A DNA stretch of 47,084 bases from a virus. Lineage: Duplodnaviria; Caudoviricetes. The translations under genes and the position numbers were made by a program. Location of the stretch: positions 1-47,084 of IMG/VR virus record IMGVR_UViG_3300032373_000021; one strand, written 5' to 3'. The notes below the pieces were generated by a model. It had not been told where the DNA came from. It did not search any database and saw only the letters and a program-made list of their open reading frames with translations. Of this stretch, positions 1-47,084 are shown in pieces. Numbering within the stretch: position 1 is the first letter of the stretch; each line of letters starts with the position of its first letter.

Positions 1-1
1 C

Positions 2-1402
2 TAGCTGAAACTCTGTGGTGTTCAGATAACCAGATGGTTCAGCCCCCGCAACCGAGACACCGCCCACAGGCCCTATCACACTGGCCATATCATGCACGGC
101 CACGTATGCCCCGTTGACACTCAGCGCAGGATCGTTTTCCCGCGCCCAGCCATCCCCGTAGGACCACGGACTCACCAAGGCATCGACCTCAAACCCTAAA
201 TCATAGAAAGTGATGGCTTGAATTTTGGCGGCAGCTTCAGCGTCAATATCTGCAAGGGTCAGATCACTGATAGCCAATTGATCGCGCGACAGGACTACCC
301 ACGAGCGGGCATACTCAACGGTGCGTTTCTTATAAGGCAAAGGCCCAATTTGGCGCGATATGTCGATAATATCTGCGCCTTTCAGGATGGAAGGCTGGGC
401 ACCAAACTCAATACGGCCCAAACTCAGCTTACCACTGCGTGTAAAGGCTTTGTGTGCCCCGATACCCCGCAAAAGCTTGTCTAGGATATCAATGGCCGTT
501 TCGCTGTCTCCCACCACCACGCCCGCTTGGTAATTAGCGACCGCGCGCAGCACATCGAAGCTAGCCGTATCAATATCGGCTACACCAAGAACGGTAAACT
601 CGACTATCAGTTTTTCAATCAGATCAATGGTGCCGTCGACGTATCCATTGAGTGCATATCCGTTTACGTCACAAGTAGGATCTCCGTCTGGCGGAACTTG
701 AAAGCGAATTAAACCTTCGGCAAGCTTTACGGCGTATTGACCGTCAGCCATGGAGATAGGCCACGATAGGCCGTCCCCCACTTGCTGCAATGCAACGCCC
801 CGATCCCGAACTTCCTGAATAGCCGAAATAGGACCCACCGAAACCATATACTCGTTAACGGTTTCGTCTGTCTTTTCCATACCGACGTTGCGGCAATAGC
901 CGAGCACAAGCGGTTTCACTTTGTCGGCCAAATCAAGACCGCCCTCAGAGCCGCCAGTGCCTGCAAACTTCTGTGCCCGAACGGGCTCTTGCAATACGGC
1001 GCTCGGGTCCGCAAAAGGTATTGCCAGCTCGTCCCTAGACGGTGCCTCAATATCAAGAGCATTGCCCGAATGCCAGATTTTGACGCCGCTCACGGCTTTT
1101 GATTTCTGGTCGTACTCCGCTTCCCATATTTCTATGAGCCGACCATTCCACGAATAATCCAGCAAAGCAGCGTTTGATTTCTCAAGACCATTGATCTTGA
1201 TAGCCCCTATGGTCGGCGCACTGCCCAAAGCCACGTCTTGAACATCGAAATTAGTGACCGACCTCCTCAGGCTCGTGCGGTCCAGATACCCGCGGTATTG
1301 ATTTCCGCCGTAACGGCATGGCGTGGTCGACAGATACACGTCCACTTCCGCAGCCCCTACTATATCGTAGGGGCGCGCATGCAAGAGATAAATGCGGGCC
1401 AT
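2..1402 (-). CDS. Phage tail protein downstream of tape measure (partial, runs off left edge; not in ORF track)
   Basis: ATG at 1402 overlaps the tape-measure stop (TAATG). Manual translation MARIYLLHARPYDIV...KFAGTGGSEGGLDLADKVKPLVLGYCRNV resembles alphaproteobacterial phage tail-tip proteins. The frame was open wherever I translated it, including the window edge. Confidence 0.8.
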   Translation of the reverse strand, partial: MARIYLLHARPYDIVGAAEVDVYLSTTPCRYGGNQYRGYLDRTSLRRSVTNFDVQDVALGSAPTIGAIKINGLEKSNAALLDYSWNGRLIEIWEAEYDQKSKAVSGVKIWHSGNALDIEAPSRDELAIPFADPSAVLQEPVRAQKFAGTGGSEGGLDLADKVKPLVLGYCRNVGMEKTDETVNEYMVSVGPISAIQEVRDRGVALQQVGDGLSWPISMADGQYAVKLAEGLIRFQVPPDGDPTCDVNGYALNGYVDGTIDLIEKLIVEFTVLGVADIDTASFDVLRAVANYQAGVVVGDSETAIDILDKLLRGIGAHKAFTRSGKLSLGRIEFGAQPSILKGADIIDISRQIGPLPYKKRTVEYARSWVVLSRDQLAISDLTLADIDAEAAAKIQAITFYDLGFEVDALVSPWSYGDGWARENDPALSVNGAYVAVHDMASVIGPVGGVSVAGAEPSGYLNTTEFQL

Positions 1403-4400
1403 TAATTAAAGCTCGCTGTTCGCTCTGTCCCGCGGTAACCGCCTCCTGTGCCCGCCATTTGATTGATGGCATTCGTTTGGGCGTTGATCGCGACCGAAAT
1501 GCCCGTGATGCCATTTCTCAAATCGTTGAGGACATCAATCGTCTCCTGACCAATGGCGTCAATAACGTCTGTCTGCATATTCACTGAATCCGATACCTGG
1601 CCAAAGTCAGGTTGATCAAGAGCATCAAGGCGGTCGTTTTGGTTCAGTATGGCAAGGTTCGTCGCATCCTGTACCCGTTGTTGGATCGAGAAGAAATCCG
1701 ACGAGGAGGCAAAGATATTCCGGGCCTGCTCAATGATCGTGCGACCGACTTGCTGGAATGCCCCAAAGTCAACGTTTTCACCAGCTCCCAATCGAGCCTC
1801 GAATACAGCGAACTCAGAAAGCAGATCACCAACCACATTGCTGCCGGACCTAAAAGAGAGCGAACCAAACTGAAGTTCAAACAGAAAGTTCTTCCAATCC
1901 CTCGTCAAGGCCTCCGATTGGCTTTTCAGCAGGCGCTCGCGTTCCTTCCCTTGGACCTCAAGCAGCAAATTCGTGTCTAAGCCAAACTTGCGGAACTTGT
2001 TGAACTCTGTTTCCTGCGTGGAAACCAACTCTTCCCATGCCGCTTTTGCGGGGTTGGTGAAGTCCACAAGCCGTGACATTAGATCCTTATGCGCTCCCTC
2101 GACAAAAGCCACGTCCTGAAGCACGCTATCCAGATCGTTTATGTTCGCATTCTTGAGTAGGTTTTTTGAAATATCGCTAAGGCCAGTTATGACGCCGCGG
2201 CTAAGAGCACTCGCTACCGCAGCCGCCACAGCGTCTTCAGCATTATCGAACGTCTGGTGTCGGTCGTTGCTGCCAAAGTTTTTGTTGTCCCTTGAAGGCG
2301 TGCTCTGAAAAACAAACTCGTCTTTTCGGTGCCCAATCTGTCCAACCTGAAATCCCGCCTGTAGGGAACCACCCGCACCGTCTGCAATTTTGTTGAGAAT
2401 GTCAATCACAGAATCAGCAAGAGTGCCCGCGACAGCCCGGTCACCTTTGCCGCGAGCAAACGAGCCAGTAACGCCAAGCTCCCCGCTCGAACCTACCCCG
2501 ACAGTGGCCCCCGCTTTTGCCGTCTTGCCAAACAGGCCAACAAGCTTCCCGATGATACCGCCCGCAATTCCGCCTAGAATGTTTCCGAGGCCGGGGATGG
2601 CACTTCCGATAACAGCACCTATGCTGCCGCCAGTGCCGGAGAGGCCCAGACCTCCTAAAGCTTGGCCGAACCCTATATTTCCGAGCAGGCCACCGAGTTT
2701 TCCTGTGATGCCCTTTAGCCCTTTACTCAAGCCACTGAACAGGCCTTTCAATGGGCCAAAATCGATTTTTGTTAAAATGCCTTCAGTCGGTAGTTTCAGT
2801 TCAAAACCGCTGCCAAAAATGCCTTTGCCGTCTTTTCCCGAGTCAGCCGTGGATTTATTTTCGCTGCTTCCACCAATTATGTTTGCTATCCCGCCAATCC
2901 CACCTTCGGGTGAAGCAGTCTTAAATATAGCGTCGAAAAGTTTAGCCCCCGCAATCTGTGCAGCCATGGTTTTGAAGATGCCAAAAACATTCTTAGCGAA
3001 ACCCTTGAATCCATTTAGGCCGTTGTCGAAAATGTCTTGGAATAACTGGCCAAAACTGTCCTGAATATTGCGGTAGGCTTGGTCCCATGCTTGTGAAACC
3101 CCATCGACGGCATCGCGCTGTGCACCGATTTCTTTTCTCACGCCTTGCAGAAGGGAAAGCTTTTGATGGATTTGGTCAAGTTCTGCCGGTAACAGCTCGC
3201 GACCCATGCGCCCAGAGAGGGCCGCTATATATGCGACTGTGTCTGCTTCCTCATCACGGCCCGCGAGGATCAACTTTTGAACTTTTAATTCAAGGTCAAG
3301 ATCACCCGTGGTGTCTGCAAAAACAGCTCTTTGCTTTCGTTGAATCTTCAAACGGTCCGCAGTCAGCTTCAACAAGATACCAAGTATGTCGACGCCTTTG
3401 GCAGCCTCAGTGTTGGTATTGCTGGTTTCACCGGTGTTACCTTCAATTTGTACCCCGACGCTTGCCAATATCTTCTGTTGGGCGGTTGCCGTTCCATTGA
3501 TCGATGCTATTTGTGCTTCAATCGCTGATAAACCATCTCTAAGGCTTTGCAGCTCGGTTGCCTTCGCCATTACCTTAGGCAATAGACCCGTTTGGCCCTC
3601 AAATTTTGAAATTGAAGCCAGAGCAACACCCAATTCATTCGCGGAAACCTTTGCGCCAATGAATTGCTGCTTTAGCTTCTCAACGCCCAGTCGGTCGTCA
3701 CCGAAAGTGAAGTTTTGAAACTGGTTTATCAGCCCCTCAAAGTTATCGTCGCCAATTCCCATTTTGCCATTTAGGCCACGAAAGACCCGCGTAGCGAGAC
3801 TGGATGTATTCTCATCAATAGATAGCTTCAATTGGTCTCGGGCATTTATGAGCCGCCCTTCAGCAAGTTTACGTTCTGCCGTAGAAAGCTTGTCAATCTT
3901 TTCGATCTGGCCATCTATGCCACTAAACCAGTCATCCGAAGCCGTTTTCGCTACTTTCATTGCCTCACTAGCCGAGAGCACGTCTTCAGACAAAGTTACA
4001 AATGCTATGGCTAATCCGGTTATTGCAAGGCCAATTGGCCCACCGACGAACGCCAAGGCACCCCGCAATGCCGTTGCAGCGCCAGTCATCAGTGCCATTC
4101 TTGCGGCTGCAATGGGCGCTATTGTGGCCATCATCCGTATTCCGGCAACTGCCGCTAGGTTTTGAGTTAAAAACGCGGCCCATGCTGCAGCACCTAGTGC
4201 CTGGACAAGCCTCACGCCCAATATTGTAGCTACGACTGTCGCGATTGAACCCAACGTATCCAGATTATCTCCCATCAAGCCTATCAAGCTCGTTGCGTTA
4301 AGAATTCCCTGGGTCAGTGCGCCAAGCGCTCCGGTGCTAGCCACTCTGTCGGAAAACTTATCAAAAGCGTCGCCCATATTCGACATTGCGCCAGCGAATG

Positions 4401-5067
4401 TTCGGCTTTGATCCTCGGCAGCGCCGCCGAAGTTGGCCTGAGCAATTTCAATAATTGCCTGAAATATTGAACTAGCGTCTTTTTTGATTGATTTGGTCAC
4501 GCCATTAAAAGAGATTTTGGCCTGGTCACCCTCGGAACGCAGGATGATACCAAACTGCTTTAGCGCCTCAGCCTCGCCGAATGATGCTGACACTGCAGCT
4601 TGTACGGCTTGCGTAATATCTCTCCCGCGCCCGGCGGCCAGATCAGCGAGCGCGATCATTTCCTCTTTTGCTGGCTTAAGGCCCACGCCTTTGAGATTTA
4701 TGTAAGCTTCGGTCAAATTCCGCACAGCGAACGGAGTTTTGGAAGCAAGTCCCTGAATGACCTTGAACTGCTTTGCCGCTGCTTCGGCAGAACCGGTGAC
4801 GGTTTTTAGCTGGACGCGAAGCTGCTCAAAAGCCGAACCAATTTTGATAATGGACCTAACCAGCAAGCCGAGGCCTAAAGCACCAGCTACCGCACCAAAG
4901 CCGACCAATTGTTTCTTGAATCTCGAAAAAGCACCTTCCGTTTTTTGCACGGCACCGGTGGCGGAATTGGCATCACGTTTGATGTCTTTCAGACTACGGG
5001 TAGCTACACGTTCACCGGACTGCATATCGCGGGCGTCAATCCCTAATCGCAGAACTTGTTCGGTCAC
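1402..5067 (-). CDS. Tail tape measure protein
   Basis: About 1220 aa, Ala/Gly-rich and helical, with a tape-measure N-domain (ASKTPFAVRNLTEAYINL). Likely GTG start at 5067 with a GGAG RBS. Confidence 0.92.
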   Translation of the reverse strand: MTEQVLRLGIDARDMQSGERVATRSLKDIKRDANSATGAVQKTEGAFSRFKKQLVGFGAVAGALGLGLLVRSIIKIGSAFEQLRVQLKTVTGSAEAAAKQFKVIQGLASKTPFAVRNLTEAYINLKGVGLKPAKEEMIALADLAAGRGRDITQAVQAAVSASFGEAEALKQFGIILRSEGDQAKISFNGVTKSIKKDASSIFQAIIEIAQANFGGAAEDQSRTFAGAMSNMGDAFDKFSDRVASTGALGALTQGILNATSLIGLMGDNLDTLGSIATVVATILGVRLVQALGAAAWAAFLTQNLAAVAGIRMMATIAPIAAARMALMTGAATALRGALAFVGGPIGLAITGLAIAFVTLSEDVLSASEAMKVAKTASDDWFSGIDGQIEKIDKLSTAERKLAEGRLINARDQLKLSIDENTSSLATRVFRGLNGKMGIGDDNFEGLINQFQNFTFGDDRLGVEKLKQQFIGAKVSANELGVALASISKFEGQTGLLPKVMAKATELQSLRDGLSAIEAQIASINGTATAQQKILASVGVQIEGNTGETSNTNTEAAKGVDILGILLKLTADRLKIQRKQRAVFADTTGDLDLELKVQKLILAGRDEEADTVAYIAALSGRMGRELLPAELDQIHQKLSLLQGVRKEIGAQRDAVDGVSQAWDQAYRNIQDSFGQLFQDIFDNGLNGFKGFAKNVFGIFKTMAAQIAGAKLFDAIFKTASPEGGIGGIANIIGGSSENKSTADSGKDGKGIFGSGFELKLPTEGILTKIDFGPLKGLFSGLSKGLKGITGKLGGLLGNIGFGQALGGLGLSGTGGSIGAVIGSAIPGLGNILGGIAGGIIGKLVGLFGKTAKAGATVGVGSSGELGVTGSFARGKGDRAVAGTLADSVIDILNKIADGAGGSLQAGFQVGQIGHRKDEFVFQSTPSRDNKNFGSNDRHQTFDNAEDAVAAAVASALSRGVITGLSDISKNLLKNANINDLDSVLQDVAFVEGAHKDLMSRLVDFTNPAKAAWEELVSTQETEFNKFRKFGLDTNLLLEVQGKERERLLKSQSEALTRDWKNFLFELQFGSLSFRSGSNVVGDLLSEFAVFEARLGAGENVDFGAFQQVGRTIIEQARNIFASSSDFFSIQQRVQDATNLAILNQNDRLDALDQPDFGQVSDSVNMQTDVIDAIGQETIDVLNDLRNGITGISVAINAQTNAINQMAGTGGGYRGTERTASFN

Positions 5068-5081
5068 GGGCGTTCTCCATA

Positions 5082-5108
5082 GAAAAGCCACCCCGGATGA
5101 GGTGACTT
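5082..5108 (-). terminator. Putative intrinsic terminator upstream of tape measure
   Basis: Minus strand AAGTCACCTCATCCGGGGTGGCTTTTC: hairpin plus short U tract. Confidence 0.45.
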
Positions 5109-5165
5109 GGTACATTCAACTTTTGCGGTTATATTATTTCCCCACACAACCAAGGGAGTATGACG

Positions 5166-5339
5166 ATGGCAAAAAAGCCGAAGAAACAATCATCCGATAA
5201 AGTCTCTACACTTGCTGCCAAAGTACTTGGCGGTAGCAAAAAACCGACGGCGGCAGAGAAGGCATGCGCCTATTATCCACACAATTACAAAAACTCTCTG
5301 CGCAGCTCTATATTCAATTGTGGCTTCAAGTTTATCTAA
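5166..5339 (+). CDS. Small basic protein, possibly truncated or fused at about 5258 (not in ORF track)
   Basis: AGGGAG RBS, then MAKKPKKQSSDKVSTLAAKVLGGSKKPTAAE; the remaining codons overlap the next ORF out of frame. Confidence 0.45.
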   Translation: MAKKPKKQSSDKVSTLAAKVLGGSKKPTAAEKACAYYPHNYKNSLRSSIFNCGFKFI

Positions 5340-5917
5340 TGGAAGCCGTCATCGAGCGAGGAATTAACTATTTTATACAACGAAATCCTAATTCATTGCA
5401 GCGGTTTCGTTGGCGTGTAGATCAAAAATCACCGGACGTCAAAACTGATTTTGAAGACGCATTTGAAAAGCTGAGCCCGGCTCTTCTACAATCATTCTCT
5501 TTGGCTGATCCAAAAGGTCTTTTTGATTGGTGCGACTACCGACCGATGAAAAAATATATGATTGAGAAAGGCGAATTCCCTGACTATCTAATGGATAAGT
5601 TCCCCCACCTTGAATCCGAGCAAGGTTTAAATCTGCAAAAAATATTAAGAGATGACATTCGGTTCGTTGACTCTAAGAATTTTGACGGCGTTCAGGTCGC
5701 CGACCTGCTAGCTTCAGGACTTCGTAAATTACTGAGGAAAAATTTTAGTGATAACCAGAAAGCTGCCCAATACCTTGGCAGGCTGATGATACAAGCAGAA
5801 CGAACGAACCCCCCTCTCAAATTTGCCTCATTTGGCCAAGACGCATTTCTTGATGATGACCTAGCCTACTTAGTCAACATCATGAAGAAATCTTGTCGAC
5901 CCATGTTCCACTCATGA
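5264..5917 (+). pseudogene. DUF3800-like protein, apparently lacking its N-terminus (moron)
   Basis: C-terminal FVDSK...VQVADLLAS motif typical of DUF3800, but no N-terminal DESG motif. AT-rich and antisense to the late genes. Confidence 0.55.
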
Positions 5918-5971
5918 GCCAGCCAACGAAAAAAGCTCACCCGTCCGTCTAAAAAAGACTGAGTGATTGGT

Positions 5972-6355
5972 CTATTTAATTTTTGCCTCTACACACAACT
6001 CTGTAAGCTGCCAATCTACCACCGCTCTTTCGCCTGGCTGAATGGTATATCTTGAGGCACATTGCATCTTGATATCCGACAAGAGTTTCTCTCTTTCTTC
6101 CGCCGTCTTGTCTCTTGAAAATGCATCCATAAGCATACTGAATTCATTCAGAGCTATACGTTCCGCCGCTTCCAACTGACCCTTTGCGCAAAAGGCCAAC
6201 TTAGTAAACTGCTCCCGGTCGCTCTCTGTTCGTATGCTAGAATATTCGATAAGTGGCATTCCCAATTTAAAAGAACATAGCAATTGAGGATCGCTGATAC
6301 TGTGTTCTGCCCCATTATCAACAAACAACATCGCCGCCAAAGCTAGTTCAATCAC
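5972..6355 (-). CDS. Hypothetical exported protein (moron)
   Basis: 127-aa ORF with a hydrophobic N-terminus and 4 Cys; starts just after the upstream stop. Confidence 0.65.
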   Translation of the reverse strand: MIELALAAMLFVDNGAEHSISDPQLLCSFKLGMPLIEYSSIRTESDREQFTKLAFCAKGQLEAAERIALNEFSMLMDAFSRDKTAEEREKLLSDIKMQCASRYTIQPGERAVVDWQLTELCVEAKIK

Positions 6356-6358
6356 TGA

Positions 6359-6661
6359 TCAGATCCCCTCCGCCTGTCTTGCTCTGTATCTTTCAATCTG
6401 CGCCTTACTCACGTCAGAAACGTAGCACAATGGCGAGGCACCGCCTGGCTTTGAGTAAGCACTGCGTTTGCCACACTTCGATCCGTTAGACGTAGTGTTG
6501 TAAGGGCAAGGACATCTACCGCTATAAGAACTTATGGACTTCTGAATAAGTATTTTTGCTATTTGTTGGTCGATGAGTGTGGGTTTCTTGGCATCATCTG
6601 CAAATGCTGCAGAAGCCGATAACAAGGTTGCACACATAAAGTATGTGAAAATTCGTTTCAT
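6359..6661 (-). CDS. Secreted Cys-rich hypothetical protein (CPCPY motif)
   Basis: Signal peptide (ending AAFA) and SYSGRCPCPYN...CGKRSAYSKPGG...PLCY motif; GAGGGG RBS. Confidence 0.8.
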   Translation of the reverse strand: MKRIFTYFMCATLLSASAAFADDAKKPTLIDQQIAKILIQKSISSYSGRCPCPYNTTSNGSKCGKRSAYSKPGGASPLCYVSDVSKAQIERYRARQAEGI

Positions 6662-6746
6662 AACTTTCCCCTCTCGCGCTACGATTAGAGGCCCCGAATT
6701 GCATATAAGTCAACGGGAAGTTTCAGTTTAAACCCTATATAATGTT

Positions 6747-6986
6747 CTAGTTGTCTTCTTCTTTCCTGCTCTGCAGCGTCCGAAATTCCATATCCATCTG
6801 CTGGATCAGAAACACAAACTCTTCCGCATAGTCATCAGGACCAAGGCCGTATAAGGACCGCCAAGCCAGCATATCGCCGAAACTGATAGCGTTTATGCCC
6901 ATCCCTACCGTGCGGGCCCCAGACAGTTCCCAAAAATCATTGAAGTAACCCATTTCCCATTCGTCAAGCTCAGGGGATTCCGGCAT
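6747..6986 (-). CDS. Tail assembly chaperone, gpT-like part (reached by -1 frameshift)
   Basis: Lies between the gpG-like gene and the tape measure; its frame is open back to the slippery site at 7100-7106. Confidence 0.8.
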   Translation of the reverse strand: MPESPELDEWEMGYFNDFWELSGARTVGMGINAISFGDMLAWRSLYGLGPDDYAEEFVFLIQQMDMEFRTLQSRKEEDN

Positions 6987-7033
6987 TTCAATCTCTGCGT
7001 CATCCCCTGCTTGTTCTCGTTTTTGGGCTTCGA

Positions 7034-7477
7034 TTATTTCGAGCTCTTCTTCTCCGTTTTCTCCGCCCCACTGGATTGCCCAGCGGACGGCGCTTCGGAG
7101 TTTTTTGCCGCTGCTTCAAGTTCCGCTTTGTTAAAGATCTTTTCGTCTTCCGCAATGCGTTCAATGTCCCTTCGAAAATCAGGCAATTCACAAAGCACGT
7201 CAAACGCATATTCTTTGGAGAATGCCTCGAGGTCTTCAAAGCCCTTCCAACCCATCAGGATCGTCTCTGATACCAAACGGGCCATAATCTTGTTGAGTTC
7301 CTCGTCATCGTTCTTTTGCCGACGTCGCTCTTTTGAAAGCTGTTGTGAAACTCGGGTAAAGCGCTTGTTGGCGCCGCCTGCCCTTGCCACTTTCACCCAA
7401 GCTTCTTCACCATACCAAACCCATACGCCGTCTTTCTCTGCGACGGCATCGGTTTTCTTGTTTTCGAAAATCTTCAT
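7034..7477 (-). CDS. Tail assembly chaperone (gpG-like)
   Basis: Follows the tail tube gene; GVWV...VKVARAGGAN...ILMGWKG pattern; ends near A-AAA-AAC. Confidence 0.85.
   Translation of the reverse strand: MKIFENKKTDAVAEKDGVWVWYGEEAWVKVARAGGANKRFTRVSQQLSKERRRQKNDDEELNKIMARLVSETILMGWKGFEDLEAFSKEYAFDVLCELPDFRRDIERIAEDEKIFNKAELEAAAKNSEAPSAGQSSGAEKTEKKSSK
7100..7106 (-). other. Programmed -1 ribosomal frameshift heptamer A-AAA-AAC
   Basis: In-frame GCA AAA AAC (X XXY YYZ). The -1 frame reads LRSAVRWAIQWGG...EIEMPESPEL into the 6747..6986 ORF with no stop. Confidence 0.85.
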
Positions 7478-7584
7478 GAAATTTACCTTGTCGGTTTAAG
7501 CGCAGAGATCGGGGCAGGCCCGACAAAACCTGCCCCACCCTGCGCGCGGGGAAACTCAAAGCACTATAAGTGCCCGTTGTCGGA

Positions 7585-8493
7585 TTAAACTTTGACGATT
7601 GTGATGTCGGTAGACGGCGTCGGGTCGTACTGCGCCTGGTAATTCACCGTTGCTTTAAAGCTGTCACCCTTTGCAGCCATGGGGGCCGAATAATCGGTAA
7701 GTTTAGCTTTGGTCATTGTCACCGTGTAGGTCGTGCCGCCTTTGACCATATCAAAGCTTATGGCCGCGTTAGTGCGGCTTTTGAAAGCCGTGTATGCCTC
7801 AAAGCTTTCAAAATAGAGCTCTATAGTGCCGGTGACAGATCGTTCGCCATTTCCGATTGCTACGGCGGTGTCTGAGCCCAAGGCATCACGCTCGGACAAT
7901 TCATTTGAGATTTCCATACTGATAGACGTTGCGATCGGGTTTGTAATACCCGTGATGGCGACGTTTTTGAGATCAGTACCAATTAGATAAGAAGCCCCTG
8001 AAGCGGCTGTGTATGTGGCGCCCAAGATAATCGCTGTGCCGGTCGTTTCCGTTAGCCCCATAAATTGAACGGAGGCCCCCTGCTTAGCCTTGGTTCCTGC
8101 GTTCAAGGACAAGCTTGATACACGTAGTCCCGCAAATCGGTGGTAAAGCGCAGCCGAAATTTTGCGCTCGACTGTGAAATGATGATCGTCCTGCGCTCCT
8201 TCCAAAGTCCCTGCGTTCCATGTCCCGCGCAGAGCCGCCTCAAGCATATCTTCGAACTCTTGGCTTAACCGCGGCAGGAATTCAATACCGCCACCAATAC
8301 TTTCACCGTTGGCTTGAACCTCCTGCACGGCTGCTACCGCTGCAATCTCATTGCCGCTCTCATACGCCAAAGTCGACTTGAGTGATTCCCCGGTAATTTT
8401 CATTTTTTGAAAAACAGGTGTTGCGGGTGTAACGCCGGCCGTTACTTCTTTGACGTAGCCCATTTCGGACTCGTTGACGTCCATCAAAGCCAT
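7585..8493 (-). CDS. Major tail (tube) protein
   Basis: 302 aa; YVKEVTAGVTP N-terminus and HFTVER motif; position in tail operon. Confidence 0.85.
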   Translation of the reverse strand: MALMDVNESEMGYVKEVTAGVTPATPVFQKMKITGESLKSTLAYESGNEIAAVAAVQEVQANGESIGGGIEFLPRLSQEFEDMLEAALRGTWNAGTLEGAQDDHHFTVERKISAALYHRFAGLRVSSLSLNAGTKAKQGASVQFMGLTETTGTAIILGATYTAASGASYLIGTDLKNVAITGITNPIATSISMEISNELSERDALGSDTAVAIGNGERSVTGTIELYFESFEAYTAFKSRTNAAISFDMVKGGTTYTVTMTKAKLTDYSAPMAAKGDSFKATVNYQAQYDPTPSTDITIVKV

Positions 8494-8513
8494 TTGCTTG
8501 CTCCTTCGATATG

Positions 8514-8537
8514 AAAAAGCCCGCTACAATGGCGGGC
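8514..8537 (-). terminator. Intrinsic terminator-like hairpin
   Basis: Minus strand GCCCGCCATTGTAGCGGGC followed by TTTTT. Confidence 0.6.
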
Positions 8538-8547
8538 ATTTGGGTGG

Positions 8548-8946
8548 TTATTCTTGTGATCTGTAGGGGATATTGACGTTGACCTGGTAGGCTTCCCCTT
8601 GTTTGCCTCGATCAAATATATTGGGGTCCAAAGTAATTAGTTTCCCGCTAGGGCCAGACCAGTTGTTAAACACGGCAATCACGGCGTCTAAAATTTCGAG
8701 CGCCTTCACAACATCCTCGCCCTTAACGCCTGTGAATATCTGTATCATGACCAGCCCCGAGCGCTCTTTGTCTGTATTGCCTCCCAGACCGATTGTGCCG
8801 GATAACTGCGGGACCATGCGGAATACAACGCGAGGCAAAGTAGCCGTGGAGCTTTTCTGCCCGGGGAATAAAACAGGTTCAGCCCTTAAGGCCCAACCGG
8901 CGATCATCCGTTGCTCTAGAGCCTCTTTATCTGCTTGGTGACCCAT
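8548..8946 (-). CDS. Tail terminator/completion protein
   Basis: 132 aa immediately before the tail tube gene; GLVMIQIF...YQVNVNIPY pattern. Confidence 0.7.
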   Translation of the reverse strand: MGHQADKEALEQRMIAGWALRAEPVLFPGQKSSTATLPRVVFRMVPQLSGTIGLGGNTDKERSGLVMIQIFTGVKGEDVVKALEILDAVIAVFNNWSGPSGKLITLDPNIFDRGKQGEAYQVNVNIPYRSQE

Positions 8947-8948
8947 GG

Positions 8949-9341
8949 TTAAAGCCCATATTTGTTTTTAAGACGATTGGCCGTTAGAGCCACCATGCCC
9001 TCGGGCGCCTTTTGACTGTGCCCATGCTCAAGCGCATCAATGTAGGGCAACCCATTGTTGAGCCAAATAATGCTGTTAGGTGGTGTACTTGTCATTACAG
9101 CCTCGCCAGCCGCGATCGTGCCGCCGCCGCTCTTGTCGCTGTTTTCAATTTGGCTATTGATCACCGCATTGACACTGACCTGCCAGTTACCGCGCGCTCT
9201 GCCACTGTCTACCGGCGTCATCAGCACTACACCCTCTAGGGCCTCAAACGCTATTTTCCGTTGGATCAGTCTGGATTTGGGCTCTATGTCGCCTGCAAAT
9301 TTATCTAACGCTGCCCCAAAAGATTTTATGTTCGAGGTCAC
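8949..9341 (-). CDS. HK97 gp10-like neck/tail completion protein
   Basis: TPVDSGRARGNW and PYIDALEHGHSQKAPEGMV motifs. Confidence 0.85.
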   Translation of the reverse strand: MTSNIKSFGAALDKFAGDIEPKSRLIQRKIAFEALEGVVLMTPVDSGRARGNWQVSVNAVINSQIENSDKSGGGTIAAGEAVMTSTPPNSIIWLNNGLPYIDALEHGHSQKAPEGMVALTANRLKNKYGL

Positions 9342-9742
9342 GCACCGGGATCCGGTACGCTGCGCAGCCCAAGGTTATAGATAATGACCACCGTGGCGGG
9401 CCGTACCGGTGTAATTCCGGCAATACGCCACCATCCGCCGTCGAAGGAAAACAGGTCTCCTAGCTTGGGGGGCGCAACAAGGCCCTCAGCTTCCATCTTG
9501 GCAAATCGTATGTGCTTCTCGTCGTAGTTTTCTTCTTTTACGTCAAAGGCCTGAATTTTGTCCCCAGTAGCGGGCGGGGTGACGATCCAGACATTGAGGT
9601 AATCGACATAGGTGTTCCCATTGGCACCCGTCGCCGGGTCATAGATACCACCTTGGGTGAAAATTCTTAATGTAGCGGGCTTTCCTGCCTTGCGGATCGC
9701 TAGTGAAGCTTTGAGCCGGATGGCCTCGTAATCAATCGCCAT
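9338..9742 (-). CDS. Head-closure / head-tail adaptor
   Basis: 134 aa in the neck gene position; GGIYDPATG motif. Confidence 0.7.
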   Translation of the reverse strand: MAIDYEAIRLKASLAIRKAGKPATLRIFTQGGIYDPATGANGNTYVDYLNVWIVTPPATGDKIQAFDVKEENYDEKHIRFAKMEAEGLVAPPKLGDLFSFDGGWWRIAGITPVRPATVVIIYNLGLRSVPDPGA

Positions 9743-9743
9743 C

Positions 9744-10274
9744 TTAAGCCCTGACTAGCTTAGTGAAAGGTGACCCCGCCCCTGACACCGAAAAATCAGA
9801 CAGCAGCCTGTCAACGCGCGGGAAACGCCTCCCTGTAGGAGCAGCGTCCATATATTCTGTTTCTTCCTCGAATACGCCTTCGGTTTTCTCTCTGCGGCGT
9901 TTGATTGCCCCGCCTCGATCGGTAGGCAAGGAAGGATCTCCATTCACCAGTGTGTCGGCTGCAATCTCCATCAGGGCTCGTGTTAGCTCTCGGGGTAACT
10001 CATTGCCGCCGATAGTCCGCGTGCCATCTTGAACAATTACGCTCGTGCGCGGCCAAGCGAGAGAATGGGTAGATTTGGTTTTATACCCTTTCCACACATA
10101 AGCGGTATCGAGGTATTCGGTTGCCAGGCGGAGCGCTACTTCCTTTTTGGCGGTGTCCGTCTCAGCGGCCCACGCGCTATGCCCGAAGTTGGCAAAGCCG
10201 GGATCAGCCACATCGAGATACGAGTCAGCGCCTAGGACAACCGAACCGTCTTCTACAATCAATGCCATACCCAT
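9744..10274 (-). CDS. Head-tail connector (DnaT-like family of phage neck proteins)
   Basis: MALIVEDGS...ADSY, ATEYLD and LAWPR motifs. Confidence 0.8.
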   Translation of the reverse strand: MGMALIVEDGSVVLGADSYLDVADPGFANFGHSAWAAETDTAKKEVALRLATEYLDTAYVWKGYKTKSTHSLAWPRTSVIVQDGTRTIGGNELPRELTRALMEIAADTLVNGDPSLPTDRGGAIKRRREKTEGVFEEETEYMDAAPTGRRFPRVDRLLSDFSVSGAGSPFTKLVRA

Positions 10275-10295
10275 ACCTCTTTACCTTACGGATTG

Positions 10296-10316
10296 AAAAA
10301 GGCCCCGAAGGGCCTT
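10296..10316 (-). terminator. Intrinsic terminator
   Basis: Minus strand AAGGCCC-TTCG-GGGCC-TTTTT. Confidence 0.75.
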
Positions 10317-10489
10317 ACTTTGCTTCGCGGACCTTCGCGCTACCCACCGCCCTTTTTACGGGCTTCACTAAAGCTTCATACCGCGCTCGGTCAGCACAGT
10401 TGGGCTCGCCGTTTTCCAGCAGATCAACGTCAATGATCAAGCCTGTATGGAGATCGCGGAACTTGGACGTTTTCATTTTAGCCATGTCC

Positions 10490-10506
<17 letters not shown>
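10315..10506 (-). CDS. Small hypothetical virion-associated protein
   Basis: Fills the gap between head genes; probable start at MAKMK after a GGGAG-type RBS. Confidence 0.55.
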
Positions 10507-10831
<325 letters not shown>

Positions 10832-10853
10832 CTGTTTTCTCTGAATTGCTGTG

Positions 10854-10883
10854 AAAAAAGACCCGGAGCCGAAACCCCGGGTC
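10854..10883 (-). terminator. Intrinsic terminator after major capsid gene
   Basis: Minus strand GACCCGGGGT-TTCG-GCTCCGGGTC-TTTTTT. Confidence 0.85.
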
Positions 10884-10902
10884 GCCATTTCTTGGTTTTG
10901 GG

Positions 10903-12060
10903 TTAGCCTATGAGCAATGCAATGTGCTCTGGCTTGACCGCCGCTACTCCCCACGCAAGCGCAATCTCGTACTGGATCTGGCGGTATTGCGCGTAGAGGG
11001 ATACTTCGAACGACAAGCCCGACACCGGATCAGTAATAATCATTCGGTCAGAAGCACTGTCGCCCTGCTCCGGAAGGGCCGGGGCTCGTGTAGCCAGAGC
11101 GATAGAAGACCTAGCGAAGGCCATGCTCCGGGAAGACGACCCAACCACTGTAATGGCTGTCGCGGAAGCCGGGATGGCCGTACGCAGGCCCGGCGAAGCA
11201 ATAGTAATTGACCCGCCATCCGCTACGTTGGCATCCCCACTAGTTATGATATACTTTTCGCTGTCTCCAGCAAAGCTGACAATATCTCCGGCCATAACCG
11301 TGCCTGTACCGGCCAAGTTAGCAAGCGCAATAACAGTGGTGCCTACCGAATAACCAGCCGTGTCAGTTGTAGCGCCTGCGCCCGTACCTGCGGTGTGAGT
11401 TTTTACCTGCGCTGATTCGCGAAGCTTCATACCATGTATATCAAGCAAAAGCCCCTGACGCAGTAAGCTGTCATTTCCTGCCTCGCCCACCTTGGTAAGC
11501 TGACCCAATGTGCGCATATTGGCACCAGCTGCAGTGTCCATAACAAGATGCATATCGCTAGTCGGTGCGCCATTATCGACCAAAAGCTTCCGAACCTGAG
11601 AAGTTGCCGCAAGGTTGGTAGCAAAAGGCGTAGTGCCCGCCGTGCCATATGCGCGCGACGCCTTTACATGAAGTGCCGCGAGATCTGCCTCGACTTCGTT
11701 GACCAGAGTACGCATGCCTTGCGCCAATTGATCACGCAGGATCACGTTATACGACGCCCCGTTATTGTCGAGACCGCGTTTTTCCTCGCCGTTCCAACGA
11801 ATAGGAACGCGCCGCGATTTCGTGATTGTCATATCGGTACTGCCAATAGTCTGATCGCCATCGTCAGGAGGGTTTACCGCCGGGGCGATGTCTGAAGCTA
11901 CCGATGCCGGAGCAACAGGAGACGTTACGGTTTGGCCTTTGGCGGCACGCTCATATGTCATGTCCGCAGTAACCGCCGGGATGAAACCGACTAGCTCACG
12001 CGAAACCACGTTGAGCGCATTGTAGATTGTGGTCGTTAGACCAGTAAGGGTGTTAGCCAT
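10903..12060 (-). CDS. Major capsid protein (P22 coat-like family)
   Basis: 385 aa; MANTLT...ALNVVSRELVGFIPAV and AWGVAAVKPEHIALL; follows the scaffold gene. Confidence 0.9.
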   Translation of the reverse strand: MANTLTGLTTTIYNALNVVSRELVGFIPAVTADMTYERAAKGQTVTSPVAPASVASDIAPAVNPPDDGDQTIGSTDMTITKSRRVPIRWNGEEKRGLDNNGASYNVILRDQLAQGMRTLVNEVEADLAALHVKASRAYGTAGTTPFATNLAATSQVRKLLVDNGAPTSDMHLVMDTAAGANMRTLGQLTKVGEAGNDSLLRQGLLLDIHGMKLRESAQVKTHTAGTGAGATTDTAGYSVGTTVIALANLAGTGTVMAGDIVSFAGDSEKYIITSGDANVADGGSITIASPGLRTAIPASATAITVVGSSSRSMAFARSSIALATRAPALPEQGDSASDRMIITDPVSGLSFEVSLYAQYRQIQYEIALAWGVAAVKPEHIALLIG

Positions 12061-12069
12061 TGGATTTCC

Positions 12070-12870
12070 TTATCCTTCTGTGACATTCCCGCCGCCCTGC
12101 ATATAGACAGACCTGTCTTCGGGTTTCATTTGGTCAAAAGCCGTACGGGAGATTGATTTTCCGTCCCCACCACCGGCACCATTGTTATGTTTTCCGCCAC
12201 CACCGGCACCGGAACCCTTTAGAATGCTGTCTTTGTGCGAGTACGTTTCTACTAATATGCTGAGGACTTCCTCGAAATCGGCGGGAACCGTTGGGTTTTC
12301 GCGCGACTGAATTTTGCTTCCCGCGGCGTCATAACCGACGACATTGCCGTCCTCGATTTTGAAGTGCGAGCCGAAGTGAGACTGTGCCAAATCAGACGGT
12401 ATAACGAGCTTTTCGGCGATGAACTTTGAACGAGCAAACCTGCCGCCAATTTTTTCAGAGTATAATTCGCCTTCAAGCTTATCGCCCCGTCCTTTCTCGG
12501 CATCATACTTTTCGGTAGATGCTTTATTCATGGCTTCGATTTTTTCCTCATATGCTTTGCTGACTTGAGCCTTAACCTTTTCCACATCCCCGGCATCCAC
12601 CAGTTTTTTGTCGTCAAGGTTGCTGACCGTAGCCAAAGCAGCTACTGCCGCCTTTGGGTCTTCGATACCCTCAAAAAGCTTCAGGCTTGCCTCGGCGGTT
12701 TCCGCCCGCTGACGATTGGTTTTGGCCTCACTGTTCACGGCACTTATCCTGGCCACCATGCCGGGCACGTCCGTAGGAACTTCCTTGCCGTCGTCATGGA
12801 TGTAAACGGGCTTACCACCCTCAATTGCTGCGTAAGTTTTGCCTTCAATTTCGACTGTCTTGAGTTTCAT
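12070..12870 (-). CDS. Capsid scaffolding protein
   Basis: GKPVYIHDDGKE...NLDDKKLVDAG pattern, coiled-coil, Gly-rich tail, ISRTAFDQM C-terminus. Confidence 0.85.
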   Translation of the reverse strand: MKLKTVEIEGKTYAAIEGGKPVYIHDDGKEVPTDVPGMVARISAVNSEAKTNRQRAETAEASLKLFEGIEDPKAAVAALATVSNLDDKKLVDAGDVEKVKAQVSKAYEEKIEAMNKASTEKYDAEKGRGDKLEGELYSEKIGGRFARSKFIAEKLVIPSDLAQSHFGSHFKIEDGNVVGYDAAGSKIQSRENPTVPADFEEVLSILVETYSHKDSILKGSGAGGGGKHNNGAGGGDGKSISRTAFDQMKPEDRSVYMQGGGNVTEG

Positions 12871-12946
12871 CTTATTCCCTTTGGGCGTCCGCCCTATCGC
12901 AATGGAGCTCCGCTCCTGTCACCGCATGGCCTCTGGCACCACGGCA

Positions 12947-12976
12947 TAAAAAAAGGCCGCTGCTATCGCAACGACC
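12947..12976 (-). terminator. Intrinsic terminator
   Basis: Minus strand GGTCGTTGC-GATA-GCAGCGGCC-TTTTTTTT. Confidence 0.7.
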
Positions 12977-13001
12977 CGGTTAAAATTTACTGAAAGGTTT
13001 G

Positions 13002-13340
13002 TTAGACGCTTTTAAGCATCTGGTCTGGGCGTATAAGCACCCATCCTTGGCCCTTTTCGTATGTGGCTATCAATCCAACCTCGCCAAACAATCCGGAGCG
13101 CCCTCGTTGAAGACAGGCGGGGCAATACATTTTCTCAAAGTGCTTGCGCCCGGTCAGATCAATCCGATTCCCGTCAGTCCTTGGGGCCGGATATTTAATC
13201 ATCACTTCTTTGCAGGCGACAGGCTCGCCCGCGGCTTCACATATAGGGCACTCGTGCAAGACGTCATTCGCATTGCTTCGCTTCGGGGGACTTTTAGGCC
13301 TACCACCTCGTCCGCCATCTATGCTTTCCAATTTGACCAT
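13002..13340 (-). CDS. Hypothetical zinc-binding protein
   Basis: CPIC and CPAC pairs; fills the gap in the head operon. Confidence 0.65.
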   Translation of the reverse strand: MVKLESIDGGRGGRPKSPPKRSNANDVLHECPICEAAGEPVACKEVMIKYPAPRTDGNRIDLTGRKHFEKMYCPACLQRGRSGLFGEVGLIATYEKGQGWVLIRPDQMLKSV

Positions 13341-13364
13341 CTGGTATCAATAACAGAATTTGGC

Positions 13365-14444
13365 CTACGCCGCAAAATCCGATAACCCAGCTCGCTCAAA
13401 GGCGTCGGGAGCGCGCCGTTTAAGCTGATCCAGCGTCAATTCGTGACCGTTCCGCATTACAAACCTTTCAATCGGCAAGTCACCTTTGAGAAATAGTTTG
13501 GCTTTGGTTTTGCCCAGCACCTCCTCTACAACGGATGTGGGCTGGGATTTTAGCCATGTTCCGTAAGTAGTAGTCGCCGACACTTGCCCGTCTAAGCTAG
13601 CGCGCGTTCCAACCGGTGCCTCACTTAAGTCTATCCCTAGTTCTTTCCATGATTTTAGCACTGGTGTCACCGTTGACCTACAACCGCCATGCGCAGGCGG
13701 CCTCGGTCCGCTGTCTACTGGATAGACCTTGCCGTCTCTGGAGGCGCAAATTGCTGTAGTTCGGCTATCCAGTGTCGCGACCCATCGAACGCCTTTGATT
13801 ATGTCCTGATTCCCCTCGAACGTGGCTTGCCTCGCTTGCGTCGAGATGTGGTTCACTGAGGTTCGGACCAGAAATTCAGCGCCTCGGCGTGTCGCGTTTA
13901 AGATGCCGTCTTTGTATCCGTTCGCCCGCGTGCCCCTGATCCGGCGCACTATTTGCCCTATTGTTTCGCCCTCTGCAACGCCCAAGCGCAGATGTTGCGC
14001 TATCCGTGCCTTCGTATTTTTATCAAGCGCAGCAACCATTCCTTTCAAGAACCGACCTTCTAGAGGCCTTGTGTATACCGCCGCGCGCAGGGTTTGCAGA
14101 TTAACCCTATTGGTTTGAAACTTGATTGGTGCACCTTGAATTATACCGGCCAACACTTCATCGGATTCAAGTCTAACAAGTTCATCTACGATCTGGTAAA
14201 GCTCGCCGCGAAACTTGGACATTGCTGCTTTATTGATGTCCGCAACGTCCCCTAGTAGCCGTATCATTCTCCTAGAGGTTATCGGCCCGCCCGAGGGATC
14301 TCGTTTCATTATGGCTGTGAACAGATCTTCGTGGATCGCATCCAACAATGCTATTAGGCGTTTAACTTCACCCGCTTTGAAACGCTCCAAAACGATCTGA
14401 CGCCTCACCGTATGGTCGTGAAGCCTATCGTTGCTAGATTTCAT
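13365..14444 (-). CDS. Minor head morphogenesis protein (Mu gpF / SPP1 gp7 family)
   Basis: WVATLDSRTTAIC...DGKVY...PPAHGGCRS motif. Confidence 0.92.
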   Translation of the reverse strand: MKSSNDRLHDHTVRRQIVLERFKAGEVKRLIALLDAIHEDLFTAIMKRDPSGGPITSRRMIRLLGDVADINKAAMSKFRGELYQIVDELVRLESDEVLAGIIQGAPIKFQTNRVNLQTLRAAVYTRPLEGRFLKGMVAALDKNTKARIAQHLRLGVAEGETIGQIVRRIRGTRANGYKDGILNATRRGAEFLVRTSVNHISTQARQATFEGNQDIIKGVRWVATLDSRTTAICASRDGKVYPVDSGPRPPAHGGCRSTVTPVLKSWKELGIDLSEAPVGTRASLDGQVSATTTYGTWLKSQPTSVVEEVLGKTKAKLFLKGDLPIERFVMRNGHELTLDQLKRRAPDAFERAGLSDFAA

Positions 14445-15819
14445 TGGTAAGTATGTCGGCGGCGGCGTCTTCAGCCGACGCCACCTCTATTTTAGGGTCA
14501 ACCTCTTGGTCTAGGATGTTCCTGCGCATAGCCTCTTTGATCACGCGCTCTTTGCCAATAACACCCGCTAGATAGATGTCTTTCACTGCGCCGAAAGTCT
14601 CAACGCTGGTTTCGTTGCCAAAGTCGCTGTTGATGTTGACTTTGCCGTCCATCGCGACGTCGAGAAAATCGGCCAAATAGCCAAGAGCGGTCGTCATATC
14701 GTTAGCCAGGCGCAGTACCATGCGCTGAATAGGGCTTAGTTCTTTGGTTTCGTCATGTTGCTTGCTAACGCCCGATTCCGCGACCGGGGCTCTTACCAGG
14801 AGGCTTTTGGTTTTGCGCAATGCCGCCTCACGAATATCCAACAACTCTTGCCGCCCGGCCGCAATTGCCGCGCCGGAATGCTCAGCAAAAAAGAATTTTG
14901 CCGCAGGGTCTGACGAGTGCATGAATGTTTTAGGTGATATTTTTACATCCGCTCCCGCTCCTGGATTGAACCCGGTGGCGCAGAAAATAGGGAATCTAGC
15001 GACCTGCATGATATTGCGCTGATCCCCTTCCGAGGCCCAATGGGCACGGTTTAGATGAGCTACATGCATAAGGGGCGGCTTGACTTCTAGAGTTCCATTC
15101 TTTTTGCCCGCGTAAAAGATGCGGAACGGGACGTATGATAGGCTTGTCGTACCGCCTTCATTGTCGAGTTTCACCCAGTCACTTTTATTGCCAACTTTCT
15201 GCTCTTCCCAAATTTCGAACAATCCGGGCTCAAGCACCCTCACACGGTTAACAACTTTTTCGCCAAACTCGTCTTTAACCACCTTTTTCTCACGAAGCCG
15301 GACGTGTGTATACATTTCGGCCCCGTTCACAAACTCACTAATTGCAACAATAATATCGTCTGCCGCTATGTGAATTATATACGGGCGGTGTCCCGCTTCT
15401 AGCTCGTCTTTGCGGGTTGAACCTTCAGGCAGCTTTTGCGGGTGATCAGCCAAGATGCCGCAATAGCCATTGCTCAGGCCTTCTTCAAAGACATCAACTG
15501 CGATTTGGTGAACCGAGTTTCCGCAGCGATCGATGTTGCTTTCAAACTCTGAAATCTCAACCGGTACATCGTCGGACAATGTGACAGGCTTAGCGAATGG
15601 CTTGCCCACCAGAAATTCAAGGTTATCCGCAAATATTGGCTCAAGGATCGCGTTCCTTAAGCGAGCATCGTAGTCTTTTTGTTCTTCTGCCTCATACTTG
15701 GGCATGTACGTCTCGCCAGCGGCAACCATGGCATTGCGGCCAGCCGAAAGGTCAGCAATTAACTTTCGGTCCTCAGCTCCTGCCAAATAGCCCGCGCTTG
15801 GTGTGCTTACGTTAGCCAT
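14434..15819 (-). CDS. Portal protein (DUF4055-like)
   Basis: 461 aa after TerL; YMPK...E...YDARL, GILADHP and KPPLMHVAHLNRAHW motifs. Confidence 0.88.
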   Translation of the reverse strand: MANVSTPSAGYLAGAEDRKLIADLSAGRNAMVAAGETYMPKYEAEEQKDYDARLRNAILEPIFADNLEFLVGKPFAKPVTLSDDVPVEISEFESNIDRCGNSVHQIAVDVFEEGLSNGYCGILADHPQKLPEGSTRKDELEAGHRPYIIHIAADDIIVAISEFVNGAEMYTHVRLREKKVVKDEFGEKVVNRVRVLEPGLFEIWEEQKVGNKSDWVKLDNEGGTTSLSYVPFRIFYAGKKNGTLEVKPPLMHVAHLNRAHWASEGDQRNIMQVARFPIFCATGFNPGAGADVKISPKTFMHSSDPAAKFFFAEHSGAAIAAGRQELLDIREAALRKTKSLLVRAPVAESGVSKQHDETKELSPIQRMVLRLANDMTTALGYLADFLDVAMDGKVNINSDFGNETSVETFGAVKDIYLAGVIGKERVIKEAMRRNILDQEVDPKIEVASAEDAAADILTNEI

Positions 15820-15822
15820 AGA

Positions 15823-17172
15823 TTAAAACCTTATCTTGCCCATAGTAGAAGTCGGGCCGCCTGTTAGTTCGTTGAAGGCCCTTGAGGCGGCGTCCACTTG
15901 ATCGTCGTGACCGGGGCCGGGAAAGCTCTCCAATTCTTTGATAAATGCTTCATTCCAAGGCCCGCGAATGAGATACACATTCCCTGCTTCAACTTGCGCT
16001 GACAGCGGCATGGCGCGTGTTACTTTGTCCCCCGTTTCTGTAGAGGTGCGAACATCCAAGCCGGCAAGGTCTTTTGTGAAGTCATTCGCCACTATCTTTC
16101 CAGCTGAACCGGGGTCTTGTGGGATCGAAATACGCACGCCTAAGCCATCTACTCGCGATTGATTTATGATTTTACTCTTGGTCGATCCCGGGCTTTCTCT
16201 AAACCGCTCAACGTGGTCGATGTAATAGCAATTGTTTACTCGCGACATGCGCAGGCCGACGGTCCAGTCCGGATCCTCTTTGGCGGTTTTCTTTTCTGTT
16301 GCCGCTATATCCCAGCCTCGACAGCGTACTCCGCCGCTTGGGGCAGCATCGACCACTTTGAAATCGCTGCGCCTAAACACCATTCCAGCGTTTGCACGTA
16401 TCTTCCAGTTACCGTGTAACAACTGCTCGCGTGTCACTCGGTCCTGAGCGTTCAGGTTAGCCAGGTATCCCGGGTCCTTCTCCAAAAGGATTTTATTGTC
16501 GAATATACTCGAAGCAATGAAGGTGAACGACTTGATATCGGTTTTTGCGTTGTAGCCTTGATCCACCAACTCTTGAACAGACGCAGCCCAAGTCATGTCC
16601 TCGTCACGCTTGACTAGATACCTAATGACACCCGACCGTTCGGGGATGGCATATCCTGTATCCCAATTAATCCACCAAGATATCAAATCAGCAACAAAGC
16701 TGTCAGGGTCGGGGTTACAGGTGGCCCGCATATAAGGCTTCACGCCGGACGTTGAGCGGTTCCGCGTAAGCATGTAGAAAAACTGCTTCTTCGAAAAGTG
16801 CGTTAACTCATCCCAACCTATGAATGGTATCTGAGCGCCTTGATAAGCCTGCAGCGTCTTTTCATGCTCAAGGTGTGCGAATTTCAGCTTGGCGCCACTC
16901 TCAAACTTCCACAGTGACTTTGACTGAATGCCTCTCCCGCCAAGCATTGGGTATAATTTTTCGCTCTCATCCCACATTCCACCTTCGTTGTGGATCTGGG
17001 TCGATTGCCGCCTGAATATAGTACCGCCAAAAGACGGGTTGCCAATATGGCGCATGCCCTCAAACAAAAGCCCGAACGTCTTACCGCCGCCCGCTGATCC
17101 GCCGTACACGGCTATGTCTGCCGGCGTGGAAAGAAACATTTCCTGCGGGCCAGCCTGAGGCCTAATCTCCAT
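15823..17172 (-). CDS. terL: Terminase large subunit
   Basis: Walker A YGGSAGGGKT, Walker B FIGWDE, RATCNP coupling motif, nuclease GWDIA and HDDQVDA. Confidence 0.96.
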   Translation of the reverse strand: MEIRPQAGPQEMFLSTPADIAVYGGSAGGGKTFGLLFEGMRHIGNPSFGGTIFRRQSTQIHNEGGMWDESEKLYPMLGGRGIQSKSLWKFESGAKLKFAHLEHEKTLQAYQGAQIPFIGWDELTHFSKKQFFYMLTRNRSTSGVKPYMRATCNPDPDSFVADLISWWINWDTGYAIPERSGVIRYLVKRDEDMTWAASVQELVDQGYNAKTDIKSFTFIASSIFDNKILLEKDPGYLANLNAQDRVTREQLLHGNWKIRANAGMVFRRSDFKVVDAAPSGGVRCRGWDIAATEKKTAKEDPDWTVGLRMSRVNNCYYIDHVERFRESPGSTKSKIINQSRVDGLGVRISIPQDPGSAGKIVANDFTKDLAGLDVRTSTETGDKVTRAMPLSAQVEAGNVYLIRGPWNEAFIKELESFPGPGHDDQVDAASRAFNELTGGPTSTMGKIRF

Positions 17173-17695
17173 CTTCGGCTCTATCGTCGCGACCGTTATC
17201 CGGTAAGTAGCATAGCACTTGACCGACGTTAGTAATTGCCCCGGACTCAGTAGCTATTTCGTGTCTGGTGCTCCACCCGCGGCTTTTGCCTTTACGGTCC
17301 AAATAGTAGCGGACCATAGCGCCGTCGTTTTTGTTGATACCGTTTAGTACTTTGCTCTCTGCAACGTCTAACTGGTTTTCGCTGCCTAATATTTGAGCCG
17401 TTTTGAGGCGTACAGATTTGGAAATCGCGCGCGAGAGTGTTTCCCGGGCGATCCCGATTTTGCCAGCCGCAGCTAACACGATTCCCCCGCACGACCGTAT
17501 GGCACCGTCCCGCTGCGCTTCTTTCAACGGCTTGTCAGTCTGCAGATAGGTTTTCAATAAGATCGGCTTGATACCAGCAGACCGAGCCGCTTTGTCTGGA
17601 TTGCCACCAAAGGCCACAAGCTCGTCGTCCAATATCTCACGCAGGTTTTCTGGTAGGTCCGCGACACTCTGCGGCCATTTCTGCTTGTCGGTCAT
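17162..17695 (-). CDS. Probable terminase small subunit
   Basis: HTH-like segments; YLDRKGKSRGW and LPDNGRD C-terminus; overlaps the terL start. Confidence 0.75.
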   Translation of the reverse strand: MTDKQKWPQSVADLPENLREILDDELVAFGGNPDKAARSAGIKPILLKTYLQTDKPLKEAQRDGAIRSCGGIVLAAAGKIGIARETLSRAISKSVRLKTAQILGSENQLDVAESKVLNGINKNDGAMVRYYLDRKGKSRGWSTRHEIATESGAITNVGQVLCYLPDNGRDDRAEDGD

Positions 17696-18623
17696 TCGAA
17701 ACTCTCTGTTCTGCCGGTACCAATTTCATCCCGTAATTGTTGACTTCTGGGCCATTCATCATCCCTTTCTTGCGGATAAGCGGCTGTTTGAAGCCCAAAT
17801 AATCTACATGGTGATGAACCCGGCCATACTTGCGAACAACTCTGGAAACATCGGGATGCACTCTGGCCTGCATTAATGACTTTGCGATCGTGCCGGTGTC
17901 GGCATAGATCGCGCCTTTTTTCACGCTTCCTTCTTTGTGGTAAAATTCTTCGGTATTGCCACCCTTGAGCTTCTGGGTGCCAAGCTTGCCTTGCAGGAAG
18001 GCGTTAAACTGTATAGTGCACCACCCGGCCTTGAGCATATCGAGACTTAGTATCGTGTCCTCGTTGTATCGGCCCCGCCACCGAAACGGCAGGTCGTTCC
18101 TGATAAAATTGCAAGAGTAGATACGGGTGTTGGTGACATAGGGCGGCATTTTTATCCGGTCGGGTGCGAACATTGAATAGTTCGGGCCAGCCATTGCCAC
18201 ATTTTCATAGCGTAAACAGAAATCTTCCATTGCCCGCCAGAACGATGCGGTTTTGAGCACTATCCGTTTGTTTCGGTTGAGCCGCCTGAACTTCCGAATG
18301 TTATCGTCGAGAACCCAGTGCCACGCATGCCCGTTCTGGACTGAGTGATCCCAAGCAAAGTTTCTTGCCGGACCTGGTCCTGTGCTTTTTGTTAAGCCGT
18401 GTTCGTCGCAGAGTTCATATTGGCTCTTATAGCCCATATCCAAGACAAACACCGTAGCCAGCAGGCCGTGAGCCGTAACCGCCGCCCCGTATTGCTCGGC
18501 CTCATCCGGCTCGACTATGATGTGATGCCTAACGCCGATCTTGGTCAGCGCTTTGCTGGTCATCATGTATTCGCTTCGGCCTTTTGAAACGATATACAGC
18601 GGGAACTGAGGCTGGCTACTCAT
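17637..18623 (-). CDS. GT-A fold glycosyltransferase, TET-associated/GREB1-like phage family
   Basis: PLYIVSKGR, GPARNFAWD, HWVLDDNI, IYSC and WRGRYNEDT motifs. Confidence 0.75.
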   Translation of the reverse strand: MSSQPQFPLYIVSKGRSEYMMTSKALTKIGVRHHIIVEPDEAEQYGAAVTAHGLLATVFVLDMGYKSQYELCDEHGLTKSTGPGPARNFAWDHSVQNGHAWHWVLDDNIRKFRRLNRNKRIVLKTASFWRAMEDFCLRYENVAMAGPNYSMFAPDRIKMPPYVTNTRIYSCNFIRNDLPFRWRGRYNEDTILSLDMLKAGWCTIQFNAFLQGKLGTQKLKGGNTEEFYHKEGSVKKGAIYADTGTIAKSLMQARVHPDVSRVVRKYGRVHHHVDYLGFKQPLIRKKGMMNGPEVNNYGMKLVPAEQRVSNDRQAEMAAECRGPTRKPA

Positions 18624-19242
18624 AACACTCGCTGGCGAGGTCGCGCTTTGCCAGAAACGGAAACCATATCGACTTGGTTTTATTGGTGTGTTTTTGATCC
18701 ACTAGAGCAAAGAAGGCCTCGACATCTGCTTTAGACAAAAAGCTCACTATGACTTGCCTGTGTACCGTCGTGTCCTGAACGAATTCCGGCATACCCTGCC
18801 ATTCTTCGTCGGCACTTCCGGCTTGATCCAGTTCGCCTATTAGCGAGCCTAGTTCCAATTCCGAAAACCCCAACATGTCGAGTTCCGGTAGCTCAAGGCT
18901 TATGTCGGTGAGCTCGATCCTCAGTAGATCAAAGTCCCATGCGCTGCCTTCAGCAATCTTATTGTCGGCAATTCGTAGCGCGCGCTTCTGAGCGTCACTT
19001 AAACCCCTCAAGGCAATACAGGGTACTTTATACAGCTTTAGCCGCTGTGAAGCCCGTACACGCCCGTGGCCCGCTATGATTTCGTTGTTTTCGTCTATCA
19101 ATATCGGGTTGGTAAAACCAAACTCGGTTATTGAAGCGGCGATTTTGCCAATCTGCTTATCGGAGTGCGTGCGCGCATTGTTGGCGTATTCCACCAACTG
19201 ACTGACGGGCACGAGACGCACTTTATGTGTCGACTCTGTCAT
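18616..19242 (-). CDS. ParB/Srx N-terminal domain protein of the terminase-associated type
   Basis: YANNARTHS...SITEFGFTNPILID...IIAGHGR...ALRIADNK; C-terminal EWQGMPEF motif; no methylase domain. Confidence 0.88.
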   Translation of the reverse strand: MTESTHKVRLVPVSQLVEYANNARTHSDKQIGKIAASITEFGFTNPILIDENNEIIAGHGRVRASQRLKLYKVPCIALRGLSDAQKRALRIADNKIAEGSAWDFDLLRIELTDISLELPELDMLGFSELELGSLIGELDQAGSADEEWQGMPEFVQDTTVHRQVIVSFLSKADVEAFFALVDQKHTNKTKSIWFPFLAKRDLASECYE

Positions 19243-19415
19243 TGGATACCTGTTACGGATAACCCGCCTAGTGGCTAGGTGCGGGATGGGCCAACGTAGG
19301 CCGCGTTTGTCCGTGAGGGTTACCGCCCTCGGTTCGGGGTGTTCAAGCACCCCTGCCCCCGCTAGCCGGTCAGGCTAAACGAGGGTAATTCCTTGAAAAA
19401 TATAGATATTTAGGC

Positions 19416-19450
19416 AAAATAAAACCCCGCGCAACGCTGGTTGCCGGGGC
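19416..19450 (-). terminator. tR'-like terminator just downstream of the late promoter
   Basis: Minus strand GCCCCGGCAAC-CAGC-GTTGCGCGGGG-TTTTATTTT. Confidence 0.75.
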
Positions 19451-19487
19451 TGGGGTGCACTTCATCACCATGAATATTTATGAAGCT

Positions 19488-19516
19488 AATATCCGGCACT
19501 TCCGGACAAACGTCAA
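19488..19516 (-). promoter_or_regulatory. Late promoter (pR'-like) with a palindrome in the spacer
   Basis: TTGACG-17 bp-GATATT; TCCGG-N5-CCGGA inverted repeat at 19492-19506. Confidence 0.7.
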
Positions 19517-19523
19517 TATTTTT

Positions 19524-20066
19524 TTAAGATCTTCCTCCTGGAACAACGTATGAAGACTGATTTTGAGGCGCTCTAGCATGTGCCTCAGATCTCAATTCTT
19601 TCCTATGCGTTTCATCTTCAGCTAGATCTTTTTCCATTTCAAGAACGATAAAATTCAATTCAATGTCAACGGTATGCAGCTTGCAGATAACTAGTTCAAG
19701 TTCCTCTTGAGAAAGAGCGCCCAGCCCCTCTTCACGCATTTTTCTTGGCAGATCATCCTTGAGTTTATTGATGGAATTTAGTCTCGCGTCATGCTTGGTA
19801 TTCCAGGCCACCAAACCTCCCGATCCCGATCGTCCCCTGGCCCTTGCCATGCCATGCCGAGATTTTGTTACGTCAGGATGGGTGTGTATAGCTTTGTCGA
19901 AATTGAAACTAACGCGGTCTCTTAGCTTGCGAACTTCGATCCTTAAATCCAGTTTTTTGATACTAGCCGCTTTTCGATAGCCTAAAATTCCTGAAACGGC
20001 TCCAACAGAACCAGTCACAACCGCGACCCAAATTCCTATATCTTGTACCCAATTTGTACTTTCCAA
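19524..20066 (-). CDS. Membrane-anchored hypothetical protein (moron-like)
   Basis: N-terminal TM helix then coiled-coil; GGAGG RBS with TTG start. Confidence 0.7.
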   Translation of the reverse strand: MESTNWVQDIGIWVAVVTGSVGAVSGILGYRKAASIKKLDLRIEVRKLRDRVSFNFDKAIHTHPDVTKSRHGMARARGRSGSGGLVAWNTKHDARLNSINKLKDDLPRKMREEGLGALSQEELELVICKLHTVDIELNFIVLEMEKDLAEDETHRKELRSEAHARAPQNQSSYVVPGGRS

Positions 20067-20075
20067 GTTTGCCTC

Positions 20076-20681
20076 CTACGCTTTGCGTCGCCGAGGATAA
20101 TCTCTTGAATTCAGCTTCAACACAAGCCTTTCAATCGCTCGTCGATAGCGCCTAGCCATACTGTCATAGGTGATGCCGTGTGTATTTGTGATGCGGGCTA
20201 CCCTTGCCCACTGAACACGCTCTAACCCTTGGCCTTTTTGCGCGATTGCCGCGGCCACGATCTTTCGGTCCAAATCATTCTTGATCCACATGAACCATTG
20301 CAGCATATCGTGGAACTGGTCGATATGGTGTGGTGCCGCCCGCACGCTGTAGAATTCCTCTCGGTCTTTGCGGTAATCGTCGACGCCCCGCACCACTTCG
20401 GGATGGTTGGACTTGTAGCCGCGCAGGAACCTCTTTTCGTTGTCTGGTATCGCGCGTTCCGCCGCAATGCCGTTGATCAATACTTGCTCGACTTCTGCCC
20501 GCGTCCAAAGGAAATCATCAATCGTGATCACTTCCGGCGTTTTCAGTACATTTGGCCCGGTGGGCTCTACAAACACTCCCCTCGCTTCGTCTATGCCGCC
20601 GTATAAGGCTTCAAGCCATGCTTCCGCTTCGCCGGGTGCCAGCTGCCGACCTTTAGTCTCAATCTGGTTACTCATGTACAT
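20076..20681 (-). CDS. Late-gene regulator / antiterminator (DUF6362, GafA-C-like, Q position)
   Basis: WTRAEVEQVL...AIPD...MLQWFMWI...RKIV...W...RRYRRAI pattern; lies at the Q position upstream of promoter plus terminator. Confidence 0.7.
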   Translation of the reverse strand: MYMSNQIETKGRQLAPGEAEAWLEALYGGIDEARGVFVEPTGPNVLKTPEVITIDDFLWTRAEVEQVLINGIAAERAIPDNEKRFLRGYKSNHPEVVRGVDDYRKDREEFYSVRAAPHHIDQFHDMLQWFMWIKNDLDRKIVAAAIAQKGQGLERVQWARVARITNTHGITYDSMARRYRRAIERLVLKLNSRDYPRRRKA

Positions 20682-20769
20682 TACTGCCCCCTGTCGGTCC
20701 CTGTGCTGTGCTGGTGTCGGGCCAGCGGTTTACTGTTTTCGTTCGCCGCGGCCTCCTGCGAAGGTGCCG

Positions 20770-20925
20770 CTAGTCATTGTCTGATCTTTCTGGATGGACG
20801 ACGGTGTCGGAAATGTCAGTTTCAACAAGACGTTTCACCCAGCCAACAAACTGCCGGGCGAACACGCTAGCCGCCCCTAGAAACAGCCCCGCAACAATAG
20901 CAATCACCACGTAATATCCAATCAT
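20770..20925 (-). CDS. Small membrane protein (51 aa, not in ORF track)
   Basis: MIGYYVVIAIVAGLFLGAASVFARQF...; ATG overlaps the upstream stop. Confidence 0.55.
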   Translation of the reverse strand: MIGYYVVIAIVAGLFLGAASVFARQFVGWVKRLVETDISDTVVHPERSDND

Positions 20926-21191
20926 CACGCCCTCACTTCGATCAGAGGGTTAACGCGGCTTACGGTCCTGTATTCGTTTGGCTTGATAAAGCGATCGTCC
21001 GTGAGAATTTCAGGCCAGAGCCTACCGGGCGATGTGTGCAACATATTGCAAAGGTCGCTAAGGGTTACACCACCCGTGCTCTGCGTGGTCGCGGCCTTCA
21101 CTATTACGTAGGCCCTGTCGATCAGGCTGGTGTGCCTTGGTAGATCAAGTGTTAGCAGTGTCATGACGTCCCCCTTTTTCCAGTGCTTCAA
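20925..21191 (-). CDS. Hypothetical protein, possible HTH
   Basis: GVTLSDLCNMLHTS segment; part of a coupled early operon. Confidence 0.55.
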   Translation of the reverse strand: MKHWKKGDVMTLLTLDLPRHTSLIDRAYVIVKAATTQSTGGVTLSDLCNMLHTSPGRLWPEILTDDRFIKPNEYRTVSRVNPLIEVRA

Positions 21192-21459
21192 TCGCGTATT
21201 TCCATGCTCTGTAATGGCGATCGCTCAACAGGCGACGTAGTTCCGGGCCGTCTCCCTCGGTCCACCGTTTGCTAGCCTTAAGCGTCGCATCTATGGCCCT
21301 CGCAAAACGGCGCGGTATCTTCCTGTTGCATTCCTTGCATGTGCCTTTAGAAGCAATCACCGGCGCGGTGCACCCCTCAATAGGGCACTTATAGCGCGCC
21401 AGCCTGTTGCGGTACGGCGGCTCCACCATTTTGCGGTTTATGAAGGCGATATAGGGCAT
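21145..21459 (-). CDS. Hypothetical zinc-finger protein
   Basis: CPIEGC...CKEC; TAATG overlap with the upstream gene. Confidence 0.6.
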   Translation of the reverse strand: MPYIAFINRKMVEPPYRNRLARYKCPIEGCTAPVIASKGTCKECNRKIPRRFARAIDATLKASKRWTEGDGPELRRLLSDRHYRAWKYAIEALEKGGRHDTANT

Positions 21460-21815
21460 TAGGCCGCTGCCTTTTCGGCACATACCAAATTGATGAAGCG
21501 GAGCAAACGAGGGTTGTCTCGGTATATTTGTGCCCATGCCGTGGCCATTGTGCCTATGGTCCGTTCTTCCTTGTCAGTATCTTCAAGATGATAGGCCCAA
21601 TAAATCGCGTGGTTTATTTCATGCAGAAAGGTGTCCAGCAATTTTTGCGGTTTTAGCGATGTATCAACCCGTATTTCCTGCCGATAAGTGCTACATTCCC
21701 CGAACCGTTGCGCTTCAACGCCTTCCACCATCGTCCAAGGCCGAACTTCGAAGTCGAATGCCGCTACCCGGACAGACCGTGGCAACATCGATTGGTTCTT
21801 AGTTTCCTTAGTCAA
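21459..21815 (-). CDS. HExxH zincin-like protein
   Basis: FGEC...IRVD...DTFLHEINHAI...EE motif; TTG start overlapping the upstream stop. Confidence 0.75.
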   Translation of the reverse strand: MTKETKNQSMLPRSVRVAAFDFEVRPWTMVEGVEAQRFGECSTYRQEIRVDTSLKPQKLLDTFLHEINHAIYWAYHLEDTDKEERTIGTMATAWAQIYRDNPRLLRFINLVCAEKAAA

Positions 21816-22120
21816 GCCGCCTCTCCCTGTGTGAGTGGTTGGCCGCACGTTGGACAACAGCCATGAGGGAAACCGATATTAGTTACGCGGATTTGCCCCC
21901 CAACATATCGAAGGCCTTTTCTGGTGATTTCAATGGACCGCGCCCTGTTGGGGATTCGATAGATCATGTCGAGCGTTTCGAGGCCAACCACCAATCTTGC
22001 GATGCCCGATTTAGCTTTCAGCCCCATTTCTCGCCGCATTGTGTCGTAGGACGGGGTCACACCTGTTTCGCTGATGCGCTCGTGCATGAACTTCAGCAGC
22101 TTGTATTGCTTTTCGGTCAT
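21812..22120 (-). CDS. LexA DNA-binding-domain-only protein with C-terminal CPTC
   Basis: MTEKQYKLLKFMHERISETGVTPSYDTMRREMGLKAKSGIARLV...RIPNRARSIEI closely resembles the alphaproteobacterial LexA N-domain; no peptidase domain. Confidence 0.85.
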   Translation of the reverse strand: MTEKQYKLLKFMHERISETGVTPSYDTMRREMGLKAKSGIARLVVGLETLDMIYRIPNRARSIEITRKGLRYVGGQIRVTNIGFPHGCCPTCGQPLTQGEAA

Positions 22121-22923
22121 GCTGCCACCTCGGGGTACTGGTCCCAGATAATGCCGCCGAGGACCCTGCCCTTTGCCTTGATGGCCTTTTGGTTGCGCCC
22201 TGACCACTGTTTGAACAGGAACGGAACATCGGCTTGTATGCACTGGTCAGCGAGGCTTCTTGCCCACTCGTATTCCATATCGCGGCGTCTGCTATCGGGC
22301 GCGCTTTCTCCGCCGCAGATAACCCCGTGAAGCTCGCCCGAATTCAGGTGGTAGAACTGCCTACCAAACGGCGCAGGGTTTTCGACCCTCCTGAGGTCAA
22401 GCGGCCCCAATAGCGGCTCACACGATAGAAATCGCACTTTGGCTGGTGTGTCGATCAAATGAGGAAGGCGCATGCGGGCTTCCACTTGATTTTCAACCGT
22501 CGTACCCAGCCACACGTTCGGATAGCCATTGCCCCAATCGTCAGGCAAATATTTGTGAATGTTCTGCGGCCGCTTAGTCAAAAGCAGGAAGTCGAGGTTC
22601 GGACATTCACGGATCAGCGCCCACATGTCCTGGCGCCACTCCGGCAATATGCTTTTGTGGTTGTCAAATACGTCGGCTAGGGATGCCACAAAGACGCGAT
22701 GACGGCGGCCAATTGCCAATGCCTTACGGTTCCACACCTTTACTCTATTCCAATTGGCTTCTCTGGTGCGCTTTCTGTCTCCGTGAGGTCCCCATTTAAC
22801 TTGATTAAATCGGGCGGTTTGTCTCTCGGCGTAGCAGTTATCACAGGCCGAACTAATCTTGGTACATCCAAGCCATGGATTAAAAGTGTGATCCGTCCAC
22901 TCTATCTTGCTGTTTTCAGCCAT
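22117..22923 (-). CDS. Phage Gp37/Gp68 (DUF5131) radical-SAM-like protein
   Basis: SKIEWTDHTFNPWLGCTKISSACDNCYAE, LLTKRP, FLSCEPLLG and FLFKQW motifs. Confidence 0.92.
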   Translation of the reverse strand: MAENSKIEWTDHTFNPWLGCTKISSACDNCYAERQTARFNQVKWGPHGDRKRTREANWNRVKVWNRKALAIGRRHRVFVASLADVFDNHKSILPEWRQDMWALIRECPNLDFLLLTKRPQNIHKYLPDDWGNGYPNVWLGTTVENQVEARMRLPHLIDTPAKVRFLSCEPLLGPLDLRRVENPAPFGRQFYHLNSGELHGVICGGESAPDSRRRDMEYEWARSLADQCIQADVPFLFKQWSGRNQKAIKAKGRVLGGIIWDQYPEVAA

Positions 22924-23261
22924 TATGCGACCTCCCTATGAGCGATGTGATGCGTGTGACGAGCCGGCAGTGTGGGCAAAAGGTCGTTGACCGCCGCATA
23001 AACCTCGACTGAGCGCCATACACTTGATGGTTCCCTAGACGCCCATTGCAGGATGATTGCCCCCACTCTGCCGGTTTCTCTGGTGATGCCGATGTACAGC
23101 CCGTCCTGTTGCGGCCAGGTCTTGCTGTCTTTGAAGTCGAACGTAGGCCAGCATTGGTCCAGCTGCTCGCGGAATATCTGTTGCCGCAGATCATGGGCAC
23201 CTGATGGATCAATGAACACTTCAAGCACTTGCTGGTCGCTTATGGGGGTTGGATCGTTCAT
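22923..23261 (-). CDS. Hypothetical protein
   Basis: Coupled to both neighbours; GGAGG RBS. Confidence 0.55.
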   Translation of the reverse strand: MNDPTPISDQQVLEVFIDPSGAHDLRQQIFREQLDQCWPTFDFKDSKTWPQQDGLYIGITRETGRVGAIILQWASREPSSVWRSVEVYAAVNDLLPTLPARHTHHIAHREVA

Positions 23262-24184
23262 GCCGCAGCCTCCAAAATGTCTTGAGGGCACTCGGATAGT
23301 TCCATCGGGTTATCTAGATTTCGGGGCCATCGGCCATTTGCCTTTTTGAAGTCTGCGGCGTCACGCCATTTTAGGCGCAGCTGCTCTTCCGGAGTTTGAT
23401 AATCCGGCTGGCTGGGTAAGGCTTGCACGCTGCTGCCGTTGTTGTCGTACTGCCCCTCGAGGAATTTGTTGAACTTCGATGGCTCCAAGAAGAAATCCAA
23501 GTTTGCTTTCCAATCGGTTTTTTTGCCAGTTAGGAATTCCGACTTAGCAGCTTTCCACATCGCTTCACGCCAACCATCCAAGCCACCAACGTCCTGCAAG
23601 CGGTCTTTTATTCGCTTCTTTCGGCCAGCGTCGAGCTTTCGAACATCGGTACACCCAGCAGCAACAGCGATAGTTTTGTAGGCCTCAAGGGCCAGAGCAA
23701 TTTCGTCTTGTTGTTTAGGTTCCGAAAATCCTAATTCGTAATCACTACTACCCTTGTTCCTTTCCTTTCCTTTCCTTTCCTTTCCTTGCGGCACGCGTTG
23801 TTCACGCGTAACCCACGCGTCGTCCACGCGATACAACTCATTGTTTTCGTTAGGGATTGGGAGATTTGATGATTTTTCTTTTCCGTTAATTGCTTGATGA
23901 TCTGCAAATGCTGGAACGTGCCCATATTCGACGCCATTTACGACGTATTTTCTAACGAAATCACGCGTGGCTAACGCGTGAAGCACGCGTGAAAAATCAA
24001 CTTCGTCGTATGGAAGTGCATCAACTTTTATCTGCCGCGGTATCCATTCGAAACGCCCTTCCCGGTCACAAACGGTCCATATCCCTGCGAACGCCAATCT
24101 CAGCGGCAGGCCGGTCTCTACCTCCAGTTCAAATAGCTTCAGGTTCTTAAAGAACTCGGGCTTGATGGTCCTAATTCTACCCAT
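23258..24184 (-). CDS. Phage replication initiator (O-like)
   Basis: MGRIRTIKPEFF N-terminus, GKERKGKE linker, WKANLDFFL...KFLEGQYD C-domain; contains iterons. Confidence 0.85.
   Translation of the reverse strand: MGRIRTIKPEFFKNLKLFELEVETGLPLRLAFAGIWTVCDREGRFEWIPRQIKVDALPYDEVDFSRVLHALATRDFVRKYVVNGVEYGHVPAFADHQAINGKEKSSNLPIPNENNELYRVDDAWVTREQRVPQGKERKGKERNKGSSDYELGFSEPKQQDEIALALEAYKTIAVAAGCTDVRKLDAGRKKRIKDRLQDVGGLDGWREAMWKAAKSEFLTGKKTDWKANLDFFLEPSKFNKFLEGQYDNNGSSVQALPSQPDYQTPEEQLRLKWRDAADFKKANGRWPRNLDNPMELSECPQDILEAAA
23757..23785. repeat. (TTTCC)n pentamer repeat, about 6 copies
   Basis: Directly visible; encodes the GKERKGKERN linker. Confidence 0.9.
23792..23990. promoter_or_regulatory. 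Putative phage replication origin: two iteron arrays
   Basis: CACGCG(T/A) at 23792, 23803, 23814, 23825 and (C/A)ACGCGT at 23962, 23973, 23984, each with exact 11-bp period, flanking an AT-rich tract. Confidence 0.75.
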
Positions 24185-25682
24185 TGAATAGTTCCTCTTG
24201 AGGGTTAGGGTCGTTGAAGTAATTCGTCGCCATGACCGCGTTGATATGGATGGTTTTCTTGGGGCCGTGGCGGTTCTTGCCAAGGATGAGTTCGAGCCGC
24301 CCAGAGACGCGGTCCATCTTGGCTTGCCACTCCACGTGATCTGACGTGCCCTTCATTGGTTCTTCTTCGCCGAGGTAATATTCTTCCCTGTAGACGAAAA
24401 TAATAACTGCGGCGTCCTGCTCGATCGCCCCTGATTGGCGAAGGTCTGATTTTTTCGGGCGCTTATTGGTCCGGCTCTTGTCCATCCGGCTTAACTGTGA
24501 GAGCGCCACGACAGGAACCCGCAATTCTTTTGCAAGAGCCAGCAGTGCATTCGAAACCTTGGTGACTTCCTCGAAAAGGCCATTGCATTTTTCATCCGCT
24601 TTTAGCTGCTGTAGATAGTCAACGACTATGAAACCAAGCTTCAGGCCGCGGCGCTCGAAGTCACGTTGGGCGCGCTTGGCTATCATACGAATACGGGACG
24701 GGGTCAAACCGCTCTGGTCAATCCACGTAATTGGCACGCCTTCAACTCGCTCACGGGCGGCGTTTACCCATTCAGCTTCCAAATCATTGTATTTGCCGTC
24801 TTGAATTCGGAAGTATTCTACGGAGCGCTGGTGCTCCACGTTGATCTCGGCACTAATCGCTCGATAGATATTTTCCTCAGCATCCATTTCCTGAGATATG
24901 AACAAACCTCCAACTGGCTCAGGCGCCGCACCTGGTGTCTTTTGTCCGCGTGCCGCAGCGAACGCTATATGATTTGCGAGCCCTGACTTACCCATACTGG
25001 TATCACCAGCCAGCACATAGAGCGTCGAGGGCTTGAGGCCCCCTGTGGCCTTGTCAAGGCTGTGAATGCCAGTCGTAAGGCCAACAATGCCGCTGTGCTT
25101 GCGCGCCTCATCAATCCGGGCGAACGCGTCTCTTGTGGCGGTAACTGTGTCCCTAATGGTCTGGTGACCTTTGGACGCCTCTCTGTGCAAGCCGTGCATC
25201 GCGGTTTCAACGGTTTCGACGATATCCATAGCTTTTGTATCAATAGGCGCGTCGTAGGCGTCATTCACAGCCCCCTCGCACGCAATTATCACCGAACGGC
25301 GCATAGCTAGATCGCGAATGGTACCCGCATAATCCTCTGCATTTATTATAGTAGCCGCCGAAGCGGCTAGTCTGACCAGATATGCCGCGTCACCAAGATC
25401 AACTAACGCCGCGTGACCTTTGAAATATGGTCCGAGTTTTACTGGCGTCGCCTCCTGGTTCTGATCATCAAGCTTGCAAATGTGCTCGTAGATTTCACCG
25501 TGAACAGGCTCATAAAACATTTCCGGCTCAAGGACGTGTCGGACTTTTAAGAGTACATCCCTGCTGTTTACCAAGAGTGAGCCCAACAACGCCTGCTCCG
25601 CCTCCAAGTTGCAGGGGGGCTCCCTGAAGTCCTCCTTTGGTCCTAAACCGTCCATTAGGTGGAAGCGCTGATCATCCATCAC
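24177..25682 (-). CDS. dnaB: Replicative DNA helicase, DnaB family (phage)
   Basis: NLEAEQALLG, Walker A AGDTSMGKS, VVDYLQ, ALSQLSR, DLRQSGAIEQDA and KNRHG motifs. Confidence 0.95.
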   Translation of the reverse strand: MMDDQRFHLMDGLGPKEDFREPPCNLEAEQALLGSLLVNSRDVLLKVRHVLEPEMFYEPVHGEIYEHICKLDDQNQEATPVKLGPYFKGHAALVDLGDAAYLVRLAASAATIINAEDYAGTIRDLAMRRSVIIACEGAVNDAYDAPIDTKAMDIVETVETAMHGLHREASKGHQTIRDTVTATRDAFARIDEARKHSGIVGLTTGIHSLDKATGGLKPSTLYVLAGDTSMGKSGLANHIAFAAARGQKTPGAAPEPVGGLFISQEMDAEENIYRAISAEINVEHQRSVEYFRIQDGKYNDLEAEWVNAARERVEGVPITWIDQSGLTPSRIRMIAKRAQRDFERRGLKLGFIVVDYLQQLKADEKCNGLFEEVTKVSNALLALAKELRVPVVALSQLSRMDKSRTNKRPKKSDLRQSGAIEQDAAVIIFVYREEYYLGEEEPMKGTSDHVEWQAKMDRVSGRLELILGKNRHGPKKTIHINAVMATNYFNDPNPQEELFNG

Positions 25683-25959
25683 TCGGCACCTCTCTCACAA
25701 AAGACGTCAAGTGTTATCCTTGGAAGACAGCGAGTAAGAAGCCGATGAAAATAACTGTTCGAACTTACATAAAAATTCCTATTGTAGGTGACTGGTTCAA
25801 CGTTATTGATTGAAGGAATTGACCAGTGAAGAAGCCCAACAAACCAACCAACTCCGTCACCACCCCTGCCCTGATTGTCATATTGATGTTCGCCGTCTAC
25901 GGACGGGATATTGATTTTGCCGCCGTTTTGGCACTCATTCAGGCGTGGCGAAAGTGATG

Positions 25960-27186
25960 TCATGCCGCGCCCTCAAAATCGAAAAGGGGCCCTGCGTCGG
26001 CAGTGGATTTTTGAACCCCTTGAGCCTGGCACAAATTATTTCTGAGCCTCGCTGCTGCTATCTCAGCGTACTCAGGGTTAAGCTCAATCAGGATGGATGT
26101 GCGGCCAAGGTTCTTTGCGGCCAGCGCTGTGGTGCCCGCCCCGCCGAACGGGTCTAAAACGGTGCCACCAGATGGGCAACCTGCGGCGATACAGCGCCGC
26201 GCCAGTTCTTCGGGGAATGTGGCGAAGTGTGCGCCCTTAAACGACTGGGTAGGTATCTCCCAAACTTCAAATCTTGCTGGCTCATAATTTTTCAGGTGGC
26301 GACCATTTTCTTGCTGTTCTTTACGGTCCATTTGGTCCCAACGGTCGTTAAATCCAGCATGGCGGCGGCCGTGGCCGCGTTGTTTATCTTTCTTGGGACC
26401 ACCCACAGCTTTCATGTTGCCATTAGTTTTATCCCCGGCATGCGCGCGGTCACTACCATTCTGATTTTCAATGTCCTGTTTCCACCTCGCTATGCTGCTC
26501 GGCGCCGCTGAACGCCTAACAGTTGTTGGGTCATATGCGTACCGCGCGGACTTGGTGAACAAATATATTTTTTCATGTGCTGTAGCGGGGCGGTCTTTGA
26601 TGCTTTCAGGCATAGGGTTCGGCTTGGCCCAGATGATTTCAGACCGCACCCACCAACCCCACTCTTGCATGGCAATAGCAAAGCGATTAGGCACCATGCA
26701 CAGGTCTTTCGGCTTCATATAGCCACCAGCGCGAATCCGGCCCTGCGGCTTACTATAATGGTCGCCAACCCTAGGCCGCTCGACATTCCGTTGACGGTTG
26801 CGGTTTGCGCCGACACTGTTGCTATCGTCATAGACTGGGCCAACTGTGCTGAATGGCTTGTCACGAAAGGTGCGATCATCACCACCCGCCGCCTTGGTAT
26901 CTACCGCGCTTCGCCCATTAGGGCTGGTGGCATAACAGTCACCATAGTTCACCCAACAGGTGCCAGTGGGTTTCAATACCCGCCAAACCTCGGCAAACAC
27001 GCCAACCATCACGTCAAGATGTTCACCAAGTGTTGGTTCAAGGCCTAGTTGCCCATCAACACCGTAATCGCGCAGGCCCCAATAGGGCGGGCTGGTTACA
27101 ACACAATCAATGCTGCCGTCCGCTATCAAGGCAAGCTGTTCGCGCACGTCACCAACCATGATTGTGGTATCAATGGCATTGCTCAC
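25960..27186 (-). CDS. DNA methyltransferase, N4/N6 (beta class)
   Basis: VTSPPYWG catalytic motif before HFATFP and VLDPFGGAGTT (SAM binding). Confidence 0.95.
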   Translation of the reverse strand: MSNAIDTTIMVGDVREQLALIADGSIDCVVTSPPYWGLRDYGVDGQLGLEPTLGEHLDVMVGVFAEVWRVLKPTGTCWVNYGDCYATSPNGRSAVDTKAAGGDDRTFRDKPFSTVGPVYDDSNSVGANRNRQRNVERPRVGDHYSKPQGRIRAGGYMKPKDLCMVPNRFAIAMQEWGWWVRSEIIWAKPNPMPESIKDRPATAHEKIYLFTKSARYAYDPTTVRRSAAPSSIARWKQDIENQNGSDRAHAGDKTNGNMKAVGGPKKDKQRGHGRRHAGFNDRWDQMDRKEQQENGRHLKNYEPARFEVWEIPTQSFKGAHFATFPEELARRCIAAGCPSGGTVLDPFGGAGTTALAAKNLGRTSILIELNPEYAEIAAARLRNNLCQAQGVQKSTADAGPLFDFEGAA

Positions 27187-27509
27187 GCCGCCACCCTCTT
27201 TTCAATGAACTCTTCACGGTAAACCTCAAGCCCCATGTTCATAATCTCAAATCTAAGGGCGCGCTCGGTGATGCGGCGCTTCTTGGCCTCAGCCTTAAAG
27301 TCGAAGTCGGGTCTGGTCCTAAAGCCGGAACCAATGATAGACTTTATGCCGTTTCTACCCTTGAGCTCGATATGCAGCCGGTGAGCTTTGCCCACTACCG
27401 CGTCCTTACTGAAACCAAGAGCTTTTCCGATGCGGATTGATGAACAGCCGTCGTCAGCCATAAGGCGCAAGGTGGCTATTTTTTCTTTTGTCCAAGGGGA
27501 TTCGTTCAT
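27183..27509 (-). CDS. GcrA-family protein (N-domain)
   Basis: WTKEKIATLRLMADDGCSSIRIGKALGFSKDAVVGKAHRL matches the GcrA N-terminal HTH. Confidence 0.85.
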   Translation of the reverse strand: MNESPWTKEKIATLRLMADDGCSSIRIGKALGFSKDAVVGKAHRLHIELKGRNGIKSIIGSGFRTRPDFDFKAEAKKRRITERALRFEIMNMGLEVYREEFIEKRVAA

Positions 27510-28030
27510 GATGCCCTCTTTGCCAGTAAGGCGTGCTTGGCCCAATCGGGTTCAATTTCTAAGGTATAAGCCGTATAGTCGAGGATGCCGAAAGCGTCGG
27601 CTTCATCCTGATTTCGGGGTTCGATGCCTCGAGCGACGCACTCGTCCATAGTTCTTCGTTGCGCTAATTCACGCTTTAGGTTCCCACTGCCTATGAAATG
27701 CCTACGCCAATCTCGGACAACTGCTTCAGTGCAATAAATGTCTCTTTTCGTGCATAGATATTCAATGAAACCAGCTAGCGACATTAGTTTGCGCGCGGTG
27801 TTCTGATTGGTTTTTGCTCCCACCCAAGGAACTTCAAACGCTGCGATGTTTATCTTGTGCATGATGCACATATCGTCAAACCAACGTTCAAACTTGGCGA
27901 GGAACAAGCCGATGTCTTCGCCAGTATTTGGGAGTGTATTTCTCCCCAACAACGGCGGTGAACCGGGCACCCAAACAGCGAACCCGGTTTTTAACGAGGC
28001 CTGGTCTAATATGAGCAAGCGCTTTGTCAT
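27506..28030 (-). CDS. RuvC-like Holliday junction resolvase
   Basis: LILD...TGFA, AFE, WRRHFIG and DEADAFGI catalytic motifs. Confidence 0.8.
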   Translation of the reverse strand: MTKRLLILDQASLKTGFAVWVPGSPPLLGRNTLPNTGEDIGLFLAKFERWFDDMCIMHKINIAAFEVPWVGAKTNQNTARKLMSLAGFIEYLCTKRDIYCTEAVVRDWRRHFIGSGNLKRELAQRRTMDECVARGIEPRNQDEADAFGILDYTAYTLEIEPDWAKHALLAKRAS

Positions 28031-28031
28031 G

Positions 28032-28421
28032 CTATGCGGCCTTAGCGAGTGCGGGCTGCTCGTTAAGCACTGCCTGCCCTAGTGGCAGTGCAGCAAGGCC
28101 ACCCAAGGCATGGCGAACCTGATCGAAACTTTCTTTGTGATCGTCGTTGAGCTTTGTACGAATATCCAAGACTTTGTTTGAAAGTCGGCGCTCACGGATA
28201 ACGGCTGCCAAAACAGACTTTGTTACACCGCAACGATCGCAAGCCTCTTCTTTTACGTCATTCATGTCCTGACGCTTAGGGGCACAGGATCCTTTGGCCT
28301 CGTCCATAGTATTGTCAATATCACCTTGGATGTTATCGATGCGATCCAGATAGACTTTCAATTTTTCGCCGTCGTAGCCGTTGTGGCCTGGCTTCGGCGT
28401 TTGACTTAGTTTCTTTGCCAT
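28032..28421 (-). CDS. GapR/DUF2312-like DNA-binding protein
   Basis: KLKVYLDRIDNI...DMNDVKEEA...GVTKSVLAAVIRER...LPLG pattern. Confidence 0.65.
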   Translation of the reverse strand: MAKKLSQTPKPGHNGYDGEKLKVYLDRIDNIQGDIDNTMDEAKGSCAPKRQDMNDVKEEACDRCGVTKSVLAAVIRERRLSNKVLDIRTKLNDDHKESFDQVRHALGGLAALPLGQAVLNEQPALAKAA

Positions 28422-28450
28422 TGTCGGTTTCCTTTCAGGTTTGTCGGTGG

Positions 28451-28957
28451 TTACTCTGCGGCTGCCATTGGCCGCTTCTCGTTGTTGAGTTCGTTTTCGA
28501 TGTCCGCCTTCAATTGCTCCAAGACCGTGATGGCCTCAGAAACTTCTTTGTGGATTTGAGAGTTCTCTTGACGCGTGCGCCCTGCCCCGTTCGGTGAGTC
28601 GGGCTTGCTGGCTTTTGCATAAGCGCCGCCAATATCTCCGACCTCCTTCATCACCATGGAAAGGCGAATATCGATGCCAACAGAGCTTCGGTTTGAACTT
28701 CCCATTGCGGCGATGTGACTGCGGGTTTCGCTTTTAAGAGCGGCGGCAAGGATGGTGAAGCCGTGATCGGTATAAAGAGCGGCATCAATGCGAGCAGCGT
28801 CTTTCACGCTTACCTGCGTGGGATGGAACGGGTTCATGGCCTTTTCAAAAGCCCATCTGGTTTTTCCGGTGACCGCTTCAAGCCTGTCAGGATTGAGCGC
28901 GTTGACCGCTTGCTGTAGCGCTGCTTCGACTGATCCCGGTTCCCGCCTATATGTCAT
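28451..28957 (-). CDS. CII-like regulatory protein
   Basis: Position directly after cro; helical with KEVGD motif. Confidence 0.6.
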   Translation of the reverse strand: MTYRREPGSVEAALQQAVNALNPDRLEAVTGKTRWAFEKAMNPFHPTQVSVKDAARIDAALYTDHGFTILAAALKSETRSHIAAMGSSNRSSVGIDIRLSMVMKEVGDIGGAYAKASKPDSPNGAGRTRQENSQIHKEVSEAITVLEQLKADIENELNNEKRPMAAAE

Positions 28958-29130
28958 TCCGTTTCAACTCCCCTGTATCGGACTGGTGTTTCTTGAGCTT
29001 TTGGCCCAGCTTCCTATGTGTCGGTGCGACTTACTGCCCCGTTAGTCGTTGGTTCCTTGGGCCGGGCCCGCTGTTGGCTACTCCATACTCAGCGAGCCCG
29101 GTTTCCGTCCCCTTGCGAGAGGAGAACGAA

Positions 29131-29358
29131 TTAGGCGGCTTCCGAAAGTTTGTTGTCCGAAAAAGAGCAAGTATAATCTTGTGGAATAATTGCCTCCAAC
29201 TTCCGGAGGGTTTCAGATGTTGGGTTCCAACTTTCCTTGCCTAAATTTCGTAGCGTCGTGTCATTCATCTTTGCCAAGGATGCCAATTGAGACTTGCTAA
29301 GATTATTGTCGCGAGCGAATTGGCAAACGCGCTGGATGGACCTATCGATCAGTGCCAT
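29131..29358 (-). CDS. Cro-like XRE HTH protein
   Basis: LSKSQLASLAKMNDTTLRN...WNPTSETLRKLE; GAGG RBS; divergent from the repressor. Confidence 0.85.
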   Translation of the reverse strand: MALIDRSIQRVCQFARDNNLSKSQLASLAKMNDTTLRNLGKESWNPTSETLRKLEAIIPQDYTCSFSDNKLSEAA

Positions 29359-29384
29359 AGCTGGTTCCTCTATCATTTGGGCGC

Positions 29385-29413
29385 AGTGTAATCGCATTAT
29401 GATGCGTTTGCAA
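29385..29413 (-). promoter_or_regulatory. pR-like early promoter driving cro
   Basis: TTGCAA-17 bp-TACACT on the minus strand, with an operator in the spacer. Confidence 0.75.
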
Positions 29414-29450
29414 TATTTTTCGCATTACTATGCGTTCGCATTATTGTGCG
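29393..29450. promoter_or_regulatory. OR-like operator cluster: three CGCAT-N4-ATGCG sites
   Basis: 29393-29406 and 29421-29434 are perfect; 29437-29450 has one mismatch. Confidence 0.85.
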
Positions 29451-29502
29451 GTTGATGTTACGCAACGGTATTCGCTTTGGAGATGATTTTAGGGTCTGGC
29501 CT

Positions 29503-30054
29503 ATGACTGGTTCTTCTGAACAGCTTAGAAATAAACTATTAGACATCATGGCCAAGCATGACATGAAGCAGTCTGTATGGGCTAGAAACTCGGGAATAGC
29601 CGAAGGGACGCTAAGAAATTTTCTAAAAGGGCTTAGCCAAACACTTACTTATGACGTTCTGATAAAGTTGGCAAAAGGCGCAAATTTGAGTATTAATGAT
29701 CTCCTTGGAGATACCAAAGCCCCGCATTCAGAACCCAGCCCTTCAGTACGCTTGAATGAAGGTATAACAGCCCAAATTATTCTACCGCGAGAATATCGAG
29801 AAAGCGGAAAGCCACTAATAGATGCTTTAATCACCGCCAAAATCGGAAATAGCCACGAACGCTTATTCAGAATTAGCCGGGTTGGAGAATTGTTGGTGCT
29901 TTACCCAACCGATTATAAGGGCAACACCGAAGCAGCTATTCCTTACCTTCCAGATGCCGAATGGGACACTGGCACGCTAGAAATGGAAGGGAAAAAACAC
30001 ACCTGCCGCATAACGGGTGTCGTTCGCTCTTTAACAATCCCACACAGCTTGTAG
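29503..30054 (+). CDS. CI-like phage repressor (XRE HTH; C-domain without an obvious S24 catalytic motif)
   Basis: MKQSVWARNSGIAEGTLRNFLKG...TLTYDVLIKLA HTH; divergent from cro; exact start uncertain (29446 or 29503). Confidence 0.8.
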   Translation: MTGSSEQLRNKLLDIMAKHDMKQSVWARNSGIAEGTLRNFLKGLSQTLTYDVLIKLAKGANLSINDLLGDTKAPHSEPSPSVRLNEGITAQIILPREYRESGKPLIDALITAKIGNSHERLFRISRVGELLVLYPTDYKGNTEAAIPYLPDAEWDTGTLEMEGKKHTCRITGVVRSLTIPHSL

Positions 30055-30299
30055 GAATTGGTGCCATTACTTCCTGTGAACTTGTCAGCAGATCGTTACC
30101 ATTTCCGACACGCCGAGCCAAATCGCTCGACATATTTGCGTTTTCCATATCAACCCCAATCGAATGAACATTTGTTTCATCAAATTAGGTCAACCAGCCT
30201 GAACACTGTCCAGCTAAATAGTGGTTTTGTTTCTTTTCAGATACATTTATCAAAAAGAATGTATCCTTTGAAGATACATTCTAAGTTGTATCCCCCGAA

Positions 30300-30521
30300 T
30301 CAGTGCAAGCCTTTTTGATAATCTTTATCTTCATTTTCAAAATCATCTTTGATGAGAAGCATCCCTTGGCATAAGCGCAAATGGTCCACCATTTTGTCGT
30401 AACCCAGGCCCTCAAAAAACTGCACGCATTCTTCGATCATATCGAAACCAATTTTTTCGTCCTTATCCAGATGTTCAGGGCTTTCATATGCAGGCTTATT
30501 TTCGAAAGGATTGCCCATCAT
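30300..30521 (-). CDS. Small acidic protein translationally coupled to luxI
   Basis: ATGA overlap with the luxI stop; 73 aa. Confidence 0.7.
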   Translation of the reverse strand: MMGNPFENKPAYESPEHLDKDEKIGFDMIEECVQFFEGLGYDKMVDHLRLCQGMLLIKDDFENEDKDYQKGLH

Positions 30522-31165
30522 TCTGCCGCCATTAACTTGAGACTTTGATTTTCATATATATCAAAACTTCTGTTTACTGGTCGGCGCATATTCAATCGCT
30601 CGGTAATTTGGCGCAACTGCTGCTGGAATGACGGACGGTAATGGCAGACTTGCGCATCATCTTTGCCAAACTTTTCAACGGGACGCCAAACATGCGGCAT
30701 TCCAAAAAACTCATTAGAATTATGGGTAATGCGCGGCTCTTGCACCATGACAATTTCGTCAACGCCGTAAAGGATGCAGAATTCACAGAGTGTACAAAAC
30801 ATATCAGCGCTGATCAGTTCAAAATGATCCCGACTTTGCACTAGCTTTTTATCGATGGAAAAGCGCGATAGCTCCCAAACGTTTTCGGCGTGAGGGATAT
30901 AGCCTTTCGCCAGATCTGGAAATGTATCAGCCAACATATAAGGCCCGGTCGTTCGCAGCAGCCTAGATGTACCTATCACAGAGCCTTGCTGCTCATAGAG
31001 AATATAAACGGTATCATCCGTATCATACTCGTCATATTCAAGGCCGTCGCGGCTGTTAACATCCCAACCGAGTTCATCATGAAAAATTTCATGCCTAACC
31101 CTGTACATTGTCTTTCGAATTTCAGGGAAATTATTAAGTTCCGCCCCAGTCGCTAAAAATGCCAT
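30518..31165 (-). CDS. luxI: Acyl-homoserine-lactone synthase (LuxI family)
   Basis: Signature residues present: R-x3-F-x5-W (RHEIFHDELGW), LEYDEYD, SRLL, PYML, WELSRF; GAGGGGG RBS. Confidence 0.93.
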   Translation of the reverse strand: MAFLATGAELNNFPEIRKTMYRVRHEIFHDELGWDVNSRDGLEYDEYDTDDTVYILYEQQGSVIGTSRLLRTTGPYMLADTFPDLAKGYIPHAENVWELSRFSIDKKLVQSRDHFELISADMFCTLCEFCILYGVDEIVMVQEPRITHNSNEFFGMPHVWRPVEKFGKDDAQVCHYRPSFQQQLRQITERLNMRRPVNRSFDIYENQSLKLMAAE

Positions 31166-31220
31166 GCCTGCCCCCTCATAAATGAAAGGGCCAACGTGCT
31201 ATACTAAAACAGTCTGGGGA

Positions 31221-31238
31221 AACCCCCAAAAGGGGGAA
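31221..31238. promoter_or_regulatory. Candidate lux-box upstream of luxI
   Basis: CCCCC-AAAA-GGGGG palindrome (31223-31236) upstream of a TAGTAT/TATAGC -10-like element, with no clear -35. Confidence 0.5.
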
Positions 31239-31247
31239 TGTTTGTAG

Positions 31248-31979
31248 TCAATAAAATATGTGCCCGTCCCGCACAGCAATCATACAAGCTTCTGTGGCGT
31301 TTTGCGCGCCAAGCTTTATCCGCACGCTCTCGAGCCGTGATTTAATGCATTCAGGGGAAACGTTCAGCAAAGCGGCGGTGCCCTTGATGCGCTTACCGTG
31401 TGCAATCCCAATCAAAGTTTCACACTCGGCGTTTGTAAGTCGAACAGTATCCAGTGCGCCCGCTGCTATTTGCTCGGAAAAACGCTGACATTCCACCGCA
31501 ATGTGAATTAAAGCCGCCGAGAATTTATACGACACTTCGTTCGCTAGGTTTTCATTTGAGGTTAGAAAAGAAAGGCACCCAAATTTACCAAAAGCCCCTT
31601 TTACGGGAAGAAGCATTCCATCCCTGACATCGAAGTCGGCAGCAAGCGACATAACCGCGTGCCCTGCCCCGGTTAACTTTCTACGATTAATTACGGTATT
31701 CCATGCCAGAGCCTTTTCGCCAGTTAGCGCGGCCTCGGCAAAAATTGGATCACAGAAAAACAGCTCACGCCTATTATATTCCTCCGCCCATTCTGGCGGC
31801 CGTGTATCAATCACCAGATAATCTTTTTCAACCCCGTACCACCAGATCATTCGATCAAATCCCAGATATGACTTAAGGGACTCTAATAAACTTTGGAATT
31901 TTGCAACGCTTTTGCAGTTCGCAGATTCGACAACAAAATTTGTCATTAAGTCGATAGCTTCTGTATTCCACGTTTTCAT
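31248..31979 (-). CDS. luxR: LuxR-family AHL receptor / transcriptional regulator
   Basis: Autoinducer-binding residues W-x3-Y-x8-DP (EWAEEYNRRELFFCDP), W (LAWN) and G (RDG); C-terminal LuxR HTH LTNAECETL...G...KLG. Confidence 0.92.
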   Translation of the reverse strand: MKTWNTEAIDLMTNFVVESANCKSVAKFQSLLESLKSYLGFDRMIWWYGVEKDYLVIDTRPPEWAEEYNRRELFFCDPIFAEAALTGEKALAWNTVINRRKLTGAGHAVMSLAADFDVRDGMLLPVKGAFGKFGCLSFLTSNENLANEVSYKFSAALIHIAVECQRFSEQIAAGALDTVRLTNAECETLIGIAHGKRIKGTAALLNVSPECIKSRLESVRIKLGAQNATEACMIAVRDGHIFY

Positions 31980-32008
31980 AGGATCGTTTCGCTTCTGTTC
32001 CTATTAGT

Positions 32009-32027
32009 TGTAAATGAGAGCTTTACA
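32009..32027. promoter_or_regulatory. Inverted repeat in the luxR/xre divergent promoter region
   Basis: TGTAAA-N7-TTTACA. Confidence 0.4.
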
Positions 32028-32082
32028 CACTTATTAATAAACCACTAGTGTTTAAAACTATAGCACCTGGGGGTGGAGACAG

Positions 32083-32442
32083 TTGTTGAACGAGTTAGAG
32101 TTGAACTGCCAAGTCGGCGAACGCATAGCGTTTGTGCGTAAGCGGCTGGATATATCACGCGAAGAATTGGCGGAAAGAATTGGATGCGGCTATCAACAAG
32201 CCGGTAAGATTGAGCGCGGACAAAGTAGCTTAACAATATTCCAATTTTTAGGCGTCTGTGATGCGCTCGCTATACCGCCAAACGCATTGCTTCATGAGTT
32301 ATGCCAAGCGAAATCTCAAGACTTCCAGAACACAATCATATCATTACTAATGAGCGAGTTATCACCCGTAGAAGAACTTCATATAAAGAAAGTTGCTAGG
32401 GTCTTGTCAGACATTGCCTCTGGTAAAGCTGAACAAATCTAA
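32083..32442 (+). CDS. XRE-family HTH regulator divergent from luxR
   Basis: VGERIAFVRKRLDISREELAERIG...KIERG; GGAG RBS with TTG start. Confidence 0.88.
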   Translation: MLNELELNCQVGERIAFVRKRLDISREELAERIGCGYQQAGKIERGQSSLTIFQFLGVCDALAIPPNALLHELCQAKSQDFQNTIISLLMSELSPVEELHIKKVARVLSDIASGKAEQI

Positions 32443-32445
32443 TAG

Positions 32446-33237
32446 CTACTCCGCACTCAAAATCGTTGCTCTGCACCCTTCATTGCTCACCACGGCCACC
32501 GCGGCGCCAACCGTATAGCCACCAAAGCCATTTTTAGCACGGTACTTCATGGTTAAGCTGTGCGTGCCTTCAGGTGAAACGGGCGTAATTCTGGTCTCAA
32601 TGTGTTCAAAACTGCCCGGGTCTTTCAGCCTGTCCTTGATATAATTTTCAACGCCTCGGTGCGAACCATCCCACGCACTCAAACAATGAAAACCCTTGCG
32701 CTTTTTATTGGCGGCTTCTCTGCCCTCTTCCTCGGCTTTCAAGCGCTTCAATTCTACAACCGCCGCATCTCTCTTCGTTTCATAGTAGGATACTTTTTTT
32801 GTAAATCTCTCATCGCCGGGGGAGAGTTCAACAAGCTTTTTATATGCCAAAATATTCCCGACAAAATCGCTGGCCGGGATTTTTGCCGCTTCAGCCATTA
32901 AAACCTCAACTTCAGCCAGCCGTTCTTGCTCACGCTCACGTGTAATTTCCTCAAGCCGCGAAGGATCAAAAGCCTCCAGATATTCGAGGTACAAACTATT
33001 GCCGATGCCAGGGCCAAAAAACACAACGACCAAAATCCCGGCAACCCACAGCCACCGCCTTCGGGCTGCTTTTTTGTGTAGTTTCACATCTAAAGCAAGC
33101 TGATCTCTTTTATTTTGTCTGGTCCGGGCAATTTCTTCGGCCCAGCCCTCTGCAAACGGCTCGCCGCACTTGGGGCAAACCGTTGCCCGAGCCGATGTTT
33201 CATTTGCGCACGTCGGACAGCGCTCCAAATTAGCCAT
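32446..33237 (-). CDS. Zinc-ribbon membrane protein (immunity-region accessory gene)
   Basis: CPTC...CPKCG, a TM helix, and a C-terminal LKDPGSF...YRAKNGFGG domain; GAGGGG RBS before ATG 33237. Confidence 0.8.
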   Translation of the reverse strand: MANLERCPTCANETSARATVCPKCGEPFAEGWAEEIARTRQNKRDQLALDVKLHKKAARRRWLWVAGILVVVFFGPGIGNSLYLEYLEAFDPSRLEEITREREQERLAEVEVLMAEAAKIPASDFVGNILAYKKLVELSPGDERFTKKVSYYETKRDAAVVELKRLKAEEEGREAANKKRKGFHCLSAWDGSHRGVENYIKDRLKDPGSFEHIETRITPVSPEGTHSLTMKYRAKNGFGGYTVGAAVAVVSNEGCRATILSAE

Positions 33238-33316
33238 AAGTTCCCCCTCACGTTGCCTAGCAAATAGGCCCGGAAACGCGTGGAAAGTCAATCTGTGGCC
33301 TAATTTGGTAAATATT

Positions 33317-33368
33317 CGCATTATTATGCGTTTTTATTATTGACTAATTCGCATTTAGATGCGATATT
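33317..33368 (+). promoter_or_regulatory. pL/OL-like promoter with two CGCAT-N4-ATGCG operators
   Basis: Operators at 33317-33330 and 33350-33363; TTGACT(33340)-17 bp-GATATT(33363). Confidence 0.85.
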
Positions 33369-33482
33369 ACACTCATAGCAACGGCCAAGCGGGCTTTTTA
33401 CCAACTACAGGTTCAAACGCTCAACGGTTCGTCAGCTACCGCAAAAGCCCGATACAGCCAACAGGCACACAGAGCAGCGGTT

Positions 33483-33809
33483 TTGAAACGAAATGGGGTA
33501 CGGCACATGAACGCAGCATTACAGAACGCAATAGTTAAAGCGGAACTTGCAAGGAATACAGCCCGCCGCCGCCACGCGGATCGCCTTTCTCACACCATTA
33601 CTGATCTGGACTTGAAGGGCTGGTTTATGGCGACACACCCTAACGGCAATATTCCAACTGATCCTTGCGAACGCATAGAATTGCTTTTGCCCATTCGCGA
33701 CTATTTCGCTTCGTCTCACAACAACCTTGTTTTTCAAAAAGTGGAGGCCGCGATTTGCCGCGAGTTGAAGCGCGAAGAAGAACTTAACAGCGCTCGGGAG
33801 GCGGCGTAA
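33483..33809 (+). CDS. Hypothetical early protein
   Basis: First ORF after pL; ends REAA, which contains the next RBS. Confidence 0.65.
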   Translation: MKRNGVRHMNAALQNAIVKAELARNTARRRHADRLSHTITDLDLKGWFMATHPNGNIPTDPCERIELLLPIRDYFASSHNNLVFQKVEAAICRELKREEELNSAREAA

Positions 33810-33811
33810 TC

Positions 33812-34132
33812 ATGGGCACTGTAACCAACATAAACCAATTCAAAGTTTCCTCCCCAGCCCGGAGTGACAAAGGGAAAACGGCCCCCACCCAATTCCCTCC
33901 TGTAACGTCACTCCGGGCTGGGGAGGACCGCAACTTAGCCGAAGTCAGAATGGCGACATGTGTGCGTGAAGCCGATGCTCTTTTGAGTGAGGCAAAGCGC
34001 CAATCTGCCATCCTTCGTACTCTGGACGCGCCGCAAGCAGACGCCGCAATGGGCATGCTCATAATGGCCCGCAAAAGCGCCCGAACAGCGGTTGAACTTA
34101 TTAACGGCCCACCCCCAAAAGAAAGCGCTTAA
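33812..34132 (+). CDS. Hypothetical early protein
   Basis: GGAGG RBS; operon continuity. Confidence 0.6.
   Translation: MGTVTNINQFKVSSPARSDKGKTAPTQFPPVTSLRAGEDRNLAEVRMATCVREADALLSEAKRQSAILRTLDAPQADAAMGMLIMARKSARTAVELINGPPPKESA
33848..33927. repeat. 21-bp perfect inverted repeat (long hairpin)
   Basis: TCCTCCCCAGCCCGGAGTGAC (33848-33868) and its reverse complement (33907-33927). Confidence 0.92.
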
Positions 34133-34134
34133 TC

Positions 34135-34374
34135 ATGGACGATCAGCAGACAGTCAACGGGCGAGTTATGCCTTGTTCAGAGGAACGCCGCGCCAGCCAG
34201 TTCACCGATATGCAACAGATGGCAAAGATCACGGCCCGCTCGGCGTACAGCTACTTGGTCCAGCAGGAGCTATTCATGGACAACAACATAGACCCGCAGA
34301 TTAAGGGCGTGTTGAAGTCCATGCAGGCGAATGCGGAAGACTTGTACGCTCTAATCTCAAAGCGTGCCGCATGA
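34135..34374 (+). CDS. Hypothetical protein
   Basis: Operon continuity. Confidence 0.55.
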   Translation: MDDQQTVNGRVMPCSEERRASQFTDMQQMAKITARSAYSYLVQQELFMDNNIDPQIKGVLKSMQANAEDLYALISKRAA

Positions 34375-34471
34375 AGCGCGACCTTTACATAGACCGCAAC
34401 CGTATGCGCACCCGCATAAGCCCCTACCAGTTTAAGAAGGCCGCGTTTGTTAGTTTTGCCTTTGTGGCCGG

Positions 34472-34852
34472 GTGCTTGGTTTTAGCAGCGGGGGTGCTGT
34501 GATGATTGATCTTGGAACGCATGAAATTAAATCGAAATACGTTAACGGGCCAATGTACCTCACGATGGGTGAGTACGGTGATGGCAGCCCTGCCCTTATC
34601 ATAAACACGCCCTCGGGCGAAGAAGTTGCTATCGCGACTGTTCGCCTAGATGTGCCGCCGCGTGCAGGGTATCTATGGCTCAAAGGCTGGTCCGAAAACG
34701 AGGGCATACCGGCTGCATTAGAAGACTGCGGGCTTGTGAAGCTTACCGGGAAAACGCGTCCAACGGGGTTCGTTTTAGCACTCGAAGCCGAGTTCGTGCC
34801 TGCAACCATTCTTAAAGACGCCCTGGATGGAGGCACCAATGTCGCAGATTGA
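34472..34852 (+). CDS. Conserved phage hypothetical protein
   Basis: YGDGSPAL...LKGWSENEG...TGF pattern; true start probably near 34500. Confidence 0.65.
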   Translation: MLGFSSGGAVMIDLGTHEIKSKYVNGPMYLTMGEYGDGSPALIINTPSGEEVAIATVRLDVPPRAGYLWLKGWSENEGIPAALEDCGLVKLTGKTRPTGFVLALEAEFVPATILKDALDGGTNVAD

Positions 34853-35321
34853 CACACTCAGGTCGCTCGTTTTGGTCGTAGGACATAGGCAAGAAATTAC
34901 TGATGAGGAAGTTTTGTCTGATGCGATTGATTTCATAACCCGGACAAAGGACTTTCTGTCGATGGAGGGGTATCGGCGATGTGATATTCCTGCGTGCAAT
35001 TGTCCGTACTGGCACGGAGGGCACGCATCTACACGACTTAGAGAAGTGAGCGACCTCATTCACGAAGAATGGATGTGGAAAGGGACGATCATTTCATCCC
35101 TTGAAGATATGGCAAAGGCTGCCAATAAACGTCCGACTGAAATGTACGAGGATGGAACCGCATTCTTGAATAGTATCGAGTGGGACGAAAATGGGCCTAC
35201 ATTTCATTCAGACCCTGGCTGCATTCAGTGCACAAGCGGCGCGACCCCAAATATTTATAACACGGGGCCATGTCCATATCACAGATTTGACGCCGCCCTC
35301 AAGAAAGCGAGGGGCGGGTGA
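34827..35321 (+). CDS. Cys-rich hypothetical protein
   Basis: GYRRCDIPACNCPYWHGG motif and CIQC...CPYH. Confidence 0.65.
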   Translation: MEAPMSQIDTLRSLVLVVGHRQEITDEEVLSDAIDFITRTKDFLSMEGYRRCDIPACNCPYWHGGHASTRLREVSDLIHEEWMWKGTIISSLEDMAKAANKRPTEMYEDGTAFLNSIEWDENGPTFHSDPGCIQCTSGATPNIYNTGPCPYHRFDAALKKARGG

Positions 35322-36715
35322 TGTCAAATCAGTTAATGGCCAGCCTCGATATTTACGACGTCGTCGAACAGTACGAGGCGAAAAAAGAAACCATTCCCAC
35401 GCTGTTCGAGGAAATAAAAGGGCAGTGCAACAAACTGTCTTCCATGTGTTCCACCATGGGCGCTTATGGCGGCAGCCCTTTCAGGCATGAATTTAGGCAC
35501 AATTACGTGGAAGACATGCTGGCAACGCTAAAAAAGTCTTCTTGGCGCTTCGTTTACCAGAAATTGAACATTAAACATATCGCGCCGCAAACGCACCTCA
35601 AGCACTTTGAGGGCTTGTTAGAAAAACCGCCGGAATTCGATGTTGAAAACATTCGTGGTGTCTTCAAGGAGTATGTGACCGACCCACGCTCGATGTCACT
35701 TCAGGCATTTGCAGAAATTTTCTGTCGGTTGGATAAATTCTACAAAAGCCACGACAACATGAAAGTCGGCGTCAAAGGTTTGCCGAAGCGTATCATTATA
35801 GCCAACTGCGGCGGCTTCTACCATCACGGCGCATCACAGCTGGCAGATGTGATCAATTGCCTCATGCGGTATCGCGGCCAGTACGATCTTTGCGTTACTG
35901 AGTACATGGCCAAGGACATATTCGAGGGGAAAAGTGCCCTTGAAGTATTTAGGAGCAGCACACCAGTAAAGAAACACGAAAAGCTTAACGCACTTTCGCT
36001 CGAAACTGAGCCGCACACATATCAGGGTCTAAAGTTCAAAGCCTATATGAACGGCAATTGTCATGTCATTTTTGACAAGCGCGCCCTTGGCGACATCAAC
36101 CGCGCCCTCGCTGAATACTATGGTGAAATCCTACCCGATGCTTATGAACACACAGACAAGAAAGCTGAAAGCACAGCGGTTTCCAAAGACCTACAGTTTT
36201 ATGGCACACCTCAAAAAGCTGCCAACTACATTATTGATGAAATCTCTTTCCACGATGGCGATGAATTCCTAGAGCCATCATGCGGCAAGGGTGCCTTGAT
36301 GGATGCCATCCGCCGACATATAGCGGGCAAGTATTATCATTCAAGCAACCGACCGGCTGTCTCCATTACAGGCGTTGAGGTTCATGCACAAAGAGCACAG
36401 GAAACGCGCGACAAAGGCTTTTCCGTCATTTGTGCAAACTTCCTTTCTTGGCAAACCGATAGGCGTTTTGACAAGGTGGCGATGAACCCGCCTTTCTACG
36501 GGAAACATTACGCCAAGCATGTAGCAAAAGCCTATTCGCTCTTGAAGCCAGGAGGGGCCCTGTACGCAATCCTTCCGATCACAGCGAGAGACGGCCACGG
36601 CATTATTGACGAGACTTACGATAGCGTTAGATGGCGCGACCTTCCTGTCGGTTCCTTCCATGAAAGCGGCACCAATATCAACACAGTGTTGGCTACGATT
36701 TGGAAGGGCGAGTGA
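35318..36715 (+). CDS. DNA adenine methyltransferase with DUF4942-like N-domain
   Basis: QFYGTP, FLEPSCGKG, MNPPF and SFHESGT motifs. Confidence 0.88.
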   Translation: MMSNQLMASLDIYDVVEQYEAKKETIPTLFEEIKGQCNKLSSMCSTMGAYGGSPFRHEFRHNYVEDMLATLKKSSWRFVYQKLNIKHIAPQTHLKHFEGLLEKPPEFDVENIRGVFKEYVTDPRSMSLQAFAEIFCRLDKFYKSHDNMKVGVKGLPKRIIIANCGGFYHHGASQLADVINCLMRYRGQYDLCVTEYMAKDIFEGKSALEVFRSSTPVKKHEKLNALSLETEPHTYQGLKFKAYMNGNCHVIFDKRALGDINRALAEYYGEILPDAYEHTDKKAESTAVSKDLQFYGTPQKAANYIIDEISFHDGDEFLEPSCGKGALMDAIRRHIAGKYYHSSNRPAVSITGVEVHAQRAQETRDKGFSVICANFLSWQTDRRFDKVAMNPPFYGKHYAKHVAKAYSLLKPGGALYAILPITARDGHGIIDETYDSVRWRDLPVGSFHESGTNINTVLATIWKGE

Positions 36716-37017
36716 TGATTTTAAGTTTCAGATTATCAATGCCAAATCGTGGTTCTTGGGACGGAAACTGGTCAGGCGAAGGGCACAAATATATCCGCAC
36801 TCGCTCCTTTAGAACGAAAGCCGAAGTCGCGAAGGCACAGAAGATAGTAGACAAAGGCAGCTATCACTACTCATGGCCCGATGGCTGGGGTGCAAACGTC
36901 CGCGTTGAAATCATCAATTCCAAAGAGTCCGCCAAGATCAGAAGAAAAACCGACGGCTTCAGCGGGTATGACTGGATGATTGATTCCATCATCGAACATG
37001 GAGTTATCAAAGCATGA
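36700..37017 (+). CDS. Hypothetical phage protein
   Basis: LSMPNRGSWDGNWSG...FSGYDWMI; coupled to neighbours. Confidence 0.7.
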   Translation: MEGRVMILSFRLSMPNRGSWDGNWSGEGHKYIRTRSFRTKAEVAKAQKIVDKGSYHYSWPDGWGANVRVEIINSKESAKIRRKTDGFSGYDWMIDSIIEHGVIKA

Positions 37018-37355
37018 CCTATTCCAGCCTCCCCAAGCGCCGTACAAAGCCCCGCAGGACCGCGCGCGAGGAAAACCCGCAGCATCGCAAGTGGGTACGA
37101 GGTTTCAAGTGCTGCGTAGACAATGGCGAGTGTTCACTCCGCATTGAGTGCGCCCATGTTCGCGGCGGTACTGATGGTGGCATGGGTAAAAAACCCTCAG
37201 ACAAATTTACCATCCCCCTATGTGACACCCATCACGCGGAGCAACACCGCATCGGAGAGGCGCCTTTCGCCAAGCGATACGGCTTGAATTTGCTTGAGAT
37301 AGCTGCCCGCCTTTGGGCCCAAAGCCCATACGGCAAGAAATTGGAGGCCGCGTAA
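37014..37355 (+). CDS. Putative HNH-like nuclease (DUF968/Ref-like)
   Basis: HRKWVR...CC...AHVR...GMGKKPSD...PLC..HH.EQH. Confidence 0.8.
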   Translation: MTYSSLPKRRTKPRRTAREENPQHRKWVRGFKCCVDNGECSLRIECAHVRGGTDGGMGKKPSDKFTIPLCDTHHAEQHRIGEAPFAKRYGLNLLEIAARLWAQSPYGKKLEAA

Positions 37356-38314
37356 TGTCGATGCAAATCATAGCGCCTGGCTTTTACGACATACCCGAAG
37401 CTGACTACCACGCGGACCCTGTAAAGGAACCCTCCCTCAGCAATTCGATTGCCAAAGTAATGGTCAATGAATCTCCATTGCATGCTTGGGGCGAGCACTC
37501 GCGCCTCAATCCGCACTATCAGGCCACGCACAAATCCGCGTTTGACCTCGGGTCAACTTGCCACGGCCTGCTACTGGACCAAGAAGATAACTATTGCCCA
37601 ATCGATCACCCAGACTGGCGCACCAAAGATGCGAAAGAACAACGAGAACAAGCCCACGACAGCGGACGGATACCATTACTTAAAAAGGATTTTGACCGGG
37701 CTCGGGAAATGGCGGATAGCGCAAGACGCCAGCTCAAATATCACGAGGACGCTGCCTGCTTCCTAATGAACACTTGTCACAGCGAACGCACGATGGTTTG
37801 GCAAGAACAGAACGGGGTATGGTGTCGCTCGCGGATTGACCGCATGACTGCCAAGTCCTCCATCGTATTTGATTACAAGACGACCGCTCAAGGCGCGCAC
37901 CCGGACAAGTGGGGCGGGCGCACACTGTACGATCACGGCTGCGATATGCAGGACGCTTTCTATTCGCGCGGCATCAAAACCCTTACTGGCGTCGAGCCAG
38001 CCTTCCTATTCGTTGTGCAAGAGACAACACCACCATATGCGCTATCTGTAATCAGCATGACACCAGTTGGCAAAGCCATTGGCAATGTCAAAGTCGAGCG
38101 CGCAATTGCAATGTGGGACTGGTGCACCAAGCACAACAAGTGGCCGGGATATCCAAATAAAACTGCTTATGTCGATCCACCTATATGGCAGCAACGCGAG
38201 TGGATTGATGAAGGCGGCGAAGGCACATCTACTAGCCATGAAGAAACCAAAAGCATCTTCAGATCTTGGGAAAAAGCCCAAGCCCCTATTAACGAAAATA
38301 AGGAAGCATCATGA
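37355..38314 (+). CDS. RecE/exonuclease VIII-like PD-(D/E)XK nuclease (DUF3799)
   Basis: YHAD...LSNS, CRSRID, DYKT, QDAFY and FVVQE..PPY motifs. Confidence 0.88.
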   Translation: MSMQIIAPGFYDIPEADYHADPVKEPSLSNSIAKVMVNESPLHAWGEHSRLNPHYQATHKSAFDLGSTCHGLLLDQEDNYCPIDHPDWRTKDAKEQREQAHDSGRIPLLKKDFDRAREMADSARRQLKYHEDAACFLMNTCHSERTMVWQEQNGVWCRSRIDRMTAKSSIVFDYKTTAQGAHPDKWGGRTLYDHGCDMQDAFYSRGIKTLTGVEPAFLFVVQETTPPYALSVISMTPVGKAIGNVKVERAIAMWDWCTKHNKWPGYPNKTAYVDPPIWQQREWIDEGGEGTSTSHEETKSIFRSWEKAQAPINENKEAS

Positions 38315-39414
38315 CTTTCCATTTCCGCCCAGCCGTCCGTGAGGATTCCATGCCGCTTATAGCACTCTATAGTCAGTCTGGATGCGGCAAGACCTTTTCA
38401 GCACTTCTACTAGCCCGCGGCATTGTCGGCGATGAAGGAAAAATTGCTATGATCGACACCGAGTCAGGTCGTGGCAGTTTATATTCCGATCAAATACCCG
38501 GCGGGTACGATACGCTCAAACTGACCGAGCCTTTTTCTCCACAACGATACATTGAAGCAATCCAAGCAGCCGAAGCAGCTGGCTATGATATCGTGGTGCT
38601 CGATAGCGTTTCCCATGAATGGGAAGGCATTGGCGGCGTCATCGATATGGCAACCGATATAGAAGAGACTTCTGGCAAAAAAGGCCTGCACTGCTGGAAC
38701 AAACCAAAGCAACAGCACAACAAATTTGTTTTGAAACTTCTCGGATCAAATGTCCCAGTGGTCCTCTGCATTCGCGCAAAATACAAAACGCGCCAACGCG
38801 GCCGTGACGTGGTGAAAGATGACCATGTTAGCCCCATCCAAGCCGAAGATTTTATCTTTGAAATGACACTCCATGCGGAGGTTTTGCCTAATCACAGTAT
38901 TCGGCTAACAAAATGCTCGCATCCCGACTTGCGCGGATGTTTCGAGGAAGGAAGCCCAATAACGATCCACACAGGCGCGAGACTTGCTGAGTGGGCAAAA
39001 GGAGGCATCAAACAGCGTCCCGCGATTGAGGTGTTGGAAGAAGCCCGATTTGCTGCTCGAGAGGGCAAAGCAAAATTTGATGCTTGGTGGAAACAAGCCA
39101 GCAAGGCCGACCGTACTCATGCCAGGACTGTTTTGGAAGAATTGAAAAAGCTCTGTGACGAGCACGACAATCCGGATGCTGATGACGACCCGTTTGCAGG
39201 CATGGAAAGTCCTCAACAACAAGCTACACCAATGGACGACGAAGCGCTCGACGCCTACTTGAGCATGATCCTTGCGGCGGACACCATCCAAACCATTGAG
39301 GGCATAGAAAGCATGCACCGCGAGCGCTTCAAGGCCACTCCGGACAGTTCAAAATTGATGGGTGTTCTGGACGCACTCGACGCCAAACGTGCTGAGCTTT
39401 CACCCCTCGACTAA
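38311..39414 (+). CDS. Sak4-like AAA_24 ATPase (phage recombinase)
   Basis: SQSGCGKT, IDTE and LDSVSHEW motifs; follows the exonuclease. Confidence 0.85.
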   Translation: MTFHFRPAVREDSMPLIALYSQSGCGKTFSALLLARGIVGDEGKIAMIDTESGRGSLYSDQIPGGYDTLKLTEPFSPQRYIEAIQAAEAAGYDIVVLDSVSHEWEGIGGVIDMATDIEETSGKKGLHCWNKPKQQHNKFVLKLLGSNVPVVLCIRAKYKTRQRGRDVVKDDHVSPIQAEDFIFEMTLHAEVLPNHSIRLTKCSHPDLRGCFEEGSPITIHTGARLAEWAKGGIKQRPAIEVLEEARFAAREGKAKFDAWWKQASKADRTHARTVLEELKKLCDEHDNPDADDDPFAGMESPQQQATPMDDEALDAYLSMILAADTIQTIEGIESMHRERFKATPDSSKLMGVLDALDAKRAELSPLD

Positions 39415-39446
39415 CCCCCGCCCAATACAGAGACAAAGGAACCGAC

Positions 39447-39752
39447 ATGAGAAATGACCCAGACCCCATAGATATCCACGTAGGAGGCCGTGTACGCAAC
39501 CGCAGAAAGCAAAGAAGCATGTCTCAGACAACGCTTGGCAAAATACTGGGGATCACGTTCCAGCAGGTCCAGAAATATGAGCGAGGGACCAACCGAATAG
39601 GGTCCAGCCGCATGTTCAGGATATCCGAAGCGCTTGAAGTGGAGGTGGGCTATTTCTTTGAAGGCCTACAGCCCCCTGCCGAGCCTTTGAAGATCAAACA
39701 AGCCATCAAGAAACTCGCTAATCAGATAGGCGACCTAGCGGAAGCGCTCTGA
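39447..39752 (+). CDS. XRE-family HTH protein
   Basis: DPIDIHVGGRVRNRR...ITFQQVQKYERGTNRI, a common alphaproteobacterial XRE family. Confidence 0.92.
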   Translation: MRNDPDPIDIHVGGRVRNRRKQRSMSQTTLGKILGITFQQVQKYERGTNRIGSSRMFRISEALEVEVGYFFEGLQPPAEPLKIKQAIKKLANQIGDLAEAL

Positions 39753-39834
39753 TCACCGAGGGCGAGGCGGGCTGACCCGCACCTAAGCCACTAGACGAGG
39801 CCCGCCTTGCGACTATTCTCAAAGAGGAAATAAC

Positions 39835-40542
39835 ATGCCAACTTCATTAAATACCGCTTCGCTGAAGGTTCTGGTGGCCTGCGAGAGAAGTGGCATGGTG
39901 CGGGCGATAGCGACTGACGGCCACCGCCTAGGCTGGATCGATACGGATATCCCCTCGCCCAAAGCGATGCGCATCATACTGCGCGCTGACTTGCTGAACA
40001 GACTAAAACCGCTGGCCAATATTTGTTTGGACGCATTTTTTGGCTTTGATGCAGCCGCTAATGTTTGCAGCATTAGTTTTGGCAATACCCACATTGTATC
40101 CAAGCTTATTGATGGGGTATTCCCTGATTGCAACAAGGTCATGCCAAATAATGACAGGGTAGAAGTGCCCGTTGACACCCGTAAAATGATGGCTGCAATA
40201 GGAAATATAACAAAGGGCCTGCCCCGGAAAAATACTGGCGAAGGCATCAAAATATCAAAGCCAAACGGCAAGTTTGTTTTGGAATATAGCAGCCCGGAAA
40301 CCGGCACTTACATTCAGGAAATTGAAGCGGGCGGCGAACCCCTGCACAAGAATTTTGGCGTAAATATCCGGTATCTCGAAGGCATAATTAAAGGCCTGTC
40401 AGGGCGGGAAATTATCTTCTCCTTAGCAAAACCCGGTGACGGCAGTGAAGACGACTATGAAATGTCGTATTTTACCGGCCCAACAATCATCAAATCCGCA
40501 GGTGACCCGCTAAACACCCTTCTAATGCCGCTGCGCATTTAA
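39835..40542 (+). CDS. DNA polymerase III beta-clamp-like protein (lacks N-terminal domain)
   Basis: ATDGHRL, SKLIDGVFPD, FGVNIRYL and LLMPLRI motifs; only 235 aa. Confidence 0.85.
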   Translation: MPTSLNTASLKVLVACERSGMVRAIATDGHRLGWIDTDIPSPKAMRIILRADLLNRLKPLANICLDAFFGFDAAANVCSISFGNTHIVSKLIDGVFPDCNKVMPNNDRVEVPVDTRKMMAAIGNITKGLPRKNTGEGIKISKPNGKFVLEYSSPETGTYIQEIEAGGEPLHKNFGVNIRYLEGIIKGLSGREIIFSLAKPGDGSEDDYEMSYFTGPTIIKSAGDPLNTLLMPLRI

Positions 40543-40602
40543 GCAGCACAGAAGCCCATATATGCCAGCCACCGCCCATTTTAACAGAGTTTGGATAAAG
40601 CC

Positions 40603-40755
40603 ATGAAAACAATGAAACGCGGACTTTCAGCCATCGCAGGCGGTGCAATTGTTTCTGTCAGTGTCAGCCTTTTTACCACGCTGGGGCTCGGCGAAGCGGC
40701 GGCCTTGTGGGCGGCCACTGTGGTGCTTTTGTGGCGCGGCGGCATCAAGGCCTGA
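40603..40755 (+). CDS. Small hydrophobic protein (50 aa, not in ORF track)
   Basis: MKTMKRGLSAIAGGAIVSVSVSLFTTLGLGEAAALWAATVVLLWRGGIKA. Confidence 0.5.
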   Translation: MKTMKRGLSAIAGGAIVSVSVSLFTTLGLGEAAALWAATVVLLWRGGIKA

Positions 40756-40797
40756 TCCCTGCCCTGTGTATCGCACACCAGGTTTGTTCTGAGTACT

Positions 40798-40844
40798 CGG
40801 CTGGCGGTGTCTCGGTTGCCACCCTACCACCGCCAGCCGTTTTA
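40798..40844 (+). terminator. Hairpin / terminator-like structure
   Basis: CGGCTGGCGGTG...CACCGCCAGCCG 12-bp stem followed by TTTT. Confidence 0.55.
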
Positions 40845-40889
40845 ACCACCAAACCGGAAACAGAATTTCAAGATAAGGGGTGCTTCACA

Positions 40890-40955
40890 ATGTCAGACAA
40901 AAGCAAAATAGAGTGGACCGATGCGACGTGGAACCCGGAGGCGGTGCATGCCTGA
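40890..40955 (+). pseudogene. N-terminal remnant of a Gp37/Gp68 (DUF5131) gene
   Basis: MSDKSKIEWTDATWNP, then a stop after 21 aa. Confidence 0.7.
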
Positions 40956-41065
40956 GCAGTCCTTAGAAATCAGCGCCCCCTTGACCACAGAAGCACCACC
41001 AGCTGATGCGATTAAGGTCTTCATGACATTCTGGCTATGCACGTCAGGCACGAAGGAGAAAGCCA

Positions 41066-41536
41066 ATGGCTAAATTGTCCTCGACCGCAACTAAGGGACC
41101 GGAAGACTTTAACCTAATCACTGACAAGCTGATTGCTGAAGCGCGCAGATATGAGAACGGCTCAGTGTGCGTCAGTGATATTAAACCGGGGTGGTACGAA
41201 CATGCGGACAGGAAGCCATTTAAGCGCAAAGGTGTGTGGTGTGTTCATAACTATGGACCTACGCCGCTGCTTAGCTATGAACGCAACACCTTTGGCGATA
41301 TTCGGTTCCGTGTACGGAGTTACGATTATACTGCCACATCTATTTTGATTGAGAATGACGGCGGCAATTGTCCTAAGTGGTTCAAAGAGCCGGTACACCG
41401 GCTATGCGCGCCGCTCTTTATGAAAAATAGCCTTCGCCGCTGGACTGATATTATTAGCTACCTTGTTGAAGCCAGATACGAAACCGACCTCCCAGAACAA
41501 TATCGCGAGAGAAAAACGGAGGCATGCTGTGCCTAG
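41066..41536 (+). CDS. Hypothetical phage protein
   Basis: AGGAG RBS; 156 aa. Confidence 0.7.
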   Translation: MAKLSSTATKGPEDFNLITDKLIAEARRYENGSVCVSDIKPGWYEHADRKPFKRKGVWCVHNYGPTPLLSYERNTFGDIRFRVRSYDYTATSILIENDGGNCPKWFKEPVHRLCAPLFMKNSLRRWTDIISYLVEARYETDLPEQYRERKTEACCA

Positions 41537-43457
41537 ATCGTCCAAAGATGGCGAAATCATCATTGATAGCTTCGCAGGCGGCGGCGGGGCATCGGTCGGC
41601 ATTGAAATGGCGCTTGGGCGCTCGCCCGATGTGGCAATCAATCACGACAAAACAGCCATCGCTATGCATGAAGTTAATCACCCCACAACCGAACACATCT
41701 GTCAGAACATTTGGCAGGCAATCCCCAAAGACGTTGCTCGCGGCCGCCCTGTGGGTTTTGCGTGGTTTTCGCCCGACTGCAAACATTTCAGCAAAGCCAA
41801 AGGCAGCGCCCCGGTAAAGCGCAACATTCGTGATCTTGCTTGGATTGTGGTGATGTGGGCAGAGCAAGTGAGGCCGCGCGTGATTGTGGTTGAAAATGTT
41901 GAAGAGTTCAAAGGCTGGGGCCCAGTAGGTGAAGGCGGCATTCCCTGCAAGCTTCGTAAGGGTGAAACTTTTGATGAGTGGGTGAAGTCGCTGCGGCGCG
42001 CAGGCTACAAGGTAGAATGGAAGGAATTGCGCGCATCAGATTACGGCGCCCCAACCATCCGCAAACGCCTATTTGTGATTGCTCGCTGTGACGGTCAGCC
42101 CATCGTATGGCCTAAGCCGACACACTATAACCCAAAAAAGAAGTTCATACGCAGGAAGGGCTTAAAGCCGTGGCGCGCAGTCGCCGAAGTGCTGGATTGG
42201 TCTTTGCCTTGCCCCTCGATCTTTATGACCACCGCAGAGGCCAAAGACTGGCGGCAAGCCACCGGGCAGAGCGTTAAGCGGCCATTGGCAGATGCCACGA
42301 TGCGCAGGATCGCCCAGGGCATTAAGCGTTTCGTGATCGATGCTGAGGAACCTTTTATCGTAACAGCCAATCACCAAAGCAATAGCTTCAGGGGCCAAGG
42401 CTTAACCGAGCCAATGAAAACCATCACGGCAGCGCGTGACGCCCAGGGCTTGGTAACACCGTTTCTGACCGAGCATGCAAATGCCAGCGGGCAACGCAAA
42501 TGGAGTGCAGAGGAACCGCTGCGAACCCAGTGTGCCAATGTCAAAGGTGGGCATTTTGCGCTCGTGTCACCAACCTTAGTCCAGACTGGATACGGTGAAC
42601 GACCAGCGGAATATAAATGTGGCGAATGTCATGAGATATTCAGCGACAAACATGCCACCGGCATTGGGACGCTAGCGCCCGCCGAGTGCCCGCACTGTGG
42701 CGAAGAAAGTAACATTTCGTTGGTCAGGGCTGGGCAGAAACCACGCGCCCCCGGCATCGAAAAGCCGTTAGGCACGATTGTAGCCGGTGGCGGCAAACAT
42801 GCGCTCGTTGCGGCCTTTATGGTCAAGCACTTCGGTGGGGTAGTGGGCACTACCCTCGACAACCCGGCACCAACCATTACGACCCGGGGCACACAAAACC
42901 AGATTGTTGCAGCAACCATTGAACGACAATTCGGGAAATCAGCCGGCAACGATGCCAATGAGCCTCTGGCTACAATAACCGCTGGCGGGGGTGGCAAGGC
43001 TGCATTGGTGGCTAGCAACCTGGTTAAGCTTCGTGGCACATGCAAGGACGGACAGCCAATTGACGAACCTGCACCAGGGCTAACCGCAGGCGGCAACCAT
43101 GTTGGCGAGGTGCGCGCGCTTTTGCACAAATATTATGGTGCCGAAACCGGTCAATCGCAAAGCTGTGCCGAGCCTATCCACACTATACCAACCAAAGAGC
43201 GCTTTGGCCTCGTTACCGTTGAAGGCCAATCCTATCAGATAACCGATATTGGCATGCGCATGCTGTCACCGCCCGAGCTTTTTGCCGCGCAAGGTTTCCC
43301 GCCAAGCTACATCATTGACCGCAAGCCAGACGGCAGCAGAATAACCAAAACCGCACAGGTTTCATGCGTCGGCAACAGCGTATCGCCGCCACTGTCCGAA
43401 GCCATCACCCGCGCCAACGTGCCCGAAATGGCGGCACTAAGGAGGGCAGCGGAATGA
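41529..43457 (+). CDS. DNA (cytosine-5) methyltransferase with repeated variable region
   Basis: DSFAGGGG, FSPDC, ENVEEF, TIRKRLF, GMRML and GNSVSP motifs. Confidence 0.95.
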   Translation: MPRSSKDGEIIIDSFAGGGGASVGIEMALGRSPDVAINHDKTAIAMHEVNHPTTEHICQNIWQAIPKDVARGRPVGFAWFSPDCKHFSKAKGSAPVKRNIRDLAWIVVMWAEQVRPRVIVVENVEEFKGWGPVGEGGIPCKLRKGETFDEWVKSLRRAGYKVEWKELRASDYGAPTIRKRLFVIARCDGQPIVWPKPTHYNPKKKFIRRKGLKPWRAVAEVLDWSLPCPSIFMTTAEAKDWRQATGQSVKRPLADATMRRIAQGIKRFVIDAEEPFIVTANHQSNSFRGQGLTEPMKTITAARDAQGLVTPFLTEHANASGQRKWSAEEPLRTQCANVKGGHFALVSPTLVQTGYGERPAEYKCGECHEIFSDKHATGIGTLAPAECPHCGEESNISLVRAGQKPRAPGIEKPLGTIVAGGGKHALVAAFMVKHFGGVVGTTLDNPAPTITTRGTQNQIVAATIERQFGKSAGNDANEPLATITAGGGGKAALVASNLVKLRGTCKDGQPIDEPAPGLTAGGNHVGEVRALLHKYYGAETGQSQSCAEPIHTIPTKERFGLVTVEGQSYQITDIGMRMLSPPELFAAQGFPPSYIIDRKPDGSRITKTAQVSCVGNSVSPPLSEAITRANVPEMAALRRAAE

Positions 43458-44242
43458 GCCGGTCCTCAGTTGTCACGGCTATTGCCGATCTGGTAAAGCG
43501 CCGCGCGCTGTTTGTCTGCAACCATTCTGGCGGCAAAGACAGTCAGGCGATGCTGATCAAATTGCGGACTATCGTACCCGCGTGGCAAATTGTAGTCATC
43601 CATGCCCACCTTCCGGGTGTGGAATGGAAGGGCACTTATGATCATGTAAGGCGATATTCAGAAGATTTGGACCGCATCAAATGCGTGGCCACTAAAACAT
43701 TTTTTGAAATGGTGGGACGGCGGGTCATGTTCCCATCGCCAAAGTACCGCCAATGTACTTCCGATCTTAAACGTGGCCCTATTGAACGCGAAATTAGGCG
43801 CTATCTCAACAGCAACCATGAATACGGTGGTTTGATTGTAAATTGCATGGGGCTAAGGGCGCAAGAGAGCACCAGCAGAGCGAAGGCAACACCATTTAAA
43901 TTCAATGACAGGAACAGTAAGGCGGGCCGTGAATGGTACGACTGGCTACCAATCTTTGAAATGAGTATCGAAGACGTATTTGCTTCAATTAAAGCTGCTG
44001 GGCAAGAACCTCATTGGGCCTATCAGGCTGGCATGACCCGGCTGTCTTGTTGCTTCTGCATTATGGCCAGCAAGGCTGACCTAACCACCGCCGCAAAACT
44101 TAATCCCGAACTTTACGCCCAAATGGTCGCGCTGGAAAAGCGCATTGACCAAACAATGATGATGCCGAGCAAGACGAAGGGTAAACAAACGCTGGAACAA
44201 ATTACTGGCATCAAAGCTGGGCCTGCGGAGCAAGCCGCATGA
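43454..44242 (+). CDS. PAPS reductase family protein (phage, Fe-S)
   Basis: HSGGKDS PP-loop, CTSDLK, GLRAQES..RA and RLSCCFC motifs. Confidence 0.9.
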   Translation: MSRSSVVTAIADLVKRRALFVCNHSGGKDSQAMLIKLRTIVPAWQIVVIHAHLPGVEWKGTYDHVRRYSEDLDRIKCVATKTFFEMVGRRVMFPSPKYRQCTSDLKRGPIEREIRRYLNSNHEYGGLIVNCMGLRAQESTSRAKATPFKFNDRNSKAGREWYDWLPIFEMSIEDVFASIKAAGQEPHWAYQAGMTRLSCCFCIMASKADLTTAAKLNPELYAQMVALEKRIDQTMMMPSKTKGKQTLEQITGIKAGPAEQAA

Positions 44243-44264
44243 CCAGATCGTCCTCAGTTGGTGG

Positions 44265-44492
44265 CTACAGTAAACTGACTTCGCTTGCCGGTTCACCACA
44301 CTTGCAGGTGAAATTAAAATGGCGCTCGCCACCGGTTCCCCCTTCCAGCTTTAGCGTGTCCACTTTGTCAGTAGGCAGCCCGTCAGCGCTAAGCAGAACT
44401 TCACCGCACCCCGAACATTCTATTGCGGCACCCCTTGATTGCGCCAGTGCTTCAAGAGCTTGTTTGATCCTGCGATCTGTATGTTCACCCAT
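44265..44492 (-). CDS. Small zinc-binding protein antisense to the early operon
   Basis: CSGC...CKC; GGGGA RBS. Confidence 0.5.
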   Translation of the reverse strand: MGEHTDRRIKQALEALAQSRGAAIECSGCGEVLLSADGLPTDKVDTLKLEGGTGGERHFNFTCKCGEPASEVSLL

Positions 44493-44758
44493 TCTATCCC
44501 CCTATGCGTTTTCTAGCCTTGGCCTGCGCATCACCGCGGCCTCCGAACTTGTTATACAGCCAAGTAGAGCTCAGACCAAGTGTGCTGCATATGACGGCCA
44601 TCACAAGGCGAAGAAGGCGGGCAACGCTCTTAGAATGCCACCCGCCTCCAACAAGGCCCGCCCTTTGGCTCACGATTGGGGGTCAGATCGCCGCGCGCTA
44701 GCCCGGAACTGTCATACCAAGCGCACGGATATTGTCAAACAAACACAGGGGTTTTGCC

Positions 44759-45196
44759 ATGCCTAGAAACATGTCTTTCGCTCTAACAACGCCTCAATTC
44801 CTTGACGGCAGCAAGACAGAAACCCGGCGCACAGGCTGGCAGTTTCTGGAAGCTGGCGACAAGATCATGGCAGTTGAAAAGGGCATGGGAATACCGAAGG
44901 GCCAGAAGATAAGGCGCTTGGGCCCTTGCACCATTGTCAGCGTTCACCGCGAGTCTTTGAAAGACATCAAACCCGCAGATGTAATTGCTGAAGGCTTCCC
45001 GGATATGACGCCTGCACAGTTTATAAAATTCTTCTGTGACAGCCACAAAAACTGCACCCCACTCACGCCGGTAACGGTGATCCGATTCAAGCGTGACGAA
45101 CTGGTTCTTAGCGGCGGCACTAGCTCAGGCGCGCCTGACATTCGTCTGTATGGGGAAAGTGCCATTAAACGCCCCGCCTCAACAGGAGATAAATGA
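44759..45196 (+). CDS. ASCH-domain protein
   Basis: MSFALT...GSKTETRR.GW...EGF motif. Confidence 0.85.
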   Translation: MPRNMSFALTTPQFLDGSKTETRRTGWQFLEAGDKIMAVEKGMGIPKGQKIRRLGPCTIVSVHRESLKDIKPADVIAEGFPDMTPAQFIKFFCDSHKNCTPLTPVTVIRFKRDELVLSGGTSSGAPDIRLYGESAIKRPASTGDK

Positions 45197-45582
45197 TGTT
45201 TAATGGCCGTGAAATGAAGGCAATTAAAACGATGATTGGTGTGTCGGAAATTGCTGAAGAGGTTAAGCACCTACGCGTTGAAAATGAGTGGCTGAAGAAA
45301 CAGAACAAACAACTCATTGACGCACTTGCCAAATCAAGCCGGAGTGAAGCGATAGAGCGCATTAGAGAGGCTGCCCTTTATGCCGAAAAGCTAGGGGCAG
45401 GAATGTGGATCACCCCAAAAGGCATTCATCTTTCACTAAGAAGGGGCTTTCTGACTACGATGCGAGACGTGTCTTTCAAGGACATAGAGCATTGTTGTTT
45501 CAACCCCCTGAAGGACGAGATAATGAAGATGGAGCAGCAGTTTGACACCTCACCCCCCGCCCCAGCAGGAGAAGAAAATTGA
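45193..45582 (+). CDS. Hypothetical protein
   Basis: AGGAG RBS; coupled to the upstream gene. Confidence 0.6.
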   Translation: MMFNGREMKAIKTMIGVSEIAEEVKHLRVENEWLKKQNKQLIDALAKSSRSEAIERIREAALYAEKLGAGMWITPKGIHLSLRRGFLTTMRDVSFKDIEHCCFNPLKDEIMKMEQQFDTSPPAPAGEEN

Positions 45583-45754
45583 TGCATAGAATTGCTTTTA
45601 TTTTAATTTTCACGCCGTTCATTTGGAACTTGAAAGCTACCAGCCAGACGGGGTTAAAGCTGTATAAAATTGGGCCTCTTAGCGTAGGTATTTCATTTGA
45701 ATTAGAGCATTGCAACCACCGCAAATCTAATAGCGGTTTGAAGGGAAAATAACC

Positions 45755-45946
45755 ATGTCACGACGCGCGGCTGCCTTCTATCAGGACGATGTAAAGCGCG
45801 CTTGCGCGGGGGCGCGGGCGGCGGGCTTAACAGTGAGGGGGGTTGAAATTGATCCCAATGGGCGTATTCTCGTGCGCTGTGATGAAATTCCCAGTGAAGA
45901 AACTGCCGTAAAGGGCTGGAATGAAGCGACGAAAAATGTTGCCTAA
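45755..45946 (+). CDS. Putative excisionase / small protein upstream of integrase
   Basis: FYQDDVKRA...AAGL.V..VEIDPNGRI; overlaps the integrase start. Confidence 0.65.
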   Translation: MSRRAAAFYQDDVKRACAGARAAGLTVRGVEIDPNGRILVRCDEIPSEETAVKGWNEATKNVA

Positions 45947-46952
45947 AGGTGTAACCCGCAACACTTCAAAGGGGCGGGTCTATTACCGATATCGCCGCGC
46001 GGGTTTCAATTACACTTTCAAAAACAAACCCGGCACCCCTGATTTTTTGCAAGAGCTCGATGAATGTTTGTTGGGCACAACGCCCGGCCTAAGGCAAGAA
46101 ATACCCGGATCGATAGCAGCGCTGATCGCCAGATATTATGTGTCACCGCTTTTCAAAGACCTAAAACAAAGCACCCAGATCAATTACCGCGGCATATTGG
46201 AACGCTTTAAATCCTCCTACGGTGATCAAATTGTCATCGGCCTTAAACCGGCACATATCAGGGCGATTATGGAGGGCATGTCAAACCGCCCGATGGCGGC
46301 TAACAATCTGCTGAAAAAACTACGCGTCATCATGCGTTATGCGCAAGAACTGGATATGCGGCCCGATAATCCGTGCGACGGTGTGCGGCTATACAAACAA
46401 AAGGGCCAAGGGCACCACACTTGGGATGAAACTGAAATCGCCGCCTATGAGGCCCAGCACCCCATTGGCACCACTGCGCGACTGGCGCTCGATTTGTTGC
46501 TCTACACCGCACAGCGGCGTTCTGACGCCGTAACATTGGGCTGGCAGCATGTAAAAGGCGGCAACATAGCCGTCCGCCAAATCAAAACCGGGGAAATGGT
46601 GGATATCCCGCTACACCCAAGGCTTAAAAAGTCTTTGGAACAAACCAAAGGCAACATGACATTCCTGCTGACCAAGCTTGGAAAACCATTCACGGCAAAC
46701 GGATTCGGAAATAAAATGCGCCAATGGTGTGATGAAGCAGGCCTAAGCGCCTGTGCTTCGCACGGTTTGCGTAAAGCCGCCGCGCGGCGCTTGGCCGAAG
46801 CCGGATGCACAACCAACGAAATCATGTCAATCACAGGACATAGAACCAGCAGCGAGGTTGACCGCTATACCAGGGATGCCAACCGTGTGCAAATGGCAGA
46901 AAATGCCGCGAACAAATTGTCCAACTTTCGACCCGGTTGGACAAAAACTTAA
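45921..46952 (+). CDS. int: Tyrosine integrase
   Basis: Catalytic R (TAQRRSD), K (QIKTG), HGLR, GH and Y (DRYT). Confidence 0.96.
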   Translation: MKRRKMLPKGVTRNTSKGRVYYRYRRAGFNYTFKNKPGTPDFLQELDECLLGTTPGLRQEIPGSIAALIARYYVSPLFKDLKQSTQINYRGILERFKSSYGDQIVIGLKPAHIRAIMEGMSNRPMAANNLLKKLRVIMRYAQELDMRPDNPCDGVRLYKQKGQGHHTWDETEIAAYEAQHPIGTTARLALDLLLYTAQRRSDAVTLGWQHVKGGNIAVRQIKTGEMVDIPLHPRLKKSLEQTKGNMTFLLTKLGKPFTANGFGNKMRQWCDEAGLSACASHGLRKAAARRLAEAGCTTNEIMSITGHRTSSEVDRYTRDANRVQMAENAANKLSNFRPGWTKT

Positions 46953-46978
46953 AATAACTCTTTAAAATCAATAACTTA
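46917..46978. promoter_or_regulatory. att-arm region: inverted repeat plus IHF site
   Basis: TTGTCCAAC-N10-GTTGGACAA (46917-46944); AATCAA-TAAC-TTA (46966-46978) matches WATCAANNNNTTR. Confidence 0.6.
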
Positions 46979-46987
46979 AAAACAGGG

Positions 46988-47064
46988 TGGTGATCCCACG
47001 AGGACTCGAACCTCGAACCTGCTGCTTAGAAGGCAGCTGCTCTATCCAGTTGAGCTATGGGACC
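46988..47064 (-). tRNA. tRNA-Arg (anticodon TCT)
   Basis: Reverse complement GGTCCCATAGCTCAACTGGATAGAGCAGCTGCCTTCTAAGCAGCAGGTTCGAGGTTCGAGTCCTCGTGGGATCACCA; 77-nt cloverleaf with CCA end. Confidence 0.97.
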
Positions 47065-47084
47065 ATGGGTAATGCGTGCGCAAG

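Follow-up and report, generated by a model that had tools for sequence, protein, structure and literature searches.

A putative LuxR-LuxI signalling cassette added to a cI-type phage switch, with relatives in Kordiimonadaceae

The cassette and the adjoining switch

The window, meaning the whole stretch of 47,084 nucleotides analysed here, is a virus record and is recognisable as a phage, lambdoid and presumably alphaproteobacterial, from its terminase, portal, capsid, tail and integrase genes. Its immunity region holds both a cI-type switch and a set of signalling genes, laid out as follows.

28451-28957, minus strand: cII-like gene (PF06892 E 1e-4, phrog_101 E 1e-3)
29131-29397, minus strand: cro-like gene (phrog_8 E 4e-4), divergent from cI across three operators
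29393, 29421 and 29437 (span 29393-29450), no strand: three OR-type operators between cro and cI
29503-30054, plus strand: cI-like repressor (HTH_26 E 5e-7; PHROG repressor families)
30135-30218, minus strand: island of non-coding DNA in the gap from cI (3' end) to the small ORF, with a long hairpin on the luxI strand
30256-30282, minus strand: terminator-like hairpin 3' of the small ORF (consensus match only)
30300-30521, minus strand: small ORF of 73 aa, stop/start-coupled to luxI with a 4-base overlap
30518-31165, minus strand: luxI, AHL synthase by family-based call (215 aa; PF00765 E 5e-31)
31248-31979, minus strand: luxR, AHL receptor by family-based call (243 aa; PF03472 E 5e-20, GerE E 2e-5)
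32083-32442, plus strand: XRE-family regulator gene (HTH_3 E 4e-8), divergent from luxR
32446-33321, minus strand: zinc-ribbon protein with a hydrophobic stretch, between xre and OL, in a right-hand stretch common to a related phage locus (L092)
33317 and 33350 (span 33317-33368), plus strand: two OL-type operators flanking a promoter-like site at 33340-33368 (consensus match only)

An earlier note on this DNA had described intact luxR and luxI genes with family signature residues, a coupled small ORF and a divergent XRE gene, all between the cI-like gene and OL, and had suggested profile searches as a check. The coordinates and operators agree with that layout, and the searches bear out the gene calls. 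LuxI scores 108 bits against PF00765, for which the Pfam cut-off is 24, and LuxR exceeds the cut-offs of both PF03472 and PF00196, the C-terminal HTH (GerE). The signature residues of the two families are present as R24, F28, W34, E43, D45, D48, R68, E98 and R101 in LuxI and as W64, Y68, D77, P78, W93, G121, E185, L189 and G195 in LuxR. By family membership, the window LuxI would be expected to synthesise an AHL. Two public runs, possibly those from which the window derives, each supply a contig that spans positions 28000-32665 with zero differences, so a false assembly join between the switch and the cassette is improbable. The G+C content is 0.45 in the cassette, 0.45 in the whole immunity region and 0.51 in the window.

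The cI-like gene is given a predicted start at 29503, the longest open reading frame beginning at 29446. The palindromic operator motif, CGCAT-N4-ATGCG, has three copies between cro and cI and two at 33317 and 33350. With at most one mismatch it matches nine times window-wide, against a mean of 2.8 in shuffled sequence and with none of 100 shuffles reaching nine; none of these nine matches lies in the cassette. The cI-like protein gave no Peptidase_S24 match at E<=0.1, and so likely requires a route of induction other than self-cleavage. This argument is inapplicable to L092, because its repressor keeps a recognisable self-cleavage domain (Peptidase_S24, E 1e-11) and is still of the cleavable type. 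A 70-codon ORF antisense to the cI 3' end (29936-30148) was rejected as a gene, having no convincing family and agreeing with the corresponding L092 frame in its first codons only.

Recurrence of the layout and of its slot

The window LuxI falls in a clade of eight rows (SH-aLRT 99) that is sister (SH-aLRT 98) to six other LuxIs, three of which look like chromosomal residents in the family searched; two of these three have mre/rod and msrA-like genes as common neighbours. Four LuxIs from the Roseobacter group, of unknown context, sit far from this clade, in a quick tree from which three rows were dropped and in which Roseobacter phage LuxI types A-J are absent. In the family searched for a host, the tRNA beside the integrase had no match better than 95%.

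Four loci of the clade are readable, the other four proteins (P0002-P0005) being without genomic context. They are the window, L092 (a second lambdoid phage, with a different terminase type), L083 (a PM2-like, non-tailed prophage) and L004 (a Kordiimonas chromosomal islet). All four carry luxR, luxI, the small ORF and a divergent xre, the last always on the strand opposite to luxR, and in the window, L092 and L083 the luxR-luxI-small ORF run converges on a cI-like gene, facing its 3' end. The PM2-like traits of L083 are a P2_C capsid above cut-off, an FtsK-type ATPase, Rep_trans and an integrase at tRNA-Cys; its integrase shares a single same-strand run with xre and an excisionase-like gene. 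L004 is flanked by housekeeping genes, and its 5.2 kb contain neither a phage gene nor a cI; it keeps the small ORF and xre, so that the module can evidently persist without a switch. The earlier note had proposed a synteny search for luxR-luxI beside cI, and had named as its counter-case cassettes found in non-phage contexts only; the arrangement recurs in unrelated phages, and three of the four readable loci belong to phages.

The window LuxR is 28-32% identical to its three partners, and the XRE proteins share 23-30% identity. A weak inverted repeat lies upstream of luxI at each of the four loci, none common to them, and no common lux-box-like palindrome was found when these upstream regions were compared. 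Viral contigs were scanned singly with four queries (the window luxI, P0008, a LuxR alignment and a small-ORF alignment) and gave no match, which does not show absence because few peptide patterns were used and L092 was missed too. In a GenBank phage collection, four records had weak luxI matches (30-42% over less than 70% of the query).

The small ORF may be the output protein of the cassette. Homologs occupy the same position in L083 (z 6.3) and L092 (z 7.4), scores reached by 0 of 300 shuffles, and a weaker one lies in L004 (z 2.5; 6 of 300 shuffles). The window protein is predicted by a structure model to form a two-helix hairpin (helices 20-39 and 42-55; core pLDDT > 90), and is acidic (18 D/E vs 8 K/R), whereas its homologs are not. 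It had no match in Pfam, PHROG or NCBIfam, a 5.8-billion search recovered only itself, and comparison with the PDB gave no fold match at E<=0.001, with atlas hits all under 0.8. Six hits from a profile search comprised the three inputs, one true new member (P0013) and two long proteins. Homology to a second Kordiimonas small-ORF type was rejected for now after comparison.

The non-coding island of 84 bp is conserved too. It is 87% identical to its counterpart in L092 (E 1e-22), against 23-46% protein identity for the surrounding genes, and its fold z on the luxI strand is -1.6 in the window and -2.8 in L092, compared with 0.3 and -0.8 on the other strand. These are the two copies known: the element has no Rfam match, is absent from L083 by blastn, was not found in other viral contigs (exact 20-mer) or GenBank phages, and in a set of 201 genomes met nothing beyond a single weak match of 33 bp. 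On the far side of the cassette, positions 32437-33484 are 81% identical to L092 DNA, the zinc-ribbon proteins being 85% identical.

A different signalling cassette occupies the same slot elsewhere in the Kordiimonadaceae. The window cI matched 2 of 45 genomes of this family, in a tailed prophage (L124) and a Mu-like one (L125), and both bear luxR-luxI(-like)-luxR(-like) genes converging on cI. A cI profile added two near-full-length matches among 401 genomes, one of which (L128) has luxI-like and luxR-like genes in the slot; near the other (L132), neither luxI nor luxR is present for 1.5 kb. L124, L125 and L128 thus combine a related cI with a luxI/luxR cassette of another type, in a small sample of three such loci beside four with the window-type cassette. 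Neither the small ORF nor an xre beside luxR was detected in L124 and L125 by tblastn with window proteins, and the small ORF was likewise undetected in L128. All six phage-type loci aim their lux genes at the cI end. Besides the window, then, five viral or virus-like loci carry signalling genes in the slot behind a repressor gene. One genome, G100, holds a resident luxRI together with two prophage cassettes of different type.

Possible roles in the lysis-lysogeny decision

The cassette probably affects the lysis-lysogeny switch in some way, and it is likely that the phage gauges infected neighbours before either staying dormant or killing. A particular wiring can be put forward more tentatively, at somewhat under an even chance, by analogy with known systems. 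LuxI would make AHL as a self-made census of lysogens, and LuxR carrying AHL would activate luxI together with the small gene, an autoinduction modelled on cinIS and mmaIP. The small protein would then bind and neutralise the XRE regulator, as suggested by the pairs CinS-PraR and MmaP-PraR and by the co-occurrence of the two genes. Free XRE is presumed to promote induction, so that among dense lysogens the prophage would stay dormant; a signal favouring lysogeny would follow the pattern of Phaeobacter prophages and arbitrium. XRE rather than CI is taken as the partner of the small protein because all four readable loci pair the small ORF with a divergent xre, neither was detected in L124 and L125, and L004 has both without cI. 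The model also draws on the recurrence of the layout beside cI in differing phages, the reuse of the slot, the run joining xre to the integrase in L083 and the S24-less window cI. Weighing against it are the failure to find homology to CinS-like proteins, a common lux-box-like palindrome or a CI operator in the cassette, the chromosomal setting of L004, the cleavable repressor of L092, the cI match L132 and the small samples of four and three loci.

The main competing account has the small protein as a CI antirepressor resembling Qtip or smORF: LuxR with AHL, perhaps with XRE as co-activator, would induce it, and the resulting inactivation of CI would cause lysis at high signal. A precedent exists in Aeromonas phages, where XRE and LuxR-AHL activate a small ORF and this in turn inhibits cI, with no cleavage involved (PMC10432266). 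The lack of an S24 domain in the window cI and the acidity of the window protein point the same way, and this account fits equally with the similarity of small ORFs tracking that of the cI N-terminal domains (L083 and L092 are alike in both, at 52% and 35%). It is nevertheless unlikely, given that the small ORF is kept at L004 without any cI, is undetected in L124, L125 and L128 despite the same cI type, and has homologs that are not acidic. Moreover, lysis at a high self-made signal would release phage among immune lysogens, and the Aeromonas modules respond to host AHL.

LuxR might instead act on the switch directly, for example through the 84-bp element, which faces the cI 3' end and could be an antisense RNA or a processing site, with the small protein and XRE only tuning feedback, e.g. 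as a LuxR anti-activator. The conservation of this element far beyond that of nearby genes, its folding on the luxI strand only and the common aim of the lux genes in six of six phage-type loci favour such a route. However, the element is missing from the PM2-like prophage by blastn, is preceded by the terminator-like hairpin, is known in just two copies and may be a mere recombination linker, which makes the proposal distinctly improbable. Little probability is also given to the cassette being cargo, a host-derived quorum-sensing unit that alters host behaviour or hinders rival phages without steering its own switch. On this view it would sit in a slot known to take accessory genes, where lambda has rexAB; the resident chromosomal sisters of the LuxI clade, the chromosomal copy at L004, the G+C of the cassette relative to the window, and the lack of CI operators and of a common lux box would all suit such an origin. 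Against this, the low G+C spans the entire immunity region, two different lux cassettes are found in one slot, with one orientation, across four phage types, and nothing would require cargo to lie beside the repressor when the genome is PM2-like or Mu-like.

A broader picture may be drawn, with similar tentativeness. Phages infecting marine alphaproteobacteria of the Kordiimonadaceae type would have independently evolved an AHL-based add-on to the classical cI switch, in which exchangeable cassettes (divergent xre with luxR-luxI-small protein, or luxR-luxI-second luxR) dock behind the repressor in lambdoid, podovirus-like, Mu-like and non-tailed PM2-like prophages. Such cassettes would be the main control of induction for repressors that do not cleave themselves, would have small helical-hairpin proteins of a new family as their effectors, and would differ in signal allele between co-occurring phages. 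AHL census-taking would then be a portable component that phages have recruited more than once for their decisions, and quorum sensing would extend to PM2-like viruses, for which a limited literature search found no report. The locus also offers a small candidate output protein of no known family and, in G100, a natural test system.

Comparison with known systems

Arbitrium, of the SPbeta-group phages, uses a peptide signal and an RRNPP receptor in Bacillus hosts; it shares no genes with the window and resembles it in the gauging of lysogen density by a phage-made signal, as proposed here. The modules of Apop and ARM81ld, two Aeromonas phages, and VqmA-Qtip of VP882 form another group, in which a phage LuxR, an XRE regulator and a small ORF act on the lysis-lysogeny switch of phages that keep cI (PMC10432266). 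These are plasmid-like, receptor-only phages responding to host AHL, with an xre-luxR operon and a counter-oriented small ORF, whereas the window has a synthase and a small ORF co-oriented with luxR, downstream of luxI.

The order of luxR, then luxI with a small gene directly behind, is that of cinR-cinI-cinS and mmaR-mmaI-mmaP. Both CinS of Rhizobium leguminosarum (PMC4149787, PMC5977203) and MmaP of Methylobacterium fujisawaense (PMC10790750) are co-transcribed behind luxI and bind the XRE-family regulator PraR, and the 4-base overlap recurs in the Rhizobium loci L011, L012 and L017. Unlike the phage-borne window cassette, which includes xre, these systems are chromosomal, with PraR encoded elsewhere and biofilm or swarming as output. 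Compared with a CinS-like set, assigned by position rather than from a named record, the small ORF showed no sequence homology (hhalign probability 1%, E 0.055; z 0.1 against the Rhizobium cinI-coupled ORF).

The earlier note had considered a phage with both AHL synthase and receptor in its switch region to be, as far as it knew, rare or undescribed, a view that is not supported and, as to undescribed, wrong: a coral virome paper places a synthase and a LuxR in one phage (PMC11309003), and Bunsick et al. (bioRxiv 10.64898/2026.07.02.736140) tested hth/xre-luxR-luxI switches in two Phaeobacter prophages, finding that phage-made AHL favours lysogeny in both. The note's idea of a self-made AHL that steers lysis-lysogeny thus has a precedent from experiment. 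They report luxI in 53 of 93 Roseobacter prophages, some phage luxI genes lying outside xre-luxR-luxI operons according to the Fig. S6 legend. Phages A and B of Phaeobacter inhibens T5T and other Roseobacter prophages share with the window the placing of luxI, luxR and an XRE gene at the switch, and with its relatives the swapping of modules as units between related phages and polylysogens with several quorum-sensing systems (here G100). Phaeobacter is the one host so far in which phage signalling by a self-made AHL has been tested. There, as in the other Roseobacter prophages with this switch, the module replaces cI/cro, with xre, luxR and luxI in one operon and a counter-oriented hth, and the modules are confined to the Roseobacter clade. 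The window instead keeps cI/cro/cII with five operators and has xre divergent from luxR; its relatives lie in the Kordiimonadaceae, one carrier being non-tailed and PM2-like. The main difference is the small ORF behind luxI, to which the earlier note gave no role. Together, the window and its relatives suggest a second architecture, in another family and common to tailed and non-tailed phages, and the layout itself, added to an intact cI switch with a divergent xre and a small ORF, differs from that of the published self-made-AHL phage systems.

Cassette and immunity region of the window phage

The genes that the earlier note had read from the sequence all proved real on Pfam matching and ORF reading, namely luxI (PF00765, E 5e-31), luxR (PF03472, E 5e-20, plus GerE), a 73-aa ORF with a four-base overlap of the luxI stop, and an XRE gene divergent from luxR. 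The products of luxI and luxR also carry the residues that we take to be the signatures of their families. As proposed, the cassette lies behind the cI-like gene. Three copies of a palindromic operator separate that gene from the cro-like and cII-like genes facing it, a promoter-like site at 33340, beyond the cassette, lies between two further copies, and no copy was found inside the cassette.

Window genes (strand where assigned)
17637-18623: TET-associated glycosyltransferase
25960-27186, 35318-36715, 41463-43457: three DNA methyltransferases
27183-27545: GcrA-like
28451-28957 (-): cII-like
29131-29397 (-): cro-like
29503-30054 (+): cI-like
30300-30521 (-): small ORF
30518-31165 (-): luxI
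31248-31979 (-): luxR
32083-32442 (+): divergent XRE
39447-39752: second XRE, close to host-type regulators
43364-44242: PAPS reductase domain

The record is linear, with an estimated completeness of 61%, and encodes terminase, portal, capsid, tail, DnaB, recombination genes and an integrase, the last adjoining a tRNA-Arg at the right end (full tRNA-Arg(TCT) at 46988-47064). The GcrA-like gene suggests a host among the alphaproteobacteria; the nearest relatives sit in Kordiimonadaceae, yet the window tRNA matches at 95% or less. In each of two public runs, which may have supplied the record, a contig spans 28000-32665 and agrees with the window at every position. Every LuxI of the window's clade ends in Ala-Ala-Glu (window 30518-30526) and several phage proteins of the window end in Ala-Ala, which we presume may be protease degradation tags.

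To either side of the cassette the window has DNA in common with L092, another lambdoid phage, over 84 bp at 87% on the left (30135-30218) and 1.1 kb at 81% on the right (32437-33484); within the cassette, only a short luxI stretch matches. Both runs holding the window show L092-matching variant letters at 30171-30187, and in a contig of one run 30218 and 32437 are linked by unknown DNA. The two phages therefore likely co-occur with different cassette alleles, with the proviso that both records may derive from these very runs and that their support is not independent. The left-hand island (L092 5257-5340) is non-coding and has no Rfam match; on the strand antisense to cI it contains a near-palindrome and, after it, a long hairpin rich in G-U. 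Run X1 also has a contig that matches the window on either side of the whole cro-cI-cassette region (29142-33364) and holds unknown DNA in between; it may come from a third related phage whose immunity region differs. In the same run, contig depth falls from ~57-80 to ~20 at 45170-45199 (window 45170-47084), so that the population may hold several variants of the integrase end, the window's being one.

Related LuxI loci and the slot behind the repressor

Among 53 candidates, window LuxI has five relatives at 48-58%, which together with it and the G100 and L092 proteins form a clade of 8 of 86 rows (SH-aLRT 99) in a quick tree from which 3 rows were dropped. Its sister (support 98) comprises six LuxIs, three of them read as resident chromosomal loci. 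The clade is rare; beyond E 1e-60 the seed genome stood alone among 401 class-level genomes, and 2 of the 45 genomes in the Kordiimonadaceae set hold a clade LuxI. At all four clade loci with readable context, xre is divergent from luxR-luxI-small ORF, with identities to the window of 45-47% (LuxI), 28-32% (LuxR), 23-30% (XRE) and 23-27% (small ORF).

Loci of the window's clade (a-d) and of the second cassette type
(a) Window: cassette behind cI-like gene
(b) L092: cassette between cI with intact S24 self-cleavage domain and leftward early genes
(c) L083 (genome G100): tRNA-Cys, integrase, excisionase-like gene, xre, luxR, extra ORF, luxI, small ORF, then converging cI-like gene, Rep_trans, FtsK-type ATPase, PM2-type P2 capsid protein
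(d) L004, Kordiimonas MAG contig: between purine nucleoside phosphorylase and aldehyde dehydrogenase genes; no phage genes in 5.2 kb
L124 (G100:C6, 5462-8595), tailed prophage: luxR-luxI-luxR, each above Pfam cut-off
L125 (G031:C1, 4439-7705), Mu-like prophage: luxR, luxI-like gene, weak second luxR
L128 (G169:C196), phage nature putative: luxI-like and luxR-like genes in slot behind cI

By its gene content, L083 is a non-tailed PM2-like prophage; this double-jelly-roll element at tRNA-Cys spans L083 6555-20000 and L089 1-5600 (G100:C6), and a podovirus-like prophage (L088) directly adjoins it. G100 thus holds two prophage cassettes besides a resident luxRI. Elsewhere, in one provirus the run luxR-luxI-60-aa ORF is flanked by tail genes on one side and the gene of an Ant antirepressor on the other (L002 5607-7176; LuxI outside the clade), a complete provirus has a luxI-like gene and converging luxR beside its integrase (L003 9881-11315), and a soil alphaproteobacterial MAG has a chromosomal xre|luxR-luxI-small ORF layout whose LuxI and small ORF are unrelated to the window's (L005 8354-10874).

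The C-terminal part of window cI is common to the L083 repressor. As a query, window cI matched 2 of 45 Kordiimonadaceae genomes, and in both lux genes converge on cI (L124, L125). The L125 luxI-like gene has no Pfam hit, and its product aligns R24, F28, D45, D48, R68, E98 and R101. A profile of four such repressors, searched against 401 genomes, gave 7 matches in 5 genomes, comprising three inputs, two partial matches without lux genes in 1.5 kb flanks, and two new near-full-length matches, namely L128 and L132, the latter without lux genes within 1.5 kb. The second cassette type, luxR-long luxI-second luxR, converges on a repressor related to window cI in all three of its carriers. Lux genes thus stand behind a repressor at six loci in four phage types, counting the putative phage L128, and this recurrence is the main reason to think that the cassette probably feeds the switch.

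The small protein and the proposed switch

The small protein has four family members, the link between window and L004 being weak (equalled by 6 of 300 shuffles), and is predicted to form a two-helix hairpin, for which no fold match was found. In alphaproteobacteria, CinS (PMC4149787, PMC5977203) and MmaP (PMC10790750), co-transcribed behind luxI, are reported to bind the XRE regulator PraR. In position and overlap the window ORF agrees with the Rhizobium loci compared here; sequence homology to CinS-like proteins was not detected. It accompanies divergent xre at 4/4 clade loci, L004 keeps the pair without cI, and neither was detected beside luxR in L124 and L125. In several Kordiimonadaceae genomes the resident luxI has a different small-ORF family (70-77 aa) behind it, read just 3' of luxI in L004 (3432-3641), L082, L056, L060 and L061; in L004 it stands in tandem with the phage-type ORF.

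What is read directly is confined to the genes, their order, the operators and the recurrence of the layout; every regulatory step is one that we infer. Lysogens would make AHL, LuxR-AHL would drive luxI and the small gene, and the small protein would neutralise XRE, which when free would favour induction, so that dense lysogens would stay dormant. This is the likeliest of the readings weighed, at somewhat less than even odds. An unlikely alternative is that the small protein is a CI antirepressor, as in Aeromonas phages (PMC10432266), and gives lysis at high signal. It fits the window's uncleavable repressor, in which no S24 domain was found, and the way in which small-ORF similarity runs parallel to that of the N-terminal domain of CI in L083 and L092. 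More doubtful is direct action of LuxR by way of the conserved hairpin that faces cI and is strand-specific, and about as doubtful is that the cassette is cargo without a switch role.

Comparison with known phage signalling systems

The earlier note judged such a cassette rare or undescribed, which does not hold for the concept. Two Phaeobacter prophages are reported to make their own AHLs, which maintain lysogeny (Bunsick et al., bioRxiv 10.64898/2026.07.02.736140, PMC13345283), a synthase and LuxR occur together in one coral phage (PMC11309003), and both genes are described among sargassum viruses (PMC11295528); the phage-made AHL switch is therefore known. The preprint describes luxI in 53 of 93 Roseobacter prophages, with the operon restricted to the Roseobacter clade, and its Fig. 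S6 legend mentions phage luxI genes outside hth|xre-luxR-luxI operons. Its main text does not contain “Kordiimonas”, “smORF”, “small ORF” or “antirepressor”, and Kordiimonas is absent from its eight supplementary files. A literature search, with most subscription journals outside it, found no paper on the window's layout. The window locus and its relatives stand apart from those systems by the luxI-coupled small protein, the second cassette type in the slot, the PM2-like carrier and the retention of cI/cro. Whereas the Phaeobacter hth|xre-luxR-luxI modules stand in place of cI/cro (PMC13345283), the window phage keeps both.
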